Origin: Tieghemostelium lacteum
Lineage: Eukaryota
Reading direction: 5' to 3'
Length of the DNA: 64,000 nucleotides
NCBI GenBank assembly: GCA_001606155.1
Contig: LODT01000016.1
Coordinates: 385,870-449,869 of the forward strand
Shown here: positions 1 through 64,000 of the stretch, piece after piece
Layout of the letters: every line of letters begins with the position of its first letter
How positions within the stretch are numbered: the stretch's first letter is position 1
Notes under the pieces: generated by a model
Seen by the model: the letters and a program-made list of their open reading frames with translations, nothing else
What the model was told of the DNA's origin: nothing
Database searches by the model: none
Made by a program: the position numbers and the translations under genes

Positions 1-1347
1 GTTTGTCATGCATTACCAAATATGTGTACATCACCAGAATGTAGATTATTCCCAGAAAATACACCAACCTATTATAATGATGAACAGTATCATGAAGAGT
101 ATAATGAGGCTACATTCACAGAACAAAGTCCATGGAGTTGGATTCAAAATCTAATCAATACATTTGCAAATGTACATGAACCAATTGAAGATTTTGATAA
201 GGATTTGTATTCTTTGGACAGCACATTTAGAGGTTATAATTGGAGAGGTAGAGATTGTGACGATTTCTCAGATAGTACCTATCCAGGAACTTATGATGAC
301 CCATCAGACCCATATGTTGACAAGAACTGTAATGGTATCTTTGGTGTAAACAACATTTCAGTGTCTTGGGAAAGTGTTTTATGTGATGGTTCTGGATCTA
401 TGGGTGTTGTAGTCAGTGGTGATAGTGCAGGTGCACATTTCAGTATCCCACCTCAATGGATGACTGCAGCTTTGATTAATAAGACTACTTATGAAGGTAT
501 GATTGATATCTTGGAGACTGAAGTCGACTGGCCTCAGAGATCAACCTATACCGGTTGGGAGCCATCTACCGACATGTACACTGTACAGAGTATGTATCTC
601 CAACTTCGTGAAAGAAACCTATGTAACCACAGAGATTACCAAAATCTCGGTGTAAACGGTGCAAACTCTGGATCTACCATCAACATTATCAAATCATTTG
701 CTCGTAACCAAAAAACTGATAAACCTGCTTTATTCTTCTTAGAGTTGGTAGGTAACGATGTATGTTCAGGTCACCATACCTTAGACCACATGACAACCGT
801 AGAAGAGTTCACAGATAACATTGTCACCATTCTTAACTACCTCGATGGCGTTTTACCCAATGGATCACATGTTGTATTCGTAGGTTTAGCTGATGGAAGA
901 GTTCTCTGGGACACCTTATGGAACAGAACCCATCCAGTAGGTGCCAAATACTACGAAGTCTACAATTTCCTAAACTGTCTCCAAGTCAGTCCATGCTGGG
1001 GTTGGATGAATCCAAATGAAACTGTACGTAATGCAACCAGTTATCGTGCAGCTCAACTATCAGCCTCCTACAACCAAATCATCCAATCTTACAAATTTGC
1101 AAATTTCGATATGCAATACTACGATTTCCCATTCGGAGCCATTAATGAAATCTGGGTTGCTGAAGGTGGACAAACATGGGACCTTATTGAACCAGTAGAT
1201 GGTTTCCATCCAAACCAAAATGCAAATTATCTCATGGCTGAATATTTCTTTAATTCTCTAATGCAAGATCATCCAGATTGGTTAGGTGCAATCAATCCAT
1301 TCAATTCACTGATTCAAGAACAATTTGGTGACCAAGGTGGTTATTAA
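1..1347 (+). CDS. Acyloxyacyl hydrolase (AOAH)-like GDSL/SGNH lipase, 3' portion; the 5' end lies upstream of the window
   Basis: The frame of ORF 22..1347 is open back to base 1 (VCHALPNM...). It carries SGNH-hydrolase blocks (GDSAGAHF, FLELVGNDVC with an AOAH-like spacing, DGFHPNQ near the C-terminus). Stop codon at 1345-1347. The 3' flank is AT-rich. Confidence 0.65.
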   Translation, partial: VCHALPNMCTSPECRLFPENTPTYYNDEQYHEEYNEATFTEQSPWSWIQNLINTFANVHEPIEDFDKDLYSLDSTFRGYNWRGRDCDDFSDSTYPGTYDDPSDPYVDKNCNGIFGVNNISVSWESVLCDGSGSMGVVVSGDSAGAHFSIPPQWMTAALINKTTYEGMIDILETEVDWPQRSTYTGWEPSTDMYTVQSMYLQLRERNLCNHRDYQNLGVNGANSGSTINIIKSFARNQKTDKPALFFLELVGNDVCSGHHTLDHMTTVEEFTDNIVTILNYLDGVLPNGSHVVFVGLADGRVLWDTLWNRTHPVGAKYYEVYNFLNCLQVSPCWGWMNPNETVRNATSYRAAQLSASYNQIIQSYKFANFDMQYYDFPFGAINEIWVAEGGQTWDLIEPVDGFHPNQNANYLMAEYFFNSLMQDHPDWLGAINPFNSLIQEQFGDQGGY

Positions 1348-1570
1348 AATCAGTATCCTCCATAGACACCTTCAACTTGTTTTGAAATACTTAAAATAAA
1401 AAAATAAACAACCAAAAAATCAACCCCCCCTTCCCCCTTTTTTATTCATTTAATGGTACCAATAGGCATCAATTAAAACTTTACAACAAATAACATGATT
1501 TACATTCTTTCAAAATTCATTTAAATTGGGTTCGAGGTATCAGGTTTTCCAATATACAAAATACTAATAC

Positions 1571-1590
1571 ACACCACACCCACCCCCCCT
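1571..1590. promoter_or_regulatory. C/A-rich element (acaccacacccaccccccct). Further C-tracts at 1421-1437 and 1659-1675 lie in an otherwise about 90% AT intergenic region
   Basis: Seen directly. It resembles the CAE/G-box class of GBF-type developmental promoter elements known from Dictyostelium. It lies upstream of the + strand gene starting at 1793. Confidence 0.3.
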
Positions 1591-1792
1591 CAATTATTAC
1601 TATTTTTTGACAAATCAATTTTGTGATAAAATATTTTAAAAGTGTGTTTCATCTACTCAACCCCCTTTCACCCCATTTTCAATATATAATATGTATTTTT
1701 CTTTTCTTTCTTTGTTTTACTTATTTATTGTTTTAGACTTATAAATTTATATTTATAAACTATAGAATTATTTATTTATAAATTAATTTATA

Positions 1793-2549
1793 ATGAAAAT
1801 ACCATGGTTTACATATAGTGATGATACTGGAAAATATGCAGTTATACTAGAGAACATTTTAATTGTAATGCTTCTTGCATTGATACCTAGTTTCTTCTTA
1901 TCCTTTTTCTCTTTAATGGGTAGTATAATTTCAATAATCATAATTTTAATTGGATTTATGGGTGCCTATCATAGAAAGAGACATATTTTATCATTTGTAA
2001 GTATTATTATTTATTGGTGTTGAAGATGTTAAATGTTGATATTAATCTCACATCAATGCATAGTATATTGTAATTATGATTATAAATTGTATGTGGTCTG
2101 GATTTTGTATAAGTATTAGTATAATTTCAATATTAAAAGGTACCCCAGAACTCTTACAATTCATGTTTACTAATCAAAAGTTACCTTGGTTGATAACTGA
2201 AATTGTATCATCTTCCATTTGGTTAATACTAGCCATTGTCACTATTGTAATTTGTTTAAAAATGAAGAGATTACTGGACATTTATCATTATGTAAAATTG
2301 TTTTCTGATCATCCTTCTTTTATTCATTCTCAATCTTCAATCAACCAAAATCAGCCTATTGTATATCAAGCTATACCATACTACCAATCATCTCCATTTC
2401 AGCAGCAACAACAGCAACAACGAATTCCACCACAAAATAAATCTTGTATAAATTACCAAATTCCTTCGTCCCACTTTTCTACTTTTTATCAACCACTTCC
2501 AAAATCTTCAACCACCTTATTACAGAATCCAAATACTCATTCATATTAA
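1793..2549 (+). CDS. Hypothetical multi-pass membrane protein with a Gln-rich tail; exons 1793..1996 and 2064..2549 (intron 1997..2063)
   Basis: Exon 1 ends ...ILSF at a canonical TTT|GTAAGT donor. The AG at 2062-2063 restores the frame of ORF 2076..2549. Hydrophobic segments occur in both exons. Confidence 0.4.
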
Positions 2550-2699
2550 TTAAAGAAGGCACAAACTGTGTCAAATTACAAAACCTCAAACAACACAACA
2601 TCTAAAACACAACACTGAATATTGAATTCTTTTCTTTTAATAAAACATTAAAATTACAATATTTTTAAAGAATACCTCTTAATCAATTATTTAACAACT

Positions 2700-3460
2700 A
2701 TAATAACAAAATAAATTTATCAAAATTAAAGAATGGAGATATAACAATTCACACACCAACCAATAGGATATCAAATTCAATATTAATCAGATTGAAACCA
2801 ATAGTTCAACAAATCAAAGGTTCAATCAACAAGAATGGAGGAATCACAATATTTGGAAATATCACAATTTGAAAAGATTCAACAATGATAATACTGAATT
2901 CAATATCATAAATCAACACAATTTTCCAATTTGTAATGATTACAAACAACAAATTGAAGAAAATAACACCATTATAATGTAATCATTCACCAACCAAATC
3001 AATTATCAACAATATATTCATCATTATAGATGATCAACAATCAATCAATATCAATAATAATAATATTATTGAATTTCTAAAACCAATTATTCAATCAATT
3101 CAATTTCAACAAGAATCATCAATATCAATTCTGAATATTTATGGATATAATTTCGGAATAGAAACATCATTCAAATTGGAGATCATTCTTCAGAATGATG
3201 AATTTTCAATCAATGAAATATCATTTAAAAATATTCAACTTTCAACTTCATTTGAATTTGAAGATTCACCAACAACTATCATCATTATTTTGAATAATCA
3301 ACAAAGTAATGAATTTCAAATTTATCCTTTAATAAACAAAATTGGGATTATAATTGGAGTTTCAATTGGATCAATTTCATTGATTTCAATTTTAATTTTA
3401 TCAATTATATTCATTAAACGAAGAAGAAATAAATTGAATTCAAATTCTTTAAAATCTTAA
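2700..3460 (+). pseudogene. Tgr-like IPT/TIG receptor, copy A: a 5'-truncated fragment carrying indels (homologous to 5211..5990 of copy B)
   Basis: Nucleotide alignment to copy B by eye shows several deletions (for example near 2858, 2975 and 3160) that break the frame. Only the last 94 codons (stalk+TM+stop, ORF 3176..3460) remain open. The fragment is preceded by the repeat-unit flank at 2560-2660. Confidence 0.55.
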
Positions 3461-3673
3461 TTTATCTTTTTATCATATTTTCTTTTTTTAATTTTTTACC
3501 CCACAAAATCAATAACAACAGTTTTTATCAAATTACAAAAAACCTCAAACAACACACCACATCAAAAACAATACCACTAAAAATGAATTCATTTCATTTA
3601 ATAAATCATTGAATTTACAATATTTTTAAATTGTATATTAAAATATACAATAGAATATTGATTTAAATTTAAT

Positions 3674-5990
3674 ATGATTCAACAACATTATCTATTATTC
3701 ATCATACTTAATATTTTAATATCACCAACAATCTCTCAAATATATGATATAGATTTTGAGATCAATACCCACGACGAATTAAAATTTAATGTAATGTTTG
3801 ATGTAACCAATCCCATTAATATCACTGAAATCAAAACAGATATCACCAATCAATCATACATTCCTTCTTGTGTAAATATTAGTTTAAATTCCCAACTATG
3901 TACAATTCAACTCAATCCAACATCACAATCAGAAAAATACACTTTCAATGATGTGAATAACCCAACAACACAATTTAAAAAGTTTGTAACACTTAAAAAT
4001 AAATTCAATTTGAAAATTGAATCACAACCAAAAACAAGAAATGAAACAATTATTAAATTCTCAGGATTATATTTTCAACCATATCCACCTGATTTTTATT
4101 ATTTAACAATCACAACAACCAATTTAAATATCAACAAAACATTCAGCAGTTCAGATGGTAAAATCAAATTCACATCACCAACAACATTTCAAATTGATAT
4201 TGGTGAATCTGTTGGTTATATAAATATATCAATGATAGAGAATACTTATCTATCACCTATTTGTCAACTTATTATCAAAGTATGTATTGATCAATTCTAT
4301 TTGATTAAGATATTTTTTTAACAATTAAACCAATTTTTCAGGACCAATTATTGAATCAATTGAATTTGAATCAAATCAAATCACAATAAGAGGTGATAAC
4401 TTTGGAAATTCAATTTATTTAGAATACATAATCATTAAAATGAATTCAACAATTCAAGATCAATCATCATTCTTTGAAAACAACAACAATATCATCATTT
4501 TCAACACATCACAAATCAATGATAACTTTACAAATCAATTTCAATTTGAAATTTCAATTGCAAATATTTCAAATTCAAATTATTTCATCTTTCAAAACAG
4601 TAAATATAATTTGATTAAATAATAGATTTAGATCATTTCTAATTACCTCACTTCAAATCTAAATAGGACCAACAATTGAATCAATTAACACAATTCCTTA
4701 TAAAGGAGGTGAAGTCACAATTTCAGGAAAGAGATTGAATTCTAAACGATTTGATAATTCATCATCTGAAATTGAAATTAAAATTGGTGATTATATTTGT
4801 TCATCACCTTCAAATATCAATAATGATGATAACACATCAATCAAATGTTATCTACCTTCATCATCAAATGATAATGATGAAAATCTTGAAATTTCAATCA
4901 AAATCGATTCAATTGAGAATTATCCATCACCAATCAAATTCACATTCAATAATCCTTCAATTTCAAGATATCAACATGAATATACCAATATTGATTCCAA
5001 TAACAATAATGATGATAGATTGATTATATTTGGTGATAATTTTGATAATTCAAAAGGAATAATTGATAAATCATCATTCACATTCAATGGAATCACAATT
5101 CAACTCAATAATACATTATTCACCAACAACAACAATAACAACAAAACAACTTTGATAATACCTCTATTTCAATTATTTAACAACAACAATATCAATAATA
5201 ACAATATAGATTTATCAAAATTAAAGAATGGAGATCTAACTATTCACACACCAACCAATAAGATATCAAATTCAATATCAATCAAATTGAAACCAATAAT
5301 TCAACAAATCAAAGGTTCAATCAACAAGAATGGAGGAATCATCACAATAATTGGAAAATATTTCAATTTGAAAAGATTCAACAATGATAATACTCAATTC
5401 AATATCATAAATCAACACAATATTCCAATTTGTAATGATTACAAACAACAAATTGAAGATAATAACACCATTAGAATTTGTAATCATTCACCAACCAAAT
5501 CAATTATCAACAATTTATTCATCATTATTGATGATCAACAATCAATCAATATCAACAATAATATTATTGAATTCCAAAAACCAATTATTCAATCAATTCA
5601 ATCTCAACAGGATTCATCAATATCAATTCTGAATATTTATGGATATAATTTCGGAATTGAAACATCATTGATTCAAATTCAAATTGGAGATATCATTCTT
5701 CAGAATGATGAGTTTTCAATCAATGAAATATCATTTGAAAATATTCAACTTTCAACTTCATTTGAATTTGAAATTCACCATTATCCATCACCATTATTGT
5801 GAATAATCAAAAAAGTAATGAATTTCAAATTTATCCTTTAATAAAGAATGATGAAACAATAAACAAAATTGGAATTATAATTGGAATTTCAATTGGATCA
5901 ATTTCATTGATTTCAATTTCAATTTTATCAATTATATTCATTAAACGAAGAAGAAATAAATTGAATTCAAATTCTTTAAAATCTTATCTC
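3674..5990 (+). pseudogene. Tgr-like IPT/TIG receptor, copy B: full-length three-exon copy with two frameshifts
   Basis: Exon 1 (3674..about 4279) has a 1-nt deletion relative to copy C just before the GTATGT donor (atttgtcaactt versus attttgacaactt), so the donor phase no longer matches exon 2 (4342..4599). Exon 3 (4667..) shifts frame at about 5770-5800 (FEFE|IHHYPSPLL*). The TM segment continues in ORF 5799..6146 and the stop is lost. Confidence 0.5.
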
Positions 5991-6217
5991 TTTCTTTTTT
6001 TAATTTTTTTTCATAACCCCACAGCAACCATATCAATAACAATTTTTATCAAATTACAAAAAACCTCAAACAACACACCCATCTATTTTTATCAACACCA
6101 CATCAAAAACACTTCACTTAAAAATGAATACATTTCAAATAATTGAAAGTAAAATATTATAAATTTAAATGAACAATAGTTAGAGATATACAAATAGAAT
6201 ATTGATTTAAATTTAAT

Positions 6218-8730
6218 ATGATTCAAAATCATTATCTATTATTATTCATACTTAATATATTAATATCAACATCAATCTCACAAATTAATTCTATTAATTT
6301 TGGGGGCAATTCAGATGATGATATAAAATTTTTGGTAAATTTTAATTTAAACAATCCCATTAATATCACTGAAATCAAAACTGATTTCACAAATCAATCA
6401 TACATTCCTTCTTGTATGAATGATAGTTTAAATTCCCAAATATGTACAATTCAACTCAATCCAACATCTCAATCAGAAAAATACACATTCATTGATGTGA
6501 ATAACCCAACAATACAATTTAACAGAATTGCAAGACTTGATAATAAATTCAATTTAAAAATTGAATCACAACCAAAAACAAGAAATGAAACAATTATTAA
6601 ATTCTCAGGATTATATTTTCAACCATATCCACCTGATTTTTATTATTTAACAATCACAACAACAAATTTAAATATCAATAAAACATTCAGCAGTTCAGAT
6701 GGTAAAATCAAATTCACATCACCAACAACATTTCAAATTGATATTGGTGAATCTGTTGGTGATATTAAAATATCAATTAAAGAGCCATCTTATCAATCAC
6801 CTATTTTGACAACTTATTATCAAAGTATGTATTGATCAATTTTATTTAATTAGGATCCATATTAATAATTAAAAAAATTTACAGGACCAATTATTGAATC
6901 AATTGAATTTGAATCAAATCAAATCACAATGAGAGGTGATAATTTTGGAAATTCAATTTATTTAGATTATATAGTCATTAAAATGAATTCAACAATTCAA
7001 GATAAATCATCAATCATTGAAAACAACAACAATATTATCATTTTCAACACATCTCAAATCAATGATAACTTTACAAATCAATTTCAATTTGAAATTTCAA
7101 TTGCAAATATTTCAAATTCAAATTATTTCATCTTTCAAAACAGTAAATATAATTTGATTAAATAATAGATTGAGATCATTTCTAATTAAATTCACTTCAA
7201 TTCTAAATAGGACCAACAATTGAATCAATCAATACTATTCCTTATAAAGGAGGTGAGATCACAATTTCAGGAAAGAGATTGAATTCTAAACGATTTGATA
7301 ATTCATTATCTGAAATTGAAATTGAAATTGGTGATTATATTTGCTCATCACCTTCAAATATCAATAATGATGATAATACATCAATCAAATGTAATCTAAC
7401 TTCATCATTAAATGAAAATGATGAAAATCTTGAAATTTCAATCAAAATTGATTCAATTGAGAATAATCCATCACCAATCAAATTCACATTCAATAATCCA
7501 ACAATTTCGAGTTATCAACATGAATATACCAATATTTATTCCAATAATGATGATAAATTGATTATATTCGGTGATAATTTTGATAATTCAAAAGGAATAA
7601 TTGATAAATCATCATTCACATTCAATGGAATCACAATTCAACTCAATAATACAATTTTCACTAATAACATCAATAACAACAAAACCACATTGATTTTACC
7701 TCTAAATCAAATATTTAGCAACAACAACAACAACAATAATAATATAGATTTATCACAATTAAAGAATGGAGATTTAACAATTCACACACCAACTAACAAG
7801 ATATCAAATTCAATATCAATCAAATTGAAACCTATAATTCAACAAATCAAAGGTTCAATCAACAAGAATGGAGGAATAATCACAATAATTGGAAAATATC
7901 TCAATTTGAAAAGATTCAACAATGATAATTCTCAGTTCAATATCATAAATCAACACAATATTTCAATTTGTAATGATTACAAACAACAAATTGAAGATAA
8001 TAACACCATTTTAATTTGTAATCATTTACCAACAAATTCAGTTATCAACAATTTGTTCATTATAATTGATGATCAACAATCAATCAATATCAACAACAAC
8101 AATAATATTATTGAATTTCAAAAACCAATTATTCAATCAATTCAATTTCAACAAAAATCACCATCAATTCTGAATATTTATGGATATAATTTCGGAATTG
8201 AAACATCATTAATTCAAATTCAAATTGGAGATATCATTCTTCAGAATGATGAATTTTCAATCAATGAAATATCATTTGAAAATATTCAAATTTCAACATC
8301 ATTTGGATTTTCAGATATACCAACACTCATCACCATAATTGTGAATAATCAATCCAGTAATGAGTTTCAATTTGATACTGAAAATAGAGGAAAATCTGGT
8401 CTATCTGCTGGGATTATAATAGGAATTGTTTTGAGTATTGTTTGTGTAGCTACAATAATTTTGTTAACTATACTATATAGAAGAAGAAAGAGTAGAGAAG
8501 TTTCAAAAGATAATGTTCAACCAGAATGTGAAATGAGAAATCTACCAAATATAATTGATACTATAGACAAAAAAACTGAAACTGATAAACCAGAACGTCC
8601 ACCTCTAGATGATAAAAGGGATATAAATATTGGAAGAGGTAACTCGGCCTTCGCAATAAGAAAACCAAAACCAATTCGTGGCTCTGATATGACAAAAAAA
8701 CTAGCTCCTTCAATTGACAATTCTGCATAA
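6218..8730 (+). CDS. Tgr-like secreted single-pass receptor with four IPT/TIG-like repeats, copy C (apparently intact); exons 6218..6824, 6885..7142, 7211..8730
   Basis: Signal peptide MIQNHYLLLFILNILISTSISQ. Phase-1 GTATGT donor at 6825 with AG at 6883-6884. GTAAAT donor at 7143 with AG at 7209-7210. IPT-like blocks start P-I-I/T-E-S-I... with GG-ITI-G-NF cores. TM GLSAGIIIGIVLSIVCVATIILLTIL is followed by a basic-acidic cytoplasmic tail of about 80 aa. Confidence 0.6.
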
Positions 8731-8796
8731 ATAAACACATATTTAAATGTATATATTGTATTTAAAATAAAATAGAAAATATAAAAATTAAAATAT

Positions 8797-9926
8797 TTAT
8801 TTACCATTGAAGATATTGGTATTAGGATTATAGTATCTATAATCGACTTTTATAGGATCATAATATTCATTATTATTGATTTCTTGAGTTAAAGAATTAA
8901 TTTTTTCAGATGTGGTTGTTGCACAAATGGAGGCTTTTGTTAAGTAGTTATTAATACCTTTTTTGCTTGCTTTTTTAAAATACATTTTTGCAGAATCGTA
9001 ATCTGGTAGGTTGTTTACAGTACCATGGCCTCTGAAGTGCATTAGTCCAATTCCAATGTACCCTTTTGCATCACCAGATTTGCCTACACCTTCGTAGAGG
9101 TCGGCTGCCTCTTTGTAATTTACATTACACCCAATACCATAGTAATAGTAACTTGCAAGTATCAGTGGAGATGATGTTAAACTACCACCATCTTTGGCTT
9201 TAAGATGATATCTAAAACTCTGAACAAAATCACCAAACCAAGAATAGATTTTTCCCAGAGTATTATAAGCAATAAATTTAGAATAATTACTATATTTGGA
9301 AACTTCTAAATATTTGTTTGTCCATACAAAAGCATCTCTTTTGTATTCTGGATAATCAGCAAGTATAGCACCAACCAATTTTAGACATTCTTGAGACCCA
9401 TATTTTGCTCCTAACAGTGCAAATTCTAACCCTTTGTCAACACTTTTAGAAAGTCCTCCTTCCCCATTCAAATGCCCAATGGAAACCTGATATGGATAAA
9501 ATGTTAGTTAGGATTCATATATATATCATGATTCAATTAGAATATTTACCAATTCAAGTGCTTTCGGGTTATTTTTTTTGGAGGCCTGAATGTATAATTC
9601 ATAGGCACTATTTGTTTTTTTCAATCCGTAATACAAACTTCCAAGGAAGCATAAAGCAGGTGGATGTTTACCATCCTTTAGATGATTACAAATTGATATG
9701 GTTTTGATGATGTTTGTTTCAAAAAGTACATTATTACCTTTACATTGTTCTGCTTTATCACAATAGTCGTATAAAATGTTGTTGAATGCCTTGTCAAAGT
9801 GTTCATATTTGTTTGGTTCATTTGGTGACATTTCAAATGAATCTCCGTCAAGATAATACTGAATTTGGGGTAGTTCAAATTGAATAGCACCATTAATATT
9901 TCTATCTCCATCACTAATTGCATTAC

Positions 9927-9957
<31 letters not shown>

Positions 9958-12416
9958 TGATTTCTTCTTACTTTTTAGACCACTGTCATAGGATGTTGAT
10001 GTAAAATCAATTGGTTTTTTGATTTTTGATTTTTCTGGAAGTGATTGAGACATTGTTGATGTTTTGGTAAATGACCCAATTACTCTCTTGATAAAACCTG
10101 GTTTTTTATCATGTGAAATATCCAATGCTAAGGTGTTGATAAAAGGCAACTGACCAAGATTTTCATTAATTTTAGGAATTGATGTCTTTAAATGTTGCAA
10201 ATTATTGTAATTGTTATTGTTATTGTTATTATTATTATTATTATTATAATCTGCATCATCACATGGTTTATAGTTGTAGATTTTATCACAAAATAGAGTT
10301 GGTTCGACATCAATTGGGGTCATGGTAGTTGGTAATTTTAGCATAAAATCATGCGAGAAATGAATATCACCTCTGAAGGAAGTTGGAGATAAAGTATTAT
10401 ATCTGTCTCTGTCATAGGTACGTGATGAAGATGGTTCAATGGATACCATTTGTTGACTAAAGTACTCTGGAACTATTTGAGAATAAATTTCAAATTCATC
10501 ATCAGTCAACATTTGTTGAATCTGAGTAGGAGTTGGGTTGGGGATATCTGAGTTTTTTAACTTGTCGGGGATATCAGCCAAGACATTCAATATCTTTAAC
10601 TGATTTTTAGCAGCTAGAACACCAAATTCAGCGGCTTTATTGAAGAATATACGAGCTTTGGAATAACTAACATCTACACCTTTACCATCCATGTACAATT
10701 CACCAATTGCACATATGGCCATTGGCTCCTCAGCTAGAGCTGCTACAATATAGCATCGATAGGCTTCTTTGTAATTTGGGTGAATGTCAAATCTAAAACA
10801 GTTACCAACATCAAAAAATGCCTTTTTGTAGCCTAGTTTGACAGTTTTATGAAACCATTCTCTTGCAATGGTATGGTCCTTAATGACATAGTTACAGTAT
10901 TGACCTAAAGCGTAGCATGCATTTGGGTTCTTAAGATTAGCAGATTTCTTAATGAGATCAAGTCCATAGGAGATGTTCTGCGTCATTCCAACACCATGAG
11001 CTATACACATACCAAGTTCAAATATACCACCAGAGTAACCTTGAGATGCAGAGACTTTAAAGCATTTAGCTGCCAGTTCATAATTACGTTTAACAACATC
11101 TCCAAGACCAGTTCCGTAGAGTGTTCCTAAGAAGTACTGACCTTTTCCAATATCCAATTTAGCAGCTTCTAATGCCCAATACCATGTTTGTTGATAATTT
11201 GGATTCACTCTATCTTGACCAGTACCAATTCCCATATAATATTTAGCAACTTGGATCATTGCATCAACATCATTCTTTTCTCTAGCGGATTCCGTATAGA
11301 AATATAAAGCTTTAAAGTATTGCTTTTTACTGGCATATTTATCCCCTTTTTTCTTGGAATCACTTGAGTTCTCTTCATTTCTCTGTAATTGTTCTTTTTC
11401 ATTTTGATTTGCAGAGTCTAATAATTCTTTAAAAGAACCAACACTAGTTGTTTTTTTCTCATCACAGTTATCAGGTTTCAATAGATTTTCAATAGCTTTG
11501 GGATCATATTCATCTTTAGGTTCAATTTTTGGTGATGAAGGTGGTCTATTATTGTTGGTATTTTTATATGGACCATGTGCAGATCTTGGTGTTATTAATG
11601 GTGATGATCGTGATGGTGATCTTGATCTTGATGAAGAAGATCTTGATAGTGATTGAGTGACTATTAAATTAATGATTTTTGGAGTTTTGATTGGTGATTG
11701 AGATGTTGGAGCAGCATCTGATGATGGTACCATTGGAGGTGGTGGAGGAGGAATGTGGATAGAACTAGAATTTTCAGATGATTCACCATTGTTGTTTACG
11801 TTTGGTAAACGGTTAACTAGTTTTGCATAGGTTGGAATAAATGCTGACATTTCATTTGAAATTGGTAGATCAATTTCAGGATTTAGATAGTTTTCCATAT
11901 CCTCAGTAACCTTTTTTCCTTCATTTACATCAGAACTGTTATTGGGTACAGACTCCTTTTTACTTTCAGTTAATATTGGATAAGGATTTAAATAGTCTTC
12001 AAAATCTTCAACATTGGATTGTTTTTGTGGTTGTTCACTATTTTCAGTTGCACCAGAATTGTTTGTGGAAATTAACTCCTTTTCCATTTCATTTGGTACT
12101 GGTAGATCAGGATTTAAATAGTCTTCAAAATCTTCAACATTGGATTGTTTTTGAGGTTTTTCACTCTTTTCATTTCCATCAGAAATGGTATTCGACATGG
12201 ACACTTTTTCAATTACAGTTGGTATTGGTAAATTGGGATTTTGATAGTCTTCTCCAACAATCTTTAGTTCAAGCTTTTCAATTTCTTTTTCTCCAGATTT
12301 TGGATCTTTTTCTATATCAACAGACCCAATAGGATGTTGTACCACTATTGGCAATGGAGGAAGAGGCTTGTTTATAAAATTTGCATATACTGAGTTTCTA
12401 TTCGAACCTGGTGGAG

Positions 12417-12468
<52 letters not shown>

Positions 12469-12906
12469 GATATTTTCATTATTATTTTGTTGAATTTGAT
12501 TATTGGGTAGTTCAGTTTTATTTTGATTATTTTCATTATTTTGTGTTAATGGAATTTGATCATTTTGATTAGTTTGATTTGTGATATTATTACTGTTATT
12601 ATTATTGTTTTTGTTATTATTGTTATTGTTAATTGTATTTGGTCTTGTAGTTGGAAAAAATCCAATATTGTGATTGATGTGCATCATTGAAGATTCCATA
12701 CACTGGTGGCACATAAAATCGTTACAGTCCCAGCAAGCAATAACAGGTTCATTATGATGAGTACATGACGTTTCAGCCAAGATAGCAAAGGGTTTAAAAT
12801 GGTGACCTGGATGTTTGGACCCACATCGCATGCAAATAATTTTCTTACATTGTAAACAACCAATTTTTAATGGTTGGTTATGATCTAGACATCTACGTTC
12901 ACTCAT
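8797..12906 (-). CDS. B-box zinc finger + Asn/Gln-rich low complexity + Sel1-like repeat protein; exons 9550..12906 and 8797..9486 (intron 9487..9549, 63 nt)
   Basis: N-terminus has two Cys/His B-box-like fingers (CLDHNQP...C..C...H; CTHHNEP..C..C). Multiple Sel1-like repeats follow (AxxYYxGxGxxxD pattern). A GTAAAT donor sits just before the annotated stop, and an AG at 9487-9488 joins in frame to ORF 8797..9471, which also encodes Sel1-like repeats. Confidence 0.6.
9925..9958. repeat. (ATT)n coding microsatellite (poly-Asn) inside the B-box/Sel1 gene. Larger runs of the same kind occur at 12421..12468
   Basis: Seen directly. Confidence 0.9.
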
Positions 12907-13325
12907 ATAGTTAATATTTAAATATTTTAAGAAAATTAATTATTGTAAATATGATATAAATATATATATGAAAAGTGAATAAATAAATTAAAATTTAAAA
13001 TGTTGATTGATCATTGACAACACAAAGTTGAGTTTTGTTTATGATCATATATACACATGAGAAAATGAGTTGTTATTAATATTTTATTGTGAACCCCTAA
13101 TGTTTTTTTTAGAATTATTCTTACATATTTGTGGGTGTTTTGGTGTTTGAAATATGAGGGTGAGCTTCAAATAACTGTGGTTTTTAAAAATTAATTTAAA
13201 ACTCCCCTGTTTTTCCTCAACCCCACCTCAGTTTTTAATTTGAGGAGTATCTTGAGTATTTATATACACATCAAAATAGTTTTATATATTACACAATTCT
13301 TTATATTTTAAGAACTATATACAAA

Positions 13326-13351
13326 AGTGTGGGTAGTGTGTGGTGAGTGCG
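13326..13351. promoter_or_regulatory. G/T-rich G-box-like element (agtgtgggtagtgtgtggtgagtgcgcc) in the APC8 promoter region
   Basis: A GC-rich island in AT-rich intergenic DNA about 70 bp upstream of the ATG at 13419. It is G-box/CAE-like. Confidence 0.3.
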
Positions 13352-13418
13352 CCTTTTTTGTTTGAAACATTAAAAAATCTAATTTTAAAAAAAATAGTTT
13401 AAAAAGTGTGTGAACCTC

Positions 13419-15257
13419 ATGACAACAAACAATATTACTTCTATAAAATTTGAACTTATTCAGTCGATACAGGATTTGTCACAAAGAGGATTATTTATTG
13501 GATCAAAATGGGCATCAGAACAATTGAATGGGTTGATATCTAGTAATAGTACAACAGAGGATGTAAATACAATGTCTACGGTGACTAGCTATCAACAAAC
13601 ACTAAATCAAAAGTCAAATCCAGTATTGGGGTCGGATAATCATATTAAATATCTTTTAGCAAAGAATTACTTTGATCTTAAAGAGTATCGGAGATGTGCG
13701 GATATACTGTCAAGTGAATACACTAGTACCTGCCAATTGAATCTCTTTTTGAGATCATATGCATTGTATTTGGCTATAGAGAAAAGAAAAGAAGAAGAAA
13801 TCATTGAGAATGCATCTTTGATAAACGAGCAACAACAAAAGATTAATGAACAACAGGCACAACAAGCACAACAACAGTCACAACAACCATCGAATATACC
13901 TCAACTAAAACTTGATCAACAACAATCACAGGAATTTAATGACCTTTTTAAAGTATATAATAATCGATACCTAAATAGTAATAGTAGTAGTAATAGTGTT
14001 ACAGTCGAACCATTAGATGCATTTAATTTGTATCTGTATGCACTGTTACTAAAGAAACAAAATAACTTTTTAAAATCTAAACAAGTACTATTACAATCTA
14101 TTCAGTTGTATCCAGGTAATTGGTCTGCATGGTACGATTTGGCATCTCTATGTACTGATTATGATCAGGTAATGAAACTAGTACTACCCAACCATTTTAT
14201 TAAAGATTTCTTTTTGGCACATGTTAGTTTAGAATTTCAGAAAAACAATGAGGCTTTACAAATCTATCAGTCACTATCAAAAGTATTTTCAGCATCAACT
14301 TATATACTATCCCAAACTGCAATTGGTAATTACAATCTAAGAGGTATGTTAACAAACAATTTTCTTTATAAATTAAATATTAATCTATTATTTGAAACAG
14401 CATTTGATACAGGTGAAGAATTATTTGAAAAATTAATGGAAATTGAACCTAATAGATTAGAAAATATTGATATATATAGTAATATATTATATGTTAGAGA
14501 TAAAAAGGCGGCATTGAGTATGTTGGCACATAAGGCTATGAATATTGAAAAATATTGCCCTGAAACTTGTTGTATTATTGGAAATTATTATAGTTTGAAA
14601 TCTGAACATGAAAAGGCGATTTTGTATTTCCAAAGAGCTCTTAAACTGAATGATAAATACCTCTCTGCATGGACATTGATTGGTCATGAATTTCTAGAGA
14701 TTAAAAATGTACCATCTGCAATCAGAGCCTATAGAAAAGCTGTGGATATCAATCCTAGAGACTACCGTGCATGGTATGGTCTTGGACAGACCTATGTGTT
14801 ATTGAAACTTCCACTCTATTCACTTCACTATTTCAAGAAGGCTACAACACTCAGACCTTATGACCCTAGAATGTGGTGTGCCACAGCAGGGTGCTACGAA
14901 CACATTGATAAGTTACCAGAGGCTATAAAGTGCTATGAAAGAGCTGAAGAGAACTTTGACCATGAACGTGTTGCACAGGCTAAATTGGCAAAACTCTATC
15001 AAGAGATTCAAAATTACGATAAAGCTGCTTACTATTATAAGAAGAATCTTCAGCATTATGATTCAGAGAAGATTGATGGTCAGGAGGTTATTGATGCTTT
15101 ACTCTATCTGGCTAATCATTGTAGAAATACCAACAAATTATCACAATCTGAGAAATATTGTCTGAGATTACTAGATTATGCAGGTCCTGAGAAAGAAGAG
15201 GCAAAATCAATACTCAGAGAAATACATAATAAATCCAAATCTATAAATAATTTTTAA
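13419..15257 (+). CDS. anapc8: Anaphase-promoting complex subunit 8 (Cdc23), TPR protein
   Basis: N-terminal APC8 domain (RGLFIGSKWASEQL). Consecutive TPRs at the C-terminus (AWTLIGHEFLEIKN, AIRAYRKAVDINPRDYRAWYGLGQTY, YFKKATTLRPYDPRMW). Single open frame. The first ATG is at 13419; the ORF track opens at an upstream GTG. Confidence 0.75.
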   Translation: MTTNNITSIKFELIQSIQDLSQRGLFIGSKWASEQLNGLISSNSTTEDVNTMSTVTSYQQTLNQKSNPVLGSDNHIKYLLAKNYFDLKEYRRCADILSSEYTSTCQLNLFLRSYALYLAIEKRKEEEIIENASLINEQQQKINEQQAQQAQQQSQQPSNIPQLKLDQQQSQEFNDLFKVYNNRYLNSNSSSNSVTVEPLDAFNLYLYALLLKKQNNFLKSKQVLLQSIQLYPGNWSAWYDLASLCTDYDQVMKLVLPNHFIKDFFLAHVSLEFQKNNEALQIYQSLSKVFSASTYILSQTAIGNYNLRGMLTNNFLYKLNINLLFETAFDTGEELFEKLMEIEPNRLENIDIYSNILYVRDKKAALSMLAHKAMNIEKYCPETCCIIGNYYSLKSEHEKAILYFQRALKLNDKYLSAWTLIGHEFLEIKNVPSAIRAYRKAVDINPRDYRAWYGLGQTYVLLKLPLYSLHYFKKATTLRPYDPRMWCATAGCYEHIDKLPEAIKCYERAEENFDHERVAQAKLAKLYQEIQNYDKAAYYYKKNLQHYDSEKIDGQEVIDALLYLANHCRNTNKLSQSEKYCLRLLDYAGPEKEEAKSILREIHNKSKSINNF

Positions 15258-15405
15258 AATTAGAATTTTCCAATTTTGGTATATATGTGTGGTTTATTAA
15301 AAATGAGGTAAATTTAAAATATTAAAAATTGTAGTTTAAATTATTATTATTATTATTTTATTTATGTCTGTTAGAATCATAATTCTATAATTATTCATGA
15401 AAGCT

Positions 15406-15903
15406 TCAAATCTTGGGAACCCAGTAATTATCTTTTGATAAATAATGACCAAGGTAGCAACTGTTGACAATTGCCATAAGCTGATCATATGAACCTCTAA
15501 ATGGTCTTTCAAAAACCCCAAATCTCGATAAACTGAGGAAACAATGTTCAATTAGTATTCTAATTTTAGAAATTTTAGATTTATATGTTAACTCTTCTTC
15601 AGTGAATACACGTTGTTTATATTTTTTAAGAGGGCATATTGTTTGGCCACTGTCAGAGATATATGCTTTATCTCCTAAAAGTGCCTCATCAGCATCTAGA
15701 TTCTTAAGAACCCCGCTTTCGTTCAGAATAACCAGGCCATGAGTTGAACCCCAATATGGTCCTGATACATGAATAACATGGCCATCGAGGTTACATATTA
15801 CTTGTATCTTTAACCCATGAACCTTATGTTTTCCTATTAAGAATTTTATAAAATTAATATTTGTTTTTTTAATAAAACACTGTGATGTATCAAATAAAAA
15901 CAT
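15406..15903 (-). mobile_element. Harbinger/PIF-type DDE_Tnp_4 transposase remnant (C-terminal two-thirds of the catalytic domain only)
   Basis: Motifs KVHGLKIQVICNLDGHVIHV..WGSTHG..LGDKAYISD..IEHCFLSLSRFGVFERPF match the DDE_4 family. The first catalytic Asp block is missing. The upstream frame is closed by TAA within 5 codons. The flanks are AT-rich with no host-gene context. Confidence 0.55.
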
Positions 15904-16079
15904 ACCAGAATATTAATTAATTAGAAGCAAAACTTTATAGGCTAGTTTGATAAATAATTGATAGTTATCTAGATAATGATAGGAATAATTTAGTACTAAA
16001 AAACTAGTAGTTTTTTATATAGTTTATTTTGTTTATATAGTAGTTAATTTGGAAAATCAATCTACTACCTTGTTGTTAC

Positions 16080-16915
16080 TCCATCAGAAATATCTGCTCT
16101 ACCTACTCTTCCAAATCTAGAAGAACTCACATTCAATCAAGATGAAGGTGATAACGATATATCAGATGATAAACATTTGCCATCAAATGTTACCTCTATT
16201 GGTATCGTCGTGACAAGTTACCCTACTCAATATAACATTTTTGTGAAGATGGTTACAAAGGTAGTCTATATAAATACGATGTTGCCAAGATGTATGCATC
16301 AATCTTAGGAAACCAAAGATTCAAGATACCAATTAAAAGAGGTACTTTCACCAAATACACCAATGAAGAATTTAAACAGCTTCCATTTATTCATGTTGGT
16401 ATTTATAGGGCGGTATTCACTGATACACATAAATACTTCAAGATCAACAACAGAGGCAACTACTATACCCATTACGATTTGAACCTAGCTGTAATGCCAA
16501 ATTAGTAAAAGAAATAGACAATGGTGAGAATAAAGTTACAATCAAAGATCATGGATATCATCATCTCTAATTCAAGAGTTATGAAGGAAATACAGTAGGT
16601 CAACAAAGTATCAATTCATTTAAATATTATGATACGCATTATGCCAGATTCATACCATTTATTTTATCAAGAGGTAGAAAGATGACTGGATCTATCATTG
16701 CACCTTTTATTGATGACATTGTTAGAGTTCACACGGATGGATTTTACTCAAAGAAAGAGCTGGATATCACTCAAGATACAAGTAAAAGAGGTGTTAAATC
16801 CCTTGATAATGTCAAGTTAGGTTTTGAGCCTGGTAATCTCAAGTATGAAGGTTTCTGTGAATATGGTGAAATACACAAGATGAAAAAGGTTAATGATGAT
16901 TTATTTACTAAATAA
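16080..16915 (+). mobile_element. Decayed fragment of a protein-primed family-B DNA polymerase (Maverick/Polinton-like or linear-plasmid-like), broken into at least 3 frames
   Basis: YDVAKMYASILGNQRFKIPIKRG resembles pPolB motif A (DxxSLYPS..LP.G.P). Downstream lie an NSFKYY block (motif-B-like) and VRVHTDGFYS (a degenerate motif-C YxDTDS), in the order A-B-C. ORFs 16290..16505 and 16682..16915 and the frames between them are separated by stops and shifts. Confidence 0.35.
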
Positions 16916-17089
16916 ACACTATTTATTTATAAAATTGCAATTTGCTTTTAAATAAAAAAAAATAGGGGTGGACACTATATCAGTTTAGTAGTACAATTGA
17001 ATATATACAAAACAATTTAAAAAAATGACTTTACATATATACATATATATATATTTATTTTTTTTTTTTCATAAATTGTGGATAATATT

Positions 17090-17820
17090 ATGAGTGACAA
17101 CAATAATAATATAATAGTATGGGTTGAATTGGATGGTGAGCCAAATAAACCTATTAAAGTTATCAGTAAAGAAGATATAGCAGATGTTGAAGATTACATC
17201 CTTATTCACCCAAGATTTAAAGACAGATTCACATTATTCAATTTGGTACAAGTAGAAAGAACAATTGAAGGAGTTGAGACTGAGGGTGGTGTTCTTGATA
17301 CAGATACAATATTAGATAGTTTAGAACCAACATATCATAAAGGAGTTGGACCAGATCAAATTAGATTGCGAATCAAATTGGTACAACCACCTCAAACAAG
17401 TAGTTCTCACAAGAGAAAGGGTATGGATGATAATGATGAAACTTTGTCTCAGAAGTATGAATCATTGAAAAAATATACTAGAATTTTAGAGATGGATAAC
17501 GAGGCAAAAGATAAGGTAATTATAACCAAATTTTTGGAAAAAACACATATTTAGGGTAGGTTATTAACAGCATCAATGTATTTCAGAGAATAAGAGAATT
17601 TGAACTGACCTCTTCACCAATTCCATCACCATCAAACAGTATTATAAATACTTTAGCTAACATCTCAACCCCTATTTCAAACAACCCCAATAATAATAAT
17701 CTTACAACTAATACTTCTCAACCCTCACAATCCACACCTATCAAATGTAAAGGAACACATAAAGGTGAACCTTGTAGAATCAATTGCACCAAATTTACAC
17801 CACGTAATGAGATTCAGTAA
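17090..17820 (+). CDS. Hypothetical protein with C-terminal Cys-rich tail; exons 17090..17515 and 17587..17820 (intron 17516..17586)
   Basis: ATG at 17090 (MSDNNNNIIVWVELDG...). GTAATT donor at 17516. Of three candidate acceptors only ttcAG at 17585-17586 yields a long open continuation (RIREFELTSSPIPSP...CKGTHKGEPCRINCTKFTPRNEIQ*). Confidence 0.45.
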
Positions 17821-18120
17821 TTGTTTTTGTTGATAAAGAGGATCTATTAGCCGTGACCAGATCAGTAACATTGTGAATGATCTTTCTAGAAATACTGATG
17901 TTGGTAATATCCCAAGATAGCATTGAGCCATTTTATAAAGAACTGGAAACTGATCCTTTTGGTATACCAAAAATCTTGAATAGTTAACCTATCTATTTCA
18001 TTTTTGGACAGTTTTAGGTTTAGATAATCTTCAATTTCGTCCCTTTCTTCATCCTCCTCGTCATTCACAATATAAAGTAGATGGTCACTGTCCTCTGTTT
18101 CGACATTATCTTGATTATTT
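17725..18120 (-). mobile_element. hAT-family transposase C-terminal dimerisation (hATC) domain remnant with a 1-nt frameshift
   Basis: Frame 1 reads ...DEIEDYLNLKLSKNEIDRLTIQDFW. Frame 2 reads YQKDQFPVLYKMAQCYLGILPTSVFLERSFTMLLIWSRLIDP..LLNLITW, matching the hATC consensus (WW...fP.L..lA...L.ip.ss..ER.FS). The frames switch at about 17950. No BED/DDE portion lies upstream. Confidence 0.5.
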
Positions 18121-18395
18121 AAAATTTTATTTTTCTATAAAGCAGAATTGAATTAGAAAACAATAGAAATCTCTAAATTACAGACTCTTCTGACTGAACT
18201 GTTTCAAAACAATCACGAAACATTACAAGAGGTTAAATATTGCTATGCAGCTGCAGTTTCTTTAAAGTACTTTAACCAATTGAAATTATTCTTAAGTGAT
18301 CTCTTCCAACATACCAAAAACATTCAGAACCATCCTTCACGAACTTACAAAACATTTACATTGAAAACAAAATGTATATATAAAACTAGTTATTT

Positions 18396-20306
18396 TTATT
18401 TTTTAACATGTTTAGCTTCGAATCTCTCAATTATATCTTTACAGAAACAATCTTCAGCTGGAACCCATGTAGCTTGGTCGATACTGTATCCTTCCCATTT
18501 AATTAGATATTGAACTTTACCACCAACAATGGATTTCTTTAGGATATCTTCGACATTATATAATTCCTCAGAATCATTTTCAAGTTCCTCAACAATATTT
18601 ATAAAATTTTCCTTGTTCTTACTGGGAATTGATGTTGATTGTTTTTGTTGTTTTTGTGGTTGTTTCTTTGGTTGTTGTTGTGGTTCAAAATGAGTTTTAA
18701 CTTTCTTTTTAGGTCTGGAAGTTGTATCTTTACCCAAAGGTTTATCAACTACAACAACAATATCTTCAGAATCATCTGTTTTATCTATATCCAACATTAT
18801 TTCATCATCTACTTCATCTTCAGTATCATCCAAATCAATTGGAGTTAATTTTCTCTTTTTAGATTCAGCTTTCTTTTTCTTTTTAATCTTTTTCTCTTGT
18901 CTCTCTAGTTTTCTTTTCTTTTTCTCTTCCTTCTTTTTTAGTTTCTCTTGTATTTGTTTTTGTTTTTCTTTTTCCTTCTGTTGCGCTTTTACTTTGTTTA
19001 CTTTTTCTTTTTCTTTTGATACTGATTTTTTTGGTTTGGGTTTAGGTTCCCAAGTCAATAGTAAAGTGGGTCCTGTATAAACAAAATCCTGAATAAATTT
19101 CTTTTTGGAAGCTATAAACTTGAATTGTTTAAATGCTTCATATATAGTTGCCTTATTACGACTGTTGATAGCCATGAGTTCCATCTGTAGTTGTTGTTCT
19201 TGAATTTGAGGGGAAATTGGAACTTGTACAGTAGGTTGCTGTACCATAACAGGCACTGCATCTGATGATCCTACCTTTAGATTTCTCAAAGGCGGTGATT
19301 TATATTGACGGAACTCCAAATTCACAGGTATAGGAGCAACAAGATTAATAGGAGGAAGTTTATAAATAGTAGGATGTTGTAGAGGTTGTGGACTAATATG
19401 TTGTGTAGGAAGTGTAGGTGAAACTTGTTTAGGTGTTGTTGGTTGAGAAGTTCTCAATGCATTTCTCTGGTACTGTTGAAGAATCATAATCATATTATCA
19501 TTAATCATCTTTGATTTCTTGCCCGACAATAACTGAATATCATCAAAAACCTTCTTTTGAATAGAATACTGATGCCTCAAAACATTGATTTGAACATCAC
19601 TTATAAGTTTCTTATAATGCAGGCATCTAGTAAACAACTCCTTTTTCAGAGATGCTAGGACTTTTATATCAGTCGTATCCTTTACATTCCAACTTCTGTA
19701 CTGTTCAATTCTAGGTAGAGTCTGAACAATAGTCTCAATCATACCACTAAAACTAATGGCATTGGGAGGTGGTGCATGACTATTAAAATGTAGATTCAAC
19801 TCTCTAATCTGATTTAAAAGTGTCTCGAACTTGTACTTGTAGGATATAATCTTATCTTTCTCTTTCACAAGACTCAGATGAGTCTGATCTATATAATACT
19901 TTTTAACAACCTCCCATGATCGTATTGGTAGTTGTAGACTAATCTGTCTATTACCTTTCGCAATCTCTTGTGTAATGTATCTACCAATGAGTATTAAATC
20001 ATTAAATGTCGAATGCATTTCAATACGTCTTTCTATACTATTCTTCTCATAGTACAAACTAAGGTTCTTCTTATATCCTTCAATTTCAATATTTATATTA
20101 TTACTGATATAATCCACAACCTGTTTCATTATACTATAAATCTCAGAGAATTCAACTAAAGATGTTCCACTAAGTGAACTTGGAGATGATAATAAAAAGT
20201 GTTGAAGTTTTTCCGAATACAACTTTACATCAGTCAATGATTGATAGCATTGACTAATAAATTGGTGATATGGATTTGTACTGTTACTAGGTACTGTAGA
20301 TGTAGG

Positions 20307-20374
<68 letters not shown>

Positions 20375-21301
20375 GAGGTATTTGTGGTTTTTGTTGTTGA
20401 TAAGGTACCTGTTGTTGCTGCGGGTGTTTTTGAGGAATTGATGTTGTTGTACCACTATTATTAAGTTGATTAGGTCTATTTATAATATTTAAAGCATTTT
20501 CCATTGATCTTTTACAATTTGTACACTGTGCTACTAGTTTCTCATTGAGTAATTGCGCGAATACAAGATAACCAGCTTTACAATATTCACAAGTAGAGAA
20601 TATTAAAACCTCTTTACATCTTATACATCTATCCGTTATTTTTCCACTAAAAAATGCCTCTGAATTCGAGTCGCCACTGATAATACACCCTACTCCACAT
20701 CCAGGACAATTAAATGTATGTTTAATCTTTTGATTATACTTTTTCCTATTTTCCTCTGTATTTACATTATTCTTGAGTTTTTATATAAAATTAGATGTCT
20801 ATCATACAATATGAGAGAATAGATGTTACAATTACTTACAAATGCTTTTGTAACCTTTTCAAAGATTCTCTTGTTAATCTCCGATGCCTTATCGATATTG
20901 AAAATATTCCATAACTTGACATGTGCTCTATTGATTGCAGTGTTACTCGCTAGTGAACTGACTTGTAGTATCTCATAGGCCTCTTTGTCAGGGTCAAGTT
21001 TACTGATTAGTTTCTCAAGTTGTTCTTGTGTTTTGGTATTTACATGATCAATTTCAAAACAAGTTCTGTCATGCTGTTGCTGAAGAAGTGCTTGTTTTTG
21101 TTGACGTGTAAAATTTGAGTAGTTTAATTGACCTGGTACAGGTGCATTTGAGGATAAAGACGGTATTGGTGTGCTAGTGGTAGGTGTAGGAGTAGATGCA
21201 CTGCTAACACCCGTAGGTTTTGGAACTTTTTGATTATTTACATTTTGAGAACCAGCACTACCATATTTAAATGGCCAGTTAGCAGCTCTATTATTATTCA
21301 T
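18396..21301 (-). CDS. Chromodomain protein with poly-Gln tract and N-terminal Cys-rich module; exons 20840..21301 and 18396..20753 (intron 20754..20839)
   Basis: C-terminal chromodomain (EELYNVEDILKKSIVGGKVQYLIKWEGYSIDQATWVPAED). The frame upstream of the annotated Met at 20504 stays open to 20753 (...FNCPGCGVGCIISGD..CIRCK..CEYCKAGY..CTNCKRS). A GTAAGT donor follows ...EKVTKAF in ORF 20762..21337, and cagAG restores the frame. ATG at 21301 (MNNNRAANW). Confidence 0.55.
20306..20376. repeat. (TTG)n on the + strand, equal to (CAA)n coding, about 23 units; encodes a poly-Gln tract in the chromodomain gene
   Basis: Seen directly. Confidence 0.9.
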
Positions 21302-21723
21302 TTTACACAACAAAGTGATGAATAAAAATATATGCACTAAACCTCGTAAGTTCTCAAATTTATTAAAAAAATCCTTTTTTTTATTTTTAAAACATTTTGT
21401 AAAATCAAGTTTTGACCATCAACAACATTTTATATATATAAAATTTAATAAACTATATTGGTTATAGATATTTTAATATAATATAATATCAACAATTTAT
21501 AAAATGGTTTAGTAAATGATTCTAATTCAAATTTATCAATCTAGATATGTAATATAGAGTTAAACATTTATTCATTTAAAAAAACCAATTAGTATTCAAT
21601 ATATAAACTATCTTATTGAATTTACTATAATAAGATATTTATAAAAGTAGTCTCCTCATCTTTGACAGAAACTACAGTAAATAATAGATATTTATCAAAT
21701 CTCATTGAATGGATTATAAAAGT

Positions 21724-21853
21724 AAATTTCCGAATATCCTATGAAATATGAGTAATTAAAGATGGAGTGGTCAACACAATAGAATAACTGGTAAATTTAC
21801 CGGTGGAGGGTCTTACACAATATGCCTCTTCAAAATAGAAATTTCCGAATATC
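21724..21853. promoter_or_regulatory. Two copies of the 15-mer aaatttccgaatatc (21724..21738 and 21839..21853) in the divergent promoter between the chromodomain gene and the large TM-protein gene
   Basis: An exact 15-nt direct repeat spaced 115 bp apart in AT-rich intergenic DNA. It contains TTCCGAA. A partial third copy, gtaaatttaccgg, sits at 21791. Confidence 0.3.
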
Positions 21854-21938
21854 TAGATATTTTGATCTAAAGTGTGTTTATTTTTGATTTCCTTCAAATA
21901 TAAAAATTTTATATTCTCCAACTATATTGATTTTTAAA

Positions 21939-24900
21939 ATGGTCACTACAATAATCCATAAATTTATTTATATTTGTATTATAATATTTCATTTTGGTAA
22001 GTATATTATTGAATTATATTAACAATATTGAAATATTAATATGCTTAATGAAAAGGTGTGATAAATGGTCAATTTAGATTTCTGGATTTAGTGGTACCTG
22101 GAAGTAATAATGTATATGGTTCGGATGATATTGGATGTGAATATTTTATAAAATTTCAATCCTATGATGAAAGTGTAAATGTAATTTATATATATGAGAC
22201 ACCACCTAGATATCTTGGATCCACATTACAAGGAATACATTCCCTCTATGCAGAGTTGACTTTTAGATCTGCTGTAGGGTCTAATTTAAATGTGTCATTA
22301 CAGTTTAGAGATAGTAATAATCCATTGCAATATAATGTAATCTATGAAGTAAATGATTTATACTGGTTTCCAGTCTGTGAAAGACAACCATATCCTCTAG
22401 ATAACTATGCAACTGAACTATTCTATACACCTGGTGAATCCTACACCTTTTACTATGTCATGAAATTTCTTGATCTTGTAAAATTTGCAAAATTGACATT
22501 TAGTCAGACTTCATCACCAAACTTTTACAAGTGTAGTGGTGAGTGGTTGAATATGAAATATTATCTGGTGACTTGTAATTTTGTAGTTGAACCTGGTGAT
22601 ATATCAGCTACTATTCCTGTGACTATTGAATATAGATTGACTAATAATGAAAACAGCTACCAGACCTATTCCGTGGCATCTTATATGAATAATGGTCAAT
22701 TTCCAATCAGTGATATAATACAGAGATTCTATCCGAATGATACTATTGGTATTTATCAGTGGCCTAATAAATTCTATCAAGAGTTGACAGTTACCAATCC
22801 ACCCTCTAATATATATAGATATATAGTACCATTGAATGTTGCTACTAGTCTGCCTCCTGGAACTTTTGTAAAATATAATCCATATGAAACCATGTTTATA
22901 TATGGAAATTTGTCCACTAGGACTTATATAGACACTGTATCTGTTCCTGATATTGATAGTTCTGTGTATTTCCAACCGTTGACTTTAGATAATATGGTTG
23001 CTCAATCTGTGTTTACAGGGTCACCTAGAGAGTACAATGTAATGGGGTCCTATTCAAAACCTCAATTTTCATTATTAACAACAACAATCTCTACTTTGCT
23101 AGTCCTAGATCAAAGATACCAAGTTCAATATTCATTTTCACCATTCTATTGGTACAGAATGAATATTAATGAGTATAGTAGAATAATGTTTTATGAGTTT
23201 CCCTACGGTATAACATCTATTGTACCTTATAGAACTCTGAATGAATACACATTGGAAGTACCATTAACAGTGTATTCAACTGATATTTCCTATTATAGAG
23301 ATGGTGTAATATCAGATTACAGCTATATAGGGTCACTGGTAGACACAGCAGCACCTCGTTTGGAACCTATGGAATTTGAATATGTAAATTCACAAGAATT
23401 AACATTAATAAGATTGATTGCCTCTGATATGTCATCAGGATTCTCATTTATTGAATTCTATTTTGTTGATAGTAATGATAATAGATTTGAAACTATATTT
23501 CAAGTGACTTCAGAGGATTTGGTAGATGGTAGTGTCAATGATGGTGTATATGAAACTCTTGTAAAACCATATAAATTCTATTCACCAGAGTACAGTATCA
23601 AAGCAACTTATTCAGACCAAGTAGGTAACATAGGTGACATTTCAGAAGGTATTAGTTTTATACCTGATTTTCCATTTTTGGTAGATAACAAGAATCAGTT
23701 AGTTGGTAACTCTAATATCACAATTACAAGTTTTTCATTCTTGGAGAATGAGGTGAATCTAACTAGTGATGGTTTTACCAATGTATTGAAATTTACATGT
23801 GCAGGTACACCAATGAATTCATTTGTCTCTATAGGACTTGTATTTGATGCTGGTAGTGAATACTATGAAAGATTCTTTGGATCTTTTGACACAGTTGAAC
23901 AGGTTTATAAAATTGAATTTTATCTTCCACCTAGACTACAAAGTGGGCCTATTCAGTATTTTATTGAAGGACAGTATTTTAAATTCTCATATATAGCGTT
24001 AAGAGCTATAACCAATTTACCAACGAACTTATCTGTGGTTAGTAACTGGTCAGAGAGATTTCCACCAATGGTTACTAATCTAGTACCGTTTTCAGAGACT
24101 GTTAATGGTATTATTAAATGTAGTTTTAATATCACCATTGAAGATCAAGGAAACGGATTCAAAAGTGGTATTGTTAGTATTTGGTCTGATATAGATCCAC
24201 AATTAAGAAACTTCACATTGTCATCCAATGGATATAACAAGTATTTAGATACTTATCAGATATCATTTACACTCAACCAGAGTGAATGTGTAAATCAGTC
24301 ATTTGAAATCTATTACCTATCATTAACAGACACTAATAATCTAACATCGGATTCAAGTGGGAATCTAAAATTTAACTCATTTATGAAGATTCTAGATACC
24401 ATTCAGGGTTCTTTAACTATTGAAGATTGTCAATCACCACCATCTACAATAAATCCTACACTTACCAATCTAACTATACTCAATAATCTGCCTATTAACG
24501 TTGGGTCCAGTCAAAGAGACTTCGATATATTATTTGAAGTTACTGATTCCTCAGTACCTGTATCTAAACATCATATTCCGTATTGTTATATCTCTACTAT
24601 ATTCCTACGACAAATTAAGGTTCCATCAGTATTTGTGCAGTTCTTAGATAGCTCTAAACTAATAGCTCAATGGAGATGTTCAGGTAGTGTACCATATGGT
24701 TTTGGTGCTAGATCTATTGGAGGTGAAGGTAATAACTTAACAATTAGTATCTATGGATTTGCTAATATTGGTCTATCATTCGGTGGGTCGTCTAATACAT
24801 TTAATGGGTACTATTTAACTACTGAATTTAATATCAGTCCTATAATTGAAGATATAAAATTATCTCCAATGCCTGGGTTATCAAGGTACTTGAAAATGGA

Positions 24901-26188
24901 TATATTTGGAAGACAATTGAAAGGAGTGTTACCAAAGCTGAATATTCTCTACCAAGATTCCATATATCCTGATGTTTTAGAAATTACTTATCAAAGTTAC
25001 ACTTTTATGAGTGGTATAAGAGTTAGATCTAATGTTGGATATGCTAATGTCACTGTAAGATTTAATGACACTCAAACAAATACATTTACCATTTTCACTG
25101 GAAATCCACCTGTTACACCGTCACCTGAATCTCCAAAATGTCAAGGCACACCTGAATGTGGAGGTCCTTCTAATGGGTTGTGTACAGACAGAGGATGTCA
25201 ATGTAAAAGTCCTTGGATTGGACCTACATGTCAATCTCAAATTGTAATCATAACCCCTCCATATATAAACACAACATCACCTACCATTGACAATGATTTC
25301 AATGTTACTTTACCTGATGGTGAAATTGTGTCTTTGAGAAACCTCATTTCCATAGTACAACTTAACGAATACAATTATCAAGGTCAACTGAAATCATCAT
25401 TTCAGTTTACCAGATGGAAATTCACAAATACCACACTTTCAAATCAAACTGATTATCAAGAGTATCTCTATGAATCTGAGATTGCAAATAAGAAATCTAA
25501 TATTACAGTTACCATTCAATACTATAATAAGAAAATGGAAATTACATTTGCCAATGAAAACCTAGTAATGCAACCATCTTCTATAAAGTACAAGATATTT
25601 ATAGATGGATATGCATTTGAAAGTTCACTAAATTATTTGGAATTGGTAATGTCAGTAGCACTGGAATCTTTGGATACTGATGATGACCAATGCTCTCTGT
25701 CACAATTTGGAACTTCAAATGAAGGAGAAAATTCTCAAAATGATTTTGTTAAATTACAAATTGGAGAACATTCACTCTATGGTAGATTCATTAGACGTGG
25801 TATTATAGACGGTAATCGTATAACTAACGTAACTAATAGATTGGTATCTACACAAGATCTAGGACTTAATCCAGTACAACAACAATACTATAAATCACAA
25901 GAATTCATTAGTATGAGAATTCCAAATTTTCATTCCAATTCCACTCTAGATCCTGATTTTAGTGTACTTATTGATACTTCCACCGTAGATAACAAAAATT
26001 CAAATTCAGTATGTTCCAACAATCATTCAAAATCAGGTTTAACTAAATCTAAATTAGCAGGTATCATTATAGGATCCATTTTATTTGCATTAGCAATAGT
26101 CATCATCACCATCTATATAATTAACAAATCTAGAAAACATAAACTTTTCATAAAGAATCTCAATGAAAAGGCACAAGAATTTCAATAA
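21939..26188 (+). CDS. Large type I transmembrane glycoprotein (about 1396 aa) with a membrane-proximal EGF-like module; exons 21939..21996 and 22056..26188
   Basis: Micro-exon ATG at 21939 encodes MVTTIIHKFIYICIIIFHF, then a phase-1 GTAAGT donor at 21997. The acceptor aaaAG at 22054-22055 joins in frame to ORF 22058. The product is a signal peptide, a long N-glycosylation-rich ectodomain, a Cys-rich EGF-like block (CQGTPECGGPSNGLCTDRGCQCKSPWIGPTCQ), TM LAGIIIGSILFALAIVIITIYII and a short basic tail. Confidence 0.55.
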
Positions 26189-26200
26189 AATATAGTTTAA

Positions 26201-27561
26201 TTAGTTAATTTTAGTTTTCTTTTTTATAGATTGTAAGTCAGTTATATCTTCTTCAATTTCTTCTTCAATCTCATCTTCTCCTCTCTCTTCCTCTCCATTA
26301 CCTTCGTTATTCTCATTATTTTGATTATCTTGATTTTGATTATCTTGATTAATGTCATTGTCTTGTGGTGGTGGAGGTGATTGTGGTTGATCTACAGGAT
26401 GAACTCTTTCATAAGCTTCATTATCGGAATCAGTATAGATAACTTGTCTAATTGAATAATCATGATTATGTTGACGTCTTAGAGATTCACATAATGTTCT
26501 ATCAATTGAAAATTCAGCACACATATTAGCAATAGTTTTATACTTTTGTGTAAGTACTCTATATCTTGATCTAACTGAGAAATTATCTCTTTTTGATGCA
26601 AAATACTCTTCAGATATCATTTTCCATTTGTTTACATTATCTCTATAAATTAGATACCCTTTAATAACCTTTACTGAATCTTGTTCATTCCATTCAACTC
26701 TCTCTCTTTTTATCTTTGTCTTATTATCGTTACTATTATTATTATTATTATTGTTATTGTTATTACTATTTTTATTAGGTAGGTTTGTATTTTTGTTTGT
26801 GTTTTTATTTGTATTTGAAGAATCTTTCGGAGATGGTAAATTATAGGGATCTTCTTCCTCTTCATGGTCTTGTTCGTTTAAGTTATTTGAATTTGTAGTA
26901 GTTTGGTTTGATAATTGTTTCATTTTTGTAATATCAAAAGGTTCATAACCAAAACCTTGATAGAAAATGTAATTTGGTTGATTTGGGTATTTTTCTAATG
27001 GTAATGGTAACATGTTTGTAAATTTACCAACAAACTCTTTTATATCATTACCAAGACTTGAAGGACTTTGGTAATCAGGTAAATCATTCTTTTGTTTCAG
27101 ATATAGTTCCAGTATTCTTTTAATAGATGTATCTGTAGCCTTATCCTTTATAGATATCTTCCCCTCTATAAATTGTTGAAAAGTTTCACTATTCTTAATA
27201 TTTCCACTTTTTTCTATCAAAACCAGTATTCTAAATATCAAATTTAACAAATGTTTGTACATATCCTCACTATTTGTGAAAAAAGGTGAAGCTTTGAGAC
27301 TATACAATAATGTGGAATCCTAATATATATATATATTAATATGATATGATACTAAATTCTATTCTTAGTACATACTAAATCATTAATCTCAGCATCTTCG
27401 TAATTTGTTTCGGAAATGACCGATAACCAATATAACAAATGTAATATCGAGGAAAATGGAGATTTTGATAATCCAATTTTATTGTACATTGCAGAAACAA
27501 TTGAATAGTCTCTTTCTACAAAATAGTAATGCACATGTTTTGCTAGTGTATCTCTTTCCAT
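26201..27561 (-). CDS. Myb/SANT-like DNA-binding protein, paralog 1; exons 27376..27561 and 26201..27319 (intron 27320..27375)
   Basis: Myb-like tryptophan repeat (VEWNEQDSVKVIKGYLIYRDNVNKWKMISEEYF...VRSRYRVL). GTATGT donor after ...EINDL. The acceptor tattAG gives an in-frame junction into ORF 26201..27307. The exon structure matches the paralog downstream. Confidence 0.55.
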
Positions 27562-27627
27562 TTATCTCTTGTGGATTTAGGCGCAATTTTTAAAAAAACA
27601 AAATTTATTTTTTGCACAATTTGCCAT

Positions 27628-29201
27628 TTATTTCTTTTTAGATTTATATTTCTTAGTTTTAGGCTTATGTTTTTCCTCTTCACTACTTGATTCCTTTTTA
27701 TCATCAAATTTATCTTCCTTTTCTTTAGATTTTGAAGTTGTATTACTAGATTCATTTTCAATAACTACTTTATCATCGTCATTGGTGGATAAATCAACAT
27801 CTTCTACTTCAAGTTTTCTTTTTTTATCTCTATCTCTATCTTTAGGAGGTTGTGGTTTGGTAGCTATTGATTCTTCAATCTCTTTACTTTTATTATTTTC
27901 ATTTCCACTTTTTTCAATTTCTTCATCTTCACTATCTTCATTAAAGATCAATGGAACCTTATGTTTGTTACTACTTGGTTTCTTTCTGACCGATGCAGAT
28001 CTAGTTAAAGGTTTCCTTATTTTACTTGTATTATAACGATCATCAATTTCACATCTATCTTCTCCGATATCTAATTCTTTTTCTATAATTTCACTTGGAT
28101 GATCTTTAGCATATCTATTAAATTCAGCAATATCATCTTCAGTATATGTTATATTGAAATGATGATATCTATTATGAACACGTCTACTAAATTCCAAAGG
28201 TGCTCTATCAATATTAAATTTCTCACAAAGATCCTTCAAATTCTTGTGGTAACCTATTAACACTCGGTATCTGGAACGCACCTGATGGTTGGCAAGATTA
28301 TTTTTAAACATATTCTGTGAGATTAATGCCCATTTATATGGATTATCTCTATAAATAACATAACCTTTAATAACCTTTACTGTATCTATCTCTGTCCAAA
28401 TATGTCTTTTTACACCTTCTTTTTCATCTTCATCTTCATCTTCATCAATACTATCATTATTATTATTTTTACTATTTCTCTTTGTGGGAGTAATTGTATG
28501 TTGTGGTGTTTGTACTATATCTAGTATCTCAGAGACATCAAATTCTTTATCACCAAAACCTTGAAAGAATTTATAATATGGTTGATTTTTATTCGTTTCA
28601 AGAGGTTGAGGTAACATTAATCTAAATTGTTCTACAAAATTACTAATAGCATTTTGTAAATCTTCAATACTATTCAATTCTGCAGACTCTTTCTTTTTAA
28701 ATTCTTTTAGTAAAGAGGTAAGTTCTTCAACAGTTGGGTCATCTGAAAACCAATATCGAAAATTACCTTCAATGAAACTCTTATATCCAACAGGAGGTTT
28801 CTGATCTCCTAATCTATCACCAATAATATTTAATGTTCTAAACAGAACATTTCTAAAATTTTTTGACATTACTCCACTACGTCCAAAATAGTTGACAAGT
28901 GGTATGATATCATTAAGTAAGTTTTCCTACATGAGAGAGAGAGAGTGAATGAGTAATAGTAACTATTGATCAAATATAGTCAATTACTTACAAGAACCTC
29001 TGTGATTGTGGTATTGTTAGTTGGTATTGGATAGTGTATATACTTTTCGTGTATCTTTGCCATTTCCAATAACAACACAACAATGGATTGAAATTTAGTT
29101 TTACTGTTTACATATCCTATAATTGATTCTTCTTTTGTTGTAATGTATATATAATCCTTATCATAAAAATTATAATGAATAATGGATGAAAATTTATCCA
29201 T
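27628..29201 (-). CDS. Myb/SANT-like DNA-binding protein, paralog 2; exons 28992..29201 and 27628..28926 (intron 28927..28991)
   Basis: Myb-like repeat (HIWTEIDTVKVIKGYVIYRDNPYKWALISQNMF...VRSRYRVL). GTAAGT donor after ...TEVL. The acceptor tgtAG continues ENLLNDIIPLVNYFGRSGVMSKNF... in frame. Exon 1 (HYNFYDKDYIYIT...SIVVLLLEMAK) is similar to exon 1 of paralog 1 (HYYFVERDYSIVS...SILHLLYWLSV). Confidence 0.55.
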
Positions 29202-29297
29202 GATCTTTCAATGATTAATTTGATAATAAAAAATTTTTATTTTTATTTGAATTTGTTTAACCAACTGTAAAATTTTTAAATACAAAATCTATATCAG

Positions 29298-29316
29298 GTT
29301 TGGGGGTGTGTGTTGA
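29298..29316. promoter_or_regulatory. G-box/CAE-like element tttgggggtgtgtgttgag, 100 bp upstream of the Myb paralog 2 start (minus strand)
   Basis: A GC island in an AT-rich promoter, seen directly. Confidence 0.3.
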
Positions 29317-29411
29317 GATAATTACACTTTTGATTTTCAGAATTTGAAATCATCTTGAAGAAAAAGATGATATATAGAAAGACTTATAAACACTTTGGAA
29401 TTTCCTATTTT

Positions 29412-30056
29412 TTATAAGATATTCCATTTACCTGTGTATCTGTAGTTTGTAAGTACGTTATGAATAGTACGTCTTACTTTAGGATCAGAATCGTTATGCA
29501 TAGATTCAAGTGTGGAAATGACTTGACCTTCTCTCCAGTTGGGTGAACCGTCACAGAGATCGTGAATGACTTGGTATCTGACTTTAGGGTCTGGGTCAGT
29601 TGACATTTCCATTATTCTAGTCCAAAGTTGATCAATATCAGCTTTGACTTTACATGGACACATGGTTCTGAGAGTTTGAATTCTAATTGATGGGTTAGAG
29701 TGTCTTGTTAATTCAATGTATTGGTCCATTGAGAGGTTAGGGTCAGATGGTGACAGTTCTCTATTGGATATCTCACATACTAAATGTGATTTGGATTTAG
29801 ATGGTGATGAGGATTGGAATTGAAGAGCACCTTTCTTTCTAAGTATGCTAACTAATTGGTCAACAACTCTATTGGCTTCATTGGAATCTGTTATAATTTC
29901 AAAATCATTTAATAAAGATTGAATAATTTGTTCTTTCATTTCAGATTCGGATTCGGATTCTGATATTAAACCTTCTAAGTACCTAATGGTATCTTGTTCT
30001 AAGGTATCCTTGTATTCTACAAATGATTCATTAATTGAATCAATAATAATCGTCAT
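29412..30056 (-). CDS. Hypothetical protein with HEAT-like repeats
   Basis: A single ORF with repeated D-P-K-V-R helical-repeat signatures (DPDPKVRYQVIHDLCDG, DSDPKVRRTIHNVL, SNPSIRIQTLRTMCP). Confidence 0.45.
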   Translation of the reverse strand: MTIIIDSINESFVEYKDTLEQDTIRYLEGLISESESESEMKEQIIQSLLNDFEIITDSNEANRVVDQLVSILRKKGALQFQSSSPSKSKSHLVCEISNRELSPSDPNLSMDQYIELTRHSNPSIRIQTLRTMCPCKVKADIDQLWTRIMEMSTDPDPKVRYQVIHDLCDGSPNWREGQVISTLESMHNDSDPKVRRTIHNVLTNYRYTGKWNIL

Positions 30057-30583
30057 ATTTAACTAAATAATTTAAACTTTTAATAATAATGAAATAACTA
30101 AAATTCATTTTTAAGTTTTATACTTTCCCCACAAACACACTTTGAAAATAAAAATTTGAGAATAAGCGAAATTGAAGAGAAATTCAAAGAAAATGTTATG
30201 AAATATAAAATCAAGTGGTTATTAGTTGAAAATTGGAAGAAAATAGTAATTAATAAATGTATCAATCTTAAGAATTGTGATTTTATTAAAGAATCATCAA
30301 AAATTAAAAATTTTTTAATTGAGGTTACAAATTTAAATATCAGATTTTCAGAAGATCTTATTGAGTCGATTTCTTTTTTCAATTCTGTGCAGAATAAAAA
30401 TATTTTTTTTTATTTTTTTTTTTAAACTTACCCACCACAAATAAGAGTTATTACTGCGTTATATATATAACACAAACTAAAATTATATGAAGGGCTGGCG
30501 TGATTTTTAAATAACATTATTCTAAAACTAAAGCAAAGATAATATCAGAGATTGAATCACATCTAATATAGTTATCAGAAATA

Positions 30584-32214
30584 ATGAATATGTTTATATT
30601 TTTGAAAACAACAAAACAATGGACTGTACTTTTAGTTCTAAGTGGTTGCATAGGAATCATTGCGCCAACGTTGATTATCACAGCATTTGCATTCTTTGAT
30701 CCTTCTATAATGATTGTCAGAATATCTGTTCTACAAGATTACAATGCGCATGTTAGAGTATGTACTATTAATTAGATAACGTTAGAGAATGTTGTATATT
30801 AATGGTTATTATGTAGATGTGGGAGACTAGATATAGATCTGAATTTCAGGAATATAATTATTATCTAGTGTCAAATACTAGTATTTCGCAGGTTGAATTT
30901 AGTTCTAGTTCAAGTTCAAGTTCAACAAATGCAGATGACTTCTTTCCAATTAATCAATTAATGGATGATGACAATGAGGATAGTAAGAGTGTTGAAGATG
31001 GTGAATCTATGGGAAGATTTTTATTTTCAATGGATAATGTGAATTCAGATAGTAATAGTAGTAGTAATAGTAGTAGTAATAGTAGTAGTAATAGTAGTAG
31101 TAGTAGTGATAAGATTAAAGCTCTTAGACTTAATAGTACTGAGGATATTGCACATATAACATTCCCAACAACAGAAATGATAAGGATTTATATTCCATTG
31201 GCATATGTAGGAGATATATCTGGATTTTTACCTAACCATGTAGATCTACTTACTATAGTATCAATATCTATAAAATTACAATTATATGCTAAACATAGAC
31301 AAGATAATACCATTGTACATGTTGGTGAAATTAATTTAGATATTCTCAACTATTGTACGAGTAATTGTAGTTCCCATGATAATATTCAAACTCGTAATTC
31401 AAGTTCCACAACTGGAACACCAATGATTAGTAATAGTGGATCTGCACGTACTTATTACCTTATAAACTCAGCTTGTTTTGTAGTTGATGGAACTAGACTA
31501 TCTGACGAACCTTGTGAATACAATCAACCTAATAATACTACATATTCCACCATCTTATTAGACGAAAATAATCCAAAGTTAAATATAACTCAACCACAAT
31601 TTATATTAAAAAGTAGAGATGATCCTTATTTACTAGCTGGTTCATTGACTGATGGTTCTTATTCATTTGTAATGAGACAAGATCAACAGAGTAGGTTTGG
31701 TATAATATTTATAGTCTCTGGATCCTTGTGTAGTGCGGTATTTGCAATTCTGGTTGTAATTTTAATCAAATCCAAACGATTTATAAGTGATAAAAAATGT
31801 CAAGAAAGTGAAATGGATGAGATACCATCACAAAACAGTAGTGTTAATAATAGTAATAGTAGTATAATTCAACATCACCACCATCATCATCACAGCCAAA
31901 GTAATATTAATAATAATGTACAAAATATCATTGAGAATTTTGCTCAAGATACTGACGATGATGTCAGTAATCTAAATATGGACTCTGAAGAACAATCAGA
32001 TAGAGTTATATTAGATATCAATAATGACAATCAAAGTAATAGTAATCCGAATTTAAATACACACGTGCAACATCAACATTATCATCATCAACACACAAAT
32101 AGTAATAATAATTTATCGGAATCAGATGACACCAGTAGCAGTAATAGTAGTACCCACAGACTAACTTTTACAAACGAACTTAATCGTCGGACAAATTCTC
32201 CTCCTGATCATTAG
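30584..32214 (+). CDS. Ser/Asn/His-rich two-TM membrane protein; exons 30584..30757 and 30817..32214 (intron 30758..30816)
   Basis: Phase-0 GTATGT donor at 30758 with AG at 30815-30816, in frame with ORF 30817. It has an N-terminal TM, a second TM (FGIIFIVSGSLCSAVFAILVVILI), and poly-Ser and poly-His tracts. Confidence 0.45.
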
Positions 32215-32465
32215 TAATTTTATATTTATTCAATAATATAACCCCCATCGCTTATTAATTTTTTTTTTCAAAATAACAATGGGACTAATAACAGATTAAA
32301 ATAATAACAATCAACCAAACTGATTCAAAAATCAACTTACAGAAATAATGTACATATAATTATATATTTATTACATTCTTCAATTTGAAGAAAATGCAGA
32401 GGATAAAATCTTCTAGTCCCACCAATCCCTATCAATCTAAAATTTAATAAACATTATATTAAATT

Positions 32466-35400
32466 TTATTTCTTAGATTTTTTATATTTCCTTTTGGTGG
32501 TTTCATCATTATTAATAGTATCTTGGGGAACATTATCTTCCTCAATAAATGCTGTTTTTGCTAAATTCTTTTTAATTACAACACCACTTGGTCTTTGAGG
32601 TGGTTCTTGTTCATTTGACCCCTCTCCATTATCCTCAATAGCATTATCATTTGGTTTTAAACCAGGTTTCTTTTTAATTACTAATGCAACTGGTTTCTTT
32701 GGTGGTGATTGATCTGGTTGATTCTCATCATCCTCTTCCAATTGTCTCTTCTTTGAATTATTCTTTTTTACTAATTTTGAAGGTTTTGATGGAGTGGAAG
32801 AAACTGTTTCATCTTCAGGTTCTTCATCTTCAGGTTCTTCATCTACCTGTTCACCCTCACCACTATTCTCCGAATCTACATCTTTTGATTGTTTCTTTTT
32901 AGCAGCAGGCTTCTTTTTTCTTGGTGATGCAGAAGGTTTCTTTACAGTTTTTTTCTTTGTTACTCTTGGTTTGAATACAGTTCTAATTAATTCTCCATCT
33001 GAATCAATTTGCTCATCCTCATCAGAAGATGGTTCCACAGGTACCTGCTTTTTCTTTCTTTTGGATGCAGATGTTGTAGATTTTGATCTTGTAGTTGTTG
33101 TATTTGAACTATCATTATTATTATTGTTATTATTATTATTAATGTTGTTTTTTCTTCTTAGAATTGATTGTATAGCTTGATCAAGTCTTTTACTCTTTAA
33201 CTTTTGTTTAAGTGGGGTACCTTGTGAAATTAATAGAGATGCAATTTGATCTGAGGATTGTTGATCTTTATCATTCATTTGCTGTATAATTGGAACTAAT
33301 AGGAAATCAGTTCTTGCTGGATCCCAATCAAATTTTTCACTTGCAAGTTGTCTGAGCGCATCTAAGTCTGGACAACTCCATTTAAATTTCTCATTGGATT
33401 TGTTTACATCTGGTGAGATATAGGCATTTCTAACCATTTCCGAAGGAAAACTATCAGGAATCTTAAACTTTTTTCTATAAGATCTAAATGTAGGGTGTTC
33501 ATTTACTTTGGAGTTACCCATCATAAACTCTTTAAATTCTTTCAAATCTTTAAATTCTGATAGAATCTCAATTGCATTTACAACACCTACACCTTTAATA
33601 CCTTCACAATAATCACTACCCAATAATAACGCCAAATTGATTAGATCATCTCTATTTAGACCTATAGTACCTTCAATATCCTTCATTGTGAATCTCTCTG
33701 GTTTATATTTACTATTAAATATATATTTGTAAATAACTGAATTTCCACTACCAAATAGCAACACATCAGAATCTTCAGTTACAATCCCATCACATAGACC
33801 CAAATCAAATAACTGTGCACATTGTGCTTCTGCCTCTGTTGGTGATGTTATATAAGGTATACCAAATAACCTGAGTAATTGTTTACATTCATTCAAAATA
33901 TCATCATTTATAGATTGGATAGTCTTTGTCTGGTGAAGAATATCAGTGTGAATCTTTACAGTTTCCAATTCGAGTTCTTTCTCTATTTGAATTCTCTCCC
34001 TACTAGTAAACTTTGGAAATTTATATTCACTACTAGTATTTATCGTAGAATTATTGCTCTGTGATACTTCTTCCTCTACTTCCTGAGTGTTATTGTTATT
34101 TTCATTTACAACTATACTATCATCAAGAACTACATTGGTATCATCAACAATTTCGGAGATGTTTAATGTATCTGTATCGTTTTGATTTACTATTACTTCT
34201 TCTGTATTTTCTTTTGGCTTTTCAACATCATCTTCATCTTCTATAATGAAACCACCCCTAATGTCATATTCAATTTCTTTTGATTTATCATTTTCATCAT
34301 CCTCCACTATAAAACCGCCTCTAATTTCTACATCCTCTTTCGTACTTGGCTCGTTTAATTCGGCTAGTTGAATTATATTCTGTTTTGAATCATCAATGTT
34401 ATCATTAAATAAAAATGGTTTTGGAGGTTGTGGTTCTTCAATTTCGTTTTCAGATTCAATTTGTATTGTTTCTCCAAAAATGGTTTTAGAGGTTGCAGTT
34501 TTTGCAGTTGAATCTGATGTATAATTCATTATATCATCTTCATCTTCATCTGAATCGGATTCTATATCGAAACCAGTATTAGTGGGAATTGGCTTAGAAT
34601 TATTATCAAGAAAATCCATTATATCATCCTCTTCTTCATAAACTGGCTTTGATGTCTGATTAGAACTTTGTTGTGACAGTATGGATAGTGAAGAAACAGT
34701 AGAAGTAGTAACACTTGAAGACTTCTTCAATACTTTTTGATTCTTATTTTTAGATACATAATCAAAAGAGGTATTGAATGAGTCTAAATTATAATTATCA
34801 TTCTGTTGATTATTATTACCAAAATCAATGTCATCATCACTATCAATATTATTAATAGGCTCTGTTGTTGGGTTTGGTGTATTCTGTTTTGTAGTGCTAA
34901 TAGATGCAAAAGGTGATGGTAAAACTACAGTTTTACCATTCGATTTCCTATTGATAATGGAATTAAATTTAATGTGGTTATCAGATTGTTGTGGTGTCAA
35001 CATAAATGAAGAACCAGTTTTTATAACATGGGTATTGGTATTAAAATGGCTTTGTACATTAGCTGCCTTCTTTTTACCAAATGTGAAACCTTTAGTAACT
35101 ACAGATGCATCATTATTATTATTATTATTATTATTCTTATTATAATTATTATTATTATTATTGGGTGTATTTTGAATTTTTAAAGATAATGGTGAGTCTT
35201 TAGAAAGTGTAACTGGGTCGGATTTAGTTGGAGTTCCTTTTTGAAATATTACTGTGGTATTGTCACTGGCATTTTTAATGTTTTTGCCATCTTTTAAAGC
35301 AGCTTCTGAGATAGACTGAATCTTTCTAGTTAATTTACCCTTGTCTAGAAGAGAAAGAATTTGTCTAGCTGAGAAATCAATAGGTGTTTTGGAATGTGTT

Positions 35401-36249
35401 GTTATATTCATGATTTTATCTTCAAGTTTCTTTTCAGATTTTAGTTGTTCCAAAACCTCTATCTGTAAGTCATATGGTAACTCTTTAAAAACATCACTTT
35501 CAATGGTATCTCTATTAATACCATTCATTATTAGAAATTGACTTCTATCATGATGTTGAAATAAATTAATATCACCAGACTCTTCATCACTGGTATCAAC
35601 CTCTTTATCGTTATTTGTAGATAGTGAAACCACTTTATCAGGTTGATTATCAATATCAATTGGTTCATTCCCAGTTTCAGTATCCATCTGCTGCTGTTGT
35701 TGAGATAATATATAATCAGGATCATCTATATCTTGAGGTACATGTATTACCTCTAAATCACTATCTAAATCAATCTCACCAAATTCATATTCATCTTCAT
35801 TCTCCTCATTATCCAAAGCTTCAATCTTTTTCTTTATAGTATTTAAAAGTAATAACTTTCTAGCTTTCTTTTCAATCTGATCTTGAGTATTAAGTTTACG
35901 TTTTCTTCTTTCTTCCTATTTAACTAGTTAGTGAATGTCATTGATATATCAATTTTAAAGTGCATGACAATTTCCCCTAACATACCACAGTTTTTTTCTT
36001 TAAAAATGGAATTTCACCATCAAATACAAATATAGGTTTAATCCTCAGTGATAGTAATCTACATATTCTTCTAAAGAAACCTAGTAAATGTGCATTCGGA
36101 AGAGGTTCACCTTTATCATTTTTCATTGTCCTAATAAATGAATAGATCCAAATACTGGCATCTATAGATAAAACTTTATTTCTTAAAGAGCTTACATCTA
36201 TATTACTACCAGAGGGTTGAACAAGTTCCCAAAGTTTTGGAACACCCAT
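32466..36249 (-). CDS. ercc5: DNA repair endonuclease XPG/Rad2 (ERCC5 homologue), about 1237 aa; exons 35986..36249 and 32466..35915 (intron 35916..35985)
   Basis: XPG-N domain in exon 1 (MGVPKLWELVQP...LSIDASIWIY...IFVFDGE.P.LKKKTV). GTATGT donor with AG at 35916. XPG-I/H3TH region in exon 2 (ITSPTEAEAQCA..DGIVTEDSDVLLFG...LLGSDYCEGIKGVG). Long acidic/basic spacer and KK-rich C-terminus as in XPG. Confidence 0.8.
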
Positions 36250-36874
36250 TTAATTTTAATCTTCTCCTCTTGGTTTCAAATTTAAAATAAAAATGGGAAA
36301 AAATTCCTATTTCTTGGAAAATTTTGATTTGAATTTGTGTTCATATTAAATTAAATTCAAATAATCTCCTATTTTATAATATTGGAACGATAGGAGTGCT
36401 CAATCTGTAAATTGTAAATATTAATTCAATTAAATTAATTAATTTAAATATTATTAAGGATATATCTGGTAATCTTAGTGGGAATTCAAACCAATTGAGA
36501 ATTGATTTGATTATAACCTTATCTCCGGTTCAAATAAAATCTCATCTGCCTTTATTTGTTTTGTAAAAACAAAAAAATATCAAATGATGATAAGTTGGTG
36601 ATAAAAAAAACTGAAATGAGAGCTCCTAAAATAAACAAATCAAAAAAAAAAAAGTTTGTTTGTAAAATTTTTTTGATTTTTCTGTAACCATCAACACCAC
36701 ACACAATTAACAAAACAGCCTGTATTGACAATTAATCAATAAGCAATTGGATTTTCATCTATTCATTATGTTAATGAAAATTAAAAAAAAACTAAATTAA
36801 ACGCACACACATATAGCTATATCCAATCAACACCAATCTCTCACTCTTATTTTCTATTTACTATAGCTTTATAA

Positions 36875-39699
36875 ATGAATAGTTCTCCATTTGGAAGCTT
36901 AAGAAAAAAGAAAAAACAAGCTATTAAACAAAGTTTAGAGGAATTGATTAGTTCTCTAGCAGAATTAACACATCCTAGCAGTAGTAATAGTAATAGTAAC
37001 AATAATATTAGTAACAGTAATAGTAGTAGTAGTAATAACTTATTGAATAGTGGAAGTAGTAATAGTAGTACACCTCAGTTATCACCTCACGGTACTGTAC
37101 AATTACCATTTCCAAACCCTATGATTTCATCATCACCTCCACCTTCTTCTTCCTCTTCTTCACCTTCGGCAACTGTAACTAATACAGCTACTTCACCTCC
37201 AACAGTACGTATATTGGTATACACAATAGTGCAGGATATATCCTAACCCATTTTATGAATATACAGAGGTCATTAGCAAAGTTTTATCTATTAGCACAGC
37301 AATTGGAATATGTAGGCAACCAAACCTATGCATGCAAACCAGATGCCAATTCAGACCCACTATTACCTATTGAGAGTATCAGTGGTATTTTAAATGTACA
37401 ATGGACAACCTATTGGACAATGCCATTGTTACCTACAACTACATGTCTTGATATTCTAAATTATATAAGCCTTAAAACAAATAGAGAAGTGGAACAATTA
37501 AAATTGGCAGATTCAGATGGTAAATTAGTAGACCATGATATGAATCTAACTCTATTTCGTTGTAAGAAGTTTATAGTATTTGAGGATATCAATATAGAAC
37601 AATTGAACAGTAATAACAATAAGATTAACAGTCTGAAAAAACAACATCAATTACAACAACAACAAAAACAAAATCAATTACAACAACAGCAATCTAATAT
37701 ATCGTCATCACCTTCTTCTCCATCATCTCCATCACCATCTTCATCATCTTCACCTGTGATATCTAATAAAGATATTTTACCATTTCCTATAGAATATATA
37801 AACCTCAATACCAGTAGCAACAATAACAATAACAAAGATAAAGACATTGGACAGATTTTACAACAAGGTGGTGCAGGTCCTGGATCTGACTCCACTAAAT
37901 CTACACCATTGCAGTTGTCACCTGGTATAATACGAAAACATCCACCAATAGTACCACCAAGATCACCATTGAGTTTTGGTCAGTCTAGTGAACCTTTGTT
38001 CTCAAGTAAGGATCTAATGTCAGATCAGGGTCTATCTAATTCTATTCCTTTGGTGACTGGTTCATTTTTACATAATTCCGATAAGGGGTTAGGTGCATTT
38101 AAAGATTCACCATCATCATCACCAAGTTCCTCTAGAAAGAATAGTAAAGATCAACTGGTGAAACCTAATAGTAATACTGGAAGTAACCTGACAATGGATA
38201 AAGATGGTCCCGGTGAAAAGTATTGTAAGTTCTTGGAGAACACTATTCAGTTCTCTTCTGGAACACCTCCAACAACTGAGAAGGGAAAGATATTAGACAA
38301 TTACTTTAACCATTACTATCAAGAGCTATTTAAGTACATACATCAGAGAAACAGAAGACTGCAAAGACTAGAAGAGTTTATAAAGGAACTAGGTATTGAT
38401 CAAGCAGGTTCTGAGAAATGGTTTAGTAAACACTATGAATCCGAGTCAAATTACCTAAGAAACAAGAGAGCAGGTATGAAACTTCAAGAATTCAAAATTC
38501 TCACACAAATTGGAAAAGGTGGGTTTGGACAAGTTTTTTTGGCACAGAAAAAAGATAGTGGTGATATTGTGACTCTAAAACGTATCAAAAAGTCAAGTTA
38601 TGAATGGGCGAATCAGAGAACACAGGTCGGTCATGAAAAGACTGTAATGATGAGTGAGAATTGTAAATGGATAACTAAACTACTCTATGCATTCCAGGAT
38701 AGTCATTACCTGTACTTGGCAATGGAGTACCATTGTGGAGGTGATTTTAGAGCATTACTCAATAATCTGGGTATGCTAAGTGAAGAGGAAGCACGTTACT
38801 ATATGATGGAGATGATAGAAGCTGTGCATTCTCTACATGCAATGGATTATGTACATAGAGATATTAAACCTTCCAATTTTGTCATTGATAAACATGGTCA
38901 TATAAGACTTATTGATTTTGGTTTGTCAAAAGATGGTATTGAAAAGAGAAATGGTTTCAATCAACAGACTATGAATAATCTCAGGAAATCATTTATAATG
39001 CCAAATCCTTTATCTTCAGGTGGAGGAAGTGGATCATCATTTTTGTCTACTGGTAGTAATGGCAGTGGAGGTGGTGGATCAAATCACAGTGGTGGTCATA
39101 GAAATACATTAACATCAACTCAAAATGGTGCTAATGTTACAGTTTATCGTCGTCCACAAGCACATAGTGCAGTAGGATCACCAGAGTATATGGCACCAGA
39201 GATTGTAAATGACGAAGGTTACGATCACAGTTGTGATTGGTGGTCTTTAGGTTGTGTATTTGTAGAAATGTTATGTGGATTCAACCCATTTTGTGCCGAT
39301 ACTCCATCTGATGTTTTTGTAAATATTCTTCAATGGAAGCAGGTTCTGGATTGGGACTTGTTTTGTCAAGAACTCTCTCCAGAGGCATCTGATATTCTTA
39401 AGAGAATGCTTTGTGAACCTTCTCAGAGACTTGGTCGTAATGGTATTGATGATTTCAAACAACATCCATTCTTTAAAGGTCATTGGGATGAAATTGATAC
39501 TCAAAAACCTCCCTTTATTCCAAAGGTTGAGTCTGATATGGATACATCTTACTTTGAAGATGCTGTAAATAACGATCCTAATACCTGGGAGATTGAAGAT
39601 GAAAACCACGAAAAGAAAAATCCATTTGACAATTTAAATATTCCATTTTTTACATATCGTAAATCCTCTGCATTGTCATCCATTTGTGATCAATATTAA
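36875..39699 (+). CDS. NDR/LATS-family AGC Ser/Thr protein kinase; exons 36875..37204 and 37267..39699 (intron 37205..37266)
   Basis: Kinase subdomains (GKGGFGQVFLA, HRDIKPSNF, DFGLS). An NDR-type N-terminal regulatory segment lies before the kinase domain. A long Gly/Ser-rich insert sits between DFG and SPEYMAPE. The C-terminal hydrophobic motif is FFTYRKS. The first exon is Ser/Asn-rich, with a phase-0 GTACGT donor at 37205 and an AG at 37265-37266. Confidence 0.7.
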
Positions 39700-40240
39700 T
39701 CTCCTTCTAATATTCAAAATAACATTAGTCATATAGTAAATTATATTAAATCAATTCCCACACAACTCCCTTTCCAATTATAATAATAATAATAACATAA
39801 TAATTTAGTTTTAATAATATTAAAATTCAAATTATTAACCCAACAACAAATATCATCTTTAACCAAACCATTTGTAATTTAAAATCATGAAAATTTCAGT
39901 GCATTTTTGTATTTATATTAAACTTTAATTAATTAATATATACTTTATAATGACACTGATTATCTCTAAACAATTCACAACAAAAAATATCTAACAAAAA
40001 AAGAAACATTTTATATATAGTCATATAAATAAAATAAAGGTTTAAACTAAACCTATCACTCCCCATTGTCCATACAAGGGACACTTAATAACTAAACCTT
40101 TAAAATTATGTACTATTGTGTGATATTGGGTATGTTACTACATTCTTGTTTAAACATTCGAACATGTCCTGTGAATACCAATACATAACCTAATTGAGTT
40201 TACCTACTATAGTACTAATATAAATTGATTTTTGTTGGGT

Positions 40241-40677
40241 TTATTGATATTTTGGTAGAACTTTACTAGTAAAACATTCGTCTAATTTCAATTTCTCTTT
40301 ATCGCATTCTAAAGATCTCATATTATTTTCATTTAAACAACTTGATCCTGCTTTTAAGTATTCTCCACATTTACTAGTTAAATCTCTCATTCTATTAATA
40401 AATATATATTAGTATTCTAATTCTCTAAGATTGATCATATCAACTTTCTATTATAAAAATTTGATATTCTATAGCATCTATATATATATATATACATTTT
40501 ACTTGAGCAACCCATAACAGCTATTGAAAATTGTAAACATGCTTCTGGATCATCGCCTTTTTCCATTTTACATTTTTCGAAAGCTAACATTGATTCACCA
40601 CATACTGTCCACAGTGAATCTCTAGCTGTAATTAATTCACCTCTGGTATAACGTTGAAATTTTGGTTGTTCAGACAT
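40241..40677 (-). CDS. Twin-CHCH (four Cx9C) protein, NDUFA8-like; exons 40503..40677 and 40241..40383 (intron 40384..40502, phase 1)
   Basis: Cx9C pairs CGESMLAFEKC and CLQFSIAVMGC in exon 1. GTAAAA donor, and the acceptor gagAG gives NLTSKCGEYLKAGSSCLNENNMRSLECDKEKLKLDECFTSKVLPKYQ*, which adds two more Cx9C motifs. Confidence 0.5.
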
Positions 40678-40800
40678 TTATGAAACTCTGATGCGTTTGA
40701 TCAAAATGAAAAAAAAAAAAATAAAAAATTGCAATAGTTATGTTTTTGTCATTGATGGTGATGATATCTTTTTAAAGATTTATTTATTTAGTGGATTTGT

Positions 40801-41655
40801 TTAATAGTCTGTTGAAAATGTTAATTCTTTGTTTTCTTCAAGTTCCTTGGTTAGTTTCTCAATTTGAGATTTCATAATTTGATAGGAATCTGAACCAAAG
40901 AAAATATTGGATGGTAAGGTTTTTGGATCTTTTTGAGAGATTTTAATGAATGCCAATGCTGCTTTGTCAGGGTCACCAATTTGTGTTCCATCAACTGAGT
41001 TGAAATAGGCTTCTAGTTCTTTTGACTTGTATTCAGGGATTGGATTCTTTGCTACTTTTAGGTTACCTCCGAGGAACTTGGTTCTGAAACCACCTGGAGA
41101 TACTAATACAGATCTAATACCAAATTTAGAGACCTCTTGATCTAAAGCAACGGTGAAACCATTCAATGCAAATTTACTACCAATATAAGAGGTATAGTTA
41201 CCAACTACAGCTGTAAATGCTAAATAGGAGGCAACATTTAAAATCAAACCTGAACCTTGACTACGTAAATGTGGCATAACCTGTTTGACAATATTCATAA
41301 CTGCAAATAGATTAATTTCATAGTTTAATTTGAAATCATCTAAAGAACTCTCCTCAACAGCACCCAAGTAACCATAACCAGCATTATTCACTACAATATC
41401 TATTCTACCAAATTTCTGTATTGTCTTTTCGACAGCACCTTTAACACTGGCTTCACTGGTTATATCTGTCTTTAGTGCTAATAGATTATCAATTTTATCT
41501 TTAGATACTTGTTTTTCTAATTCCTCTGGTGATCTAGTAAGTGCTGTAACTTTGTATCCTTCCAATACAAGTTTTTGTACTAAACTTAAACCAATACCTG
41601 ATGAAGTACCACTAACTAACCAAACTTTATTATTATTATTATTATTACTTGACAT
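40801..41655 (-). CDS. Short-chain dehydrogenase/reductase (classical SDR)
   Basis: TGxxxGIG NAD(P)-binding motif (VSGTSSGIG), NNAG, catalytic YxxxK (YIGSKFA), single exon. Confidence 0.8.
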   Translation of the reverse strand: MSSNNNNNNKVWLVSGTSSGIGLSLVQKLVLEGYKVTALTRSPEELEKQVSKDKIDNLLALKTDITSEASVKGAVEKTIQKFGRIDIVVNNAGYGYLGAVEESSLDDFKLNYEINLFAVMNIVKQVMPHLRSQGSGLILNVASYLAFTAVVGNYTSYIGSKFALNGFTVALDQEVSKFGIRSVLVSPGGFRTKFLGGNLKVAKNPIPEYKSKELEAYFNSVDGTQIGDPDKAALAFIKISQKDPKTLPSNIFFGSDSYQIMKSQIEKLTKELEENKELTFSTDY

Positions 41656-42037
41656 TTTAATTTATTATTATTCTTTACAATTGAATTACCTTGGATATAT
41701 TAAAAATCAAAATAAAATTAAATGTATTTATAGTCATTCAAATGTGATAAAAAAAACATGATGTGTAAGTGTGTGTGTTGGAAGCTTCTAAGAAGATATG
41801 AAAAAAAATTCGTACTGGATTTTGTGAAAATATTTTCCAAAATTAGCTAACGATATCGTTAAAACAATGCACAATTGCATTTCAAATAATCAGCTTCGGT
41901 AATGTCTCAGCCCAAACAGCTTATAAAATATCTTAAATTTATTTTTTGCGTCTCTCCCATTATTATTTTCATATTTACAATTTTTAACATAATACAAATA
42001 ATGGGGTAGTCTATTATTTAAATCTATATGACAAACT

Positions 42038-42763
42038 TTAGAGTGGATGATGAGTAGCAATATAGTTAATGGCTTTATGTTGCTCACGAGTTACTATTCT
42101 TTCAACAATTTCACCATTACCTCTAACTAATCTCATTCTACCAGATTGTTCATCATAGACCTCTCTTGTAGTATTTCGTAATTTTCATAGTCAACATCTG
42201 AGAGTGGACCCATTACTCTTTTTTTGGGTATTTGAGGTTGTGTAGTAGTTGTACTAGTACTAGTAATTGTGGGTTTTGTTTTAGTTGGTATTACACTGGT
42301 ATCTGTTGGTTTTAAAACATCTTTACTCTTAACTTTCTTTTTATCTTTCTTGTTCTTTTGATCTTTTTTACTTTTTGATTTATGTTTTTTCTTTCTTGTT
42401 CTACTACGGCTACTATCACTACTACTTGTATAACTATCACTACTACTAGAAGATGATAATGATCTTGATCTTTTATGTTTTTTAGTACTTTTTTAATATT
42501 TTTTATGTCTCCTTCTTTCTCTAGATGATGAGCTTGACGATGAGGATGTTCTTGACATTGATCTATCTCTTCTTGATGATCTATGTTTTAAATCTGATGA
42601 TAATGATCTTGATCTACTTCTGGAAAAAGACTTTTTTACATTCTTTGATCGTGAAGAAGATCTTGAGACTGATCTATCTTCTTTTTTTATTTTTATGATA
42701 TTTTTCTTTTGATCTTGATCTACTTCTTGATCTAGACCTTCCTCTTCCCCAAATCTTACTCAT
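42038..42763 (-). pseudogene. Arg/Ser-rich (SR-like) protein gene disrupted by an in-frame TAA and a 3' frameshift (or unresolved non-canonical structure)
   Basis: Possible micro-exon ATG A|GTAAGA at 42763..42760 with an acceptor at 42681 giving MKDRSVSRSSSRS.... A long RS/KS-rich frame is interrupted by TAA at about 42494. The conserved-looking C-terminal block EVYDEQSGRMRLVRGNGEIVERIVTREQHKAINYIATHHPL* is in a different frame from the upstream ...SDVDYENYEILQERSMMNNLVE*. Confidence 0.4.
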
Positions 42764-42860
42764 AATAATTTAATTAAAAATGGAAATGCAAAAAGATCTA
42801 TTTTTTACAAAAAAACGAATCATTTTTATTTTTAATTTAAATTTGACGAATTAGACGAAA

Positions 42861-44183
42861 ATGGTGACCACAACTGATAAAAGTAAACCAAAATTATCAT
42901 CTAAAGAGAAACCAGTAGATAAAAAATCAAATAAAATAACTAAAACTAAAGAAACTAGTGAGGAAGTAAAACCAAAAACTACTTCTACTACTACCAAACC
43001 AATACTTAAAACTAGTGGTTCAAAAATACCAACTACATCAACAACAACGACAAAGTCAAAAGATGACACTAGTGCCAATAAAAAAGTTAAAATCTCATTA
43101 GAAAACAATGAAACTAAAGAATTTCACAAAATCAATAAAATTGGTGATTCTGAGTCAATCAAATCACAGAAACCAAAACCAGCAGTAATACCACAAAGTA
43201 AACCAATAACAACACCAAAAGTTACAGAAACCAATAATAAAAAGATAAATGATTCTAAAAATGAAAAGAAAGAAAAAGAAGAGGATAAACAAACTAAAAA
43301 AGCAACAGTAATAAACATCACAACCACAACAACTAAAGAAAATGAAAAAGATTCTTTGAAAAAGAAAGATGAAGAGAAAAAAAAGGAAGAAGAGAAAAAG
43401 AATAGTAAAGTTAAAGAACAGATTATCAATGGTTTTTCAGTGGTTCCTGTACATTTAGAGAGCAGTAATATTAAAAAGTATTTATATATCAAAAAAGAGA
43501 CTGGTAAGAAATGGCCACAAAATAAGACGCTATTTGTTTGTAATCTACCTAATGATTGCACAACTCTAGAGTCTGTAAGAAGATACTTTAAGAATGATAA
43601 TATTGAATCTGTGGAATTTACTGTACATAATGATAAACAACAGAACGAAGAGGAAGATGAAGATCAAATGGATGTAGATGACTTTGAGAATTGGGATGAA
43701 AAAGTGGAGAAGGCTAGTAGTGGTGTTGCACATTTAGTCTTTAAAGACTCTGATTCACTTCAATCATTCCTAAAGAAATCATTAAATGTTCTAATTGAAC
43801 CAGTGCCTACAATTGATGGTTTTGAACAAATGTTGAAAAACTATCAACAAAAGTATGTAGAGGATTATGACCAGTTACAACAGTCACTTGATAAGATTAT
43901 AATGGATTATGACAAGAAAGTTCTACAACAAAAGATTCAAGCTAGACTCAACAAGAATCAAGAAGATGACGAAGGATTTGTTTTGGTTGGTAACAGTGGT
44001 GGAAAGGCTCTGTCAGTTGAACAAATCAAAGCCAGAGAGGAAAAGAAAAAACAAAAGAATTTCTATGGATTCCAACATCGTCAACAGAAAAAAGAGGAGT
44101 TGGATACCCTCAGAAAGAAATTCGAAGAAGACAAACAAAGAATTTCAAAAATGCAAGCAGGAAGAAAGTTTAAACCTTATTAA
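42861..44183 (+). CDS. rrp7: Ribosomal RNA-processing protein 7 (RRP7) homologue
   Basis: Lys/Thr-rich N-terminus. RRM-like segment (TLFVCNLPNDCTTLESVRRYF...VAHLVFKD). C-terminal RRP7 domain (GFVLV...KNFYGFQHRQQKKEELDTLRKKFEEDKQRISKMQAGRKFKPY). Confidence 0.7.
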   Translation: MVTTTDKSKPKLSSKEKPVDKKSNKITKTKETSEEVKPKTTSTTTKPILKTSGSKIPTTSTTTTKSKDDTSANKKVKISLENNETKEFHKINKIGDSESIKSQKPKPAVIPQSKPITTPKVTETNNKKINDSKNEKKEKEEDKQTKKATVINITTTTTKENEKDSLKKKDEEKKKEEEKKNSKVKEQIINGFSVVPVHLESSNIKKYLYIKKETGKKWPQNKTLFVCNLPNDCTTLESVRRYFKNDNIESVEFTVHNDKQQNEEEDEDQMDVDDFENWDEKVEKASSGVAHLVFKDSDSLQSFLKKSLNVLIEPVPTIDGFEQMLKNYQQKYVEDYDQLQQSLDKIIMDYDKKVLQQKIQARLNKNQEDDEGFVLVGNSGGKALSVEQIKAREEKKKQKNFYGFQHRQQKKEELDTLRKKFEEDKQRISKMQAGRKFKPY

Positions 44184-44232
44184 AAATAAAATTGATTTCA
44201 TTATTATTATTATAATAACCCAATCTGGTGGT

Positions 44233-45243
44233 TTATTTTTTCAATTGCTTTTTCAATTCTAATAATGTGGAGATGGTAGTTGCATATTCTCTCATTTTTT
44301 GATATTCAAACAAATCATTGGTTTCTGGGAAATGAGAAACAGTAAATTCTGATTTTTTTAATTTCCCGATTAGTGTTCTTAATGTACGATCGGTTACTAC
44401 ACTTATTTCTTCTTCAATTTCAAAATTATTATTATTATTATTATTTTCACCAACATAGTTCATGTCAATATCAATATCATCAAAAGAATTTGTTGGTTTA
44501 TATCTCTTTTGACTTGGTTCTTTAGTTGGTGAAATTGTATTTGTGGTTGCAGTTTCAACACCCAGTTGAATAGTATTTACTTTTTTTTTGGTTTCAATAA
44601 GTTGTGGTTTAATATCAGGTTGTATTGGTACTACTTGTTGTGGTGTTGATTTAAGTTCAGAGATATCCAATACATTTCTACTACATGATACACAATGATA
44701 TTTTTGCTCTTTGTTGTTTTTAAGTAGAGGTACTCCTAGACAATTGTCATTTGGACATAGATCACTGAGTAATGTCCATCCTAATAAAAGGAATTCACCA
44801 ATCTTTGTTGATACTTGATCTGACTTTTGCATTCTCAGTTCAATCTGTTTCTTTTCTTCTTCGGAAAGAGGTTGACTATAGTAGTCATCGTCTTCCTCAT
44901 CATCATAATCGTCTTCACCATTGAATTGGTAGTTATTATATTTCAATACAGCTTCAGATATCAGTTTATTACTATCGCTTATATCTATTTTCTTAAAATT
45001 ATTATTATTGGTGGTATTTGTAATTACAGGTTCTTTGACAGGTGCATCTACATATTTAATTTCAAATATATCATTTCCTTCTCTTTTAAAAGATCTATTG
45101 CAAGAGAGACAGTGTATCTTTTTTTGAGATCTATCTTCTAATAATGGAACAACAACACATTTTGCACATACATCATTTAACATTACCCATCCTAAAAGTA
45201 ATTTTTCACCCAATATCTTTGAGATATCTTTTGTTGCTGACAT
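44233..45243 (-). CDS. SSSCA1/autoantigen-p27 family protein with two Auto_anti-p27-like zinc-ribbon repeats
   Basis: Repeats LLLGWVMLNDVCAKCVVVPLL...HCLSCN and LLLGWTLLSDLCPNDNCLGVPLL...HCVSCS. Confidence 0.55.
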   Translation of the reverse strand: MSATKDISKILGEKLLLGWVMLNDVCAKCVVVPLLEDRSQKKIHCLSCNRSFKREGNDIFEIKYVDAPVKEPVITNTTNNNNFKKIDISDSNKLISEAVLKYNNYQFNGEDDYDDEEDDDYYSQPLSEEEKKQIELRMQKSDQVSTKIGEFLLLGWTLLSDLCPNDNCLGVPLLKNNKEQKYHCVSCSRNVLDISELKSTPQQVVPIQPDIKPQLIETKKKVNTIQLGVETATTNTISPTKEPSQKRYKPTNSFDDIDIDMNYVGENNNNNNNFEIEEEISVVTDRTLRTLIGKLKKSEFTVSHFPETNDLFEYQKMREYATTISTLLELKKQLKK

Positions 45244-45506
45244 TGAAAATTAAAATAAGTTTTTTTTTTTTGGAAAATGAGAAAACAAAAGAACAAGAAA
45301 ACTAAAACAATATAATTTATTTCTGAATATCCTATTCGATAATTTATTTAAATAATTGGTAATTCTTATTTATTATCATGTTAAGTTATATTTAAAGAGA
45401 TCACACTGCTTCTTTATTGTAGCAAGCTACCAATAAACCAAGACCAATTTAGAACTCTTTAAACTATGACTTGAGTTTAAAACCTTGATTTTACCAATTT
45501 AAACAT

Positions 45507-46442
45507 TTAAAGTTTGAATAGGGGTAAAATCATGCAGTTGAAAATATACAAATATAGATTTGAAAATACTTCCAATACATTTTTGGAATTATTGGCTCTG
45601 ATAATAAGTTGAGCACAATATGAGTCTTCAGCAGGAATTGAAGCTTCAGAAGGTGTTGAGTAATCTTGGTGTTCAACATTCTCACCAATATATTCTTGGT
45701 AATATTGAATATCCAGAGCTTCAACATTTGAAACTTGAGACTCTTGAATCACCAATTCAGCACAGTTTGATGCAGCTTCAGCAGTAATCATTAAAACAGG
45801 ATTACCAGGACCAATTAATTTCATTGGAGACTCATTATCATTGGGATATAGGTATGTTAAATTATTACCATTAACATACATAACATTGTAATATTTAATA
45901 TTACAAATGATAATACCAGTGAAAACCAGCAATATGAACCAAAGAGCCCAAGAGACATATTTTTTAATTGATGATTCTTTTTTGGAATCATAATAAATTG
46001 AAAAATCAATGGTATCAAATGCAACCAATGTGTCAAGTGTTGGTGTAGGATATAAATCCTTTAAATATTTTTCACCAAAGGGTTTATGGTTGATAATAAT
46101 ATCTTCAACCCTTTGTTTAATAATTTCAAATTGTTTTGAAACTTCAAAATTATATTCAAAATCAATTAAATTATTTTTGAACCAATTTGTGTACACCTTT
46201 TCATCTGATTCAAATGGTTCTATAATATTTGAATTAATTTTGATTCCAGAGGTATTTTTTATTCTTCTCTCTAACAACAATGCTCTTAATTCCAATTCTC
46301 TCTTTTTAAGAAATTCACCATCATCTATTTTAATAGTTGGGTTGTGGATCTTCAAGCCTTTGTTTATCTTTTTACCTTTAAATAGATATGTATTTGTGTT
46401 TTTGTTCATTTTAAAAATTCTTAATTTAAAAATTAATTTCAA
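45507..46442 (-). CDS. Hypothetical single-TM protein
   Basis: Long ORF with one hydrophobic segment (WALWFILLVFTGIIICNI). No recognisable domain. Confidence 0.4.
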   Translation of the reverse strand: MKLIFKLRIFKMNKNTNTYLFKGKKINKGLKIHNPTIKIDDGEFLKKRELELRALLLERRIKNTSGIKINSNIIEPFESDEKVYTNWFKNNLIDFEYNFEVSKQFEIIKQRVEDIIINHKPFGEKYLKDLYPTPTLDTLVAFDTIDFSIYYDSKKESSIKKYVSWALWFILLVFTGIIICNIKYYNVMYVNGNNLTYLYPNDNESPMKLIGPGNPVLMITAEAASNCAELVIQESQVSNVEALDIQYYQEYIGENVEHQDYSTPSEASIPAEDSYCAQLIIRANNSKNVLEVFSNLYLYIFNCMILPLFKL

Positions 46443-46631
46443 TTTAATTCAAAGATTTTATTTGAATTAATATAACTACACTTACAATTAATACTAAAAG
46501 AGAAGATATTGTATAATGAATGAAATAAAAAAATTAAGAATTAAATAAATAAAATTAAATGTAAAAAAATAATTATCATATGATGTTCATATTTGAAAAA
46601 CCTTTTTGTAACCAGGAGGTGAATATTTTTA

Positions 46632-47981
46632 TTAATCTAATTTAACCTTCCATTTCTTCTTTTGTACTTTTTCAATGACATACAAAAGAATTCTATAAAA
46701 GAAAAATGAGACAATATAACCAGCAGTAACACCAAATGAGATATTTATATATTTTGTCTCAATGAAAGGGCATGCTTTAAAATTGTATTCATAAGTAACC
46801 AATTCTGATGGGATTGGTTGGTCTTGCTCGGTGTTTCTCACACTGAGATTACTTTGTATCGATTTTTTAATTTCAAAAAGACCTGTGTAACCACCAAAAT
46901 CACCCATCATTGACCTGATGGTATACTCAGTAGTGTAGTTATTTGAGTGTTTAAATATACAACCGTCATGATCATGACCATTGAAAATAAAGAGAGGTTT
47001 CAACTCATCCAGTATATATTGACTGGTCTCTTTGGTGAGCATTGATTGTTCTTTTACAAATCCATCGTCTGTTGATATTATAAAATAAGTCTCAGTACAC
47101 ATACTTTTATATTTTGGATGACCATTGGGAAATAGTATCTGATCATTTACCATATTATTTTGGTTTCTCTTTTGTCCTCTTTTTCCTAATTGTATATCTC
47201 TTGTTTCCTCTTGAATTATAGTCTCTTGTAAAACCTCTTCATCGCTATTGTACTGTTTGTGCAGAGGAATATGAGTGATTAAAATCAACGGAGATCCTGT
47301 TTGTTCTTTTAGTTCTTTAAGATCTCTTAGATGCTGCCAACTGTCATTATAAAGTTGTTCATGTTTTGATCGGTCCAAATTAATGGAGTTTACAATACCA
47401 ATTAAATGACCATTGATAAAAAACTTGTCATTTACTTTCCCAAAAGATTCTTCAAATCTATCTACCTTTTTAGGAGATGCTTCATGTGCATATCCAATAT
47501 CATGATTACCAGTGATATTGTACATTTGATATTGACCCTCACCTAAATATTTATCCAATGGTGAGAATATTCTCTTATATCTCTGTACTCTATTTACAAA
47601 TTCGCCATCATTACAGTGTTGTGATGAAAACAAGTCACCTAGAGTAAACAAGTAACCAGGTCTTAAATAGTAGGCAATATTCGAAACGATATGCTTGAAA
47701 TAATTGTCATTAAACCATATATTATATTCTCCTTTTTTCCCTTGTGTCTTTATTCTCCAGTCACCTTCCATCTGAGGATCACCCAACATTATTAAATGTT
47801 CAATAGAATCCACTCTCTTACTGCTACTATTGCTCTGATTATTCAATAAATCATCTTTGAAATCCCATGTACAAAAGTACATATAATTGTAAATGTATAT
47901 ATAAAATATCAATAATAAACATCCAACTACTATATAGGCTCTATTTATAGTTGTCTGTTTAAACATTATATATAATACCAC
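46632..47981 (-). CDS. Calcineurin-like metallophosphoesterase of the Cdc1/Ted1/MPPE1 (PGAP5) family
   Basis: N-terminal TM, metallophosphatase motifs (GDPQMEG, GDLF, GNHDIG, ITHIPL, NGHDHDG), C-terminal TM. This architecture is typical of the ER GPI-remodelling phosphoesterases. Confidence 0.65.
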   Translation of the reverse strand: MVLYIMFKQTTINRAYIVVGCLLLIFYIYIYNYMYFCTWDFKDDLLNNQSNSSSKRVDSIEHLIMLGDPQMEGDWRIKTQGKKGEYNIWFNDNYFKHIVSNIAYYLRPGYLFTLGDLFSSQHCNDGEFVNRVQRYKRIFSPLDKYLGEGQYQMYNITGNHDIGYAHEASPKKVDRFEESFGKVNDKFFINGHLIGIVNSINLDRSKHEQLYNDSWQHLRDLKELKEQTGSPLILITHIPLHKQYNSDEEVLQETIIQEETRDIQLGKRGQKRNQNNMVNDQILFPNGHPKYKSMCTETYFIISTDDGFVKEQSMLTKETSQYILDELKPLFIFNGHDHDGCIFKHSNNYTTEYTIRSMMGDFGGYTGLFEIKKSIQSNLSVRNTEQDQPIPSELVTYEYNFKACPFIETKYINISFGVTAGYIVSFFFYRILLYVIEKVQKKKWKVKLD

Positions 47982-48846
47982 CTCTCAATATGTGATTAGG
48001 TGAATGTCTTAGAATTAAAAAATTATAATTAAAAATGATGATGATTAAAAAAAACAAAAATTTTAAAATATTAATAATTGTATTTATATTATTTATTTAA
48101 AATAGAATGATTTTTTTTAATTAGATTTAACAGAATCATAGTATATTGCCACATTATATTTATTATTTATTTATCTAAATTTAATACTATTATAGCATCA
48201 ATAGTATTTATAAATGGGTCAAAACATTATATTCAATATATATTTTATTTCAATTTATAAATAAAAATAGATTAGATTTTTATTCACTGTGATTATATTT
48301 TTTAAAAGGCATATTGTTTTATGTGACATTTTAACTAGTTTTTAATAAAATTGGTTCAAATTTAGATGCAGACGGGCCTATATCAGACAGTGGAAAAACA
48401 TAATTCCTTTTAAAAAATATAAACATAGTGGATTCACTAATAAACTCTAAAGTTTCTAGAATACTAATTGAACATTTTTTCCTAAGTTTATCGAGAATTT
48501 GGTAACCATTTAGAGGTTCATATAACCAGTTTATGCCAATTTTCAACAGTTGCTAGGTTTTAGTCATTATTATTAAAAGACATTTGTTGGGTTCCTAAGT
48601 TTTGAAGGTTTAATGAATAATTATAGAAATTTGTTTCTAACAGAATTTATAATTATATAGAATAAAATAAATATTAATTTCAATTTAAATATTTTTAAAA
48701 TAAATATTAATTTCAATTTAAAAATTTTTGTTTTTTTTACTTCATTTTAAACGAAAAAATAAATTTTTTGTGCAGTAACTTTCATTTCATCATCTATTCC
48801 CCACATCGATTTATATATATACAAATATATATATATTTTTTATTTA

Positions 48847-49818
48847 TTAAAAATGATTTCTATGAATAGATGGATTCTGATAATATTTAAGAGCTTGTTG
48901 ATAAGTTGACGATAATTTTGAGTCTACAATTTCACAAGATTCCAAATATTTTTGAATATACATTTTATGAAGTGGATATGTTTTCTTGTGTAGAATTGCA
49001 ATTTGAAAACCGTCATAATAAGTACGGCTAAGTGCCATTATTCCATTACTAATCTGCTCAGATTCCTTTAATAATAAATCTACATTCTTTAAAACTCTTT
49101 TAATTTGTTCCTCTGTCTTCATAGGCATAGTTGGTATCATACTATCCAATTCATGTGCCTTCTGTATACGTTCAGCCAACACCTTATCACGACAAATACA
49201 ACTCTCCAAACAATTTACAGACCACTTCTCACGAATCACCTGTTCTCTAGCATCTCTATATCCCTTGCTAGTTGAAATATCGTTATAGAAATGGTACTGA
49301 ATAGATATTTCTTCTCCCTCCTGAATATCCCTAATGGCAATCAATATAAAGGCATTCAAATCCGTTATAAACTTATTAGTTGCATTATTTCTACAGTCGT
49401 GGTTAACCCTTGCTAAACGAATTCCTAAGTTATCTCCAGACTCCTCTCTATAAAATGAATTTAAATCCCATTTCTCTTGAAGTGTACCTTCGTGTGGCAT
49501 AAGTGCATTGATGAATGGTAGTGGCACATCTTCAATCTTTCTATATCCTCTGTCTACCATGATTCTAGTGTGCTTTGGTAAAAGTCTTTTGGAGAATACT
49601 CCAAGACCTTTTCCATCGACTGTCTCTCTGATTTCCCAATCAATGTCTTCTTCGCAGATTTGTTCTTTACACCACTGTTTATGGTGTTGTCCTACTGCAC
49701 CCCAATCATTAACTTGACAATCTCTAGAACAATATGATCTCTTTTTACATCCTCCACACATTTTAACTTTATCTGCTTCCAAAGGAATTAAACAGTATGC
49801 ACAATGTCTTGATACCAT
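48847..49818 (-). CDS. SET and MYND domain protein (SMYD-like lysine methyltransferase)
   Basis: N-terminal MYND finger (CAYC...CGGC..RSYCSRDCQ..DW..HK.WC). SET core (ARVNHDCRNNA...EGEEISIQY) with a post-SET Cys cluster. Confidence 0.7.
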   Translation of the reverse strand: MVSRHCAYCLIPLEADKVKMCGGCKKRSYCSRDCQVNDWGAVGQHHKQWCKEQICEEDIDWEIRETVDGKGLGVFSKRLLPKHTRIMVDRGYRKIEDVPLPFINALMPHEGTLQEKWDLNSFYREESGDNLGIRLARVNHDCRNNATNKFITDLNAFILIAIRDIQEGEEISIQYHFYNDISTSKGYRDAREQVIREKWSVNCLESCICRDKVLAERIQKAHELDSMIPTMPMKTEEQIKRVLKNVDLLLKESEQISNGIMALSRTYYDGFQIAILHKKTYPLHKMYIQKYLESCEIVDSKLSSTYQQALKYYQNPSIHRNHF

Positions 49819-49953
49819 GATTCTTTGAAAAATGATTTACTTGAATCTACTAAATCGAATTGAACAAATAGTATTATCTCAAATAACGGTATTTTAAAAA
49901 AATGAAAATTTTTTGTCAATTTTATTTGTTATACATGTAGAGTGCAAGTGCTA

Positions 49954-51414
49954 TTAATTGTACATTCTAATTAAGTACTGCTGTATAATACTATCCAATT
50001 GAGAAACTCCAACTGTTAGTGAAGTTAAATGGTGAAAGTTATCATTAATTACATTTCTGAATAGTTCAATGTCTTGATTGGTGATTTGATATCTTATAAT
50101 ACAATATTGTTTTGTATGAATAGAAGATAATCGATGGTTACTTGATATTAAGTCACATAGAAGTGGTATGTACATTTGAGAATTTTGAAAATCACTGTTT
50201 TGGTCTATTCTAAATTCTTTAAGAGTGGTATTGGATTTCAAAGACTCTGTAATCTGTTGAAATACCATGGCAGTAATTTGAATAAAGCTCAATGATTCAA
50301 GTGTAGGATGATTTATATCGATTATTTTACATGCATCTTTATGTTCAACTCTAGAATTAAATGACACTGTTGTGATATACTGGTTAGTTCTGAGACCTTT
50401 GATAACCAATGAGTAATTAGGAATGTGCATATTATATAAATCAATGTATCTCAAAGACTTAAGTTTAGGTAGATTCATTTCTAGAATTTTGTCAATTTCT
50501 GTGGTTTCTTGGGCACACTCTATACAAGTCAAGTTAGGATGATAGTCTAAAATCAGTTGAGGTGTAGCTTCAAATGCCTCATGGAATTTCCACTCTTGAA
50601 GCCCTGAAGGCCTATTCCAGAGACTAAATATTGAGAAATAGTTATTATATCCTTCCATGGTAAGTGTTCTAAGTGATTGGTTACTTATTGGTATTTCATC
50701 AACTTCATTTTCATTTTCTAAAGCACAACCAACATTCAGGGACTTTAAAGCTGTGTTAGAGTTTAAACCATTTACCAATGTGGATTGTTTCAATCTACCA
50801 TTGATAAAGTCTATTTTTCGAATGGATCCTTTAGCCAATACTACCTGTGCAATTTTAGTTATATCATGGAACCCTGAAGAAACTAAATTAAATGTCTTTA
50901 ATTGTGGGGTGATTTGTATCAATTGTACAATATTGGAGATATCCGCAATTCTAGTCAAATTCAATCTCAGATGAGTGATGTTTTTTAGATGATATAAAGA
51001 CACATTAGATGAATAGCTATCAACAATAACCTTATGTAGATTAGGAAAGGTTTGTAAAAGTTTCTCTTTAGGGGATTGATCGTAATTTAACCACCAAATA
51101 ATATGTTCATTATTGGTTAATATCAAAACCTCTAAATATGAATATAAATCTATATTTGAAGGACCACCTACTAAACTACCACTTATTCTAAACCCATCTT
51201 TTCTCTGAAATGATTTGAAACCATTCAAAATATCTCTACTTTCTGTTGATAAGTGATATTCTTTAATCTTGGGTATTATTTTTTTATACCATTCAGAACA
51301 TACAAGTGAAATATCTGTTATAAAATTACAATATTGTCTAACTTCATAATATTTTGCAATATTATTTAAAATTCTTAATATATCTGTTATGATATATGAT
51401 GGTAATGTCATCAA
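49954..51414 (-). CDS. Leucine-rich repeat (RNI-like) protein, possibly F-box-like at the N-terminus
   Basis: Regular L-x-x-L-x-L repeats throughout. N-terminal YIITDILRILNNIAKYY is F-box-like. Confidence 0.45.
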   Translation of the reverse strand: MMTLPSYIITDILRILNNIAKYYEVRQYCNFITDISLVCSEWYKKIIPKIKEYHLSTESRDILNGFKSFQRKDGFRISGSLVGGPSNIDLYSYLEVLILTNNEHIIWWLNYDQSPKEKLLQTFPNLHKVIVDSYSSNVSLYHLKNITHLRLNLTRIADISNIVQLIQITPQLKTFNLVSSGFHDITKIAQVVLAKGSIRKIDFINGRLKQSTLVNGLNSNTALKSLNVGCALENENEVDEIPISNQSLRTLTMEGYNNYFSIFSLWNRPSGLQEWKFHEAFEATPQLILDYHPNLTCIECAQETTEIDKILEMNLPKLKSLRYIDLYNMHIPNYSLVIKGLRTNQYITTVSFNSRVEHKDACKIIDINHPTLESLSFIQITAMVFQQITESLKSNTTLKEFRIDQNSDFQNSQMYIPLLCDLISSNHRLSSIHTKQYCIIRYQITNQDIELFRNVINDNFHHLTSLTVGVSQLDSIIQQYLIRMYN

Positions 51415-51692
51415 TAGCTAATGTAAAAAAAATTACTATAAATTTAAATATTTTTACTATAAATTTTTGTTGGACCGGTTATATTTTAGGAAGTTCATAG
51501 TTGGACTGGTCTATCTACTTGGTATGAATACAGATAAAAATGATGTTTGAAATTGAAATTGAAAGTTAATTTTTTTAAAAATGTAAAAGCCAAACCCATC
51601 AAATTCTTTGAAATTTTAATTATAATTTTTTTAAATGTATTTTAACTTTCTTAAGTTTATATTTTATTTTGATCAGTTTAAAGTCACAAGAG

Positions 51693-52071
51693 ATGTCATC
51701 TATTTGCCCATATTGTAATAAAAAAGTTTTCTTTGCAGAAAGACAATTCTATAAAGGTAAATAAATAAAGGTTAATAATAGAATTATTCAAACATAAAGC
51801 ATAATCTGACTTTGAAAATTGGAAAAAAACCATAGGAAAAGACTATCACATGATTTGTCATGGTCTTTTAATTAAAGAAGAACAAAAATCAGCACCAAAA
51901 GTATTTGCAATTCATGAACAGATATTTTGTAATCCAGAAGAAAACTCTAAACATTCTTATCCATTGGCATCCAAAGAACCTGTTAGACCAACTAATTGTT
52001 ACAGTTGTAAAACACCAGTTAAACCTGATGCCAACTTTTGTGTAAAATGTGGTACTAAAGTTGTAATATAA
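51693..52071 (+). CDS. Small Cys-rich zinc-binding protein (LIM-half-like N-terminus, C-terminal CxxC...CxxC ribbon); exons 51693..51756 and 51836..52071
   Basis: ATG at 51693 (MSSICPYCNKKVFFAERQFYK). Phase-1 GTAAAT donor with AG at 51834-51835, in frame with ORF 51850 (…GKDYHMICHG…CYSCKTPVKPDANFCVKCGTKV). Confidence 0.4.
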
Positions 52072-52133
52072 ACAATAATAATCAAAAATTTATATATTTA
52101 TTTAGACTACCCCCCTTCTTCAAATTCAAAAGT

Positions 52134-53798
52134 TTATTTTTTATTTTTAAAATATAGTTTTCTAAAAGATCTTCTAGAGTCTTGTTCAACCAAGAACTCT
52201 TTATATAATGGCCATATTTGTTTAAGGTCATCTAAACCATAGTAATGCTCGGGTAAATACTTATTAAAGAAACTGTCAAAGTTATCATTAGTTTGTTTAT
52301 CCACTTCATTTAAATGTGGGTAGAGTTTGTCTCTACAAAATGTAGATTTTAATTGTTCGAGATGATTTATGTCGCCTACTATTTGGTAGGCTTGTGTACC
52401 GTCTTTAGTATCCACAAAACTAGTATCATAAAGATGCAATGTGTGTGGAGGTGCAACAGGAGCTCTCACTGAAAATGGTGATTTTAATGCAATTTCCAAA
52501 CCCTCTAAACTTTGATACCCTTTATAAACTGCCAAAAAGTAACCCATCATCTTTCTAATTTGATAGGTTATAAATGATTCACCAGTAACTTCAAATCTTA
52601 TCCATTCCTCTCCATCAATTATCATTGGTTTTCTATTGACACTAAATGAACTTATATTCCTTATATTCTTTACATTAGTTCTAAATGACAATTTCTCTAA
52701 ATTTCTATCAACTTTAATCTCTCTTCTCTTTTTTAAATTGTCATTATTACTATTAGTTTCTTCCACTTCCACTTCTTCGTTTTCAACTTCTTCATCTTCA
52801 TCCACCTGCTCTTCATCCTCTATTTCATTTTCTTTTTCCAATTCTACTGAATTTTGATTTGTAGTTGAACTATTATTGTTAGGTACTCTTACATCTTTAT
52901 AGGTTTTTCTATGAGATGTAAAATTATGAAAACTATTCCAACCCACAAATTTTGATAGAATTTCGTCCATTCTATCAAAATCCTTTACGTGAAGATACTT
53001 TTGTGGTATTAGATAGTGGTAGGTTCTTTCATTGCAATTCCTTCTAGCTGAAAAGGATCTTGGTATTTTATAGGCTGATAGCAATCTCAAATTCTCTGGT
53101 AAATGTTTATTAATTTCACTGACAAATTGAATGGCGTTATTGTCTTTTGAGAATTTATAATCATCCAATAAAACATGTGCTGATATAACTGTACAGAGTG
53201 AATGTACACCTTTATCAGTCCTCGATGATCTCTCCCATTTAATTCTATTCAAATCACCTAGATTTGTAGGTAGAATATGCCCTGCTATAAACATTGCCTT
53301 CTCTAATACATTTTCCAATCCTTGAAATTTCAAAGATGGTAAATACTCCAATCCACTGTATCCCGTTCCAATATATGCAAAATACAGAGCTAACTTTGAT
53401 TTTTTACCATGACAATGTAGGTTCTTTGGATCTGAACTATCAGAGAATTTATCTTGATGTGAGAGATAAAACTGATTGATATGCTCTCTATATAACTGTG
53501 TATCAGTTTGTTGTTGGCCTATACTATTGATTTTATACAATCTATTCTTTTCAATTTCCTCTGGTGTTAAGTTTAAATTGGATAAACAGCTAAGGTATTT
53601 CCTTTTTTTAAAATCTGATTCATCTCTGTTCTTAAACTGTTTTCTACTGGAACGGTTTGAAAATATATCAGAGTTTTTATTAAATAATATACTGTTACTA
53701 CCCTTGCTAAAATTTCTTTGGAATGTATTTAAATTAATATTAAATAATTTTAGTCTCGATATCATCAGATTTTGTAAATGATTGCAACCAGCAACCAA
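52134..53798 (-). CDS. tRNA pseudouridine synthase, TruA/Pus1-3 family
   Basis: TruA blocks (LALYFAYIGTGYSGLEY, RTDKGVHSLCTVIS). An acidic insert (EDEEQVDEDEEVENEE) and a second TruA-fold half follow. Confidence 0.7.
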   Translation of the reverse strand: MVAGCNHLQNLMISRLKLFNINLNTFQRNFSKGSNSILFNKNSDIFSNRSSRKQFKNRDESDFKKRKYLSCLSNLNLTPEEIEKNRLYKINSIGQQQTDTQLYREHINQFYLSHQDKFSDSSDPKNLHCHGKKSKLALYFAYIGTGYSGLEYLPSLKFQGLENVLEKAMFIAGHILPTNLGDLNRIKWERSSRTDKGVHSLCTVISAHVLLDDYKFSKDNNAIQFVSEINKHLPENLRLLSAYKIPRSFSARRNCNERTYHYLIPQKYLHVKDFDRMDEILSKFVGWNSFHNFTSHRKTYKDVRVPNNNSSTTNQNSVELEKENEIEDEEQVDEDEEVENEEVEVEETNSNNDNLKKRREIKVDRNLEKLSFRTNVKNIRNISSFSVNRKPMIIDGEEWIRFEVTGESFITYQIRKMMGYFLAVYKGYQSLEGLEIALKSPFSVRAPVAPPHTLHLYDTSFVDTKDGTQAYQIVGDINHLEQLKSTFCRDKLYPHLNEVDKQTNDNFDSFFNKYLPEHYYGLDDLKQIWPLYKEFLVEQDSRRSFRKLYFKNKK

Positions 53799-53985
53799 AT
53801 TACAAAAAAAAATAAAAATTTAACACACTAATGTTTATTTGAAAACGTATATCATAGTAAAATGGTACCGATTCATATCTGTTAAAATATTATTATTTTA
53901 AATTCATATCCATTATATTTAAATTAATTTTGTATATAAAAATAATTATTATTATTATTAATATTATTTTAATTGTTTTAAAAAA

Positions 53986-55047
53986 ATGATAGGTAATGAA
54001 ATCCCAGTATACCCAAAAACATATATGGAATTACACAAATATTTTAATGGATATCGTATATGTAAGGCTATAAATGTGATGGTTAGATTCGAGGTACCTA
54101 GAAGACTTGGAAACTCACTAGAATCCAAACGTTCTAGTGATGATATAGCAAAAGAGATTGGATGTCATGCCGAGGCTTTGTATCGTTTAATGAGAGCTTT
54201 GGCTAGTGAAGGTATTTTCAAAGAAATTATAGACCCTAAAACTCCACGTCTATTTCAGCATACTCAAATGTCATTGGATTTATCAGATCCCTGTTTCCAA
54301 GGTGAATTATTTATGCATACTGGTACTGGTCATTACAAGAGTATGGAAACTCTACCTGAAACCATAATGACTGGAAAATCACAATGTGGTAAAGCATTCA
54401 ATGAAGAAAGTTACTGGCATGCTTTGGCTAAAGACAAGAATATTGAAAATGAGCTTACAATAGGAATGAGTTCTTTAAGTTCAAGACAATTTAATGAAAT
54501 TGTGCAGTTAGGTAATTTTGATCAATTTGAAATTGTTTGTGATTTGGGTGGTTGTGAAGGAGTTTTAATGAAAAATATTCTAGATAATTGTCCAAAAGTT
54601 AAGAAGGGTATTAACTTTGACCAACCACATGTCATCAAAAATATTATGGAGAAGCAAGGTGTAATATCTAGTGATCCTAGATACAGTCAAGTTGGTGGTA
54701 GTTTCTTTGAATCTGTTCCAGAGGCAGACTGTTATACCATGAAATGGATTATTCATGATTGGAATGACGAGAAATCCATTCAAATACTCAATACCATTGC
54801 AAAGTCTATTAAACCAGGTGGAAAAGTCTATATCATTGACTATATCCTCAGTGAAGATGATATGAATTCTGATCATTATAAATTTATAGTTTGGCTTGAT
54901 ATCTTTCTTCTACATCTTTGTGAAGGTAAAGAAAGAACTAAAAAAGAACTTTTGGAAATTGTAAGTCACACTCCATTCAAAGTTGATAGCTATTTATTTC
55001 CAAAGCAAAAACTAGTTCTTCCAATAACTGTTCTCTCTCTTAAATAA
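53986..55047 (+). CDS. Class I SAM-dependent O-methyltransferase (plant-type OMT family 2)
   Basis: N-terminal dimerisation region, SAM motif DLGGCEGVLMKNIL, and a GGSFFESVPEADCYTMKWIIHDWNDEK block typical of COMT-like OMTs. Confidence 0.75.
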   Translation: MIGNEIPVYPKTYMELHKYFNGYRICKAINVMVRFEVPRRLGNSLESKRSSDDIAKEIGCHAEALYRLMRALASEGIFKEIIDPKTPRLFQHTQMSLDLSDPCFQGELFMHTGTGHYKSMETLPETIMTGKSQCGKAFNEESYWHALAKDKNIENELTIGMSSLSSRQFNEIVQLGNFDQFEIVCDLGGCEGVLMKNILDNCPKVKKGINFDQPHVIKNIMEKQGVISSDPRYSQVGGSFFESVPEADCYTMKWIIHDWNDEKSIQILNTIAKSIKPGGKVYIIDYILSEDDMNSDHYKFIVWLDIFLLHLCEGKERTKKELLEIVSHTPFKVDSYLFPKQKLVLPITVLSLK

Positions 55048-55148
55048 ACTTTCCATTATTGAACATTTATGTTTCTTAATATATATATATGTATGTATTT
55101 TTATTTATATGTTTTAAATGTATTTAATAGAGAACAGATTATAATAGT

Positions 55149-57402
55149 TTAGTTTTCAGGAAGTTCATATTGTTTGAAATTATCATTTTTAAGACCCATT
55201 CTTGCTTTTCTTCTTCTTTCTTCTAGAGCATATCTTTTATAGAATATTACAAATACTACAGCTAGAGTAATGGCACAGACTGCTGCTAATACTATTCCAA
55301 CTATAATTCCAACAGACAGTTTTGATTCTGAACCACTGTTGGAACTTTCACTACTTATCTTATTAGGTATAGTTATTTCCATTACATTACTAGGTTGATT
55401 ATTAATAATTACAGATAACTGTTGTGTTGGTTGCTGATTATTTAATTTAATTTGAATGGTTTCAAATGTTAATTCGGTGATGGTGTATTGGTCTGGAGTT
55501 AGAATTGTATTTCCAATTTTAATTTGAATTAATGATTGATCATTTCCGAAATTCTCACCATTTAGAAAAATAGATGAACTATCAAATTGGTATTCAAATG
55601 AATGAATGATTGGTGATAGGAATGCGATTTTAATATCAGCATTAGATTGTTTACCATCAATTGAAACAATAATATTATTAATTACTGATGTTGTTGGTAA
55701 ATGAGTACAAATGATATTATTATCATTATTTTGTGATGGATCATAACATGATGTGTTGTTTTGTAGATTCATAATCTTTAAAACAGTATTTTCATTGTTG
55801 AATCTCTTCATATTTAGATATTTACCAATGATTGTGATTATTCCTCCATTCTTGTTGATAATTCCTTTAATTTCTTGAATTGATGGAATTAATTTAACAG
55901 GGATTGGATTAGTTGATTTACTATAAGGTGTATATACAATTATATCGCCATTTAGAATATTACTATCATTGAATAGTTGAGGTAATGATAATATTAATGA
56001 TGATTTACTACAATTTGCAATTGTATTCAATTTAATAACTTTTGAATTGAGAGTGAAATTACTACTGATCATTAATTGTTGTGAATTATCAAAATTATCA
56101 CCAAGAATTGTAATTGTATTATTAATATCTTGTTCAACTTTGGTGACTTTAGGAAGATAATAAGTGAATTTAAATGGAGGTATATCAGCTTGAACTGAAT
56201 CAATTGATAATGAAATTGGAAGATTTTCATCATTTTCAAAACCTTGAGGCATTGTACATTTCAATGTTGTGAATTTAACATCATCAATATTTGTTGGTGA
56301 TGAACATATTTTATTCCCCATTTTAATGAGGATATCAGAGGATGTTCCATTTTGTCTTTTACAATTCAAATTTTCACCTGTAATTGTAACTTCTCCACCT
56401 GAATATGAATTCAAATTACTTATAGCTGTGAGTTTTGGTTCTATAAAATTAAAATGGTGTTAGGAAAAAAATTTTGTTTTAACATATTTAAATATTTTAT
56501 TTTACATACTTGTCAATACTTTAAATGATGAAAGAGTAGAAATATTTGCGATAAAAAAATCAAAATCATAAGAATTCGAGAAATATTCAATAGATGGATA
56601 TTTTAAAATCACCTTATTATTTGAATATTCAAGATATGATGTTTGATTCTGACCAATTGAATTTATCAAAATATTTGAATAATTTGAAAATTTCGAATCT
56701 CCGAAATTATCACCAGTAATAGTAATATTATCTCCTAAAAAATTTATTGATTCTATAATTGGACCTATAAATATTGTTAGTTTTATATAAATATTTAACT
56801 AAACTATTAAACATACTTTGATAAGAAGTTTTTAAATTTTGTGTTAAAAATGCTAGTTCTATTGAATATTCAATTTCACCAACTGAATCACCTACATCAA
56901 TCTCAAATGTTGTAGAATTAATGAATGTTATATTTCCTAGTGAACTATTGAATGTTCTAGTTTCATTTAAGTTTTTTATGTTGATAAAAAGATTAAAATT
57001 AGGTGGGTATGGCTGGAAATATAAACCTGAGAATCTAAGAATTGAATTGGTATCTGGTTTTGGTTGTGATTCAACTTTTAAATTGAAAGTTTTTAATCCT
57101 ACAAAAATTGAAGAGTCTAAAGTTGGGTGGTTCTCATCATATATATAATACTTTTCTGTTTGTGAAGTTGGTTTAAGTTGAATTGTACAATTTAATTTAG
57201 ATGCCAATAAATAATAACAGTTAGGTATATATGTTTGATTTGTAAAATCAGTTGTGATTTTTGAGATATTAACAGGGTTACTAGCAAGGTATATAATGAA
57301 ATTTAATTTGGATTCTAAATTTTCTTCAAAATTAACTGATATTATTTGGGAGAAAATTGGTGATATAAGAAATAAACAATAAATTATAATTAAATATTTC
57401 AT
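55149..57402 (-). CDS. Tgr-like IPT/TIG receptor, copy D (apparently intact); exons 56817..57402, 56510..56764, 55149..56440
   Basis: Signal peptide MKYLIIIYCLFLISPIFSQ. GTATGT donors at 56816 and 56509 and acceptors tatAG at 56765 and 56441, all phase 1. Exon 3 has three IPT-like repeats, TM LSVGIIVGIVLAAVCAITLAVVFVIFY and tail KRYALEERRRKARMGLKNDNFKQYELPEN. Confidence 0.6.
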
Positions 57403-57589
57403 TGTTAAAATAAGTAAAAAATAAATATAAATATAAAATGATTTTGATAAATTTGTAAATTTAAAAATTTTTAGTTGCAAAAAATAGCTTAAGGTGTTGA
57501 AAAGGGTATTTTGGTTTTTTTTCTTAAAAATAGATTTTTAAATAATTTAATTAGAAAATAACAATATAAACTTAGACTATTTTTATACT

Positions 57590-58100
57590 ATTGGTTAAGG
57601 TTTATCTTATTCACTCTAGAACCTATATAATCCTTGAATTTTTTTATTTCTTTTCTTTCTTTTGATTTTTTATATTTTATTTTCTATATTAGCAAGGGAT
57701 AGTAGGACGCCTGTCTGTAAAACTGGAAATTAGGGTGCAACCCCTGTGGAGAGATTTTTATTTTATTGACCCTAAAAATAATCTTTAGAATTCTTCAAAA
57801 TCACCACTACCACCATCATAATCACTATCATCGGTGTCATCTTTTCGTTTTTGAACTTCATCTGTCCCTAAATGTCTTATCATCATAATCGACAGAAATT
57901 TCTTTGAGAGATATGTCGAACTTATGTTTTTTCTGTGGTGCAGTCAATTTTTAAATTAAAAATATTTCAACTGCAATAAATGGAAAAGGTAACAAAACTC
58001 CTAATAAAAGCTCAGTAGATGGTTTTGAAATTGTGAATCACCTACATCAATCTCAAATGTTGTAGAATTAATGATTGTTATATTTCCAAGTGACACCTAG
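57590..58100 (-). pseudogene. Scrambled Tgr-like debris: a 3'-end piece (57590..57660), unrelated GC-richer filler, and exon-3/exon-1-like pieces (57890..58100)
   Basis: Short stretches align to 58195..58345 (3' end of copy E) and 56885..56945 (exon 1 of copy D). No continuous frame. Confidence 0.35.
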
Positions 58101-58170
58101 GCTATTATATTTCCTAGTTAATTTTACTAAGATTCTAAAAATGTAAACAATATATGTTATTTTTATACTA

Positions 58171-60397
58171 TTATTGGTTAGGTTTTTTCTGATTCACTGT
58201 AGAATCTATAAAATCCTTGAATCTTTTTATTTCTTTTTTTACATTTGATCTTGTATAAAGTTTTAAAATTAAAAATATTATAACTGCAATAAATGGAAGA
58301 GGTAACAAAATACCTAATAAAAGATCAATTTGTGATTTTTTAAATGTGGCTCTTTCAGTTGGTTTTGGTGGAATATAAATTTCCAATGAATTACTTATTT
58401 GTTGATTTACAATAATTGTAATATCTTGTGTTGTTTTCAGTGATACTAGTTGAAATTCAACTTTTTCGAATGTTAATTGAGTAATGGAGTATTGGTCTGG
58501 AGTTAAAATTGTATTTCCAATTTTAATTTGAATTAATGATTGATCATTTCCGAAATTCTCGCCTTTAAGAATGATAGATGAAATTTCAGATTGGTATTCA
58601 AATGAATGAATGATTGGTGATTGGAATTCGACTTTAATATCTGTAATAGATTGTTTACCATCAATTGAAACAATGATATTATTAATTACTGATGTTGTTG
58701 GTAAATGAGTACAAATGATATTATTATCATTATTTTGTGATGGATCATAACATGATGTGTTGTTTTGTAGATTCATAATCTTTAAAACAGTATTTTCATT
58801 ATTGAATCTCTTCATATTTAGATATTTACCAATGATTGTGATTATTCCTCCATTCTTGTTGATAATTCCTTTAATTTCTTGAATTGATGGAATTAATTTA
58901 ACAGGGATTGGATTAGTTGATTTACTATAAGGTGTATATACAATAATATCACCATTTAGAATATTACTATCATTGAATAGTTGAGGTAATGATAATATTA
59001 ATGATGATTTACTACAATTTGCAATTGTATTCAATTTAATAACTTTTGAATTGAGAGTGAAATTACTACTGATCATTAATTGTTGTGAATTATCAAAATT
59101 ATCACCAAGAATTGTAATTGTATTATTAATATCTTGTTCAACTTTGGTGACTTTAGGAAGATAATAAGTGAATTTAAATGGAGGTATATCAGCTTGAACT
59201 GAATCAATTGATAATGAAATTGGAAGATTTTCATCATTTTCAAAACCTTGAGGCATTGTACATTTCAATGTTGTGAATTTAACATCATCAATATTTGTTG
59301 GTGATGAACATATTTTATTCCCCATTTTAATGAGGATATCAGAGGATGTTCCATTTTGTCTTTTACAATTCAAATTTTCACCTGTAACTGTAACTTCTCC
59401 ACCTGAATATGAATTCAAATTACTTATAGCTGTGAGTTTTGGTTCTATAAAAATTTTCAGTTGTTAGGATATTAATTTTGTTTGTTCATTTCCTATTGTA
59501 CATACTTGTCAATACTTTAAATGATGAAAGAGTAGAAATATTTGCGATAAAAAAATCAAAATCATAAGAATTCGAGAAATATTCAATAGATATAGATTTT
59601 AAAATCACCTTATTATTTGAATATTCAAGATAAGATGTTTGATTCTGGCTGATTGAATTTATCAAAATATTTGAATAATTTGAAAATTTCGAATTTCCAA
59701 AATTATCACCAGTAATAGTAATATTATCTCCTAAAAACTTTACTGATTCAATTATAGGCCCTATAATTGGGTTAGATAAGATTTTAAGTGGTCTAAATTA
59801 ATTCCACATACCTTGATAAGAAGTTTTGTAAATTGGTAAGGTAATATATTGATCAGTCATGGAGTATTCAATTTCACCCACCGAATCACCAACATCAATT
59901 TCAAATGAGGTAGAATTAATGAATGTTATATTTCCTAATAAACTATTAAATGATTTGGTTTCATTCAAATTTGTTATGTTGATTACTAAATTAAATATAG
60001 GATAGGGCTGGAAATATAGACCTGAAAATCGAAGAATAGAGTTGTTATTTGGTTTTGGTGTTGATACAACTAGTAAATTGAATTTTTTAAACATGACAAA
60101 AATGGATGTGCTTATTGTAGGGTGATTTTCATCATATATAAAATACCTTTCAGTTTGAGAAGATGGTAAAAGTTCAATTGAACAATTTATACTAGAACCA
60201 TATTTTATACAACTAGGTATATATGTTTGATTTGTAAAATCAGTTGTAATTTTAGTGATATTTACTAGGTCAGTAGAAGCTAATTGTAATCTGAATTTTA
60301 AGTAGGTTTCAGAGTTCTCTTCATAATTGACCACTGATATTTGGGTGAAAATTGGTGAAATTAAACTTAAACAATATAGTAGAATTATATATTTCAT
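58171..60397 (-). CDS. Tgr-like IPT/TIG receptor, copy E (apparently intact); exons 59812..60397, 59506..59760, 58171..59444
   Basis: Signal peptide MKYIILLYCLSLISPIFTQ. Donors at 59811 (GTATGT; intron 51 nt) and 59505 (GTATGT), and acceptors at 59761 and 59445. Its TM/tail cassette (LLLGILLPLPFIAVIIFLILKLYTRSNVKKEIKRFKDFIDSTVNQKKPNQ) differs from copy D despite a near-identical ectodomain. Confidence 0.6.
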
Positions 60398-60592
60398 ATT
60401 TTAATTAAATATAATTATGTTTTTTAAAATTTTTAAAAATAATTTATAAACTATAGTTTAAAAATAGTTCAGGTGTTGTTTGGAAATTTAGGTTTTTACA
60501 AATTCTAAAAATAGATTTAATATTGGTATATTTAAATAATATTAAATATTTATTTAAATAAAAAATCTACACAATATATGCTATTTTTACTA

Positions 60593-61870
60593 TTATTGGC
60601 TTGGATTTTTCTGATTCACTGTAGGATCTATAAAATCCTTGAATCTTTTTATTTCTTTTCTTTCATTTGATCTTGTATAAAGTTTTAAAATTAAAAATAT
60701 CGCAACGGCAATAAATGGAAGAGGTAACAAAATACCTAATAAAAGATCAATTTGTGATTTTGAAATGGTGGCTTTTTCAGTTGTTTTTAGTGGAATATAA
60801 ATTTCCAATGAATTACTTATTTGTTGATTTACAATAATTGTAATATCTTGTGTTGTTTTCAGTGATACTAGTTGAAATTCAACTTTTTCGAATGTTAATT
60901 GAGTAATGGAGTATTGGTCTGGAGTTAAAATTGTATTTCCAATTTTAATTTGAATTAATGATTGATCATTTCCGAAATTCTCACCATTTAGGATGATAGA
61001 TGAAATTTCAGATTGGAATTCAAATGAATGAATGATTGGTGATTGAAATGCAACTTTAATATCAGTATTAGATTGTTTACCATCAATTGAAACAATGATA
61101 TTATTAATTACTGATGTTGTTGGTAAATGAGTACAAATGATATTATTATCATTATTTTGTGATGGATCATAACATGATGTGTTGTTTTGTAGATTCATAA
61201 TCTTTAAAACAGTATTTTCATTATTGAATCTCTTCATATTTAGATATTTACCAATGATTGTGATTATTCCTCCATTCTTGTTGATAATTCCTTTAACTTC
61301 TTGAATTGATGGAATTAATTTAACAGGGATTGGATTAGTTGATTTACTATAAGGTGTATATACAATAATATCACCATTTAGAATATTACTATCATTGAAT
61401 AGTTGAGGTAATGATAATGTTAATGATGATTTACTACAATTTGCAATTGTATTCAATTTAATAACTTTTGAATTGAAAGTGAAATTACTACTGATCATTA
61501 ATTGTTGTGAATTATCAAAATTATCACCAAGAATTGTAATTGTATTATTAATATCTTGTTCAACCTTGGTGACTTTAGGAAGATAATAAGTGAATTTAAA
61601 TGGAGGTATATCTGCTTGAATTGAATCAATTGATAATGAAATTGGAAGATTTTCATCATTTTCAAAACCTTGAGGCATTGTACACTTTAATGTTGTGAAT
61701 TTAACATCATCAATATTTGTTGGTGATGAACATATTTTATTCCCCATTTTAATGAGGATATCAGAGGATGTTGGAATAATCATTGATCATTTCCAAAATT
61801 CTCACCTTTTAGAATGATAGATGAGCTATTGGATTGGTATTCAAATGAATGAATTAACTGTGGAAATCAC
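60593..61870 (-). pseudogene. Tgr-like copy F: 5'-truncated (exon 3 only, from mid first IPT repeat) plus an inverted/rearranged 85-bp exon-3 fragment at 61784..61870
   Basis: ORF 60593..61783 is about 97% identical to copy E exon 3 but starts at ...TSSDILIKMGNK. Sequence 61784..61870 matches an internal piece of exon 3 (about 60958..61040) out of context. No exons 1-2 lie upstream. Confidence 0.5.
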
Positions 61871-62554
61871 ATATGTTTGTAGTGGTGTATAACTATACAT
61901 GAAAGTTGTTTAAAATATGTATTAAATTGTAAACTGTTTATATATATATTCATTATCAGTTGAGTATATTGCTCTTCTTTAATATGAATCATCATCTTCA
62001 TCATCTTCATCATCTTCATCCCTAGATAAAGATTCACCACTTATTCATCATTACCTATATCCAATCAGATATTTCATATTCTCAGAATCACTTTTTGAAT
62101 CTTCTTTAAGACCTAAATACTGGTTATTACTTTGAGAAGATCTACATGGAATGGTTTCTCTTTAATCCAGATTTGTGATATACACATAGTAAAAATTTTT
62201 TTGTTTTAATCTGGAGCTCTAAATGGTTGTCAAGTGTATAAAACGCTCTAAACTCTTTAAACACTTTCTACAATTACTTTAACATTCCACACTTGTTTAC
62301 CACACATGCATTTATTAAATTACCAAAATTAAGAATTTGAATGAGGAATAAACGTGGGAATACGTTATTATTGTAAAAGATAAATTTATAGTGTAATAAT
62401 AAACAAATCTAGGAATATCTCCACCACAAGTTGGGAATTTCCCCGCTCTATAATTTGGGAGAAAATAGGTGATAAATAAATAATTATATATTTCATATTT
62501 TTTAAAATAAGTATACTTCATACTATGATGTTATATGTATTATAACTTATCATA

Positions 62555-62675
62555 GTAACAATAGATGGAGAGTTTAAAATCACCTTATTATTCGAATATT
62601 CAAGATATGATGTTTGATTCTGACTGATTGAATTCATCAAAATATTTGAATAATTTGAACTCCCTAGTACTGATC
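62555..62675 (-). pseudogene. Orphan fragment of Tgr-like exon 2
   Basis: Aligns to 56580..56690 and 59585..59690 (…NKVIL..SISQNQTSYLEYSNN…). Confidence 0.35.
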
Positions 62676-62688
62676 TAATTTAGAAAAC

Positions 62689-63231
62689 ATGATGTGGTTG
62701 AAAAACAATATATTATCACTATTTCCATTACTTAATTGGAAAGACGGCACCAACAAAGCATTGAAGGATTTATTGATAGTTAAACTTGAAGATTCACTTG
62801 AATATCAACAAAGACAGATAGAACCAATTCTGTTATCTGGATATATACCTATAGATTCTCAATCTATTTTGGATATTCTTATAGATATCTATTCACATCA
62901 AAATAAGAGTTTATACATCTTTCTCATGGCATGTATATCTGACACCATTAGAAATCAAGTCACTAGATTATCAATGAAAGATAAAATCATGAAACTCTAT
63001 GAATTGAAAATGAACCAATCACAAAACACCTTAAGGTTATTTAATTTGGACTTATTCATTAGACATTTTTACAATTCGATACCTATATGGATCAATACTT
63101 CAATAACAGAATTGTTAGAATGTTTCAGGATTACCTACTCACAAGTGATAAATTTAGTAAAACTTATTGATGGTTTATTAGAGAATTCTTTATGCAAAGA
63201 ATTAGATATATGGTTACATCTAATCATCTAA
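62689..63231 (+). CDS. Hypothetical protein
   Basis: A 180-codon ORF with ordinary codon usage and no recognisable domain. May have further exons. Confidence 0.3.
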   Translation: MMWLKNNILSLFPLLNWKDGTNKALKDLLIVKLEDSLEYQQRQIEPILLSGYIPIDSQSILDILIDIYSHQNKSLYIFLMACISDTIRNQVTRLSMKDKIMKLYELKMNQSQNTLRLFNLDLFIRHFYNSIPIWINTSITELLECFRITYSQVINLVKLIDGLLENSLCKELDIWLHLII

Positions 63232-63431
63232 TACCAATTTAATTCTCTCTTTACAATAAATATTTATCTTTATTTAATTCATCCATCTTTGCATAAAACT
63301 CTTTTGTCATTCATGTTTTATAACCTAATTTGATATATTTGAAAAAATTAAAATGGTGTTTTAATAATTTTTTTTTTTTTTTTTAATCATCTACTTCACA
63401 AAATATTAAACAATTCTTTAATTTTCATTCA

Positions 63432-63767
63432 ATGAATTCAAATATTAATAATCAAACAACAGTAACAACAACTACACCTTCAACAAATAATCAAAAAACA
63501 ATAAATATTTTAGACCCAACTACTAGTGAATATCATGATATTAACTGGAACATAGAACAAACCAATGCCTGGGCTGCTAGATTCCTTCCTATGGAAGACT
63601 TGCAGAAATTTAAAGAAGCAAATTTCAATGGTCAAGCACTTTCCAGTTTGCAAAGAGATGATTTAAATAGCAAGGTAAAAATATCTTTTGGTCAAAGCAT
63701 ACTTTTATTTCAGAGAATCTCCAAAGGTATTGCCCTCTCTCAACCACCAGGACAGCAAGGGATGTAG
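63432..63767 (+). CDS. SAM (sterile alpha motif) domain protein, possibly with further exons
   Basis: WNIEQTNAWAARFLPMEDLQKFKEANFNGQALSSLQRDDLNS..ISFGQSILLFQRI matches the SAM consensus (W..V..WL...L..Y...F....I.G..LL.L...DL..LG......IL..I). Confidence 0.45.
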   Translation: MNSNINNQTTVTTTTPSTNNQKTINILDPTTSEYHDINWNIEQTNAWAARFLPMEDLQKFKEANFNGQALSSLQRDDLNSKVKISFGQSILLFQRISKGIALSQPPGQQGM

Positions 63768-63870
63768 ATTGGTTTAATAGGAGTGTTTATAAAAGGATTG
63801 GATTATGGTACTAATTGACTTATGTTTAGTGCTACATTCAATTACTCAAAATACCTTTAACTGTTTTCAG

Positions 63871-64000
63871 GAATCTTCTAAAGCATTTGTAGATAGAGAA
63901 CATGAATTAAAAGAATTGGCTAAATATGCAATTATTACTCTTCAAAATGGAAAAGTTATTGATAAAAATAATATATTAGCTAGAATTGCGGTAACAAGTC
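63871..64000 (+). CDS. Probable coding exon running off the window end (ESSKAFVDREHELKELAKYAIITLQNGKVIDKNNILARIAVTS...)
   Basis: Only one of three frames is open over 130 nt. It is preceded by ttttcAG. No in-frame join to the SAM gene was found. Confidence 0.25.

What the first reader, a model, noticed from the sequence alone, without database searches (positions are those of the whole stretch)
2560..8730. Tandem array of Tgr-like IPT/TIG receptor genes: one intact copy, one frameshifted copy, one truncated fragment
Three consecutive units of about 2.5 kb share a flank + exon1 + exon2 + exon3 + flank organisation. Copy C (6218..8730) is intact. Copy B (3674..5990) is about 93% identical but has a 1-nt deletion before the exon-1 donor and a second frameshift in the stalk. 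Copy A (2700..3460) is only the 3' third with several deletions, and is fused directly to the unit flank at about 2660-2700. This is a textbook birth-and-death array for a cell-surface family. The products (signal peptide, four IPT/TIG-like repeats, one TM) resemble the dictyostelid Tgr family, whose members tgrB1/tgrC1 mediate kin recognition.
Basis: partly seen in the sequence, partly recalled or inferred. Interest (0 to 1): 0.75.

Follow-up and report, generated by a model that had tools for sequence, protein, structure and literature searches.

The report
Tandem IPT/TIG receptor genes with pseudogenes
A chromosome segment of the social amoeba Tieghemostelium lacteum carries three head-to-tail copies of a Tgr-like cell-surface gene, of which only one is intact; it is a real but ordinary, already annotated case of how such surface-protein families duplicate and decay.

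Summary
The window is the published Tieghemostelium (Dictyostelium) lacteum assembly. Region 2567-8730 holds three head-to-tail units.

- Copy C (6218-8730, three exons) is intact. It equals the deposited protein KYR00219.1 (794 aa).
- Copy B has two 1-nt deletions and has lost the stop codon that copy A keeps. GenBank carries it as a truncated 431-aa "hypothetical protein" (DLAC_03374).
- Copy A is about 100 nt of promoter flank fused to the last third of the gene, with several frame-breaking deletions.

The product has a signal peptide, seven Ig-like beta-sandwich domains (not four), one transmembrane helix and a disordered tail. Pfam calls IPT/TIG. It aligns in the same order over 503 columns with IPT/TIG membrane proteins of other dictyostelids. 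So "Tgr-like" holds at family level. It is not a tgrB1/tgrC1 orthologue and is not arranged as a divergent pair.

- A and B share a different short transmembrane region and tail.
- Amino-acid divergence concentrates in the N-terminal domain.
- Replacements are equal on the B and C lineages, so B died recently.
- The genome is 454-only, so the T4-to-T3 frameshift needs read-level checking.
- A second array at 55-62 kb shows clear gene conversion.

Novelty and interest are low.

The parts
2567..2669 (+). Copy A: remnant of the unit's upstream (promoter) flank
   Evidence: Three-way flank alignment with 3517-3630 (B) and 6045-6170 (C). Homology to the other units starts at about 2567, which is the left edge of the array.
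2670..3462 (+). Copy A: degenerate 3' third of the gene (domains D5'-D7, short transmembrane region and tail, TAA at 3458-3460), joined directly to the flank
   Evidence: BLAST 2693-3323 = 7726-8373. In the shared part A is 93.9% identical to B and 90.0% to C. Deletions of 4, 2, 10 and 2 nt break the frame, and there are stops in every frame.
3463..3673 (+). Inter-unit spacer: 3' flank of A and promoter flank of B
   Evidence: 3479-3673 aligns to 5991-6217 at 81.5%.
3674..4279 (+). Copy B exon 1 (606 nt instead of 607; 1-nt deletion between 4259 and 4260 in a T run)
   Evidence: Alignment. The translation shows the frame change SPILTTYYQ -> SPICQLIIK. The spliced product stops at codon 218.
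4342..4599 (+). Copy B exon 2 (one Ig-like domain, 96% identical to C)
   Evidence: The GenBank model KYR00218.1 starts at the Met at 4440.
4667..5990 (+). Copy B exon 3. It has a second 1-nt deletion between 5772 and 5773. The short transmembrane segment and tail are encoded at about 5868-5985. The stop codon seen in copy A is absent.
   Evidence: KYR00218.1 ends at the premature stop after the second frameshift (~5799-5802).
5991..6217 (+). Inter-unit spacer: 3' flank of B and promoter flank of C
6218..6824 (+). Copy C exon 1: signal peptide and domains D1-D2
   Evidence: Gene model, identical to KYR00219.1. AF2 helix at residues 2-19 and beta-sandwiches at 23-105 and 114-200.
6885..7142 (+). 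Copy C exon 2: a phase 1-1 exon that encodes exactly domain D3 (residues 203-288)
7211..8730 (+). Copy C exon 3: domains D4-D7, transmembrane helix (residues 688-715, about 8407-8490) and a disordered tail of about 80 aa; stop codon at 8728-8730
   Evidence: Pfam TIG on D4 scores 27.4 bits; D6 (15.4) and D7 (17.2) are below the cut-off.
8374..8730 (+). C-specific 3' end (stalk end, transmembrane helix, long tail). It is shared with the paralogue P0001 but not with copies A and B.
   Evidence: B/C nucleotide homology ends at 8373/5832. P0001 aligns to 7213-8727. Only a 19-nt 'GIIIGI' match links the B and C tails (35 of 1000 shuffles reach it).
55152..57402 (-). Related paralogue in a second array: KYR00242.1 (P0003, 710 aa)
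   Evidence: tblastn, exact look-up, Pfam TIG 62.6 bits.
58174..60397 (-). Related paralogue in the second array: KYR00243.1 (P0004, 704 aa)
   Evidence: Every exon matches 100%.
60593..61783 (-). 5'-truncated third copy of the second array (396-codon open frame, no signal peptide)

Best explanation
The region is a head-to-tail array of three units (about 2.5 kb each when complete). They belong to a subfamily of Tgr-like IPT/TIG type I membrane glycoprotein genes that has expanded in Tieghemostelium lacteum.

**Shown.**
- Copy C is the one functional-looking gene. It has a signal peptide, seven Ig-like beta-sandwich domains carrying 16 N-glycosylation sequons, one transmembrane helix and a disordered cytoplasmic tail of about 80 aa.
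- Copy B is a near-full-length copy disabled by two 1-nt deletions, and it lacks the stop codon that copy A keeps. Copy A is a remnant in which about 1.5 kb between the promoter flank and codon ~455 is missing, with further small frame-breaking deletions.
- The ectodomain-coding parts of A, B and C are 90-94% identical. A and B share a 3' end (short transmembrane segment plus a 15-aa tail) that is unrelated at nucleotide level to C's.
- B evolved under constraint for most of its history. dN/dS for B vs C is 0.40. Using P0001 as outgroup there are 36 replacements on the B lineage and 35 on the C lineage, and B has no nonsense codon apart from the frameshifts.
- Amino-acid divergence is concentrated in the membrane-distal signal-peptide/D1 region.

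**Inferred.**
- The array arose by unequal crossing-over or tandem duplication.
- The abrupt homology break at 8373/5832 is the edge of a partial gene-conversion or recombination tract. That tract overwrote the flank and ectodomain of an older short-tailed neighbour (the ancestor of A and B) with C-like sequence. The short-tailed unit then duplicated, and both of its copies decayed recently.
- By homology the intact product is a cell-surface adhesion or recognition molecule whose distal domain carries specificity.
For: - **Repeat structure and lesions:**
- **Organism and annotation:** P0004 is encoded exon for exon at 60397-58174. The copy C product is KYR00219.1 and copy B is KYR00218.1/DLAC_03374, both on the 563,479-bp contig.
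- **Protein architecture:** Pfam TIG; AF2 model with mean pLDDT 72.9; hydropathy and sequons; Foldseek matches that include plexin A1 IPT domains and MET.
- **Family relationship:** the profile search gives 293 hits at E<=1e-3. Every one of the strongest matches (E<1e-90) that was named (9 of 10) is a T. lacteum paralogue. hhalign gives probability 99.96% and E 3.7e-39 over 503 columns in the same order against IPT/TIG membrane proteins from groups 4, 3 and 1.
- **Selection:** dN/dS is 0.40 overall and 0.77 in SP+D1. Nonsynonymous differences are heterogeneous across domains (chi-square P 2.6e-8) while synonymous ones are not (P 0.21). Lineage counts are symmetric, 36 vs 35.
- **C's long tail looks ancestral:** it aligns with the tail of the closest paralogue P0001.
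- **Partial conversion is demonstrably active in this family in the same window:** in the second array two genes are 72-82% identical in the 5' third, 99-100% over about 750 nt, then 71% falling to 47%.
- **Literature:** D. lacteum has 76 IPT/TIG proteins, treated there as the Tgr family (PMC4931340). tgr genes evolve by birth and death and include many pseudogenes (PMC12745789).
Against: - The assembly is 454-only at 29x (PMC4931340). The first frameshift in B is a T4-to-T3 homopolymer change, the typical 454 error.
- B shows no excess of replacements over C. Its pseudogene status therefore rests on two single-base calls plus the absent stop codon.
- No transcript or read data could be consulted.
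- The conversion-tract explanation of the 3' break is an inference. A duplication with a breakpoint at 8373 plus captured sequence would look the same.
- Evidence for conversion within this array itself is weak. A 117-nt identical run crosses the exon 2/intron 2 border (0 of 5000 permutations reach it under a uniform model), but synonymous divergence is homogeneous.
- Function is inferred from family resemblance only.
Confidence: 0.8

Rival explanations
1. Copy B is not a pseudogene in the living organism. One or both single-base deletions are 454 consensus errors. B would then encode either a full short-tailed membrane protein (both are errors) or a secreted seven-domain ectodomain lacking the transmembrane helix (only the first is an error).
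For: - The genome was sequenced with 454 only, at 29x, and assembled with Newbler.
- The first deletion shortens a T4 run to T3.
- With the two bases restored, B reads open for 781 codons with no nonsense codon.
- dN/dS is 0.40, and replacements are equal on the B and C lineages.
- All A/B indels in the short-tail segment are multiples of three.
Against: - The second lesion is loss of a single G (GAAGATT -> GAAATT), which is not a typical homopolymer miscall.
- Two independent errors within 1.5 kb at 29x are unlikely.
- B also lacks the stop codon that copy A keeps, so its frame runs 57 codons into C's promoter region.
- The neighbouring copy A is unquestionably decayed, so decay does occur in this lineage.
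Confidence: 0.13
2. The decayed copies are kept as a sequence reservoir. Gene conversion from A and B (and from other paralogues) into C diversifies a polymorphic recognition receptor. That would be a group-3 counterpart of the recombining tgrB/C locus of D. discoideum.
For: - Sharp mosaic identity in the second array of the same window shows that conversion operates in this family.
- A 117-nt identical B/C tract crosses an exon-intron border.
- Replacements cluster in the distal domain, on the intact C lineage as well (11 of 107 sites against 24 of 556 elsewhere).
- Intralocus recombination among tgrBC duplicates and pseudogenes is documented in D. discoideum (PMC12745789).
Against: - Synonymous divergence between B and C is homogeneous across domains (P 0.21).
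- D1 has dN/dS 0.77, not above 1.
- No population data are available.
- These genes are head-to-tail, not a divergent receptor/ligand pair, and are not the nearest D. lacteum relatives of tgrB1/C1.
- Pseudogenes in arrays are expected without any reservoir function.
Confidence: 0.08
3. The array is an assembly artefact: reads from one gene, or from dispersed paralogues, were wrongly laid out in tandem.
For: Repetitive gene families are hard to assemble. The tgr literature reports that short reads are unreliable for this family (bioRxiv 10.1101/2025.10.22.684067, section headings).
Against: - The units differ by about 9% and by many indels. Each has distinct junctions, and the flanks are in a consistent order.
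- The assembly was finished with fosmid maps and primer walking into 54 gap-free contigs.
- Unique genes flank the array on both sides.
Confidence: 0.02

Closest known systems
[quoted passage not shown]
   Same: - It is a type I membrane glycoprotein with a string of extracellular IPT/TIG Ig-like domains.
- It belongs to a large family that expands within lineages, with clustered duplicates and many pseudogenes and fragments.
- Divergence is fastest in an extracellular domain.
- It aligns in the same order with a D. discoideum AX4 IPT/TIG membrane protein (Q7KWM8) and its relatives.
   Different: - It is not an orthologue of tgrB1/tgrC1. The literature finds tgrB1 only in group 4 and tgrC1 only in D. 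discoideum, and the best D. lacteum matches are DLA_09656 and DLA_01693.
- It is shorter: seven domains, with the alignment ending at profile column 627 of 875, so the membrane-proximal domains of the longer proteins have no counterpart.
- Its transmembrane motif is GIIIGIVL, not the (K/R)WL(I/V)PAIVVP motif shared by most of the compared proteins.
- The genes are head-to-tail rather than a divergent pair sharing a promoter.
- Polymorphism, developmental expression and function are untested.
T. lacteum paralogues of the same subfamily (KYQ... P0001 on contig 880,875; P0002, P0005-P0010; KYR00242.1 and KYR00243.1 in this window)
   Same: - They are 41-84% identical over nearly the full length, with the same intron positions at domain borders and the same domain order.
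- Several deposited models are N- or C-truncated, like copy B.
   Different: - Tails and transmembrane segments differ between members.
- Copy C's long tail is shared only with P0001, and only loosely (by eye roughly 55% identical in the tail, against about 84% overall).
Metazoan IPT/TIG receptors (plexins, MET/RON)
   Same: Stacked IPT-type beta-sandwich domains in a single-pass receptor. Foldseek matches plexin A1 IPT3-IPT6 (5l7n, E 3e-9) and MET (6gcu). The A1 profile hits the MET IPT region 5lsp at E 0.003.
   Different: There is no sema or PSI domain and no kinase or GAP domain. Sequence identity is about 10-15%. The resemblance is at the level of the domain fold only.

Membership tests
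Dictyostelid Tgr / IPT-TIG membrane protein family (broad sense) | N-terminal signal peptide and a single C-terminal transmembrane helix (type I topology) | tested here: met
   The AF2 model has helices at residues 2-19 and 688-715. The highest Kyte-Doolittle 19-residue window (3.0) starts at residue 689 and is followed by RRRK.
Dictyostelid Tgr / IPT-TIG membrane protein family (broad sense) | Several extracellular IPT/TIG (E-set Ig-like) domains | tested here: met
   Pfam PF01833 scores 26.8 bits against a cut-off of 20.9. D4 alone scores 27.4; D6 (15.4) and D7 (17.2) are below the cut-off. The AF2 model has seven beta-sandwich domains. Foldseek matches plexin IPT domains.
Dictyostelid Tgr / IPT-TIG membrane protein family (broad sense) | Sequence homology extending over several domains to IPT/TIG membrane proteins of other dictyostelids, including D. 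discoideum | tested here: met
   hhalign gives probability 99.96%, E 3.7e-39 and 503 columns in the same order against an alignment of D. discoideum AX4 Q7KWM8, D. citrinum, D. firmibasis, D. purpureum, C. fasciculata and T. lacteum proteins. BLASTP against Q7KWM8 gives 25% identity over 439 aa, E 4e-8. Whole-library profile E-values are 4e-25 (C. fasciculata), 1e-19 (D. firmibasis) and 1.8e-13 (D. purpureum).
Dictyostelid Tgr / IPT-TIG membrane protein family (broad sense) | Direct similarity to proteins explicitly named Tgr (TgrB1, TgrC1 and others) | tested here: inconclusive
   No sequence carrying a tgr name could be retrieved. The sources name the D. discoideum hit only 'immunoglobulin E-set domain-containing protein', and afdb50 was unavailable. 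P0124 (D. purpureum, 883 aa) and P0081 (C. fasciculata, 878 aa) have the same lengths as the proteins that PMC4931340 lists as best homologues of tgrB1 and tgrC1, but their identity with those proteins was not verified.
tgrB1/tgrC1 allorecognition pair (narrow sense) | Orthology to tgrB1 or tgrC1 | tested here: not met
   From the literature: tgrB1 is conserved only in group 4 and tgrC1/tgrD1 only in D. discoideum (PMC4931340 Table 3). The best D. lacteum matches are DLA_09656 (846 aa) and DLA_01693 (799 aa), not DLA(C)_03374/5. All named close relatives found here are T. lacteum paralogues.
tgrB1/tgrC1 allorecognition pair (narrow sense) | Two different genes arranged head-to-head and sharing one promoter | tested here: not met
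   All three units are on the + strand, head-to-tail. The second array is likewise uniformly on the - strand.
tgrB1/tgrC1 allorecognition pair (narrow sense) | Extreme polymorphism between natural isolates, and matched-allele-dependent cell sorting | not testable with these tools
   Only one genome of the species is available here. The only related observation is fast amino-acid divergence of domain D1 between the paralogues.
tgrB1/tgrC1 allorecognition pair (narrow sense) | Induction at aggregation | not tested
   The D. lacteum RNA-seq table (Supplementary Data 6 of PMC4931340) is held only in part. It contains no entry for 03374 or 03375.
Processed or unprocessed pseudogene (copies A and B) | Homology to a functional paralogue together with lesions that disrupt the frame; introns retained (unprocessed) | tested here: met
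   B keeps both introns and has two 1-nt deletions. A has a 1.5-kb internal deletion and four out-of-frame deletions. Caveat: the assembly is 454-only.

The most novel reading that the evidence does not exclude
The locus might be a group-3 recognition locus that evolved independently of the tgrBC locus of D. discoideum. It would pair a long-tailed (signalling) gene with short-tailed (ligand-like) neighbours. The neighbours would be recently inactivated, or would really be intact or secreted forms hidden by 454 errors. Partial gene conversion between units and paralogues would keep reshuffling the fast-evolving membrane-distal domain. That would give T. lacteum its own polymorphic kin-discrimination system.
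Probability: 0.06. Interest if true: 0.55.

Novelty: already known. Interest (0 to 1): 0.15.

Why it matters
Mostly it does not. The intact gene and the family expansion are already in GenBank and in the genome paper, and birth-and-death evolution of tgr-type genes is well documented.

There are three modest points of value:
- **Annotation.** DLAC_03374 (KYR00218.1, 431 aa) is an open-frame slice of a frameshifted copy, not a bona fide protein. Fragment A and the truncated third copy of the second array (both apparently without a deposited model) are also gene remnants. Counts such as "76 IPT/TIG proteins" therefore include decayed members.
- **Evolutionary mechanism.** The window gives a compact, datable example (dS about 0.16) of duplication, 3'-end swapping and partial gene conversion in a group-3 dictyostelid, with amino-acid change focused on the distal domain.
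- **Follow-up.** If T. lacteum isolates were resequenced, this subfamily would be a reasonable place to look for recognition polymorphism outside group 4.

Tried and rejected
- **Missing annotation for copy C.** The first protein search found no match better than 82%, which suggested C was unannotated. An exact look-up showed it is KYR00219.1, hidden behind a 56-aa cluster representative. The idea was rejected.
- **Genomic context of paralogues.** The look-up of encoding contigs for P0004 and P0001 returned nothing on record, so the paralogue loci could not be compared at DNA level.
- **afdb50 fold search.** The library that would have named D. discoideum Tgr models was not available. PDB Foldseek gave only generic multi-Ig and IPT matches.
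- **Naming the D. discoideum hit.** A literature search for Q7KWM8 found nothing, and the three cluster look-ups returned no tgr-named protein.
- **Expression.** The supplement search for DLA(C)_03374/5 found nothing.
- **Splice rescue of copy B.** Alternative donors and acceptors near the junction all give early stops. Rejected.
- **Gene conversion between B and C.** The longest identical run is significant against a uniform model, but synonymous divergence is homogeneous. Left as inconclusive.
- **Homology of the A/B tail to the C tail.** Only a 19-nt match was found, reached by 35 of 1000 shuffles. This is too weak to call.
- **Apparent in-frame stop in B at codon 656.** It is an artefact of gap placement and disappears in the three-way alignment.
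- **tRNA genes.** None in the window.

Full report
**Source of the window.** The sequence is AT-rich (about 22-39% G+C in 1-kb windows, 22-27% across the array) and comes from the reference assembly of Tieghemostelium (formerly Dictyostelium) lacteum, a group-3 dictyostelid. The deposited protein KYR00243.1 (P0004) is encoded exon for exon at 60397-58174. Exact look-ups place KYR00218.1, KYR00219.1, KYR00242.1 and KYR00243.1 on one contig of 563,479 bp. The genome was published by Gloeckner et al. 2016 (PMC4931340). It was sequenced with 454 only, at 29x, assembled with Newbler, and finished with fosmid maps and primer walking into 54 gap-free contigs.

BLAST of unit C against the window gives two strong same-strand matches. 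Copy B matches at 3479-5832 = 5991-8373 (89.5% over 2396 columns). Copy A matches at 2693-3323 = 7726-8373 (87.7%). Weaker matches on the minus strand at 55-62 kb belong to other paralogues. A global alignment of B and C gives 91.0% identity excluding gaps. By part the values are exon 1 89.1%, exon 2 96.1%, exon 3 92.8%, intron 1 81.7%, intron 2 94.0% and upstream flank 81.5%.

**Copy C.**
- The exons are 6218-6824, 6885-7142 and 7211-8730, with GT..AG introns of 60 and 68 nt. They give an open frame of 794 codons.
- The product is letter for letter KYR00219.1 / UniProt A0A152A1Z1, "IPT/TIG domain-containing protein".
- My first search seemed to show that C was unannotated, because the best hit was only 82% identical. 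That was an artefact: the 90% cluster holding C is represented by a 56-residue fragment.

**Copy B.**
- It starts at the homologous ATG (3674).
- It lacks one T of a T4 run, between 4259 and 4260, 20 nt before the exon-1 donor. Exon 1 is therefore 606 nt instead of 607, and the spliced message stops at codon 218.
- No alternative GT or AG site in the ranges scanned (donors 4220-4340, acceptors 4300-4400) restores the frame. The only in-phase alternatives give stops, including a TGA junction codon for the donor 4 nt downstream.
- A second single-base loss lies between 5772 and 5773 in the last ectodomain. Here A reads GAAGATT and B reads GAAATT.
- B also lacks the TAA that closes copy A's frame, so its frame runs 57 codons into the spacer.
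- GenBank carries B as DLAC_03374 (KYR00218.1), a 431-aa "hypothetical protein". The model runs from an internal Met in exon 2 (4440) to the premature stop after the second frameshift. This is an annotation artefact of a broken gene.

**Copy A.**
- About 100 nt of the unit's upstream flank (2567-2669) aligns with the flanks of B and C.
- That flank is joined at 2669/2670 directly to the equivalent of B position ~5156. About 1.5 kb is missing, covering the rest of the promoter, the ATG, both introns and about 455 codons.
- The retained third has deletions of 9, 4, 2, 10, 2 and 18 nt, a 3-nt length difference near 3053, and stops in all frames.

**The encoded protein.**
- Pfam finds IPT/TIG (PF01833) above its curated cut-off: 26.8 bits for the whole protein. 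Domain 4 alone scores 27.4 bits; domains 6 and 7 score 15-17 bits, below the cut-off.
- An AlphaFold2 model built on 11 family sequences (mean pLDDT 72.9) shows an N-terminal helix (residues 2-19, the signal peptide). Seven beta-sandwich domains follow (about 23-105, 114-200, 205-288, 291-383, 386-492, 497-591 and 595-676), then a transmembrane helix (688-715) and a disordered tail.
- The ectodomain has 16 N-glycosylation sequons. The transmembrane segment is the hydropathy maximum and is followed by RRRK.
- Exon 2 is a phase 1-1 exon that encodes exactly domain 3.
- Foldseek against the PDB returns multi-Ig ectodomains, including plexin A1 (whole ectodomain and IPT3-IPT6) and MET. A sequence profile weakly hits the MET IPT region.
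The rest of the architecture is right.

**Is it Tgr-like?** At family level, yes.
- *Search results.* A profile of the T. lacteum paralogues searched against 1.8 billion representatives gives 293 hits at E<=1e-3. All of the strongest matches (E<1e-90) that were named (9 of 10) are T. lacteum proteins. Further hits include IPT/TIG membrane proteins of Polysphondylium violaceum, Cavenderia fasciculata (4e-25), D. firmibasis (1e-19) and D. purpureum (1.8e-13).
- *Alignment.* A profile-profile comparison with an alignment of nine IPT/TIG membrane proteins from D. discoideum (AX4 Q7KWM8), D. citrinum, D. firmibasis, D. purpureum, C. fasciculata and T. lacteum gives probability 99.96%, E 3.7e-39 and 503 columns aligned in the same order, from domain 2 to domain 7.
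- *Differences.* The longer proteins continue for about 250 more columns before their membrane anchor. Most of them share a juxtamembrane motif (K/R)WL(I/V)PAIVVP, which the window's subfamily replaces with GIIIGIVL. The window genes therefore belong to a shortened branch that has expanded within T. lacteum.
- *Literature.* The genome paper counts 76 IPT/TIG proteins in D. lacteum and discusses them as the Tgr family. It finds tgrB1 conserved only in group 4 and tgrC1/tgrD1 only in D. discoideum. It lists DLA_09656 and DLA_01693, not these genes, as the best D. lacteum matches.
- *Gap.* I could not retrieve any protein actually named Tgr. The AFDB library was unavailable and the sources give generic names. 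Direct comparison with TgrB1/TgrC1 therefore remains undone.
- *Arrangement.* The head-to-head, shared-promoter arrangement that defines the tgrB1/tgrC1 pair is absent. All units here are head-to-tail.

- B/C nucleotide homology ends abruptly at 5832/8373. A and B then share about 160 nt that encode a different stalk end, a different transmembrane segment (IGIIIG(I/V)SIGSISLISI...) and a 15-residue tail (KRRRNKLNSNSLKS).
- C continues with its own transmembrane helix and an 80-residue tail. C's tail aligns with that of P0001, the closest paralogue on another contig. The long tail is therefore probably ancestral to this small clade.
- Only a 19-nt "GIIIGI" match links the two kinds of tail, and 35 of 1000 shuffles reach it.
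- The most economical reading is an inference. An older short-tailed neighbour had its flank and ectodomain overwritten by C-like sequence, through partial gene conversion or unequal recombination. That unit then duplicated to give A and B; in the shared part A-B identity is 93.9%, B-C 92.4% and A-C 90.0%.
- The same window shows that such partial homogenisation happens in this family. In the second array, KYR00242.1 and KYR00243.1 are 72-82% identical in the 5' third, 99-100% over about 750 nt of exon 3, then 71% falling to 47%.

**Selection and timing.**
- With the two frameshifts repaired, B vs C gives dS 0.16, dN 0.065 and dN/dS 0.40.
- Synonymous differences are spread evenly over the domains (chi-square P 0.21). 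Nonsynonymous ones are not (P 2.6e-8): 39.5 of 100 fall in the signal peptide plus domain 1, where dN/dS is 0.77.
- With P0001 as outgroup, 36 replacements map to the B lineage and 35 to the C lineage. In domain 1 the counts are 13 and 11.
- B therefore evolved under much the same constraint as C for most of its history, and it has no nonsense codon apart from the frameshifts. It was inactivated recently, or not at all if the single-base calls are wrong.
- The intact gene itself changes fastest in its membrane-distal domain. A recognition or adhesion surface would be expected to behave this way, although relaxed constraint fits equally well.

**Caveat on copy B.** The assembly is 454-only, and the first lesion is a homopolymer length change. 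I give about 13% to the rival that B is functional in vivo, either fully or as a secreted ectodomain. The second lesion (loss of a lone G), the absent stop codon and the certain decay of copy A argue for a true pseudogene. An assembly artefact for the whole array is very unlikely: the units differ by about 9% and by many indels, have ordered junctions, and sit between unique genes.

**Mechanism, with what is shown and what is inferred.**
- Shown: the three-unit head-to-tail structure, the lesions, the protein architecture, the family homology, the constraint pattern, and conversion in the neighbouring array.
- Inferred: origin by unequal crossing-over and partial conversion, recent death of B, and the role of C as a cell-surface adhesion or recognition molecule whose distal domain carries specificity.
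- Not supported by any test here: a kin-recognition function like that of TgrB1/TgrC1.

**Novelty.** The intact gene, the (mis-modelled) second copy and the family expansion are already public. Birth-and-death evolution with numerous pseudogenes is the established picture for tgr genes: AX4 has 38 genes and 26 pseudogenes, and even D. purpureum has mostly lineage-specific sets (PMC12745789; see also bioRxiv 10.1101/2025.10.22.684067). The finding is a correct and careful reading of an ordinary locus. Its residual value lies in correcting the annotation and in providing a tidy example of 3'-end swapping and conversion in a group-3 species.

Noticed in passing
window 55152-62659 (minus strand): There is a second head-to-tail array of the same subfamily. 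It holds KYR00242.1 (57402-55152), KYR00243.1 (60397-58174), a 5'-truncated third copy (open frame 61783-60593, 396 codons, no signal peptide; 97-100% identical to the 3' part of KYR00243.1 over most of the shared part, 91% at its 3' end) and a 101-nt exon-2 scrap at 62559-62659. The two full genes are a sharp mosaic: 72-82% identical in the 5' third, 99-100% over about 750 nt of exon 3, then 71% falling to 47%. This is a clear signature of recent partial gene conversion.
   Followed up: partly
window 3674-5990 (GenBank KYR00218.1 / DLAC_03374): The deposited 431-aa 'hypothetical protein' is only the open-frame slice of frameshifted copy B. It runs from an internal Met at 4440 to the premature stop near 5800 and has neither signal peptide nor transmembrane helix. 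Other deposited subfamily members are also truncated (P0005, P0008 and P0007 lack the N-terminus, P0010 the C-terminus), and P0007 is named 'Pol protein'. The published count of IPT/TIG proteins probably includes decayed genes.
   Followed up: partly
T. lacteum contig of 880,875 bp (not in the window): Six consecutively numbered IPT/TIG proteins (KYQ93829-KYQ93834, 503-747 aa) fall in one 90%-identity cluster. This looks like another young tandem array, on the same contig as P0001, the closest paralogue of copy C.
   Followed up: no
window 22058-26188 (+): A 1376-codon open frame has a ComC supersandwich domain plus DUF7035, DUF7743 and DUF7949. It is a ComC-like large surface protein, another member of the 'exposed protein' class of dictyostelids.
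   Followed up: no
window 18396-20504 (-): A 702-codon open frame ends in a chromodomain (Pfam Chromo, E 4.4e-14), with no other domain at E<=1e-5. Whether it is a chromatin protein or a remnant of a chromo-integrase element was not examined.
   Followed up: no
window 8797-12906 (-): A Sel1-repeat protein with an N-terminal B-box zinc finger lies convergent to copy C. Its 3' end starts about 70 nt after copy C's stop codon, so the array's right edge is tightly bounded by a unique gene.
   Followed up: no
window 2000-8000: The sense strand of the array shows strong strand composition bias (GC skew -0.29 to -0.41, AT skew +0.09 to +0.18). This reflects the G-poor, A-rich codon usage of these Asn/Ile/Ser/Gln-rich genes, and the bias ends at the convergent downstream gene.
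   Followed up: no
proteins P0081, P0031, P0011, P0164/P0012 vs copy C and P0001-P0008: Most of the longer dictyostelid IPT/TIG membrane proteins compared share a conserved juxtamembrane/transmembrane motif, (K/R)WL(I/V)PAIV(V/I)P. This holds across groups 1, 3 and 4. Most full-length members of the window's subfamily instead have G(L)S.GIIIGIVL (KYR00243.1/P0004 differs). The two motifs may mark two deep classes of Tgr-like proteins.
   Followed up: no

What the first reader, a model, noticed from the sequence alone, without database searches (positions are those of the whole stretch)
15330..18170. Transposon graveyard with three different DNA-element classes in 3 kb, including a candidate Maverick/Polinton-like polymerase fragment
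Within 2.8 kb lie three remnants. (i) A Harbinger/PIF DDE_4 transposase lacking its N-terminal third (15406..15903, minus). (ii) A plus-strand region (16080..16915) whose broken frames carry pPolB-like motif A (YDVAKMYASIL...IPIKRG, compare DVNSLYPAQM...LPYGEP of phi29-type enzymes), a motif-B-like NSFKYY and a motif-C-like VHTDGFY, in the right order. (iii) A hAT dimerisation domain split by a single frameshift (17725..18120, minus). Protein-primed PolB genes in a eukaryotic nucleus point to Maverick/Polinton elements or integrated linear plasmids. I am not aware that either is well described for dictyostelids.
Basis: partly seen in the sequence, partly recalled or inferred. Interest (0 to 1): 0.65.

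Follow-up and report, generated by a model that had tools for sequence, protein, structure and literature searches.

The report
Dead transposon and virus relics
A 3-kb gap between two ordinary genes of the social amoeba Tieghemostelium lacteum holds broken leftovers of three mobile DNA elements, one of them a piece of the DNA polymerase of a Polinton/Maverick-type virus-like element; this kind of relic is real but already known from related amoebae.

Summary
All three remnants are real. The window is Tieghemostelium lacteum: annotated protein DLAC_03380 matches it at 100%.

(i) 15406..15903(-) is a complete DDE_Tnp_4 domain (E 3e-25) with no N-terminal region. A second, more decayed copy lies at about 48.3-48.7 kb.

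[quoted passage not shown] It matches a family of 600-710 aa proteins (E down to 3e-28). A model of one member folds like phi29 polymerase (Foldseek E 6e-12). In 14-19 kb contigs these genes sit beside an rve+chromo integrase, an A32-type packaging ATPase and a double-jelly-roll capsid gene, which is the Polinton/Maverick gene set. About 330 N-terminal codons are also missing, and there is one frameshift plus in-frame stops.

(iii) 17725..18068(-) is a frameshifted hAT dimerisation domain (E 8e-7).

No integrase, capsid gene or terminal repeats lie nearby. Polinton-type polymerases of other dictyostelids are already in published trees (Yutin 2013, 2015). This is a dead relic of a known kind and of low interest.

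The parts
15313..15903 (-). PIF/Harbinger relic. The ORF at 15406..15903 encodes a complete DDE_Tnp_4 catalytic domain (D5, D78, E119 by eye). About 35-90 nt of 3' terminal sequence follow. The N-terminal DNA-binding part and a Myb-like second gene are absent.
   Evidence: Pfam E 3.1e-25. 74.5% nucleotide identity over 353 nt to window 48698-48379. Clear homology ends near 15370, at ...CTGTTAGAA.
15904..16235 (.). Unassigned AT-rich filler between the Harbinger relic and the polymerase relic. A plus-strand ORF piece at 16072-16305 looks leucine-rich-repeat-like but has no family hit.
   Evidence: No Pfam hit (protein 3). No match to the polymerase family in any frame. One 18-nt tandem duplication at 16014-16051.
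16236..16915 (+). Pseudogene fragment of a Polinton/Maverick-type pPolB. Block 1, 16248-16490, carries motif A (YKYDVAKMYASIL). Stop codons lie near 16497-16505, followed by a frameshift. Block 2, about 16586-16903, carries the pre-motif-C region and motif C (RVHTDGF) and has an in-frame stop near 16569. The native stop is at 16913-16915. About 330 N-terminal codons are missing, as are about 60 internal codons that include motif B.
17078..17820 (+). Orphan ORF found only in T. lacteum: 158 aa, plus a possible second exon at 17584-17817. The annotated model DLAC_03380 splices it to the last 53 codons of the polymerase relic. It is not a recognisable transposon or virus gene.
   Evidence: The only relatives are DLAC_02708, 00505, 11577, 04140 and 00483. 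No Pfam hit.
17725..18068 (-). hAT relic consisting only of the C-terminal dimerisation domain, split by one frameshift near 17950-17970. The catalytic domain is absent.
   Evidence: Pfam PF05699 E 8.2e-7 on the joined frames. Translations.
48280..48700 (+). Second, more decayed copy of the same Harbinger family. It lies outside the finding's coordinates.
   Evidence: blastn 74.5% over 353 nt. tblastn with the DDE ORF gives 46% over 92 aa, E 9e-11. Alignment.

Best explanation
The 3.1-kb spacer between the convergent host genes ANAPC8/Cdc23 (13410..15257, +) and a chromodomain protein (18396..20504, -) is a dump of dead mobile DNA. [quoted passage not shown]

The polymerase fragment descends from a Polinton/Maverick-type integrating virus-like element. 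Intact elements of this family encode a polymerase of about 600-700 aa, with an N-terminal terminal-protein-like domain, an OTU-like cysteine protease domain and a phi29-like polymerase domain. They also encode a retroviral-type integrase with a chromodomain, an A32/FtsK-type packaging ATPase and a double-jelly-roll capsid protein.

By inference from what is established for Polintons, such an element replicates its linear DNA by protein priming and is inserted into the chromosome by the integrase. In this window everything except the palm and thumb part of the polymerase gene has been lost. That remaining part is inactivated by a frameshift, stop codons and the deletion of motif B, so nothing here can function today.

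What is shown: homology, family identity, the gene context of relatives, and the inactivating lesions. What is inferred: the original integration event and the order of decay.
For: Window identity and homologues: (DLAC_03380 at 100%; A. subglobosum 50%; metagenomic proteins 34-44%, two with PF03175).

Family size and length: (70 hits, mostly 560-730 aa).

pPolB identity: Pfam PF03175 at 28.9 and 28.2 bits against a 25.8 cut-off for P0007 and P0004. Phi29 polymerase is the only PDB hit of the family profile, with motifs A, B and C aligned. The AlphaFold model has pLDDT 89, and its top Foldseek hits are nine phi29 polymerase chains at E 6e-12 to 4e-10.

Element type: an rve+Chromo integrase lies divergently upstream of the polymerase in L001, L004, L005 and L006. 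L004 and L005 also carry a Pox_A32 ATPase (62.7 bits in L005), and L005 a DJR-like capsid domain at 32 bits against a 27 cut-off. Three IMG/VR viral contigs carry the family.

Lesions.

No other Polinton gene in the 64-kb window.

Harbinger and hAT relics.

Host flanks.
Against: The fragment alone does not reach any Pfam or PHROGs model. The class assignment therefore rests on homologues, most of them from uncultured samples with unknown hosts.

No terminal inverted repeats, target-site duplication, integrase, capsid or ATPase remnant flanks the fragment. That the relic arrived as part of a whole element is inferred.

DLAC_00505 begins with 12 residues that are an alternative-frame reading of window 16393-16428, followed by a paralogue of the downstream ORF. 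The fragment may therefore have reached this site by segmental duplication of an already dead piece, not by integration here.
Confidence: 0.85

Rival explanations
1. The polymerase fragment comes from a linear mitochondrial or cytoplasmic plasmid, or another capsid-less pPolB replicon, whose DNA was transferred to the nucleus. It would then not derive from a Polinton/Maverick-type element.
For: pPolB genes are also carried by such plasmids. Published trees mix plasmid, mavirus and Polinton polymerases (PMC4642659). Nothing but the polymerase piece survives in the window.
Against: In every informative contig with a close relative, the polymerase lies next to an rve+chromo integrase, and the longer contigs add packaging ATPase and DJR capsid genes. 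No plasmid-type neighbour, such as a phage-type RNA polymerase, was seen.
Confidence: 0.04
2. The fragment is part of a T. lacteum-specific composite repeat, made of the polymerase relic plus the downstream orphan ORF. This repeat spread by segmental duplication or as a non-autonomous element after the polymerase was already dead. The local copy would then never have been a Polinton insertion site.
For: The N-terminus of DLAC_00505 (MLVFIGRYSLIH) is identical to an out-of-frame reading of window 16393-16428, and it continues into a 79%-identical paralogue of ORF 17078. The ORF family has at least six T. lacteum members and none elsewhere.
Against: The evidence is only 12 residues from an automatic gene model. 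The T. lacteum genome could not be read with these tools. This reading concerns how the relic reached this site and is compatible with an ultimate Polinton origin.
Confidence: 0.3
3. The region is a functional gene. DLAC_03380 would be a real protein that has exapted the polymerase C-terminus.
For: An annotated protein uses 16682-16840 spliced to 17090-17817. ORF 17078..17554 is intact.
Against: The model uses only 53 codons of the polymerase thumb, without motifs A or B. Its last exon reads the reverse strand of the hAT relic (17725-17820). The polymerase frame upstream is broken. There is no domain hit and no homologue outside the species. The model looks like an ab initio chimera.
Confidence: 0.05
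4. The pPolB-like motifs are chance resemblances in AT-rich sequence.
For: No direct Pfam or PHROGs hit for the fragment.
Against: E 2.9e-28 against 5.8 billion proteins. Two collinear blocks at E 8e-17 and 2e-13.
Confidence: 0.01

Closest known systems
Polinton/Maverick self-synthesising elements (polintoviruses), including the predicted dictyostelid Polintons used in published pPolB and integrase trees (Yutin et al. 2013, PMC3671162; 2015, PMC4642659)
   Same: The fragment belongs to a pPolB family whose members are linked to an rve integrase with a chromodomain, an A32-type ATPase and a DJR capsid gene. The host is a dictyostelid, and an A. subglobosum nuclear copy is 50% identical.
   Different: Only 0.68 kb of one gene survives. 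There are no TIRs, TSD, integrase or capsid genes at the locus. The family's motif C reads HTD where the canonical sequence is DTD.
Mavirus-type virophage pPolB (TP-vOTU-palm architecture with the exonuclease domain largely lost; Krupovic et al. 2024, PMC11071308)
   Different: The capsid protein of L005 shows no sequence match to any solved capsid, mavirus included. No direct comparison with mavirus proteins was possible. The N-terminal domains are absent from the window copy.
phi29 DNA polymerase (PDB 2PY5, 1XHX)
   Same: It is the best structural and the only sequence-profile match of the family. Motifs A, B and C align.
   Different: About 15% identity. Phi29 has an active exonuclease domain and a separate terminal protein.
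PIF/Harbinger and hAT DNA transposons
   Same: DDE_Tnp_4 domain at E 3e-25. hAT dimerisation domain at E 8e-7.
   Different: Both are truncated. The Harbinger relic has no N-terminal region or Myb-like gene. The hAT relic has no catalytic domain. No TIRs or TSDs were defined.

Membership tests
[quoted passage not shown] | Motif A (DxxSLYP) with the catalytic Asp | tested here: met
   Window YKYDVAKMYASIL (about 16269-16307) aligns to family Y-K-Y-D-x-x-S-x-Y-P and to phi29 VFDVNSLYPAQM.
[quoted passage not shown] | Motif B (KxxxNSxYG) | tested here: not met
It is present in relatives (K..LN.LWG, equivalent to phi29 KLMLNSLYG). It lies in the roughly 60-codon segment missing between 16490 and 16604.
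[quoted passage not shown] | Motif C (YxDTDS) | tested here: met
   Window RVHTDGF aligns to phi29 YCDTDSI. The whole family has H-T-D, with T and D invariant.
[quoted passage not shown] | Significant match to the curated family model | tested here: inconclusive
   The window fragment has no hit at E<=10. Homologues P0007 (28.9 bits) and P0004 (28.2 bits) exceed the 25.8-bit cut-off, while P0003 (24.9) and P0001 (17.6) fall below it.
[quoted passage not shown] | phi29-like polymerase fold | tested here: met
   Tested on relative P0007, not on the relic itself. pLDDT is 89.4, and Foldseek against phi29 polymerase gives E 5.6e-12 over about 440 columns.
[quoted passage not shown] | 3'-5' exonuclease domain with Exo I-III motifs | tested here: inconclusive
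   That part of the gene is absent from the window. In relatives no conserved acidic Exo motifs appear among the invariant columns. This was not examined structurally in detail.
Polinton/Maverick element | RVE (retroviral-type) integrase in the same element | tested here: not met
   tblastn with four integrases finds only the chromodomain of host gene 18396..20504 (E 2e-5 to 0.03) and no rve core in the 64 kb. The feature is met in relatives L001 and L004-L006.
Polinton/Maverick element | Capsid and packaging module (DJR major capsid protein, penton, A32/FtsK ATPase, adenain-like protease) | tested here: not met
   No match in the window. In relatives the ATPase scores 62.7 bits and the DJR domain 32 bits. 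The protease is suggested only by an H...D...Q...C motif in L005 4484-4888 and has no significant hit.
Polinton/Maverick element | Terminal inverted repeats and a 5-6 bp target-site duplication | tested here: not met
   Only short AT-rich inverted matches of 70-93% occur in 15200-18400. None brackets the relic.
PIF/Harbinger transposon | DDE_Tnp_4 transposase domain | tested here: met
   E 3.1e-25, profile positions 2-153 of 158. D5, D78 and E119 are visible by eye.
PIF/Harbinger transposon | Full-length transposase with an N-terminal DNA-binding region, a Myb-like second ORF, TIRs and a 3-bp TSD | tested here: not met
   The ORF starts at the domain boundary with a stop 4 codons upstream. Nothing recognisable lies in 15904-16235. 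One terminus is approximated near 15370 by comparison with copy 2. No TIR pair was found.
hAT transposon | C-terminal hAT dimerisation domain (PF05699) | tested here: met
   E 8.2e-7 after joining two frames.
hAT transposon | RNase-H-like DDE catalytic domain, TIRs and an 8-bp TSD | tested here: not met
   There is no ORF or homology in 18069-18395(-), which ends at the neighbouring gene's stop. No TIRs were found.
Mitochondrial/cytoplasmic linear plasmid | pPolB linked to plasmid genes such as a phage-type RNA polymerase, with no integrase or capsid genes | tested here: not met
   Contigs of relatives carry integrase, ATPase and capsid genes instead.

The most novel reading that the evidence does not exclude
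T. lacteum, and dictyostelids more widely, may carry a distinct lineage of short, exonuclease-poor, mavirus-like Polinton elements with an HTD motif C. Intact members of this lineage are now seen only in AT-rich environmental contigs. The repeated unit 'polymerase relic + orphan ORF 17078' could be a lineage-specific derivative that still moves or is retained, for example as part of an anti-giant-virus defence analogous to endogenous mavirus in Cafeteria.
Probability: 0.08. Interest if true: 0.5.

Novelty: new member of a known kind. Interest (0 to 1): 0.2.

Why it matters
The relic adds T. lacteum to the dictyostelids that carry traces of Polinton/Maverick-type elements. It also shows that the annotated protein DLAC_03380 is probably a chimera of a polymerase relic, an orphan ORF and the reverse strand of a hAT relic.

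Published transposon surveys of this very compact genome that I could find cover only retrotransposons (PMC5006619). Harbinger, hAT and Polinton relics are therefore a small addition to its mobilome. Beyond that the finding is ordinary genomic debris and opens no new question by itself.

Tried and rejected
- Direct Pfam and PHROGs scans of the repaired polymerase translation gave no hit. Identification needed homologues.
- Exact look-ups of DLAC_03380, DLAC_02708 and DLAC_00505 failed because the T. lacteum assembly is not in the contig collection. The second copy and any genome-wide copies could not be read.
- tblastn of all genes from four Polinton-like contigs against the window found nothing except the polymerase and a generic chromodomain.
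- A profile search with the ORF 17078 family against 1.8 billion representatives found only T. lacteum paralogues and one spurious repeat protein.
- The phage collection (tblastn with P0007) gave no match.
- The capsid and protease candidates of L005 gave nothing significant against PDB sequences, so mavirus-versus-Polinton affiliation of the capsid is unresolved.
- An unannotated ORF downstream of the A. subglobosum copy (L003, about 11300-11770), which I suspected to be a penton protein, had no hit in Pfam, PHROGs or PDB. I dropped the idea.
- I considered that the neighbouring chromodomain gene might be a leftover of the element's integrase. I rejected this because it has no rve core, sits on the wrong side and strand, and has generic chromodomain similarity.
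- No tRNA gene lies in the window, so there is no tRNA-targeting context.
Full report
**Source and setting.** A conceptual translation of 16245..16915 matches the annotated protein DLAC_03380 of Tieghemostelium (Dictyostelium) lacteum at 100%. The window is therefore nuclear DNA of this dictyostelid, with 29% G+C.

The finding lies in a 3.1-kb spacer between two convergent host genes. On the left, 13410..15257(+) is ANAPC8/Cdc23 (Pfam E 7e-56). On the right, 18396..20504(-) is a 702-aa protein with a C-terminal chromodomain (E 4e-14). The rest of the window is gene-dense and contains no tRNA gene.

**Remnant (i), PIF/Harbinger.**
- The ORF at 15406..15903(-) (165 aa) matches Pfam DDE_Tnp_4 at E 3.1e-25 over profile positions 2-153 of 158. 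The catalytic domain is therefore complete, and D5, D78 and E119 are visible by eye.
- The ORF begins exactly at the domain boundary, with a stop four codons upstream. No frame of the upstream 350 nt carries anything recognisable.
- A second, more decayed copy lies at about 48.3-48.7 kb on the plus strand. It is 74.5% identical over 353 nt, and tblastn gives E 9e-11.
- Aligning the two copies shows homology through the stop codon to about 15370 (...CTGTTAGAA), which approximates one element end. This is a multi-copy family, now dead at both sites.

**Remnant (iii), hAT.** Joining the two minus-strand frames over 17725..18068 gives Pfam Dimer_Tnp_hAT at E 8.2e-7. Nothing of the catalytic domain remains upstream before the neighbouring gene's stop.

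**Remnant (ii), the polymerase fragment.** The repaired translation has no Pfam or PHROGs hit of its own, but it has clear homologues:
- an A. subglobosum hypothetical protein (50% identity, E 2.9e-28);
- two metagenomic proteins carrying PF03175 (44% and 34% identity).

A profile search then recovered 70 proteins, mostly 560-730 aa. Nearly all come from metagenomes, and one is from the fungus Diversispora epigaea.

The family is pPolB by three independent tests:
- P0007 and P0004 exceed the PF03175 gathering score.
- The family profile hits only phi29 DNA polymerase in the PDB, with motifs A, B and C aligned.
- An AlphaFold model of P0007 (pLDDT 89.4) has phi29 polymerase chains as its nine best Foldseek matches (E 5.6e-12 to 4e-10). 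RB69 and archaeal family-B polymerases follow.

**Anatomy of the window copy.**
- P0007 residues 329-407 map to 16248-16490 in frame +3 (52% identity, E 8e-17).
- Residues 507-588 map to 16604-16876 in frame +2 (36% identity, E 2e-13).
- Relative to intact proteins, the copy lacks about 330 N-terminal codons and about 60 internal codons.
- It also has at least one frameshift and in-frame stops.
- The proposed motif B, 'NSFKYY', is wrong. It aligns to KNDNYYETN of relatives. The true motif B (K..LN.LWG) lies within the deleted segment.

**What kind of element it came from.** In contigs L001, L004, L005 and L006 the polymerase gene sits next to a divergently oriented integrase with rve and chromo domains. 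L004 and L005 add a Pox_A32 packaging ATPase (62.7 bits in L005). L005 also carries a 534-aa protein with a DJR-like capsid domain (32 bits against a 27-bit cut-off). In L005 a 134-aa ORF carries an adenain-like H...D...Q...C pattern, but this is by eye only and has no significant hit. L004 carries a DUF5906 helicase-type gene and L006 a Herpes_ori_bp-type gene upstream of the integrase. Three IMG/VR viral contigs of 15.7-22 kb also carry the family.

Polymerase, RVE integrase, capsid gene and ATPase together form the signature gene set of Polintons/Mavericks.

The alternative origin from a linear plasmid is not supported by any neighbour gene. In the window itself, tblastn with all genes of these contigs finds only the polymerase blocks and the generic chromodomain of the right-hand host gene. 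No convincing inverted repeats bracket the relic. The class assignment therefore holds for the gene's ancestry, not for an element still present here.

**Architecture of the intact family.** None of this survives in the window.
- An Asn-x-Cys and a His are invariant.
- This reproduces the TP-vOTU-polymerase organisation published for eukaryotic pPolBs. Together with the short length and the lack of visible exonuclease motifs, it resembles the mavirus-type variant (PMC11071308).
- The L005 capsid protein shows no sequence match to solved capsids. Affiliation with mavirus rather than canonical Polintons is left open.

**The downstream ORF and the gene model.** ORF 17078..17554 (+) belongs to a family found only in T. 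lacteum: DLAC_03380, 02708, 00505, 11577, 04140 and 00483. It has no domain hit.

DLAC_03380 splices the last 53 codons of the polymerase relic to this ORF. It ends by reading the reverse strand of the hAT relic, so it looks like a chimeric ab initio model.

DLAC_00505 starts with 12 residues identical to an out-of-frame reading of 16393-16428, inside the polymerase relic, and continues into a 79%-identical paralogue of the ORF. The unit 'relic + ORF' therefore probably exists at a second locus. The local copy may have arrived by duplication of already dead DNA. I could not read that locus.

**Comparison with what is known.** pPolB, and in part integrase, ATPase and helicase sequences, from D. 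fasciculatum and P. pallidum appear as 'predicted polintons and related elements' in Yutin et al. 2013. A. subglobosum is added in the pPolB tree of Yutin et al. 2015. The A. subglobosum nuclear locus I fetched carries a longer, frameshifted copy (L003 9292-10849) among unrelated host genes, so it is not syntenic with the T. lacteum site. The published T. lacteum transposon survey I found covers retrotransposons only.

**Verdict.** The object is a non-functional relic of a known kind and of low interest.

Noticed in passing
window 48280-48700 (+): A second, more degraded copy of the same Harbinger-type element lies between genes 46632..47981(-) and 48847..49818(-). It is 74.5% identical in nucleotides to 15313-15661 and sits in a 19.5% G+C stretch.
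   Followed up: partly
window 17078-17820 (+): An intact 158-aa ORF belongs to an orphan family restricted to T. lacteum, with six annotated members and no domain hits. The annotated protein DLAC_03380 fuses it to the polymerase relic and reads the antisense strand of the hAT relic at its end, so it is probably a chimeric gene model.
   Followed up: yes
window 16393-16428 versus DLAC_00505 (P0075): The first 12 residues of DLAC_00505 equal an out-of-frame translation of the polymerase relic. This implies a near-identical second copy of the relic plus ORF unit on another contig. The locus could not be fetched.
   Followed up: partly
window 18396-20504 (-): This 702-aa Q-rich and K-rich protein has a C-terminal chromodomain that is the best window match to the chromodomains of the Polinton-type integrases (E 2e-5). 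It has no rve core. I judged it a host gene with a generic chromodomain.
   Followed up: partly
L003 9292-10849 and 11300-11770 (A. subglobosum DF837576.1): L003 carries a longer frameshifted pPolB pseudogene that includes part of the OTU-proximal region. Only 10001-10738 is annotated, as a 245-aa hypothetical protein. An unannotated 156-aa ORF downstream has a capsid-like look but no hit in Pfam, PHROGs or PDB.
   Followed up: partly
[not shown]
   Followed up: partly
L004, L005, L006 (metagenomic contigs, 23-28% G+C): These AT-rich contigs of 14-19 kb share an integrase(-)/pPolB(+) pair. L004 and L006 also have a helicase-type gene upstream. L004 and L005 carry an A32 ATPase, and L005 a DJR capsid gene. 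They look like near-complete Polinton or mavirus-like genomes of unknown host.
   Followed up: partly
window 16072-16235 (+): A short ORF piece (…LPTLPNLEELTFNQD…LPSNVTSIGI…) resembles leucine-rich or FNIP-type repeats. It abuts the 5' breakpoint of the polymerase relic and has no family hit.
   Followed up: no
window 2000-8000: This stretch has very low G+C (22-27%), strongly negative GC skew (-0.3 to -0.4) and positive AT skew over 6 kb. It carries several long plus-strand ORFs and is probably low-complexity coding sequence.
   Followed up: no

What the first reader, a model, noticed from the sequence alone, without database searches (positions are those of the whole stretch)
55149..62675. 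Second, inverted array of the same receptor family at the other edge of the window
On the minus strand there are two intact three-exon copies (D 55149..57402, E 58171..60397), a 5'-truncated copy (F 60593..61783) and at least three orphan fragments (57590..58100, 61784..61870, 62555..62675). Exon 1 products are about 45% identical to the plus-strand copies, so this is the same family but a different subfamily. Two inverted arrays bracket about 46 kb of ordinary genes. Inverted paralogous arrays are substrates for inversion or gene conversion and suggest a rapidly evolving locus.
Basis: seen in the sequence. Interest (0 to 1): 0.7.

Follow-up and report, generated by a model that had tools for sequence, protein, structure and literature searches.

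The report
Tandem Tgr-like surface receptor gene cluster
This is a real but fairly ordinary cluster of duplicated cell-surface adhesion/recognition-type genes (two intact, several decayed) in the social amoeba Tieghemostelium lacteum, whose copies keep overwriting each other's middle parts while keeping different ends.

Summary
On the minus strand of 55149-62675 lie two intact three-exon genes (D, 710 aa; E, 704 aa), a 5'-truncated copy (F) and at least four decayed fragments. The window is Tieghemostelium (Dictyostelium) lacteum. D and E are already in GenBank (KYR00242.1, KYR00243.1) as IPT/TIG domain proteins.

Each encodes a type I membrane glycoprotein: signal peptide, an N-terminal domain of about 176 aa with no Pfam match, five IPT/TIG domains, one transmembrane helix and a short tail. 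That is the architecture of the dictyostelid Tgr ("tiger") family. They belong to a T. lacteum-specific clade and are not tgrB1/tgrC1 orthologues.

They are 46-49% identical to the plus-strand copies, so same family, different subfamily.

The new result is a mosaic. Synonymous divergence between D and E is 0.66 in exon 1, 0.02 in the exon 3 core (a 436-nt perfect run) and about 1 in the tail. This shows gene conversion within the array.

The two inverted arrays share only 64-65% nucleotide identity, with 29 nt as the longest exact match. They are not sister clades, so they are poor substrates for inversion or conversion today.

Tgr-type clusters with gene birth-and-death and mosaicism are already described in D. 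discoideum. Verdict: a new member of a known kind, of modest interest.

The parts
55149..57402 (-). Gene D (KYR00242.1), intact. Exons 57402..56817, 56764..56510, 56440..55149; 710 aa. Signal peptide, N-terminal domain of about 176 aa, five IPT/TIG domains, transmembrane segment at about residues 653-683 with a GxxxG motif, tail of about 30 aa.
   Evidence: The spliced translation is open. It is 100% identical to an NCBI protein. Pfam TIG hits. Hydropathy and 18 N-X-S/T sequons.
58171..60397 (-). Gene E (KYR00243.1), intact. Exons 60397..59812, 59760..59506, 59444..58171; 704 aa. Same ectodomain core as D, but a different exon 1 (70% amino-acid identity) and an unrelated transmembrane segment and tail.
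55690..56440 (-). Homogenised tract in exon 3 of D, corresponding to E 58694..59444. It covers IPT2 to IPT4, is 99.5% identical to E and contains a 436-nt perfect run. F carries the same tract at 96-100%.
56441..56509 (-). Intron 2 of D. It is only 72% identical to intron 2 of E, although the last 87 nt of exon 2 and the first 56 nt of exon 3 are identical. Homogenisation skips the intron.
   Evidence: Control: intron 2 of B and C is 94% identical.
60593..61783 (-). Copy F, a 5'-truncated pseudogene. It retains only exon 3 from D residue 313 onwards and has the E-type tail. dS to E is 0.06.
61784..61854 (-). Fragment of exon 3 (the IPT5 region, D residues about 558-582) fused directly to the truncated 5' end of F. 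This is a rearrangement junction.
   Evidence: blastn 88.7% to 55537..55607; tblastn.
62449..62521 (-). Remnant of the start of exon 1 (signal peptide 'MKYIIIYLSPIFSQII'), followed by about 600 nt unrelated to the family.
62559..62659 (-). Orphan exon 2 (IPT1) fragment, the outermost remnant of the array.
   Evidence: blastn 94% to D and 93% to E; tblastn 88% over 33 aa.
57428..58093 (-). Remnant copy X between E and D. An exon 1 piece (58093..58034) abuts an E/F-type transmembrane piece (58035..57948). An unrelated 273-nt insert follows (57947..57675). Last comes an E/F-type tail end and 3' flank (57674..57428).
   Evidence: No RNA family or tRNA was found in the insert.
2672..8730 (+). The plus-strand array of the sister subfamily, given for comparison. 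A is a fragment at 2672..3460. B is a frameshifted pseudogene at 3674..about 6146, partly annotated as KYR00218.1. C is intact: exons 6218..6824, 6885..7142, 7211..8730; 794 aa.

Best explanation
The region is a head-to-tail tandem cluster of lineage-specific Tgr-like genes in Tieghemostelium lacteum. Each intact gene encodes a heavily N-glycosylated type I membrane protein. An N-terminal domain without a Pfam match (exon 1) sits on a stalk of five IPT/TIG immunoglobulin-like domains, followed by one transmembrane helix and a short cytoplasmic tail.

The cluster evolves by gene birth and death. Tandem duplication produced at least five copies. Two remain intact, and the others were truncated, internally deleted or interrupted.

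Non-allelic gene conversion or unequal crossing-over within the array repeatedly homogenises the central stalk (IPT1 to IPT4/5). Exon 1 keeps its old divergence, as does the module made of the end of IPT5, the transmembrane segment and the tail. The paralogues are therefore mosaics: the same stalk with different tips and different membrane and cytoplasmic ends.

Shown: gene structures, domain content, homology relationships, the mosaic divergence pattern and the pseudogene anatomy.

Inferred by analogy with the D. discoideum Tgr family: the products act in cell-cell adhesion or recognition during aggregation, the N-terminal domain carries binding specificity, and the alternative tails couple to different intracellular partners.
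For: Organism and annotation: D is 100% identical to KYR00242.1 and E to KYR00243.1, both from T. lacteum.

Architecture:
- Pfam TIG, E = 3e-17 for the whole protein. Each of the five units was also scanned separately; four score E = 1.5e-8 to 5e-4 and IPT3 only 0.072. Three of the five (IPT1, IPT2, IPT4) exceed the curated cut-off of 20.9 bits, IPT5 falls just short at 20.4 bits and IPT3 is well below at 13.5 bits. IPT2 has a sub-threshold hit to Ig_TgrO1.
- Hydrophobic N-terminus, a single transmembrane window and 18-19 sequons.
- An all-beta AlphaFold2 model with a C-terminal helix at 657-697 (low confidence).

Family:
- A profile search gave 206 hits. The best full-length hits whose names I looked up are all from T. 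lacteum, and several have consecutive accessions, which suggests further clusters.
- More distant hits come from Polysphondylium violaceum, Cavenderia, D. purpureum and D. discoideum.
- hhalign to the D. discoideum IPT/TIG protein Q54CT7: probability 97%, 439 aligned columns, 27% identity.

Mosaic and conversion:
- Nucleotide identity and dS by segment.
- A 436-nt perfect run against a permutation mean of 46 and maximum of 109.
- E and F are 92-100% identical including the tail.
- The same pattern of a shared core with an unrelated tail appears in B/C and in KYQ91794/KYQ91795 on another contig.

Literature:
- Tgr genes form clusters of duplicates and pseudogenes with birth-and-death evolution and mosaicism. 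The tgrA cluster is unpaired and on one strand (bioRxiv 10.1101/2025.10.22.684067; PMC12745789).
- D. lacteum has 76 IPT/TIG proteins, described as part of a large variable Tgr adhesion family (PMC4931340).
Against: - There are no expression, localisation or polymorphism data for these genes, so the adhesion/recognition role rests on family analogy.
- Similarity to D. discoideum IPT/TIG proteins is weak (27% identity, E = 1e-5 to 1e-11). I could not confirm that those hits carry tgr names.
- The genes are not arranged in the head-to-head pairs typical of tgrB/tgrC.
- The AlphaFold2 model has low confidence (mean pLDDT 57).
- The genome was assembled from 454 reads at 29-fold coverage (PMC4931340). 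Part of the perfect identity among three copies 3 kb apart could be consensus mixing.
- Overall dN/dS in exon 1 is 0.34, with no clear sign of positive selection.
Confidence: 0.85

Rival explanations
1. One reading: the two inverted arrays act as a pair of inverted repeats. They currently exchange sequence with each other or drive inversion of the intervening 46 kb.
For: The arrays are homologous and in opposite orientation. Inversions and intralocus recombination are documented at the D. discoideum tgrBC locus (PMC12745789). A single ancient inversion with one breakpoint inside an ancestral array could have produced the present layout; this is inference.
Against: Nucleotide identity is 64-65% over 2 kb and the longest exact match is 29 nt. 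dS between arrays is 0.74-1.96 in every segment, with no young tract. The closest relative of C is on another contig (87-88%), and D/E/F is the outlier clade.
Confidence: 0.1
2. The near-perfect identity of the exon 3 core among D, E and F is an assembly artefact. Reads from three paralogues were merged into one consensus, and the true copies are more different.
For: The assembly used 454 reads at 29-fold coverage with Newbler (PMC4931340). Short-read data are reported to be unreliable for tgr paralogues because of cross-mapping (bioRxiv 10.1101/2025.10.22.684067). Divergent segments such as intron 2 would escape such mixing, which could mimic 'exon-only' homogenisation.
Against: The copies keep copy-specific differences inside the core: 4 D/E differences, and further F-specific ones. 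Divergence is graded (99.5%, 94%, 92%) rather than all-or-none. The contigs were finished with fosmid ends and primer walking. The same mosaic is seen in the B/C pair at 94-96%, where collapse is not an issue.
Confidence: 0.12
3. D and E form a functional allorecognition pair analogous to TgrB1 and TgrC1. They would have distinct binding tips and distinct tails, making this locus the kin-recognition locus of T. lacteum.
For: There are two intact neighbours with diverged N-terminal domains (70% identity) and unrelated tails on an identical stalk. The family architecture is that of Tgr proteins. tgrB1 and tgrC1 themselves are absent outside group 4 (PMC4931340), so another Tgr clade would have to serve this role if the species discriminates kin.
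Against: The genes are head-to-tail with unrelated 5' flanks (59% identity), not head-to-head with a shared promoter. Exon 1 dN/dS is 0.34. There are no polymorphism or expression data. T. lacteum has 76 IPT/TIG proteins and several similar clusters, so nothing singles out this one.
Confidence: 0.12
4. The differences between exon 1 and the core reflect selection on a recent duplicate, with rapid adaptive divergence of exon 1 and the tail, rather than conversion of the core.
For: Recognition domains often evolve fast. One 30-codon window in exon 1 has pN/pS of about 1.
Against: Synonymous divergence itself differs about 30-fold (0.66 against 0.02), and introns 1 and 2 are at the 'old' level of 71-72%. 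Selection on protein sequence cannot produce this pattern.
Confidence: 0.03

Closest known systems
[quoted passage not shown]
   Same: - Signal peptide, IPT/TIG repeats, a single transmembrane segment and a short tail.
- Clusters of close duplicates mixed with pseudogenes.
- Birth-and-death evolution, intralocus recombination and mosaic genes.
- Lineage-specific expansions with few orthologues between species.
   Different: - A different species group (group 3) and a T. lacteum-specific clade.
- Only about 27% identity to D. discoideum IPT/TIG proteins.
- Shorter proteins (about 700 aa with five IPT units) than TgrB1/C1 (about 890-900 aa).
- Three-exon structure in which exon 2 encodes exactly one IPT domain.
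- No functional data.
tgrB1-tgrC1 allorecognition (greenbeard) pair of D. discoideum
   Same: Neighbouring polymorphism-prone IPT/TIG membrane proteins. Paralogues differ in their extracellular tip and in their cytoplasmic part. The locus is prone to duplication and recombination.
   Different: - tgrB1 and tgrC1 are head-to-head with a shared promoter. D and E are head-to-tail with unrelated upstream regions.
- tgrB1 is restricted to group 4 and tgrC1 to D. discoideum (PMC4931340).
- The DL homologues that paper lists for tgrB1 and tgrC1 are other proteins of 846 and 799 aa.
- Neither polymorphism nor binding was tested.
Other T. lacteum IPT/TIG clusters (KYQ91794/KYQ91795; KYQ93829-KYQ93834; KYQ93376/KYQ93377; KYQ93635)
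   Same: The same family, with profile E-values from 1e-34 to below 1e-200, and consecutive accessions that suggest tandem clusters. KYQ91794 and KYQ91795 show the same pattern of a 92-100% identical core with an unrelated transmembrane segment and tail.
   Different: D/E/F is the most divergent clade, at 44-49% identity to all the others. I could not fetch the genomic layout of the other clusters.
Paired receptor families of animal immunity (KIR, Ly49, SIRP, PILR): near-identical ectodomains with alternative signalling tails, maintained by gene conversion
   Same: Clustered paralogues have homogenised ectodomain segments and unrelated transmembrane and cytoplasmic modules.
   Different: This is analogy only. 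There is no homology, no recognisable signalling motifs in the tails and no functional evidence. The comparison rests on my own knowledge of those families.

Membership tests
Tgr-like (dictyostelid IPT/TIG single-pass membrane proteins, broad sense) | N-terminal signal peptide | tested here: met
   D, E and C begin with a hydrophobic stretch, MKYLIIIYCLFLISPIFSQ in D. For D this is a Kyte-Doolittle window above 2.0 at residues 3-5 and a helix at 3-12 in the model. No dedicated signal-peptide predictor was available.
Tgr-like (dictyostelid IPT/TIG single-pass membrane proteins, broad sense) | Repeated extracellular IPT/TIG (Ig E-set) domains | tested here: met
   PF01833 scores E = 3.4e-17 for the whole protein, 62.6 bits against a cut-off of 20.9. 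Five units were scanned separately, with E = 3e-5, 1.5e-8, 0.072, 4.7e-5 and 5e-4. IPT2 has a sub-threshold hit to PF24612 Ig_TgrO1 (E = 0.0011).
Tgr-like (dictyostelid IPT/TIG single-pass membrane proteins, broad sense) | Single C-terminal transmembrane segment and a short cytoplasmic tail | tested here: met
   One hydrophobic window, at residues 653-683 in D and 651-678 in E. Model helix at 657-697. Tails are about 30 aa.
Tgr-like (dictyostelid IPT/TIG single-pass membrane proteins, broad sense) | Detectable sequence homology to D. discoideum family members | tested here: inconclusive
   The profile hits D. discoideum IPT/TIG proteins Q7KWM8 and Q54CT7 (E = 1.6e-5 and 7e-8). hhalign probability is 97% over 439 columns. 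I could not verify that these two carry tgr gene names, and TgrB1/C1 sequences were not compared directly.
Tgr-like (dictyostelid IPT/TIG single-pass membrane proteins, broad sense) | Genomic organisation in clusters of duplicates and pseudogenes | tested here: met
   Two intact genes plus F, X and three further fragments lie within 7.5 kb. A second array lies at 2.7-8.7 kb.
tgrB1/tgrC1-type allorecognition pair | Head-to-head gene pair with a shared promoter | tested here: not met
   D, E and F are all on the minus strand, head-to-tail. The 5' flanks of D and E are 59% identical, which is effectively unalignable.
tgrB1/tgrC1-type allorecognition pair | Orthology to tgrB1 or tgrC1 | tested here: not met
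   All close relatives are from T. lacteum. The literature restricts tgrB1 to group 4 and tgrC1 to D. discoideum, and lists other DL proteins (846 and 799 aa) as the homologues of tgrB1 and tgrC1 (PMC4931340).
tgrB1/tgrC1-type allorecognition pair | Extreme polymorphism between strains, and developmental co-expression | not testable with these tools
   Only one T. lacteum genome was available. The expression tables in PMC4931340 use DLA_ identifiers that I could not map to these genes.

The most novel reading that the evidence does not exclude
T. lacteum has independently built a modular 'paired receptor' system. At three or more loci (D/E, B/C, KYQ91794/KYQ91795), neighbouring genes share a conversion-homogenised IPT stalk but carry alternative N-terminal tips and unrelated transmembrane/cytoplasmic cassettes.

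The homogenisation would be confined to exons: intron 2 of D and E stays at the old 72% identity between two 100%-identical exon ends. Either diverged introns act as barriers to conversion, or spliced RNA/cDNA templates are used.

If so, this locus could be part of a recognition system in a group 3 dictyostelid that does not depend on tgrB/tgrC. It would also be a natural example of exon-restricted concerted evolution.
Probability: 0.12. Interest if true: 0.6.

Novelty: new member of a known kind. Interest (0 to 1): 0.3.

Why it matters
Kin recognition in social amoebae is understood only for tgrB1/tgrC1 of D. discoideum, and those genes do not exist outside group 4. How other dictyostelids tell kin from non-kin is open.

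Lineage-specific Tgr-like clusters such as this one are the obvious candidates. The mosaic seen here is a conserved stalk with an old, diverged tip and swappable tails. It shows that the diversification machinery described for D. discoideum (duplication, pseudogenisation, intralocus conversion) also operates in a distant group 3 species.

In practice, the locus offers a compact pair of intact paralogues (D and E) for testing which module carries binding specificity. As it stands, it extends a known pattern and is not a surprise.

Tried and rejected
- tRNA and Rfam scans of the array and of the 273-nt insert in remnant X found nothing. A tRNA-like look of 57700-57760 was therefore dropped.
- tblastx of the two unrelated inserts (57675-57947 and 61855-62448) against the window gave only low-complexity acidic-repeat matches. 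No transposon could be assigned.
- The look-up of encoding contigs for KYQ93635, KYQ91794 and D itself returned nothing. The genomic layout of the other T. lacteum clusters could only be inferred from consecutive accession numbers.
- The spliced product of C could not be submitted to the structure or representative searches. An alignment of database proteins was used instead.
- The AlphaFold2 model is of low confidence (pLDDT 57), and the afdb50 fold library was unavailable. No fold comparison was attempted.
- No solved structure is detectable by sequence.
- A 'mirror symmetry' idea held that the innermost copies C and D share a tail type and the outer copies share another. It is only half supported. 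The transmembrane segments and tails of C and D are 40% identical over 50 aa, but the E/F and A/B tails are unrelated to each other.
- A shared recombination breakpoint right after the invariant 'SFE' motif holds for D/E and for KYQ91794/KYQ91795. In B/C the break lies about 30 residues further on.
- A sliding-window dN/dS over exon 1 found no convincing positive selection.
- Expression could not be looked up because the gene identifiers differ.

Full report
**1. What is there**

The window is AT-rich (24-35% G+C) and its genes have short GT-AG introns. The spliced product of the first minus-strand gene is 100% identical to GenBank KYR00242.1, 'IPT/TIG domain-containing protein [Tieghemostelium lacteum]', from a contig of 563,479 bp. 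The sequence is therefore from the group 3 social amoeba formerly called Dictyostelium lacteum.

- D has exons 57402..56817, 56764..56510 and 56440..55149, giving 710 aa.
- E has exons 60397..59812, 59760..59506 and 59444..58171, giving 704 aa and matching KYR00243.1.
- F (61783..60593) is an open 396-aa remnant that aligns only to residues 313-694 of D.

tblastn and blastn confirm the orphan pieces and refine them.
- An internally deleted copy, X, lies between E and D. An exon 1 piece (58093..58034) abuts an E/F-type transmembrane piece (58035..57948). An unrelated 273-nt insert follows. The last piece is an E/F-type tail and 3' flank (57674..57428).
- An IPT5 piece (61854..61784) is fused to the truncated 5' end of F.
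- A remnant of the exon 1 start lies at 62521..62449.
- An exon 2 piece lies at 62659..62559.

The array once held at least five copies, of which two remain intact.

**2. What the genes encode**

D carries, in order:
- a hydrophobic N-terminus;
- a region of about 176 aa, encoded by exon 1, that matches no Pfam family;
- five units that each match IPT/TIG when scanned separately. IPT1, IPT2 and IPT4 clear Pfam's curated cut-off, IPT5 just misses it (20.4 against 20.9 bits) and IPT3 is weak (E = 0.072). IPT2 also touches the TgrO1-like Ig model below threshold;
- one transmembrane window (residues 653-683);
- a tail of about 30 aa.

It has 18 N-X-S/T sequons. Exon 2 is a symmetrical phase 1-1 exon that encodes exactly IPT1. 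An AlphaFold2 model is all-beta with a C-terminal helix, but its confidence is low (pLDDT 57). No solved structure is detectable by sequence.

**3. Family relationships**

A profile search of 1.8 billion cluster representatives gave 206 hits. The best full-length hits whose names I looked up are all from T. lacteum. Several have consecutive accession numbers on the same contig (KYQ93829-93834, KYQ93376/7, KYQ91794/5), which suggests further clusters. Weaker hits come from Polysphondylium violaceum, Cavenderia fasciculata, D. purpureum and D. discoideum. A profile comparison with the D. discoideum IPT/TIG protein Q54CT7 gives 97% probability over 439 columns at 27% identity.

The literature describes this class.
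[quoted passage not shown] The paper's Table 4 counts 76 proteins with an IPT/TIG domain in D. lacteum. tgrB1 is restricted to group 4 and tgrC1 to D. discoideum (PMC4931340).
- That paper's supplement lists other DL proteins, of 846 and 799 aa, as the DL homologues of tgrB1 and tgrC1.

D/E/F is therefore a lineage-specific clade of Tgr-like proteins and not an orthologue of the allorecognition pair.

**4. Relation to the plus-strand array**

D and E are 46-49% identical to B and C in exon 1, and 47-48% in the exon 3 core.

The arrays are old relatives, however.
- dS between them is 0.74-1.96 in every segment.
- Nucleotide identity is 64-65%, and the longest shared exact stretch is 29 nt, which encodes the INKNGGIITI motif.
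- In neighbour-joining trees, C pairs with KYQ93635 from another contig (87-88%), and D/E/F is the most divergent clade.

They are not a recent inverted duplication and are poor substrates for homologous exchange today. An ancient inversion that split one ancestral array remains possible but is untestable here.

The 46 kb between them holds housekeeping-type genes: APC8/Cdc23, a chromodomain protein, an XPG-type nuclease, a protein kinase, RRP7, a short-chain dehydrogenase, a SET/MYND protein, a pseudouridine synthase and an O-methyltransferase. It also holds one large ComC-like surface protein.

**5. Mosaic structure within the array (the main new result)**

D compared with E, by segment:

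| Segment | Nucleotide identity | dS |
|---|---|---|
| 5' flank | 59% | |
| Exon 1 | 77% | 0.66 (dN/dS 0.34) |
| Intron 1 | 71% | |
| Exon 2 | 94% | 0.15 |
| Intron 2 | 72% | |
| Exon 3, first 751 nt | 99.5% | 0.02 |
| Exon 3, next 210 nt | 92% | 0.13 |
| End of IPT5, transmembrane segment, tail, 3' flank | about 53% | near saturation |

The longest perfect run is 436 nt. When the 232 differences were redistributed 10,000 times, the longest run averaged 46 nt and never exceeded 109 nt.

A roughly 30-fold difference at synonymous sites cannot come from selection on the protein. It indicates non-allelic gene conversion or unequal crossing-over that homogenises the IPT stalk while the tip and the membrane/cytoplasmic module keep their older divergence. 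The alternative reading of the same mosaic is that those ends were acquired from other copies.

E and F are 92-100% identical including the tail, with dS 0.06, so they are a more recent duplicate pair.

The same 'shared core, unrelated tail' pattern recurs.
- In B/C, the core is 94-96% identical and the tail 51%.
- In KYQ91794/KYQ91795 on another contig, the core is 92-100% identical, then identity drops to 57% and 27%. The cytoplasmic tails are 7 aa and about 120 aa.

The transmembrane segment and tail of D resemble those of C (40% over 50 aa, with a GxxxG motif). The E/F tail is a separate type.

**6. An unexplained detail**

The last 87 nt of exon 2 and the first 56 nt of exon 3 are identical between D and E. 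The 61-69-nt intron between them nevertheless has 17 substitutions and an 8-nt indel. Only the splice donor, a CTAAC branch-site-like motif and the acceptor are shared.

In B/C, intron 2 is as similar as the flanking exons (94%), so introns are not intrinsically fast-evolving here.

The simplest reading is that the diverged intron acts as a homology barrier, which confines conversion tracts to each exon. A spliced template and assembly consensus mixing are alternatives. This rests on a single intron.

**7. Caveats**

- The reference genome was assembled from 454 reads at 29-fold coverage, with fosmid ends and primer walking. Some of the perfect identity among copies 3 kb apart might be consensus mixing. 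The graded divergence and the copy-specific differences within the core argue against wholesale collapse.
- No expression or polymorphism data could be linked to these genes.

**8. Comparison with what is known, and verdict**

Clusters of tgr duplicates and pseudogenes are documented in D. discoideum and its relatives. So are birth-and-death evolution, mosaic genes, intralocus recombination and same-strand unpaired clusters such as tgrA (bioRxiv 10.1101/2025.10.22.684067; PMC12745789).

The present locus is a new example in a distant species, and its intact genes are already annotated. It meets the structural definition of a Tgr-like protein. It fails the tests for being a tgrB1/tgrC1-type pair: it is not head-to-head and not orthologous.

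I rate it a new member of a known kind, with interest 0.3. The residual interest lies in the recurrent tail-swapping and the exon-restricted homogenisation.

Noticed in passing
window 56441-56509 (D intron 2) and 59445-59505 (E intron 2): Intron 2 is only 72% identical between D and E, with an 8-nt indel, while the flanking 87 nt of exon 2 and 56 nt of exon 3 are 100% identical. Homogenisation appears confined to exons. In the B/C pair the intron is as conserved as the exons (94%).
   Followed up: partly
window 6218-8730 (+): By my three-exon model (6218..6824, 6885..7142, 7211..8730; 794 aa), plus-strand copy C is intact. No identical or near-identical protein was returned from the 5.8-billion-protein database, although its neighbours B (KYR00218.1, partial), D and E were. 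C may be missing from the public annotation.
   Followed up: partly
window 3674-6146 (+): Plus-strand copy B is a pseudogene. A 1-nt deletion near the end of exon 1 shifts the frame into exon 2, and a second frameshift lies near 5800. It is nevertheless partly annotated as a 431-aa hypothetical protein, DLAC_03374.
   Followed up: partly
T. lacteum proteins KYQ91794.1 / KYQ91795.1 (P0004 / P0009; contig of 884,058 bp): A probably adjacent gene pair at another locus shows the same design as D/E and B/C. The ectodomain core is 92-100% identical, and homology is then lost abruptly after the 'SFE' motif of the last IPT domain. The cytoplasmic tails are 7 aa and about 120 aa.
   Followed up: partly
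window 22058-26188 (+): A 1376-aa ORF in the 'ordinary' 46-kb interval carries a ComC supersandwich domain plus DUF7035, DUF7743 and DUF7949. It is another large dictyostelid surface/communication-type protein, lying between the two arrays.
   Followed up: no
window 57675-57947 and 61855-62448: Two inserts unrelated to the family interrupt decayed copies. Both contain short acidic (Asp/Glu-rich) coding-like stretches, but they show no significant similarity to each other, to any RNA family or to the rest of the window. Their origin is unknown.
   Followed up: partly
window 5284-5312, 7836-7864 and the three minus-strand copies (for example around 55850): A 29-nt stretch, ATCAACAAGAATGGAGGAATAATCACAAT, encodes INKNGGIITI at the start of IPT4. 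It is the only long exact match shared by both arrays, and the motif is invariant across the whole family alignment.
   Followed up: no
window 1400-1700: Upstream of the plus-strand array lie unusual C-rich runs (cccccccttcccc, cacaccacacccaccccccc) in an otherwise AT-rich intergenic region.
   Followed up: no

What the first reader, a model, noticed from the sequence alone, without database searches (positions are those of the whole stretch)
55149..59444. Mosaic receptors: near-identical ectodomains fused to unrelated TM/cytoplasmic cassettes (D versus E/F; also A/B versus C)
Copies D and E are about 99% identical at the nucleotide level across exon 2, intron 2 and the first 300 codons of exon 3 (through ...IIVSIDGKQS). 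They then diverge abruptly. D ends with stalk ...PNKISSESSNSGSESK, TM LSVGIIVGIVLAAVCAITLAVVFVIFY and tail KRYALEERRRKARMGLKNDNFKQYELPEN. E and F end with a different last IPT half, TM LLLGILLPLPFIAVIIFLILKLY and tail TRSNVKKEIKRFKDFID.... The plus-strand array shows the same pattern. A and B end in TM KIGIIIGVSIGSISLISILILSIIF with tail KRRRNKLNSNSLKS, whereas C has TM GLSAGIIIGIVLSIVCVATIILLTIL and an 80-aa tail. This argues for cassette exchange (gene conversion with breakpoints near 55700/58700 and 5750/8290), producing receptors with the same binding surface but different signalling or anchoring ends.
Basis: seen in the sequence. Interest (0 to 1): 0.7.

Follow-up and report, generated by a model that had tools for sequence, protein, structure and literature searches.

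The report
Mosaic tandem Tgr-like receptor genes
Neighbouring copies of a slime-mould cell-surface adhesion gene share a recently copied, almost identical middle section but have old, different ends, which is the ordinary result of recombination inside tandem gene arrays and not a swap of signalling tails.

Summary
The window comes from Tieghemostelium (Dictyostelium) lacteum. It holds two tandem arrays of a lineage-specific IPT/TIG, single-pass membrane ("Tgr-like") gene family.

The core observation holds. D and E differ at 4 of 767 nt in exon 3 (56438-55672). Identity then falls in steps to 91%, 68% and unalignable. B and C are about 90% identical until 5832/8373, then unalignable. The D/E mosaic is far beyond chance (chi2 211 against 22 or less in permutations).

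Several details are wrong:
- Intron 2 is divergent, not 99% identical.
- Exon 1 of D and E is only 68% identical in protein (dS 0.66), so the ectodomains are not the same.
- The A/B transmembrane segment is a diverged homologue of the family's canonical one, as are those of D and C.
- A, F and probably B are fragments or pseudogenes.

Best reading: old paralogues whose centres were overwritten by gene conversion or unequal crossing-over. The gene at the 3' edge of each array keeps the ancestral tail, and internal copies share a derived tail private to that array. No tail was found as a mobile module elsewhere. Two other adjacent T. lacteum pairs show the same pattern in their annotated proteins. 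Recombination and mosaicism of this kind are already published for D. discoideum tgr genes.

The parts
55149..57402 (-). Gene D (KYR00242, 710 aa): exon 1 57402-56815, exon 2 56762-56511, exon 3 56438-55149. Signal peptide, N-terminal domain, five TIG-like repeats, stalk, canonical family TM, 29-aa tail. It is the 3'-most gene of the right array.
   Evidence: 100% match to P0001 and exon mapping. Pfam TIG hits. TM similarity to family members.
58171..60397 (-). Gene E (KYR00243, 704 aa): exon 1 60397-59810, exon 2 59758-59507, exon 3 59442-58171. It carries the derived E/F-type stalk, TM and tail.
   Evidence: Exon mapping to P0002. The tail is found only in E, F and the remnant between D and E.
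55672..56448 (-). Near-identical tract in D. Its partner in E is 58676-59452. There are 4 differences, and the exonic part has dS 0.024. This is the inferred recent gene-conversion tract.
   Evidence: Difference list, dS by segment, permutation test.
55503..55671 (-). Intermediate zone, 91% D-E identity, covering the last strand of TIG4 and the first half of TIG5. D, E and F each have private changes here. Read as an older or patchy conversion tract.
   Evidence: Domain coordinates.
55149..55502 (-). D-specific 3' end. The second half of TIG5 (55502-55373) is homologous to E/F at dS 0.90. The stalk, TM and tail (55372-55149) cannot be aligned to E/F.
60593..61783 (-). Copy F: exon 3 only, with no signal peptide, exon 1 or exon 2 attached. 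Its centre is 98-100% identical to D and E. It has the E/F-type tail. Probable pseudogene.
57577..58093 (-). Remnant of a fourth copy between E and D. It has an exon-1 piece (58093-58034, 96.7% to D and 90.6% to E) joined to E/F-type tail pieces (58035-57948 and 57674-57577), with 273 nt of unmatched sequence in between.
61774..62659 (-). Scrambled family fragments upstream of F: a TIG4/5 piece (61854-61774), an exon-1 start (62514-62449) and an exon-2 piece (62659-62559), separated by unrelated sequence.
6218..8730 (+). Gene C, intact, about 793 aa conceptually, and the 3'-most gene of the left array. It has the canonical TM and a long tail of roughly 85 aa that is conserved in paralogue P0009 on another contig.
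3674..5990 (+). Copy B (annotated only as the 431-aa KYR00218). It has 1-nt deletions at about 4260 (in a T run) and about 5770 (a lost G). The A/B-type TM and tail are reached only in a shifted frame.
2571..3460 (+). Copy A, a fragment. An intergenic-type piece (2571-2669, matching 3528-3630) is fused to the 3' part of exon 3 (from 2671). It has the A/B-type TM and a 14-aa tail.
8374..8730 (+). C-specific stalk, TM and tail. Homology with A and B ends at 3323/5832/8373, which is position 82 of 84 of the last Pfam TIG match.

Best explanation
These are two tandem arrays of a lineage-specific Tgr-like gene family of Tieghemostelium lacteum. Each gene encodes a signal peptide, an N-terminal domain, five IPT/TIG repeats, one TM and a short or long cytoplasmic tail.

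The arrays evolve by birth and death through non-allelic homologous recombination:
- Unequal crossing-over or partial duplication makes new copies.
- Internal deletions and frameshifts destroy copies (A, F, the D-E remnant, the fragments upstream of F, and probably B).
- Gene conversion overwrites the middle of the survivors.

D and E are old paralogues whose core, from the 3' end of intron 2 to near the end of TIG4, was replaced recently. Older or patchy tracts lie on either side (exon 2, and the end of TIG4 to mid TIG5).

The tails were not exchanged. They lie beyond the 3' limit of the homogenised block or repeat unit, which falls in or at the end of the last TIG domain. The gene at the 3' edge of each array (D and C) therefore keeps the ancestral canonical TM and tail. 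Internal copies share a derived short tail that is private to their array.

Shown: the mosaic, its significance, the divergence by segment, the decay of several copies, and the distribution of tail types. Inferred: the mechanism, the direction of exchange, and the ancestral state of the tails.
For: - Divergence by segment for D and E: exon 1 dS 0.66, exon 2 0.15, centre 0.024, next zone 0.17, second half of TIG5 0.90.
- The low-divergence block is highly significant.
- Segment histories conflict. In the centre F is the odd one out at 8 sites, D at 3 and E at 0. In the second half of TIG5, D is the odd one out at 42 sites, and E and F at none.
- The repeat unit of the left array is 89% identical over 3.2 kb, including intergenic DNA, and stops exactly at the end of the last TIG domain.
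- The D, C and A/B TMs are mutually homologous and match six other family members. The E/F TM is the outlier.
- The C tail is conserved at 60% in P0009 on another contig, while the B, C and P0009 bodies are equidistant.
- Dead copies and fragments are present in both arrays.
- Adjacent pairs KYQ91794/5 and KYQ91434/5 show the same pattern in their annotated proteins: 85-100% identity in the body, then a drop from mid TIG5. In a six-gene array on another contig, the edge copy alone has an extended C-terminus.
- Recombination, partial duplicates, pseudogenes and interlocus conversion are documented for D. discoideum tgr genes.
Against: - No DNA from the other T. lacteum loci could be fetched. 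The array-edge rule therefore rests on two arrays seen as DNA plus protein-level hints, and gene orientation elsewhere is unknown.
- The origin of the E/F tail and of the A/B tail is unexplained.
- At the left edge of the left array, the expected unit junction is not preserved.
- The breaks fall in or at the end of TIG5 in all four pairs, and at almost the same residue in three of them. This could point to something more specific than neutral tract boundaries.
- The direction of conversion cannot be determined.
Confidence: 0.7

Rival explanations
1. A 3' segment (half of the last TIG domain plus stalk, TM and tail) was brought in by recombination with another family member. The result is a set of receptors with a shared ectodomain and alternative anchoring or signalling ends, possibly kept by selection.
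For: - Homology is lost abruptly, exactly at a domain boundary, in B/C.
- The A/B TM is homologous to family TMs only at an old, family-level divergence, while the A/B body is about 90% identical to C. Body and tail of A/B therefore have different histories.
- The break falls in the same part of TIG5 in four pairs.
Against: - No donor was found. Among 166 retrieved relatives and in the whole window, the E/F and A/B tails occur only in their own arrays.
- D and E also differ in exon 1 at old divergence, so the centre is the young piece.
- A, B and F look non-functional.
- The E-F tail has dN about equal to dS (0.093 and 0.093), which gives no sign of constraint.
Confidence: 0.15
2. This model is partial tandem duplication with a tail made de novo. 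The 3' breakpoint of the duplicated segment lay just after the last TIG domain. The upstream copies then read into junction or former non-coding AT-rich DNA, which happened to encode a hydrophobic stretch (the E/F tail). Later conversion homogenised the centres.
For: - The E/F TM shows little or no similarity to the family TMs (z about 1-6, mostly below 3) and none to D at nucleotide level (z = -0.2).
- Derived tails sit on the internal copies and the canonical tail on the 3'-most copy.
- Convergent neighbour genes end only 67-100 nt from the stops of C and D. A duplication of the complete 3' end would therefore have to include part of the neighbouring gene.
- Random ORFs in this AT-rich DNA are often hydrophobic.
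Against: - The 5' edge of the right array is scrambled, so the predicted source sequence cannot be seen.
- The A/B tail does not fit this model, because its TM is homologous to the canonical TM.
- No similarity was found between the E tail and the 5' flanks of the paralogous left array.
Confidence: 0.1
3. This model is an assembly artefact. The near-identity, or the linkage of bodies to tails, results from collapse or mis-joining of 454 reads across tandem repeats.
For: - The genome was assembled from 29x 454 reads with Newbler and Staden.
- The longest identical D-E run is 436 nt, close to the mean read length implied by 1.5 million reads at 29x (my arithmetic).
- One frameshift in B lies in a T homopolymer, which is a typical 454 error.
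Against: - The assembly was guided by a fosmid map and finished by primer walking into gap-free contigs.
- Copy-specific differences persist inside the tract, and F is a third, independently different copy.
- D's tail abuts a unique neighbouring gene, so its position at the array edge is fixed.
- The same pattern appears in two other adjacent pairs on two other contigs.
Confidence: 0.04

Closest known systems
Dictyostelium discoideum tgr (Tiger) gene family, especially the tgrB/tgrC locus
   Same: - The proteins are single-pass membrane proteins with a signal peptide and IPT/TIG (Ig E-set) repeats.
[quoted passage not shown]
- Intact genes are mosaics made by recombination. Partial duplicates, paralogues lacking a TM and interlocus gene conversion are reported (PMC12745789; bioRxiv 10.1101/2025.10.22.684067).
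- A profile of the family studied here detects a D. discoideum Ig E-set protein (hhalign probability 97.9%, E 4e-13).
   Different: - Sequence similarity is distant: 27-28% identity over about 240 columns.
- According to PMC4931340, tgrB1 is restricted to group 4 and tgrC1 to D. discoideum, so these T. lacteum genes are not orthologues.
- The genes here lie in same-strand tandem arrays, not in divergently transcribed B/C pairs.
- The proteins are shorter (about 700-800 aa against about 900) and carry a different TM motif (LSxGIIxxIVL).
- No functional or polymorphism data exist for them.
Concerted evolution of tandem gene arrays by unequal crossing-over and gene conversion, with array-edge effects (general molecular-evolution knowledge, recalled and not tested against a specific reference)
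   Same: - Internal repeat units are homogenised, including their intergenic DNA.
- The outer flank of the terminal copy escapes homogenisation.
- Identity changes in sharp steps at tract boundaries.
- Hybrid and deleted copies accumulate.
   Different: Here the 3' limit of the unit lies inside the coding region, in or at the end of the last extracellular domain. The terminal and internal copies therefore encode different membrane anchors and tails, and do not differ only in flanking DNA.
Vertebrate paired immune receptors such as KIR, Ly49, PIR and SIRP (own knowledge, offered only as an analogy)
   Same: Neighbouring paralogues have very similar extracellular regions joined to different TM and cytoplasmic parts. 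They are generated by recombination within gene clusters.
   Different: - No signalling motifs were identified or tested in the tails here.
- The ectodomains are similar only in part, because the N-terminal domain and the last TIG domain differ.
- Several short-tail copies look like pseudogenes.
- There is no homology to these vertebrate families.

Membership tests
Tgr-like IPT/TIG adhesion/recognition family of Dictyostelia | N-terminal signal peptide | tested here: inconclusive
   D, E, B and C begin with a short hydrophobic leader (for example MKYLIIIYCLFLISPIFSQ), seen by eye. No signal-peptide predictor was available.
Tgr-like IPT/TIG adhesion/recognition family of Dictyostelia | Repeated IPT/TIG (Ig E-set) extracellular domains | tested here: met
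   Pfam PF01833 was hit in D, E and F (E 5.5e-10 to 7.7e-14) and in B (3.5e-5). C scored 18.4 bits, below the 20.9 cut-off. Single-repeat scans were above the cut-off for three segments and weak for the others.
Tgr-like IPT/TIG adhesion/recognition family of Dictyostelia | Single C-terminal transmembrane segment followed by a cytoplasmic tail | tested here: inconclusive
   D, E, F, A and C each have one hydrophobic stretch of 23-27 aa followed by basic residues, seen by eye. No TM predictor was run. B reaches its TM only through a frameshift.
Tgr-like IPT/TIG adhesion/recognition family of Dictyostelia | Detectable homology to D. discoideum family members | tested here: met
   The family profile hits Dictyostelium proteins P0010 and P0011 at E 1e-14 to 2e-12. 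hhalign against the AX4 protein P0012 (XP_644983) gives probability 97.9%. Whether XP_644983 is a named tgr gene was not checked.
TgrB1/TgrC1 allorecognition pair | Orthology to tgrB1 or tgrC1 | not tested
   No tgrB1 or tgrC1 sequence was compared here. The literature lists tgrB1 as restricted to group 4 and tgrC1 as restricted to D. discoideum (PMC4931340 Table 3), which argues against orthology.
TgrB1/TgrC1 allorecognition pair | Adjacent heterotypic partner genes (reported as diverging gene pairs in PMC12745789) with high population polymorphism | tested here: not met
   The genes here lie in same-strand tandem arrays. Polymorphism cannot be tested from one genome.
Interlocus (non-allelic) gene conversion tract | A block of much lower divergence flanked on both sides by older paralogous sequence | tested here: met
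   For D and E, dS is 0.66 in exon 1, 0.024 in the centre and 0.90 in the second half of TIG5. The block gives chi2 211 against 21.9 or less in permutations.
Interlocus (non-allelic) gene conversion tract | Conflicting relationships between segments among three or more copies | tested here: met
   Odd-one-out counts differ by segment. In the centre they are F 8, D 3 and E 0. In the second half of TIG5 they are D 42, E 0 and F 0. The remnant's exon-1 piece is closer to D, while its tail is of the E/F type.
Modular tail cassettes shared between different receptors | The same TM/tail module attached to different ectodomains at other loci | tested here: not met
   The E/F and A/B tails are absent from the rest of the window and from the 166 retrieved relatives. 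The C tail recurs only in the full-length paralogue P0009. The search was limited to representatives at 50% identity, and the peptide search failed its own positive control.

The most novel reading that the evidence does not exclude
In this T. lacteum subfamily, tandem neighbours may be kept as functional pairs. One gene would have the canonical TM and a longer, possibly signalling, tail. The other would have a short or novel anchor. Their extracellular cores would be kept identical by conversion, with a conserved recombination boundary in the last TIG domain. That would be a receptor/decoy or receptor/ligand arrangement, evolved independently of D. discoideum TgrB1/TgrC1. The recurrence of the break in or at the end of TIG5 in four pairs (at nearly the same residue in three), and the pairing of a long or canonical tail with a short or derived one in each, is compatible with this but does not show it.
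Probability: 0.1. Interest if true: 0.6.

Novelty: new member of a known kind. Interest (0 to 1): 0.3.

Why it matters
The result shows that the recombination-driven birth-and-death dynamics recently described for D. discoideum tgr genes also act on an independent, lineage-specific IPT/TIG expansion in a group 3 dictyostelid. It also gives a clean worked example: conversion tracts with base-level boundaries, decayed copies, and terminal copies that keep the ancestral tail. This is useful for annotating the roughly 76 IPT/TIG genes of T. lacteum and for choosing genes (D, E and C) for functional tests of adhesion or kin recognition outside group 4. It does not reveal a new mechanism.

Tried and rejected
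- **DNA of the other T. lacteum loci.** I tried to fetch it for P0003, P0006 and P0004. None is on record, so the other pairs could be compared only as proteins.
- **Peptide search with the concatenated E and A tails.** It returned nothing, not even P0002, which contains the E tail exactly. I treat it as uninformative, not as a negative result.
- **Profile search with the word index.** It was swamped by low-complexity candidates and added little. The exhaustive representative search was more useful.
- **E/F tail as a frameshifted, inverted or diverged version of the D tail.** There is no nucleotide similarity in either orientation (z = -0.2 and 0.8).
- **E/F tail derived from the 5' flank of the paralogous left array.** No similarity was found.
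- **A/B tail derived from sequence upstream of the left array.** Only the intergenic piece 2571-2669 matches. The tail itself has no counterpart there.
- **One ancestral short-tail/long-tail pair that later dispersed.** This is rejected provisionally. The short tails of different loci do not resemble each other. By eye in the alignment, the second half of TIG5 also looks closer within pairs than between loci, although I did not quantify that.
- **cDNA-mediated conversion.** Intron 2 is retained but divergent in both genes, so this is not supported.


Full report
**Source and family**

The window is AT-rich (GC 24-35%). The exon-3 ORF of copy D is 100% identical to a 710-aa protein annotated in Tieghemostelium (Dictyostelium) lacteum, and E matches a 704-aa neighbour. 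Their accessions are consecutive, KYR00242 and KYR00243, and B is KYR00218.

Pfam finds IPT/TIG (PF01833) repeats in D, E, F and B, and a sub-threshold match in C. By inspection each full gene encodes a signal peptide, a 180-aa N-terminal domain with no Pfam match (exon 1), five TIG-like repeats, a stalk, one hydrophobic segment and a cytoplasmic tail.

An exhaustive profile search finds 271 relatives. The closest are all T. lacteum paralogues, followed by 800-880-aa IPT/TIG membrane proteins from T. lacteum, Polysphondylium violaceum and Cavenderia fasciculata, and by unnamed sequences. A D. discoideum AX4 Ig E-set protein is detected at 97.9% hhalign probability.

The T. lacteum genome paper counts 76 IPT/TIG proteins in this species. 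It treats them as the Tgr adhesion family, and lists tgrB1 as restricted to group 4 and tgrC1 as restricted to D. discoideum (PMC4931340). These genes are therefore a lineage-specific Tgr-like expansion, not orthologues of the allorecognition pair.

**Right array (minus strand)**

The gene models are:
- D: exon 1 57402-56815, exon 2 56762-56511, exon 3 56438-55149.
- E: exon 1 60397-59810, exon 2 59758-59507, exon 3 59442-58171.

A global alignment with 50-nt windows and a list of every difference give these segments for D against E:

| Segment | D coordinates | D-E result |
|---|---|---|
| Exon 1 | 57402-56815 | 61-88% nt identity in windows; 68% protein identity; dS 0.66, dN 0.23 |
| Exon 2 | 56762-56511 | 14 differences in 252 nt; dS 0.15 |
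| Intron 2 | 56510-56439 | 17 substitutions plus an 8-nt indel in 72 nt |
| Exon 3 centre | 56438-55672 | 4 differences in 767 nt; dS 0.024 |
| End of TIG4 to mid TIG5 | 55671-55503 | 15 differences in 169 nt; dS 0.17 |
| Second half of TIG5 | 55502-55373 | 42 differences in 130 nt; dS 0.90, dN 0.43 |
| Stalk, TM, tail | 55372 onward | no similarity above shuffled controls, either orientation |

A scan for the best low-divergence segment gives chi2 211.5. The largest value in 200 permutations is 21.9.

The identity drop is real, stepwise and sharp. However, the young block is flanked by old sequence on both sides. That is the signature of a conversion tract laid over old paralogues, not of a tail replacement.

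F (60593-61783) carries only exon 3. In the centre, F is the odd one out at 8 sites, D at 3 and E at 0. In the second half of TIG5, D is the odd one out at all 42 variable sites. Different segments therefore have different histories.

The array also holds a dead copy between E and D. It consists of an exon-1 piece that is 96.7% identical to D, fused to E/F-type tail pieces. Scrambled exon-1, exon-2 and TIG4/5 fragments lie upstream of F.

**Left array (plus strand)**

A 3.2-kb unit (2671-5832 against 5157-8373) is 89% identical, including introns and intergenic DNA. B and C stay at 77-100% in 50-nt windows until 5832/8373 and then fall to 36-50%. This point is position 82 of 84 of the last Pfam TIG match in C (ORF residues 283-365), so homology ends exactly at the end of the ectodomain.

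- A is a fragment. A piece of intergenic sequence is fused to mid exon 3.
- B has two 1-nt deletions. One lies in a T run and could be a 454 error. The other is a lost G in TIG5. The annotated B protein is a 431-aa truncation without a TM.
- Only C is clearly intact.

**Tails**

- The TM regions of D, C and A/B resemble each other and those of P0003, P0004, P0005, P0006, P0009 and P0018. They share the motif LSxGIIxxIVL followed by basic residues (z 4-13 against shuffles; tblastn E 1e-4 to 3e-7).
- The E/F TM is the outlier. It occurs only in E, F and the remnant between E and D.
- C's long cytoplasmic tail is 60% identical to that of P0009 (KYQ93635, on another contig), including a conserved C-terminal motif. 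The bodies of B, C and P0009 are about equally distant from one another (81-94% by segment).

The C-type tail is therefore ancestral and the A/B tail derived. D carries the canonical type, and the E/F tail is the novelty. In both arrays the canonical tail sits on the 3'-most gene. The stop codons of those two genes lie 67-100 nt from a convergent, unrelated neighbour: a Sel1-repeat gene next to C and an O-methyltransferase next to D.

**Pattern at other loci**

- Adjacent genes KYQ91794/KYQ91795 (P0004/P0003) and KYQ91434/KYQ91435 (P0008/P0006) are 85-100% identical in protein through the body. They diverge from mid TIG5 onward. In each pair one partner has a long canonical tail and the other a short or unrelated one.
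- In a six-gene array (KYQ93829-34), only the edge copy has an extended C-terminus.
- I could not obtain DNA or strand information for these loci.

**Interpretation**

The best reading is birth-and-death evolution of tandem arrays by non-allelic homologous recombination. Copies arise by unequal exchange or partial duplication and decay by deletion and frameshift. Conversion repeatedly homogenises the middle of the genes. The 3' limit of the repeat unit or tract lies in or at the end of TIG5, so terminal genes keep the ancestral anchor and tail, while internal copies share a derived one.

The cassette-exchange idea and the phrase "same binding surface" are not supported, for three reasons:
- The N-terminal domain and TIG5 differ between D and E.
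- No tail behaves as a module elsewhere.
- Half of the copies look dead.

Two questions stay open: where the E/F and A/B tails came from, and why the break recurs in TIG5.

The assembly (29x 454 reads, fosmid map, primer walking) could in principle confuse near-identical repeats. Against that, copy-specific variants persist inside the tract, a third copy (F) differs independently, D's tail abuts a unique gene, and other contigs show the same pattern.

**Comparison with known work and novelty**

Two 2025 studies of D. discoideum and its relatives report the following for tgr genes (PMC12745789; bioRxiv 10.1101/2025.10.22.684067):
- The genes sit in clusters of duplicates and pseudogenes.
- Intact tgrB and tgrC genes are conglomerates with many recombination breakpoints.
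- Partial duplicates and TM-less paralogues exist.
- Paralogues intermingle in trees, as expected from interlocus gene conversion.

The present locus is a further example of that known behaviour, in a different species and a different subfamily. It is a tidy case study, not a surprise. Interest is modest (0.3).

Noticed in passing
window 56439-56510 and 59443-59506: Intron 2 of D and E is much more divergent (17 substitutions plus an 8-nt indel in 72 nt) than the exons on either side (94% and 99.5% identical). The recent conversion tract therefore starts at the 3' end of the intron, and exon 2 belongs to a separate, older tract.
   Followed up: partly
window 57577-58093: A dead fourth copy lies between E and D. 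A 60-nt exon-1 piece, closer to D than to E, is fused directly to E/F-type tail pieces, with 273 nt of unmatched sequence (57675-57947) inside.
   Followed up: partly
window 61774-62659: Upstream of F lies a scramble of family fragments: a TIG4/5 piece, an exon-1 start and an exon-2 piece, in the wrong order. They surround about 700 nt (61855-62558) that mostly matches nothing else in the window. Its origin was not determined.
   Followed up: partly
window 4255-4265 and 5765-5775: B has two 1-nt deletions relative to A and C. The first lies in a T homopolymer (TTT against TTTT) and could be a 454 sequencing error. The second is a lost G and looks real. The public annotation of B (KYR00218, 431 aa) is a truncated model.
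   Followed up: partly
window 2571-2669 versus 3528-3630: A piece of the A-B intergenic region is repeated immediately upstream of fragment A and fused to mid exon 3. A is therefore an internally deleted copy, not a simple truncation at the array edge.
   Followed up: partly
window 22058-26188 (+): A 1376-aa ORF carries DUF7035, DUF7743, DUF7949 and a ComC supersandwich domain, so it is a ComC-like developmental membrane protein. Its C-terminal region gives a weak tblastn match (E 0.002) to the C-type stalk/TM region.
   Followed up: no
T. lacteum contig of 880875 bp (proteins P0164, P0163, P0071, P0166, P0165, P0162 = KYQ93829-93834): Six consecutive genes form one cluster at 90% identity. 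Their annotated lengths range from 503 to 747 aa. Only the last one (KYQ93834) has a 47-aa C-terminal extension beyond the shared ...FAFK end.
   Followed up: partly
protein P0005 (KYQ88623): This clear member of the IPT/TIG subfamily (605 aa, canonical TM and long tail) is named 'Pol protein' in the public record. That is probably a mis-annotation, or a gene model that touches a retroelement.
   Followed up: no
window 8730-8797 and 55047-55149: The 3'-terminal genes of both arrays (C and D) end only 67 and 100 nt from convergent, unrelated genes (a Sel1-repeat gene and an O-methyltransferase). This tight spacing may explain why the limits of the repeat units fall inside the 3' coding region.
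   Followed up: no
tool behaviour: A word-indexed peptide search with the E and A tails returned no hit at E <= 10, even though P0002 contains the E tail exactly. Hydrophobic, low-complexity queries appear to be filtered out, so negative results of this kind should not be trusted.
   Followed up: no
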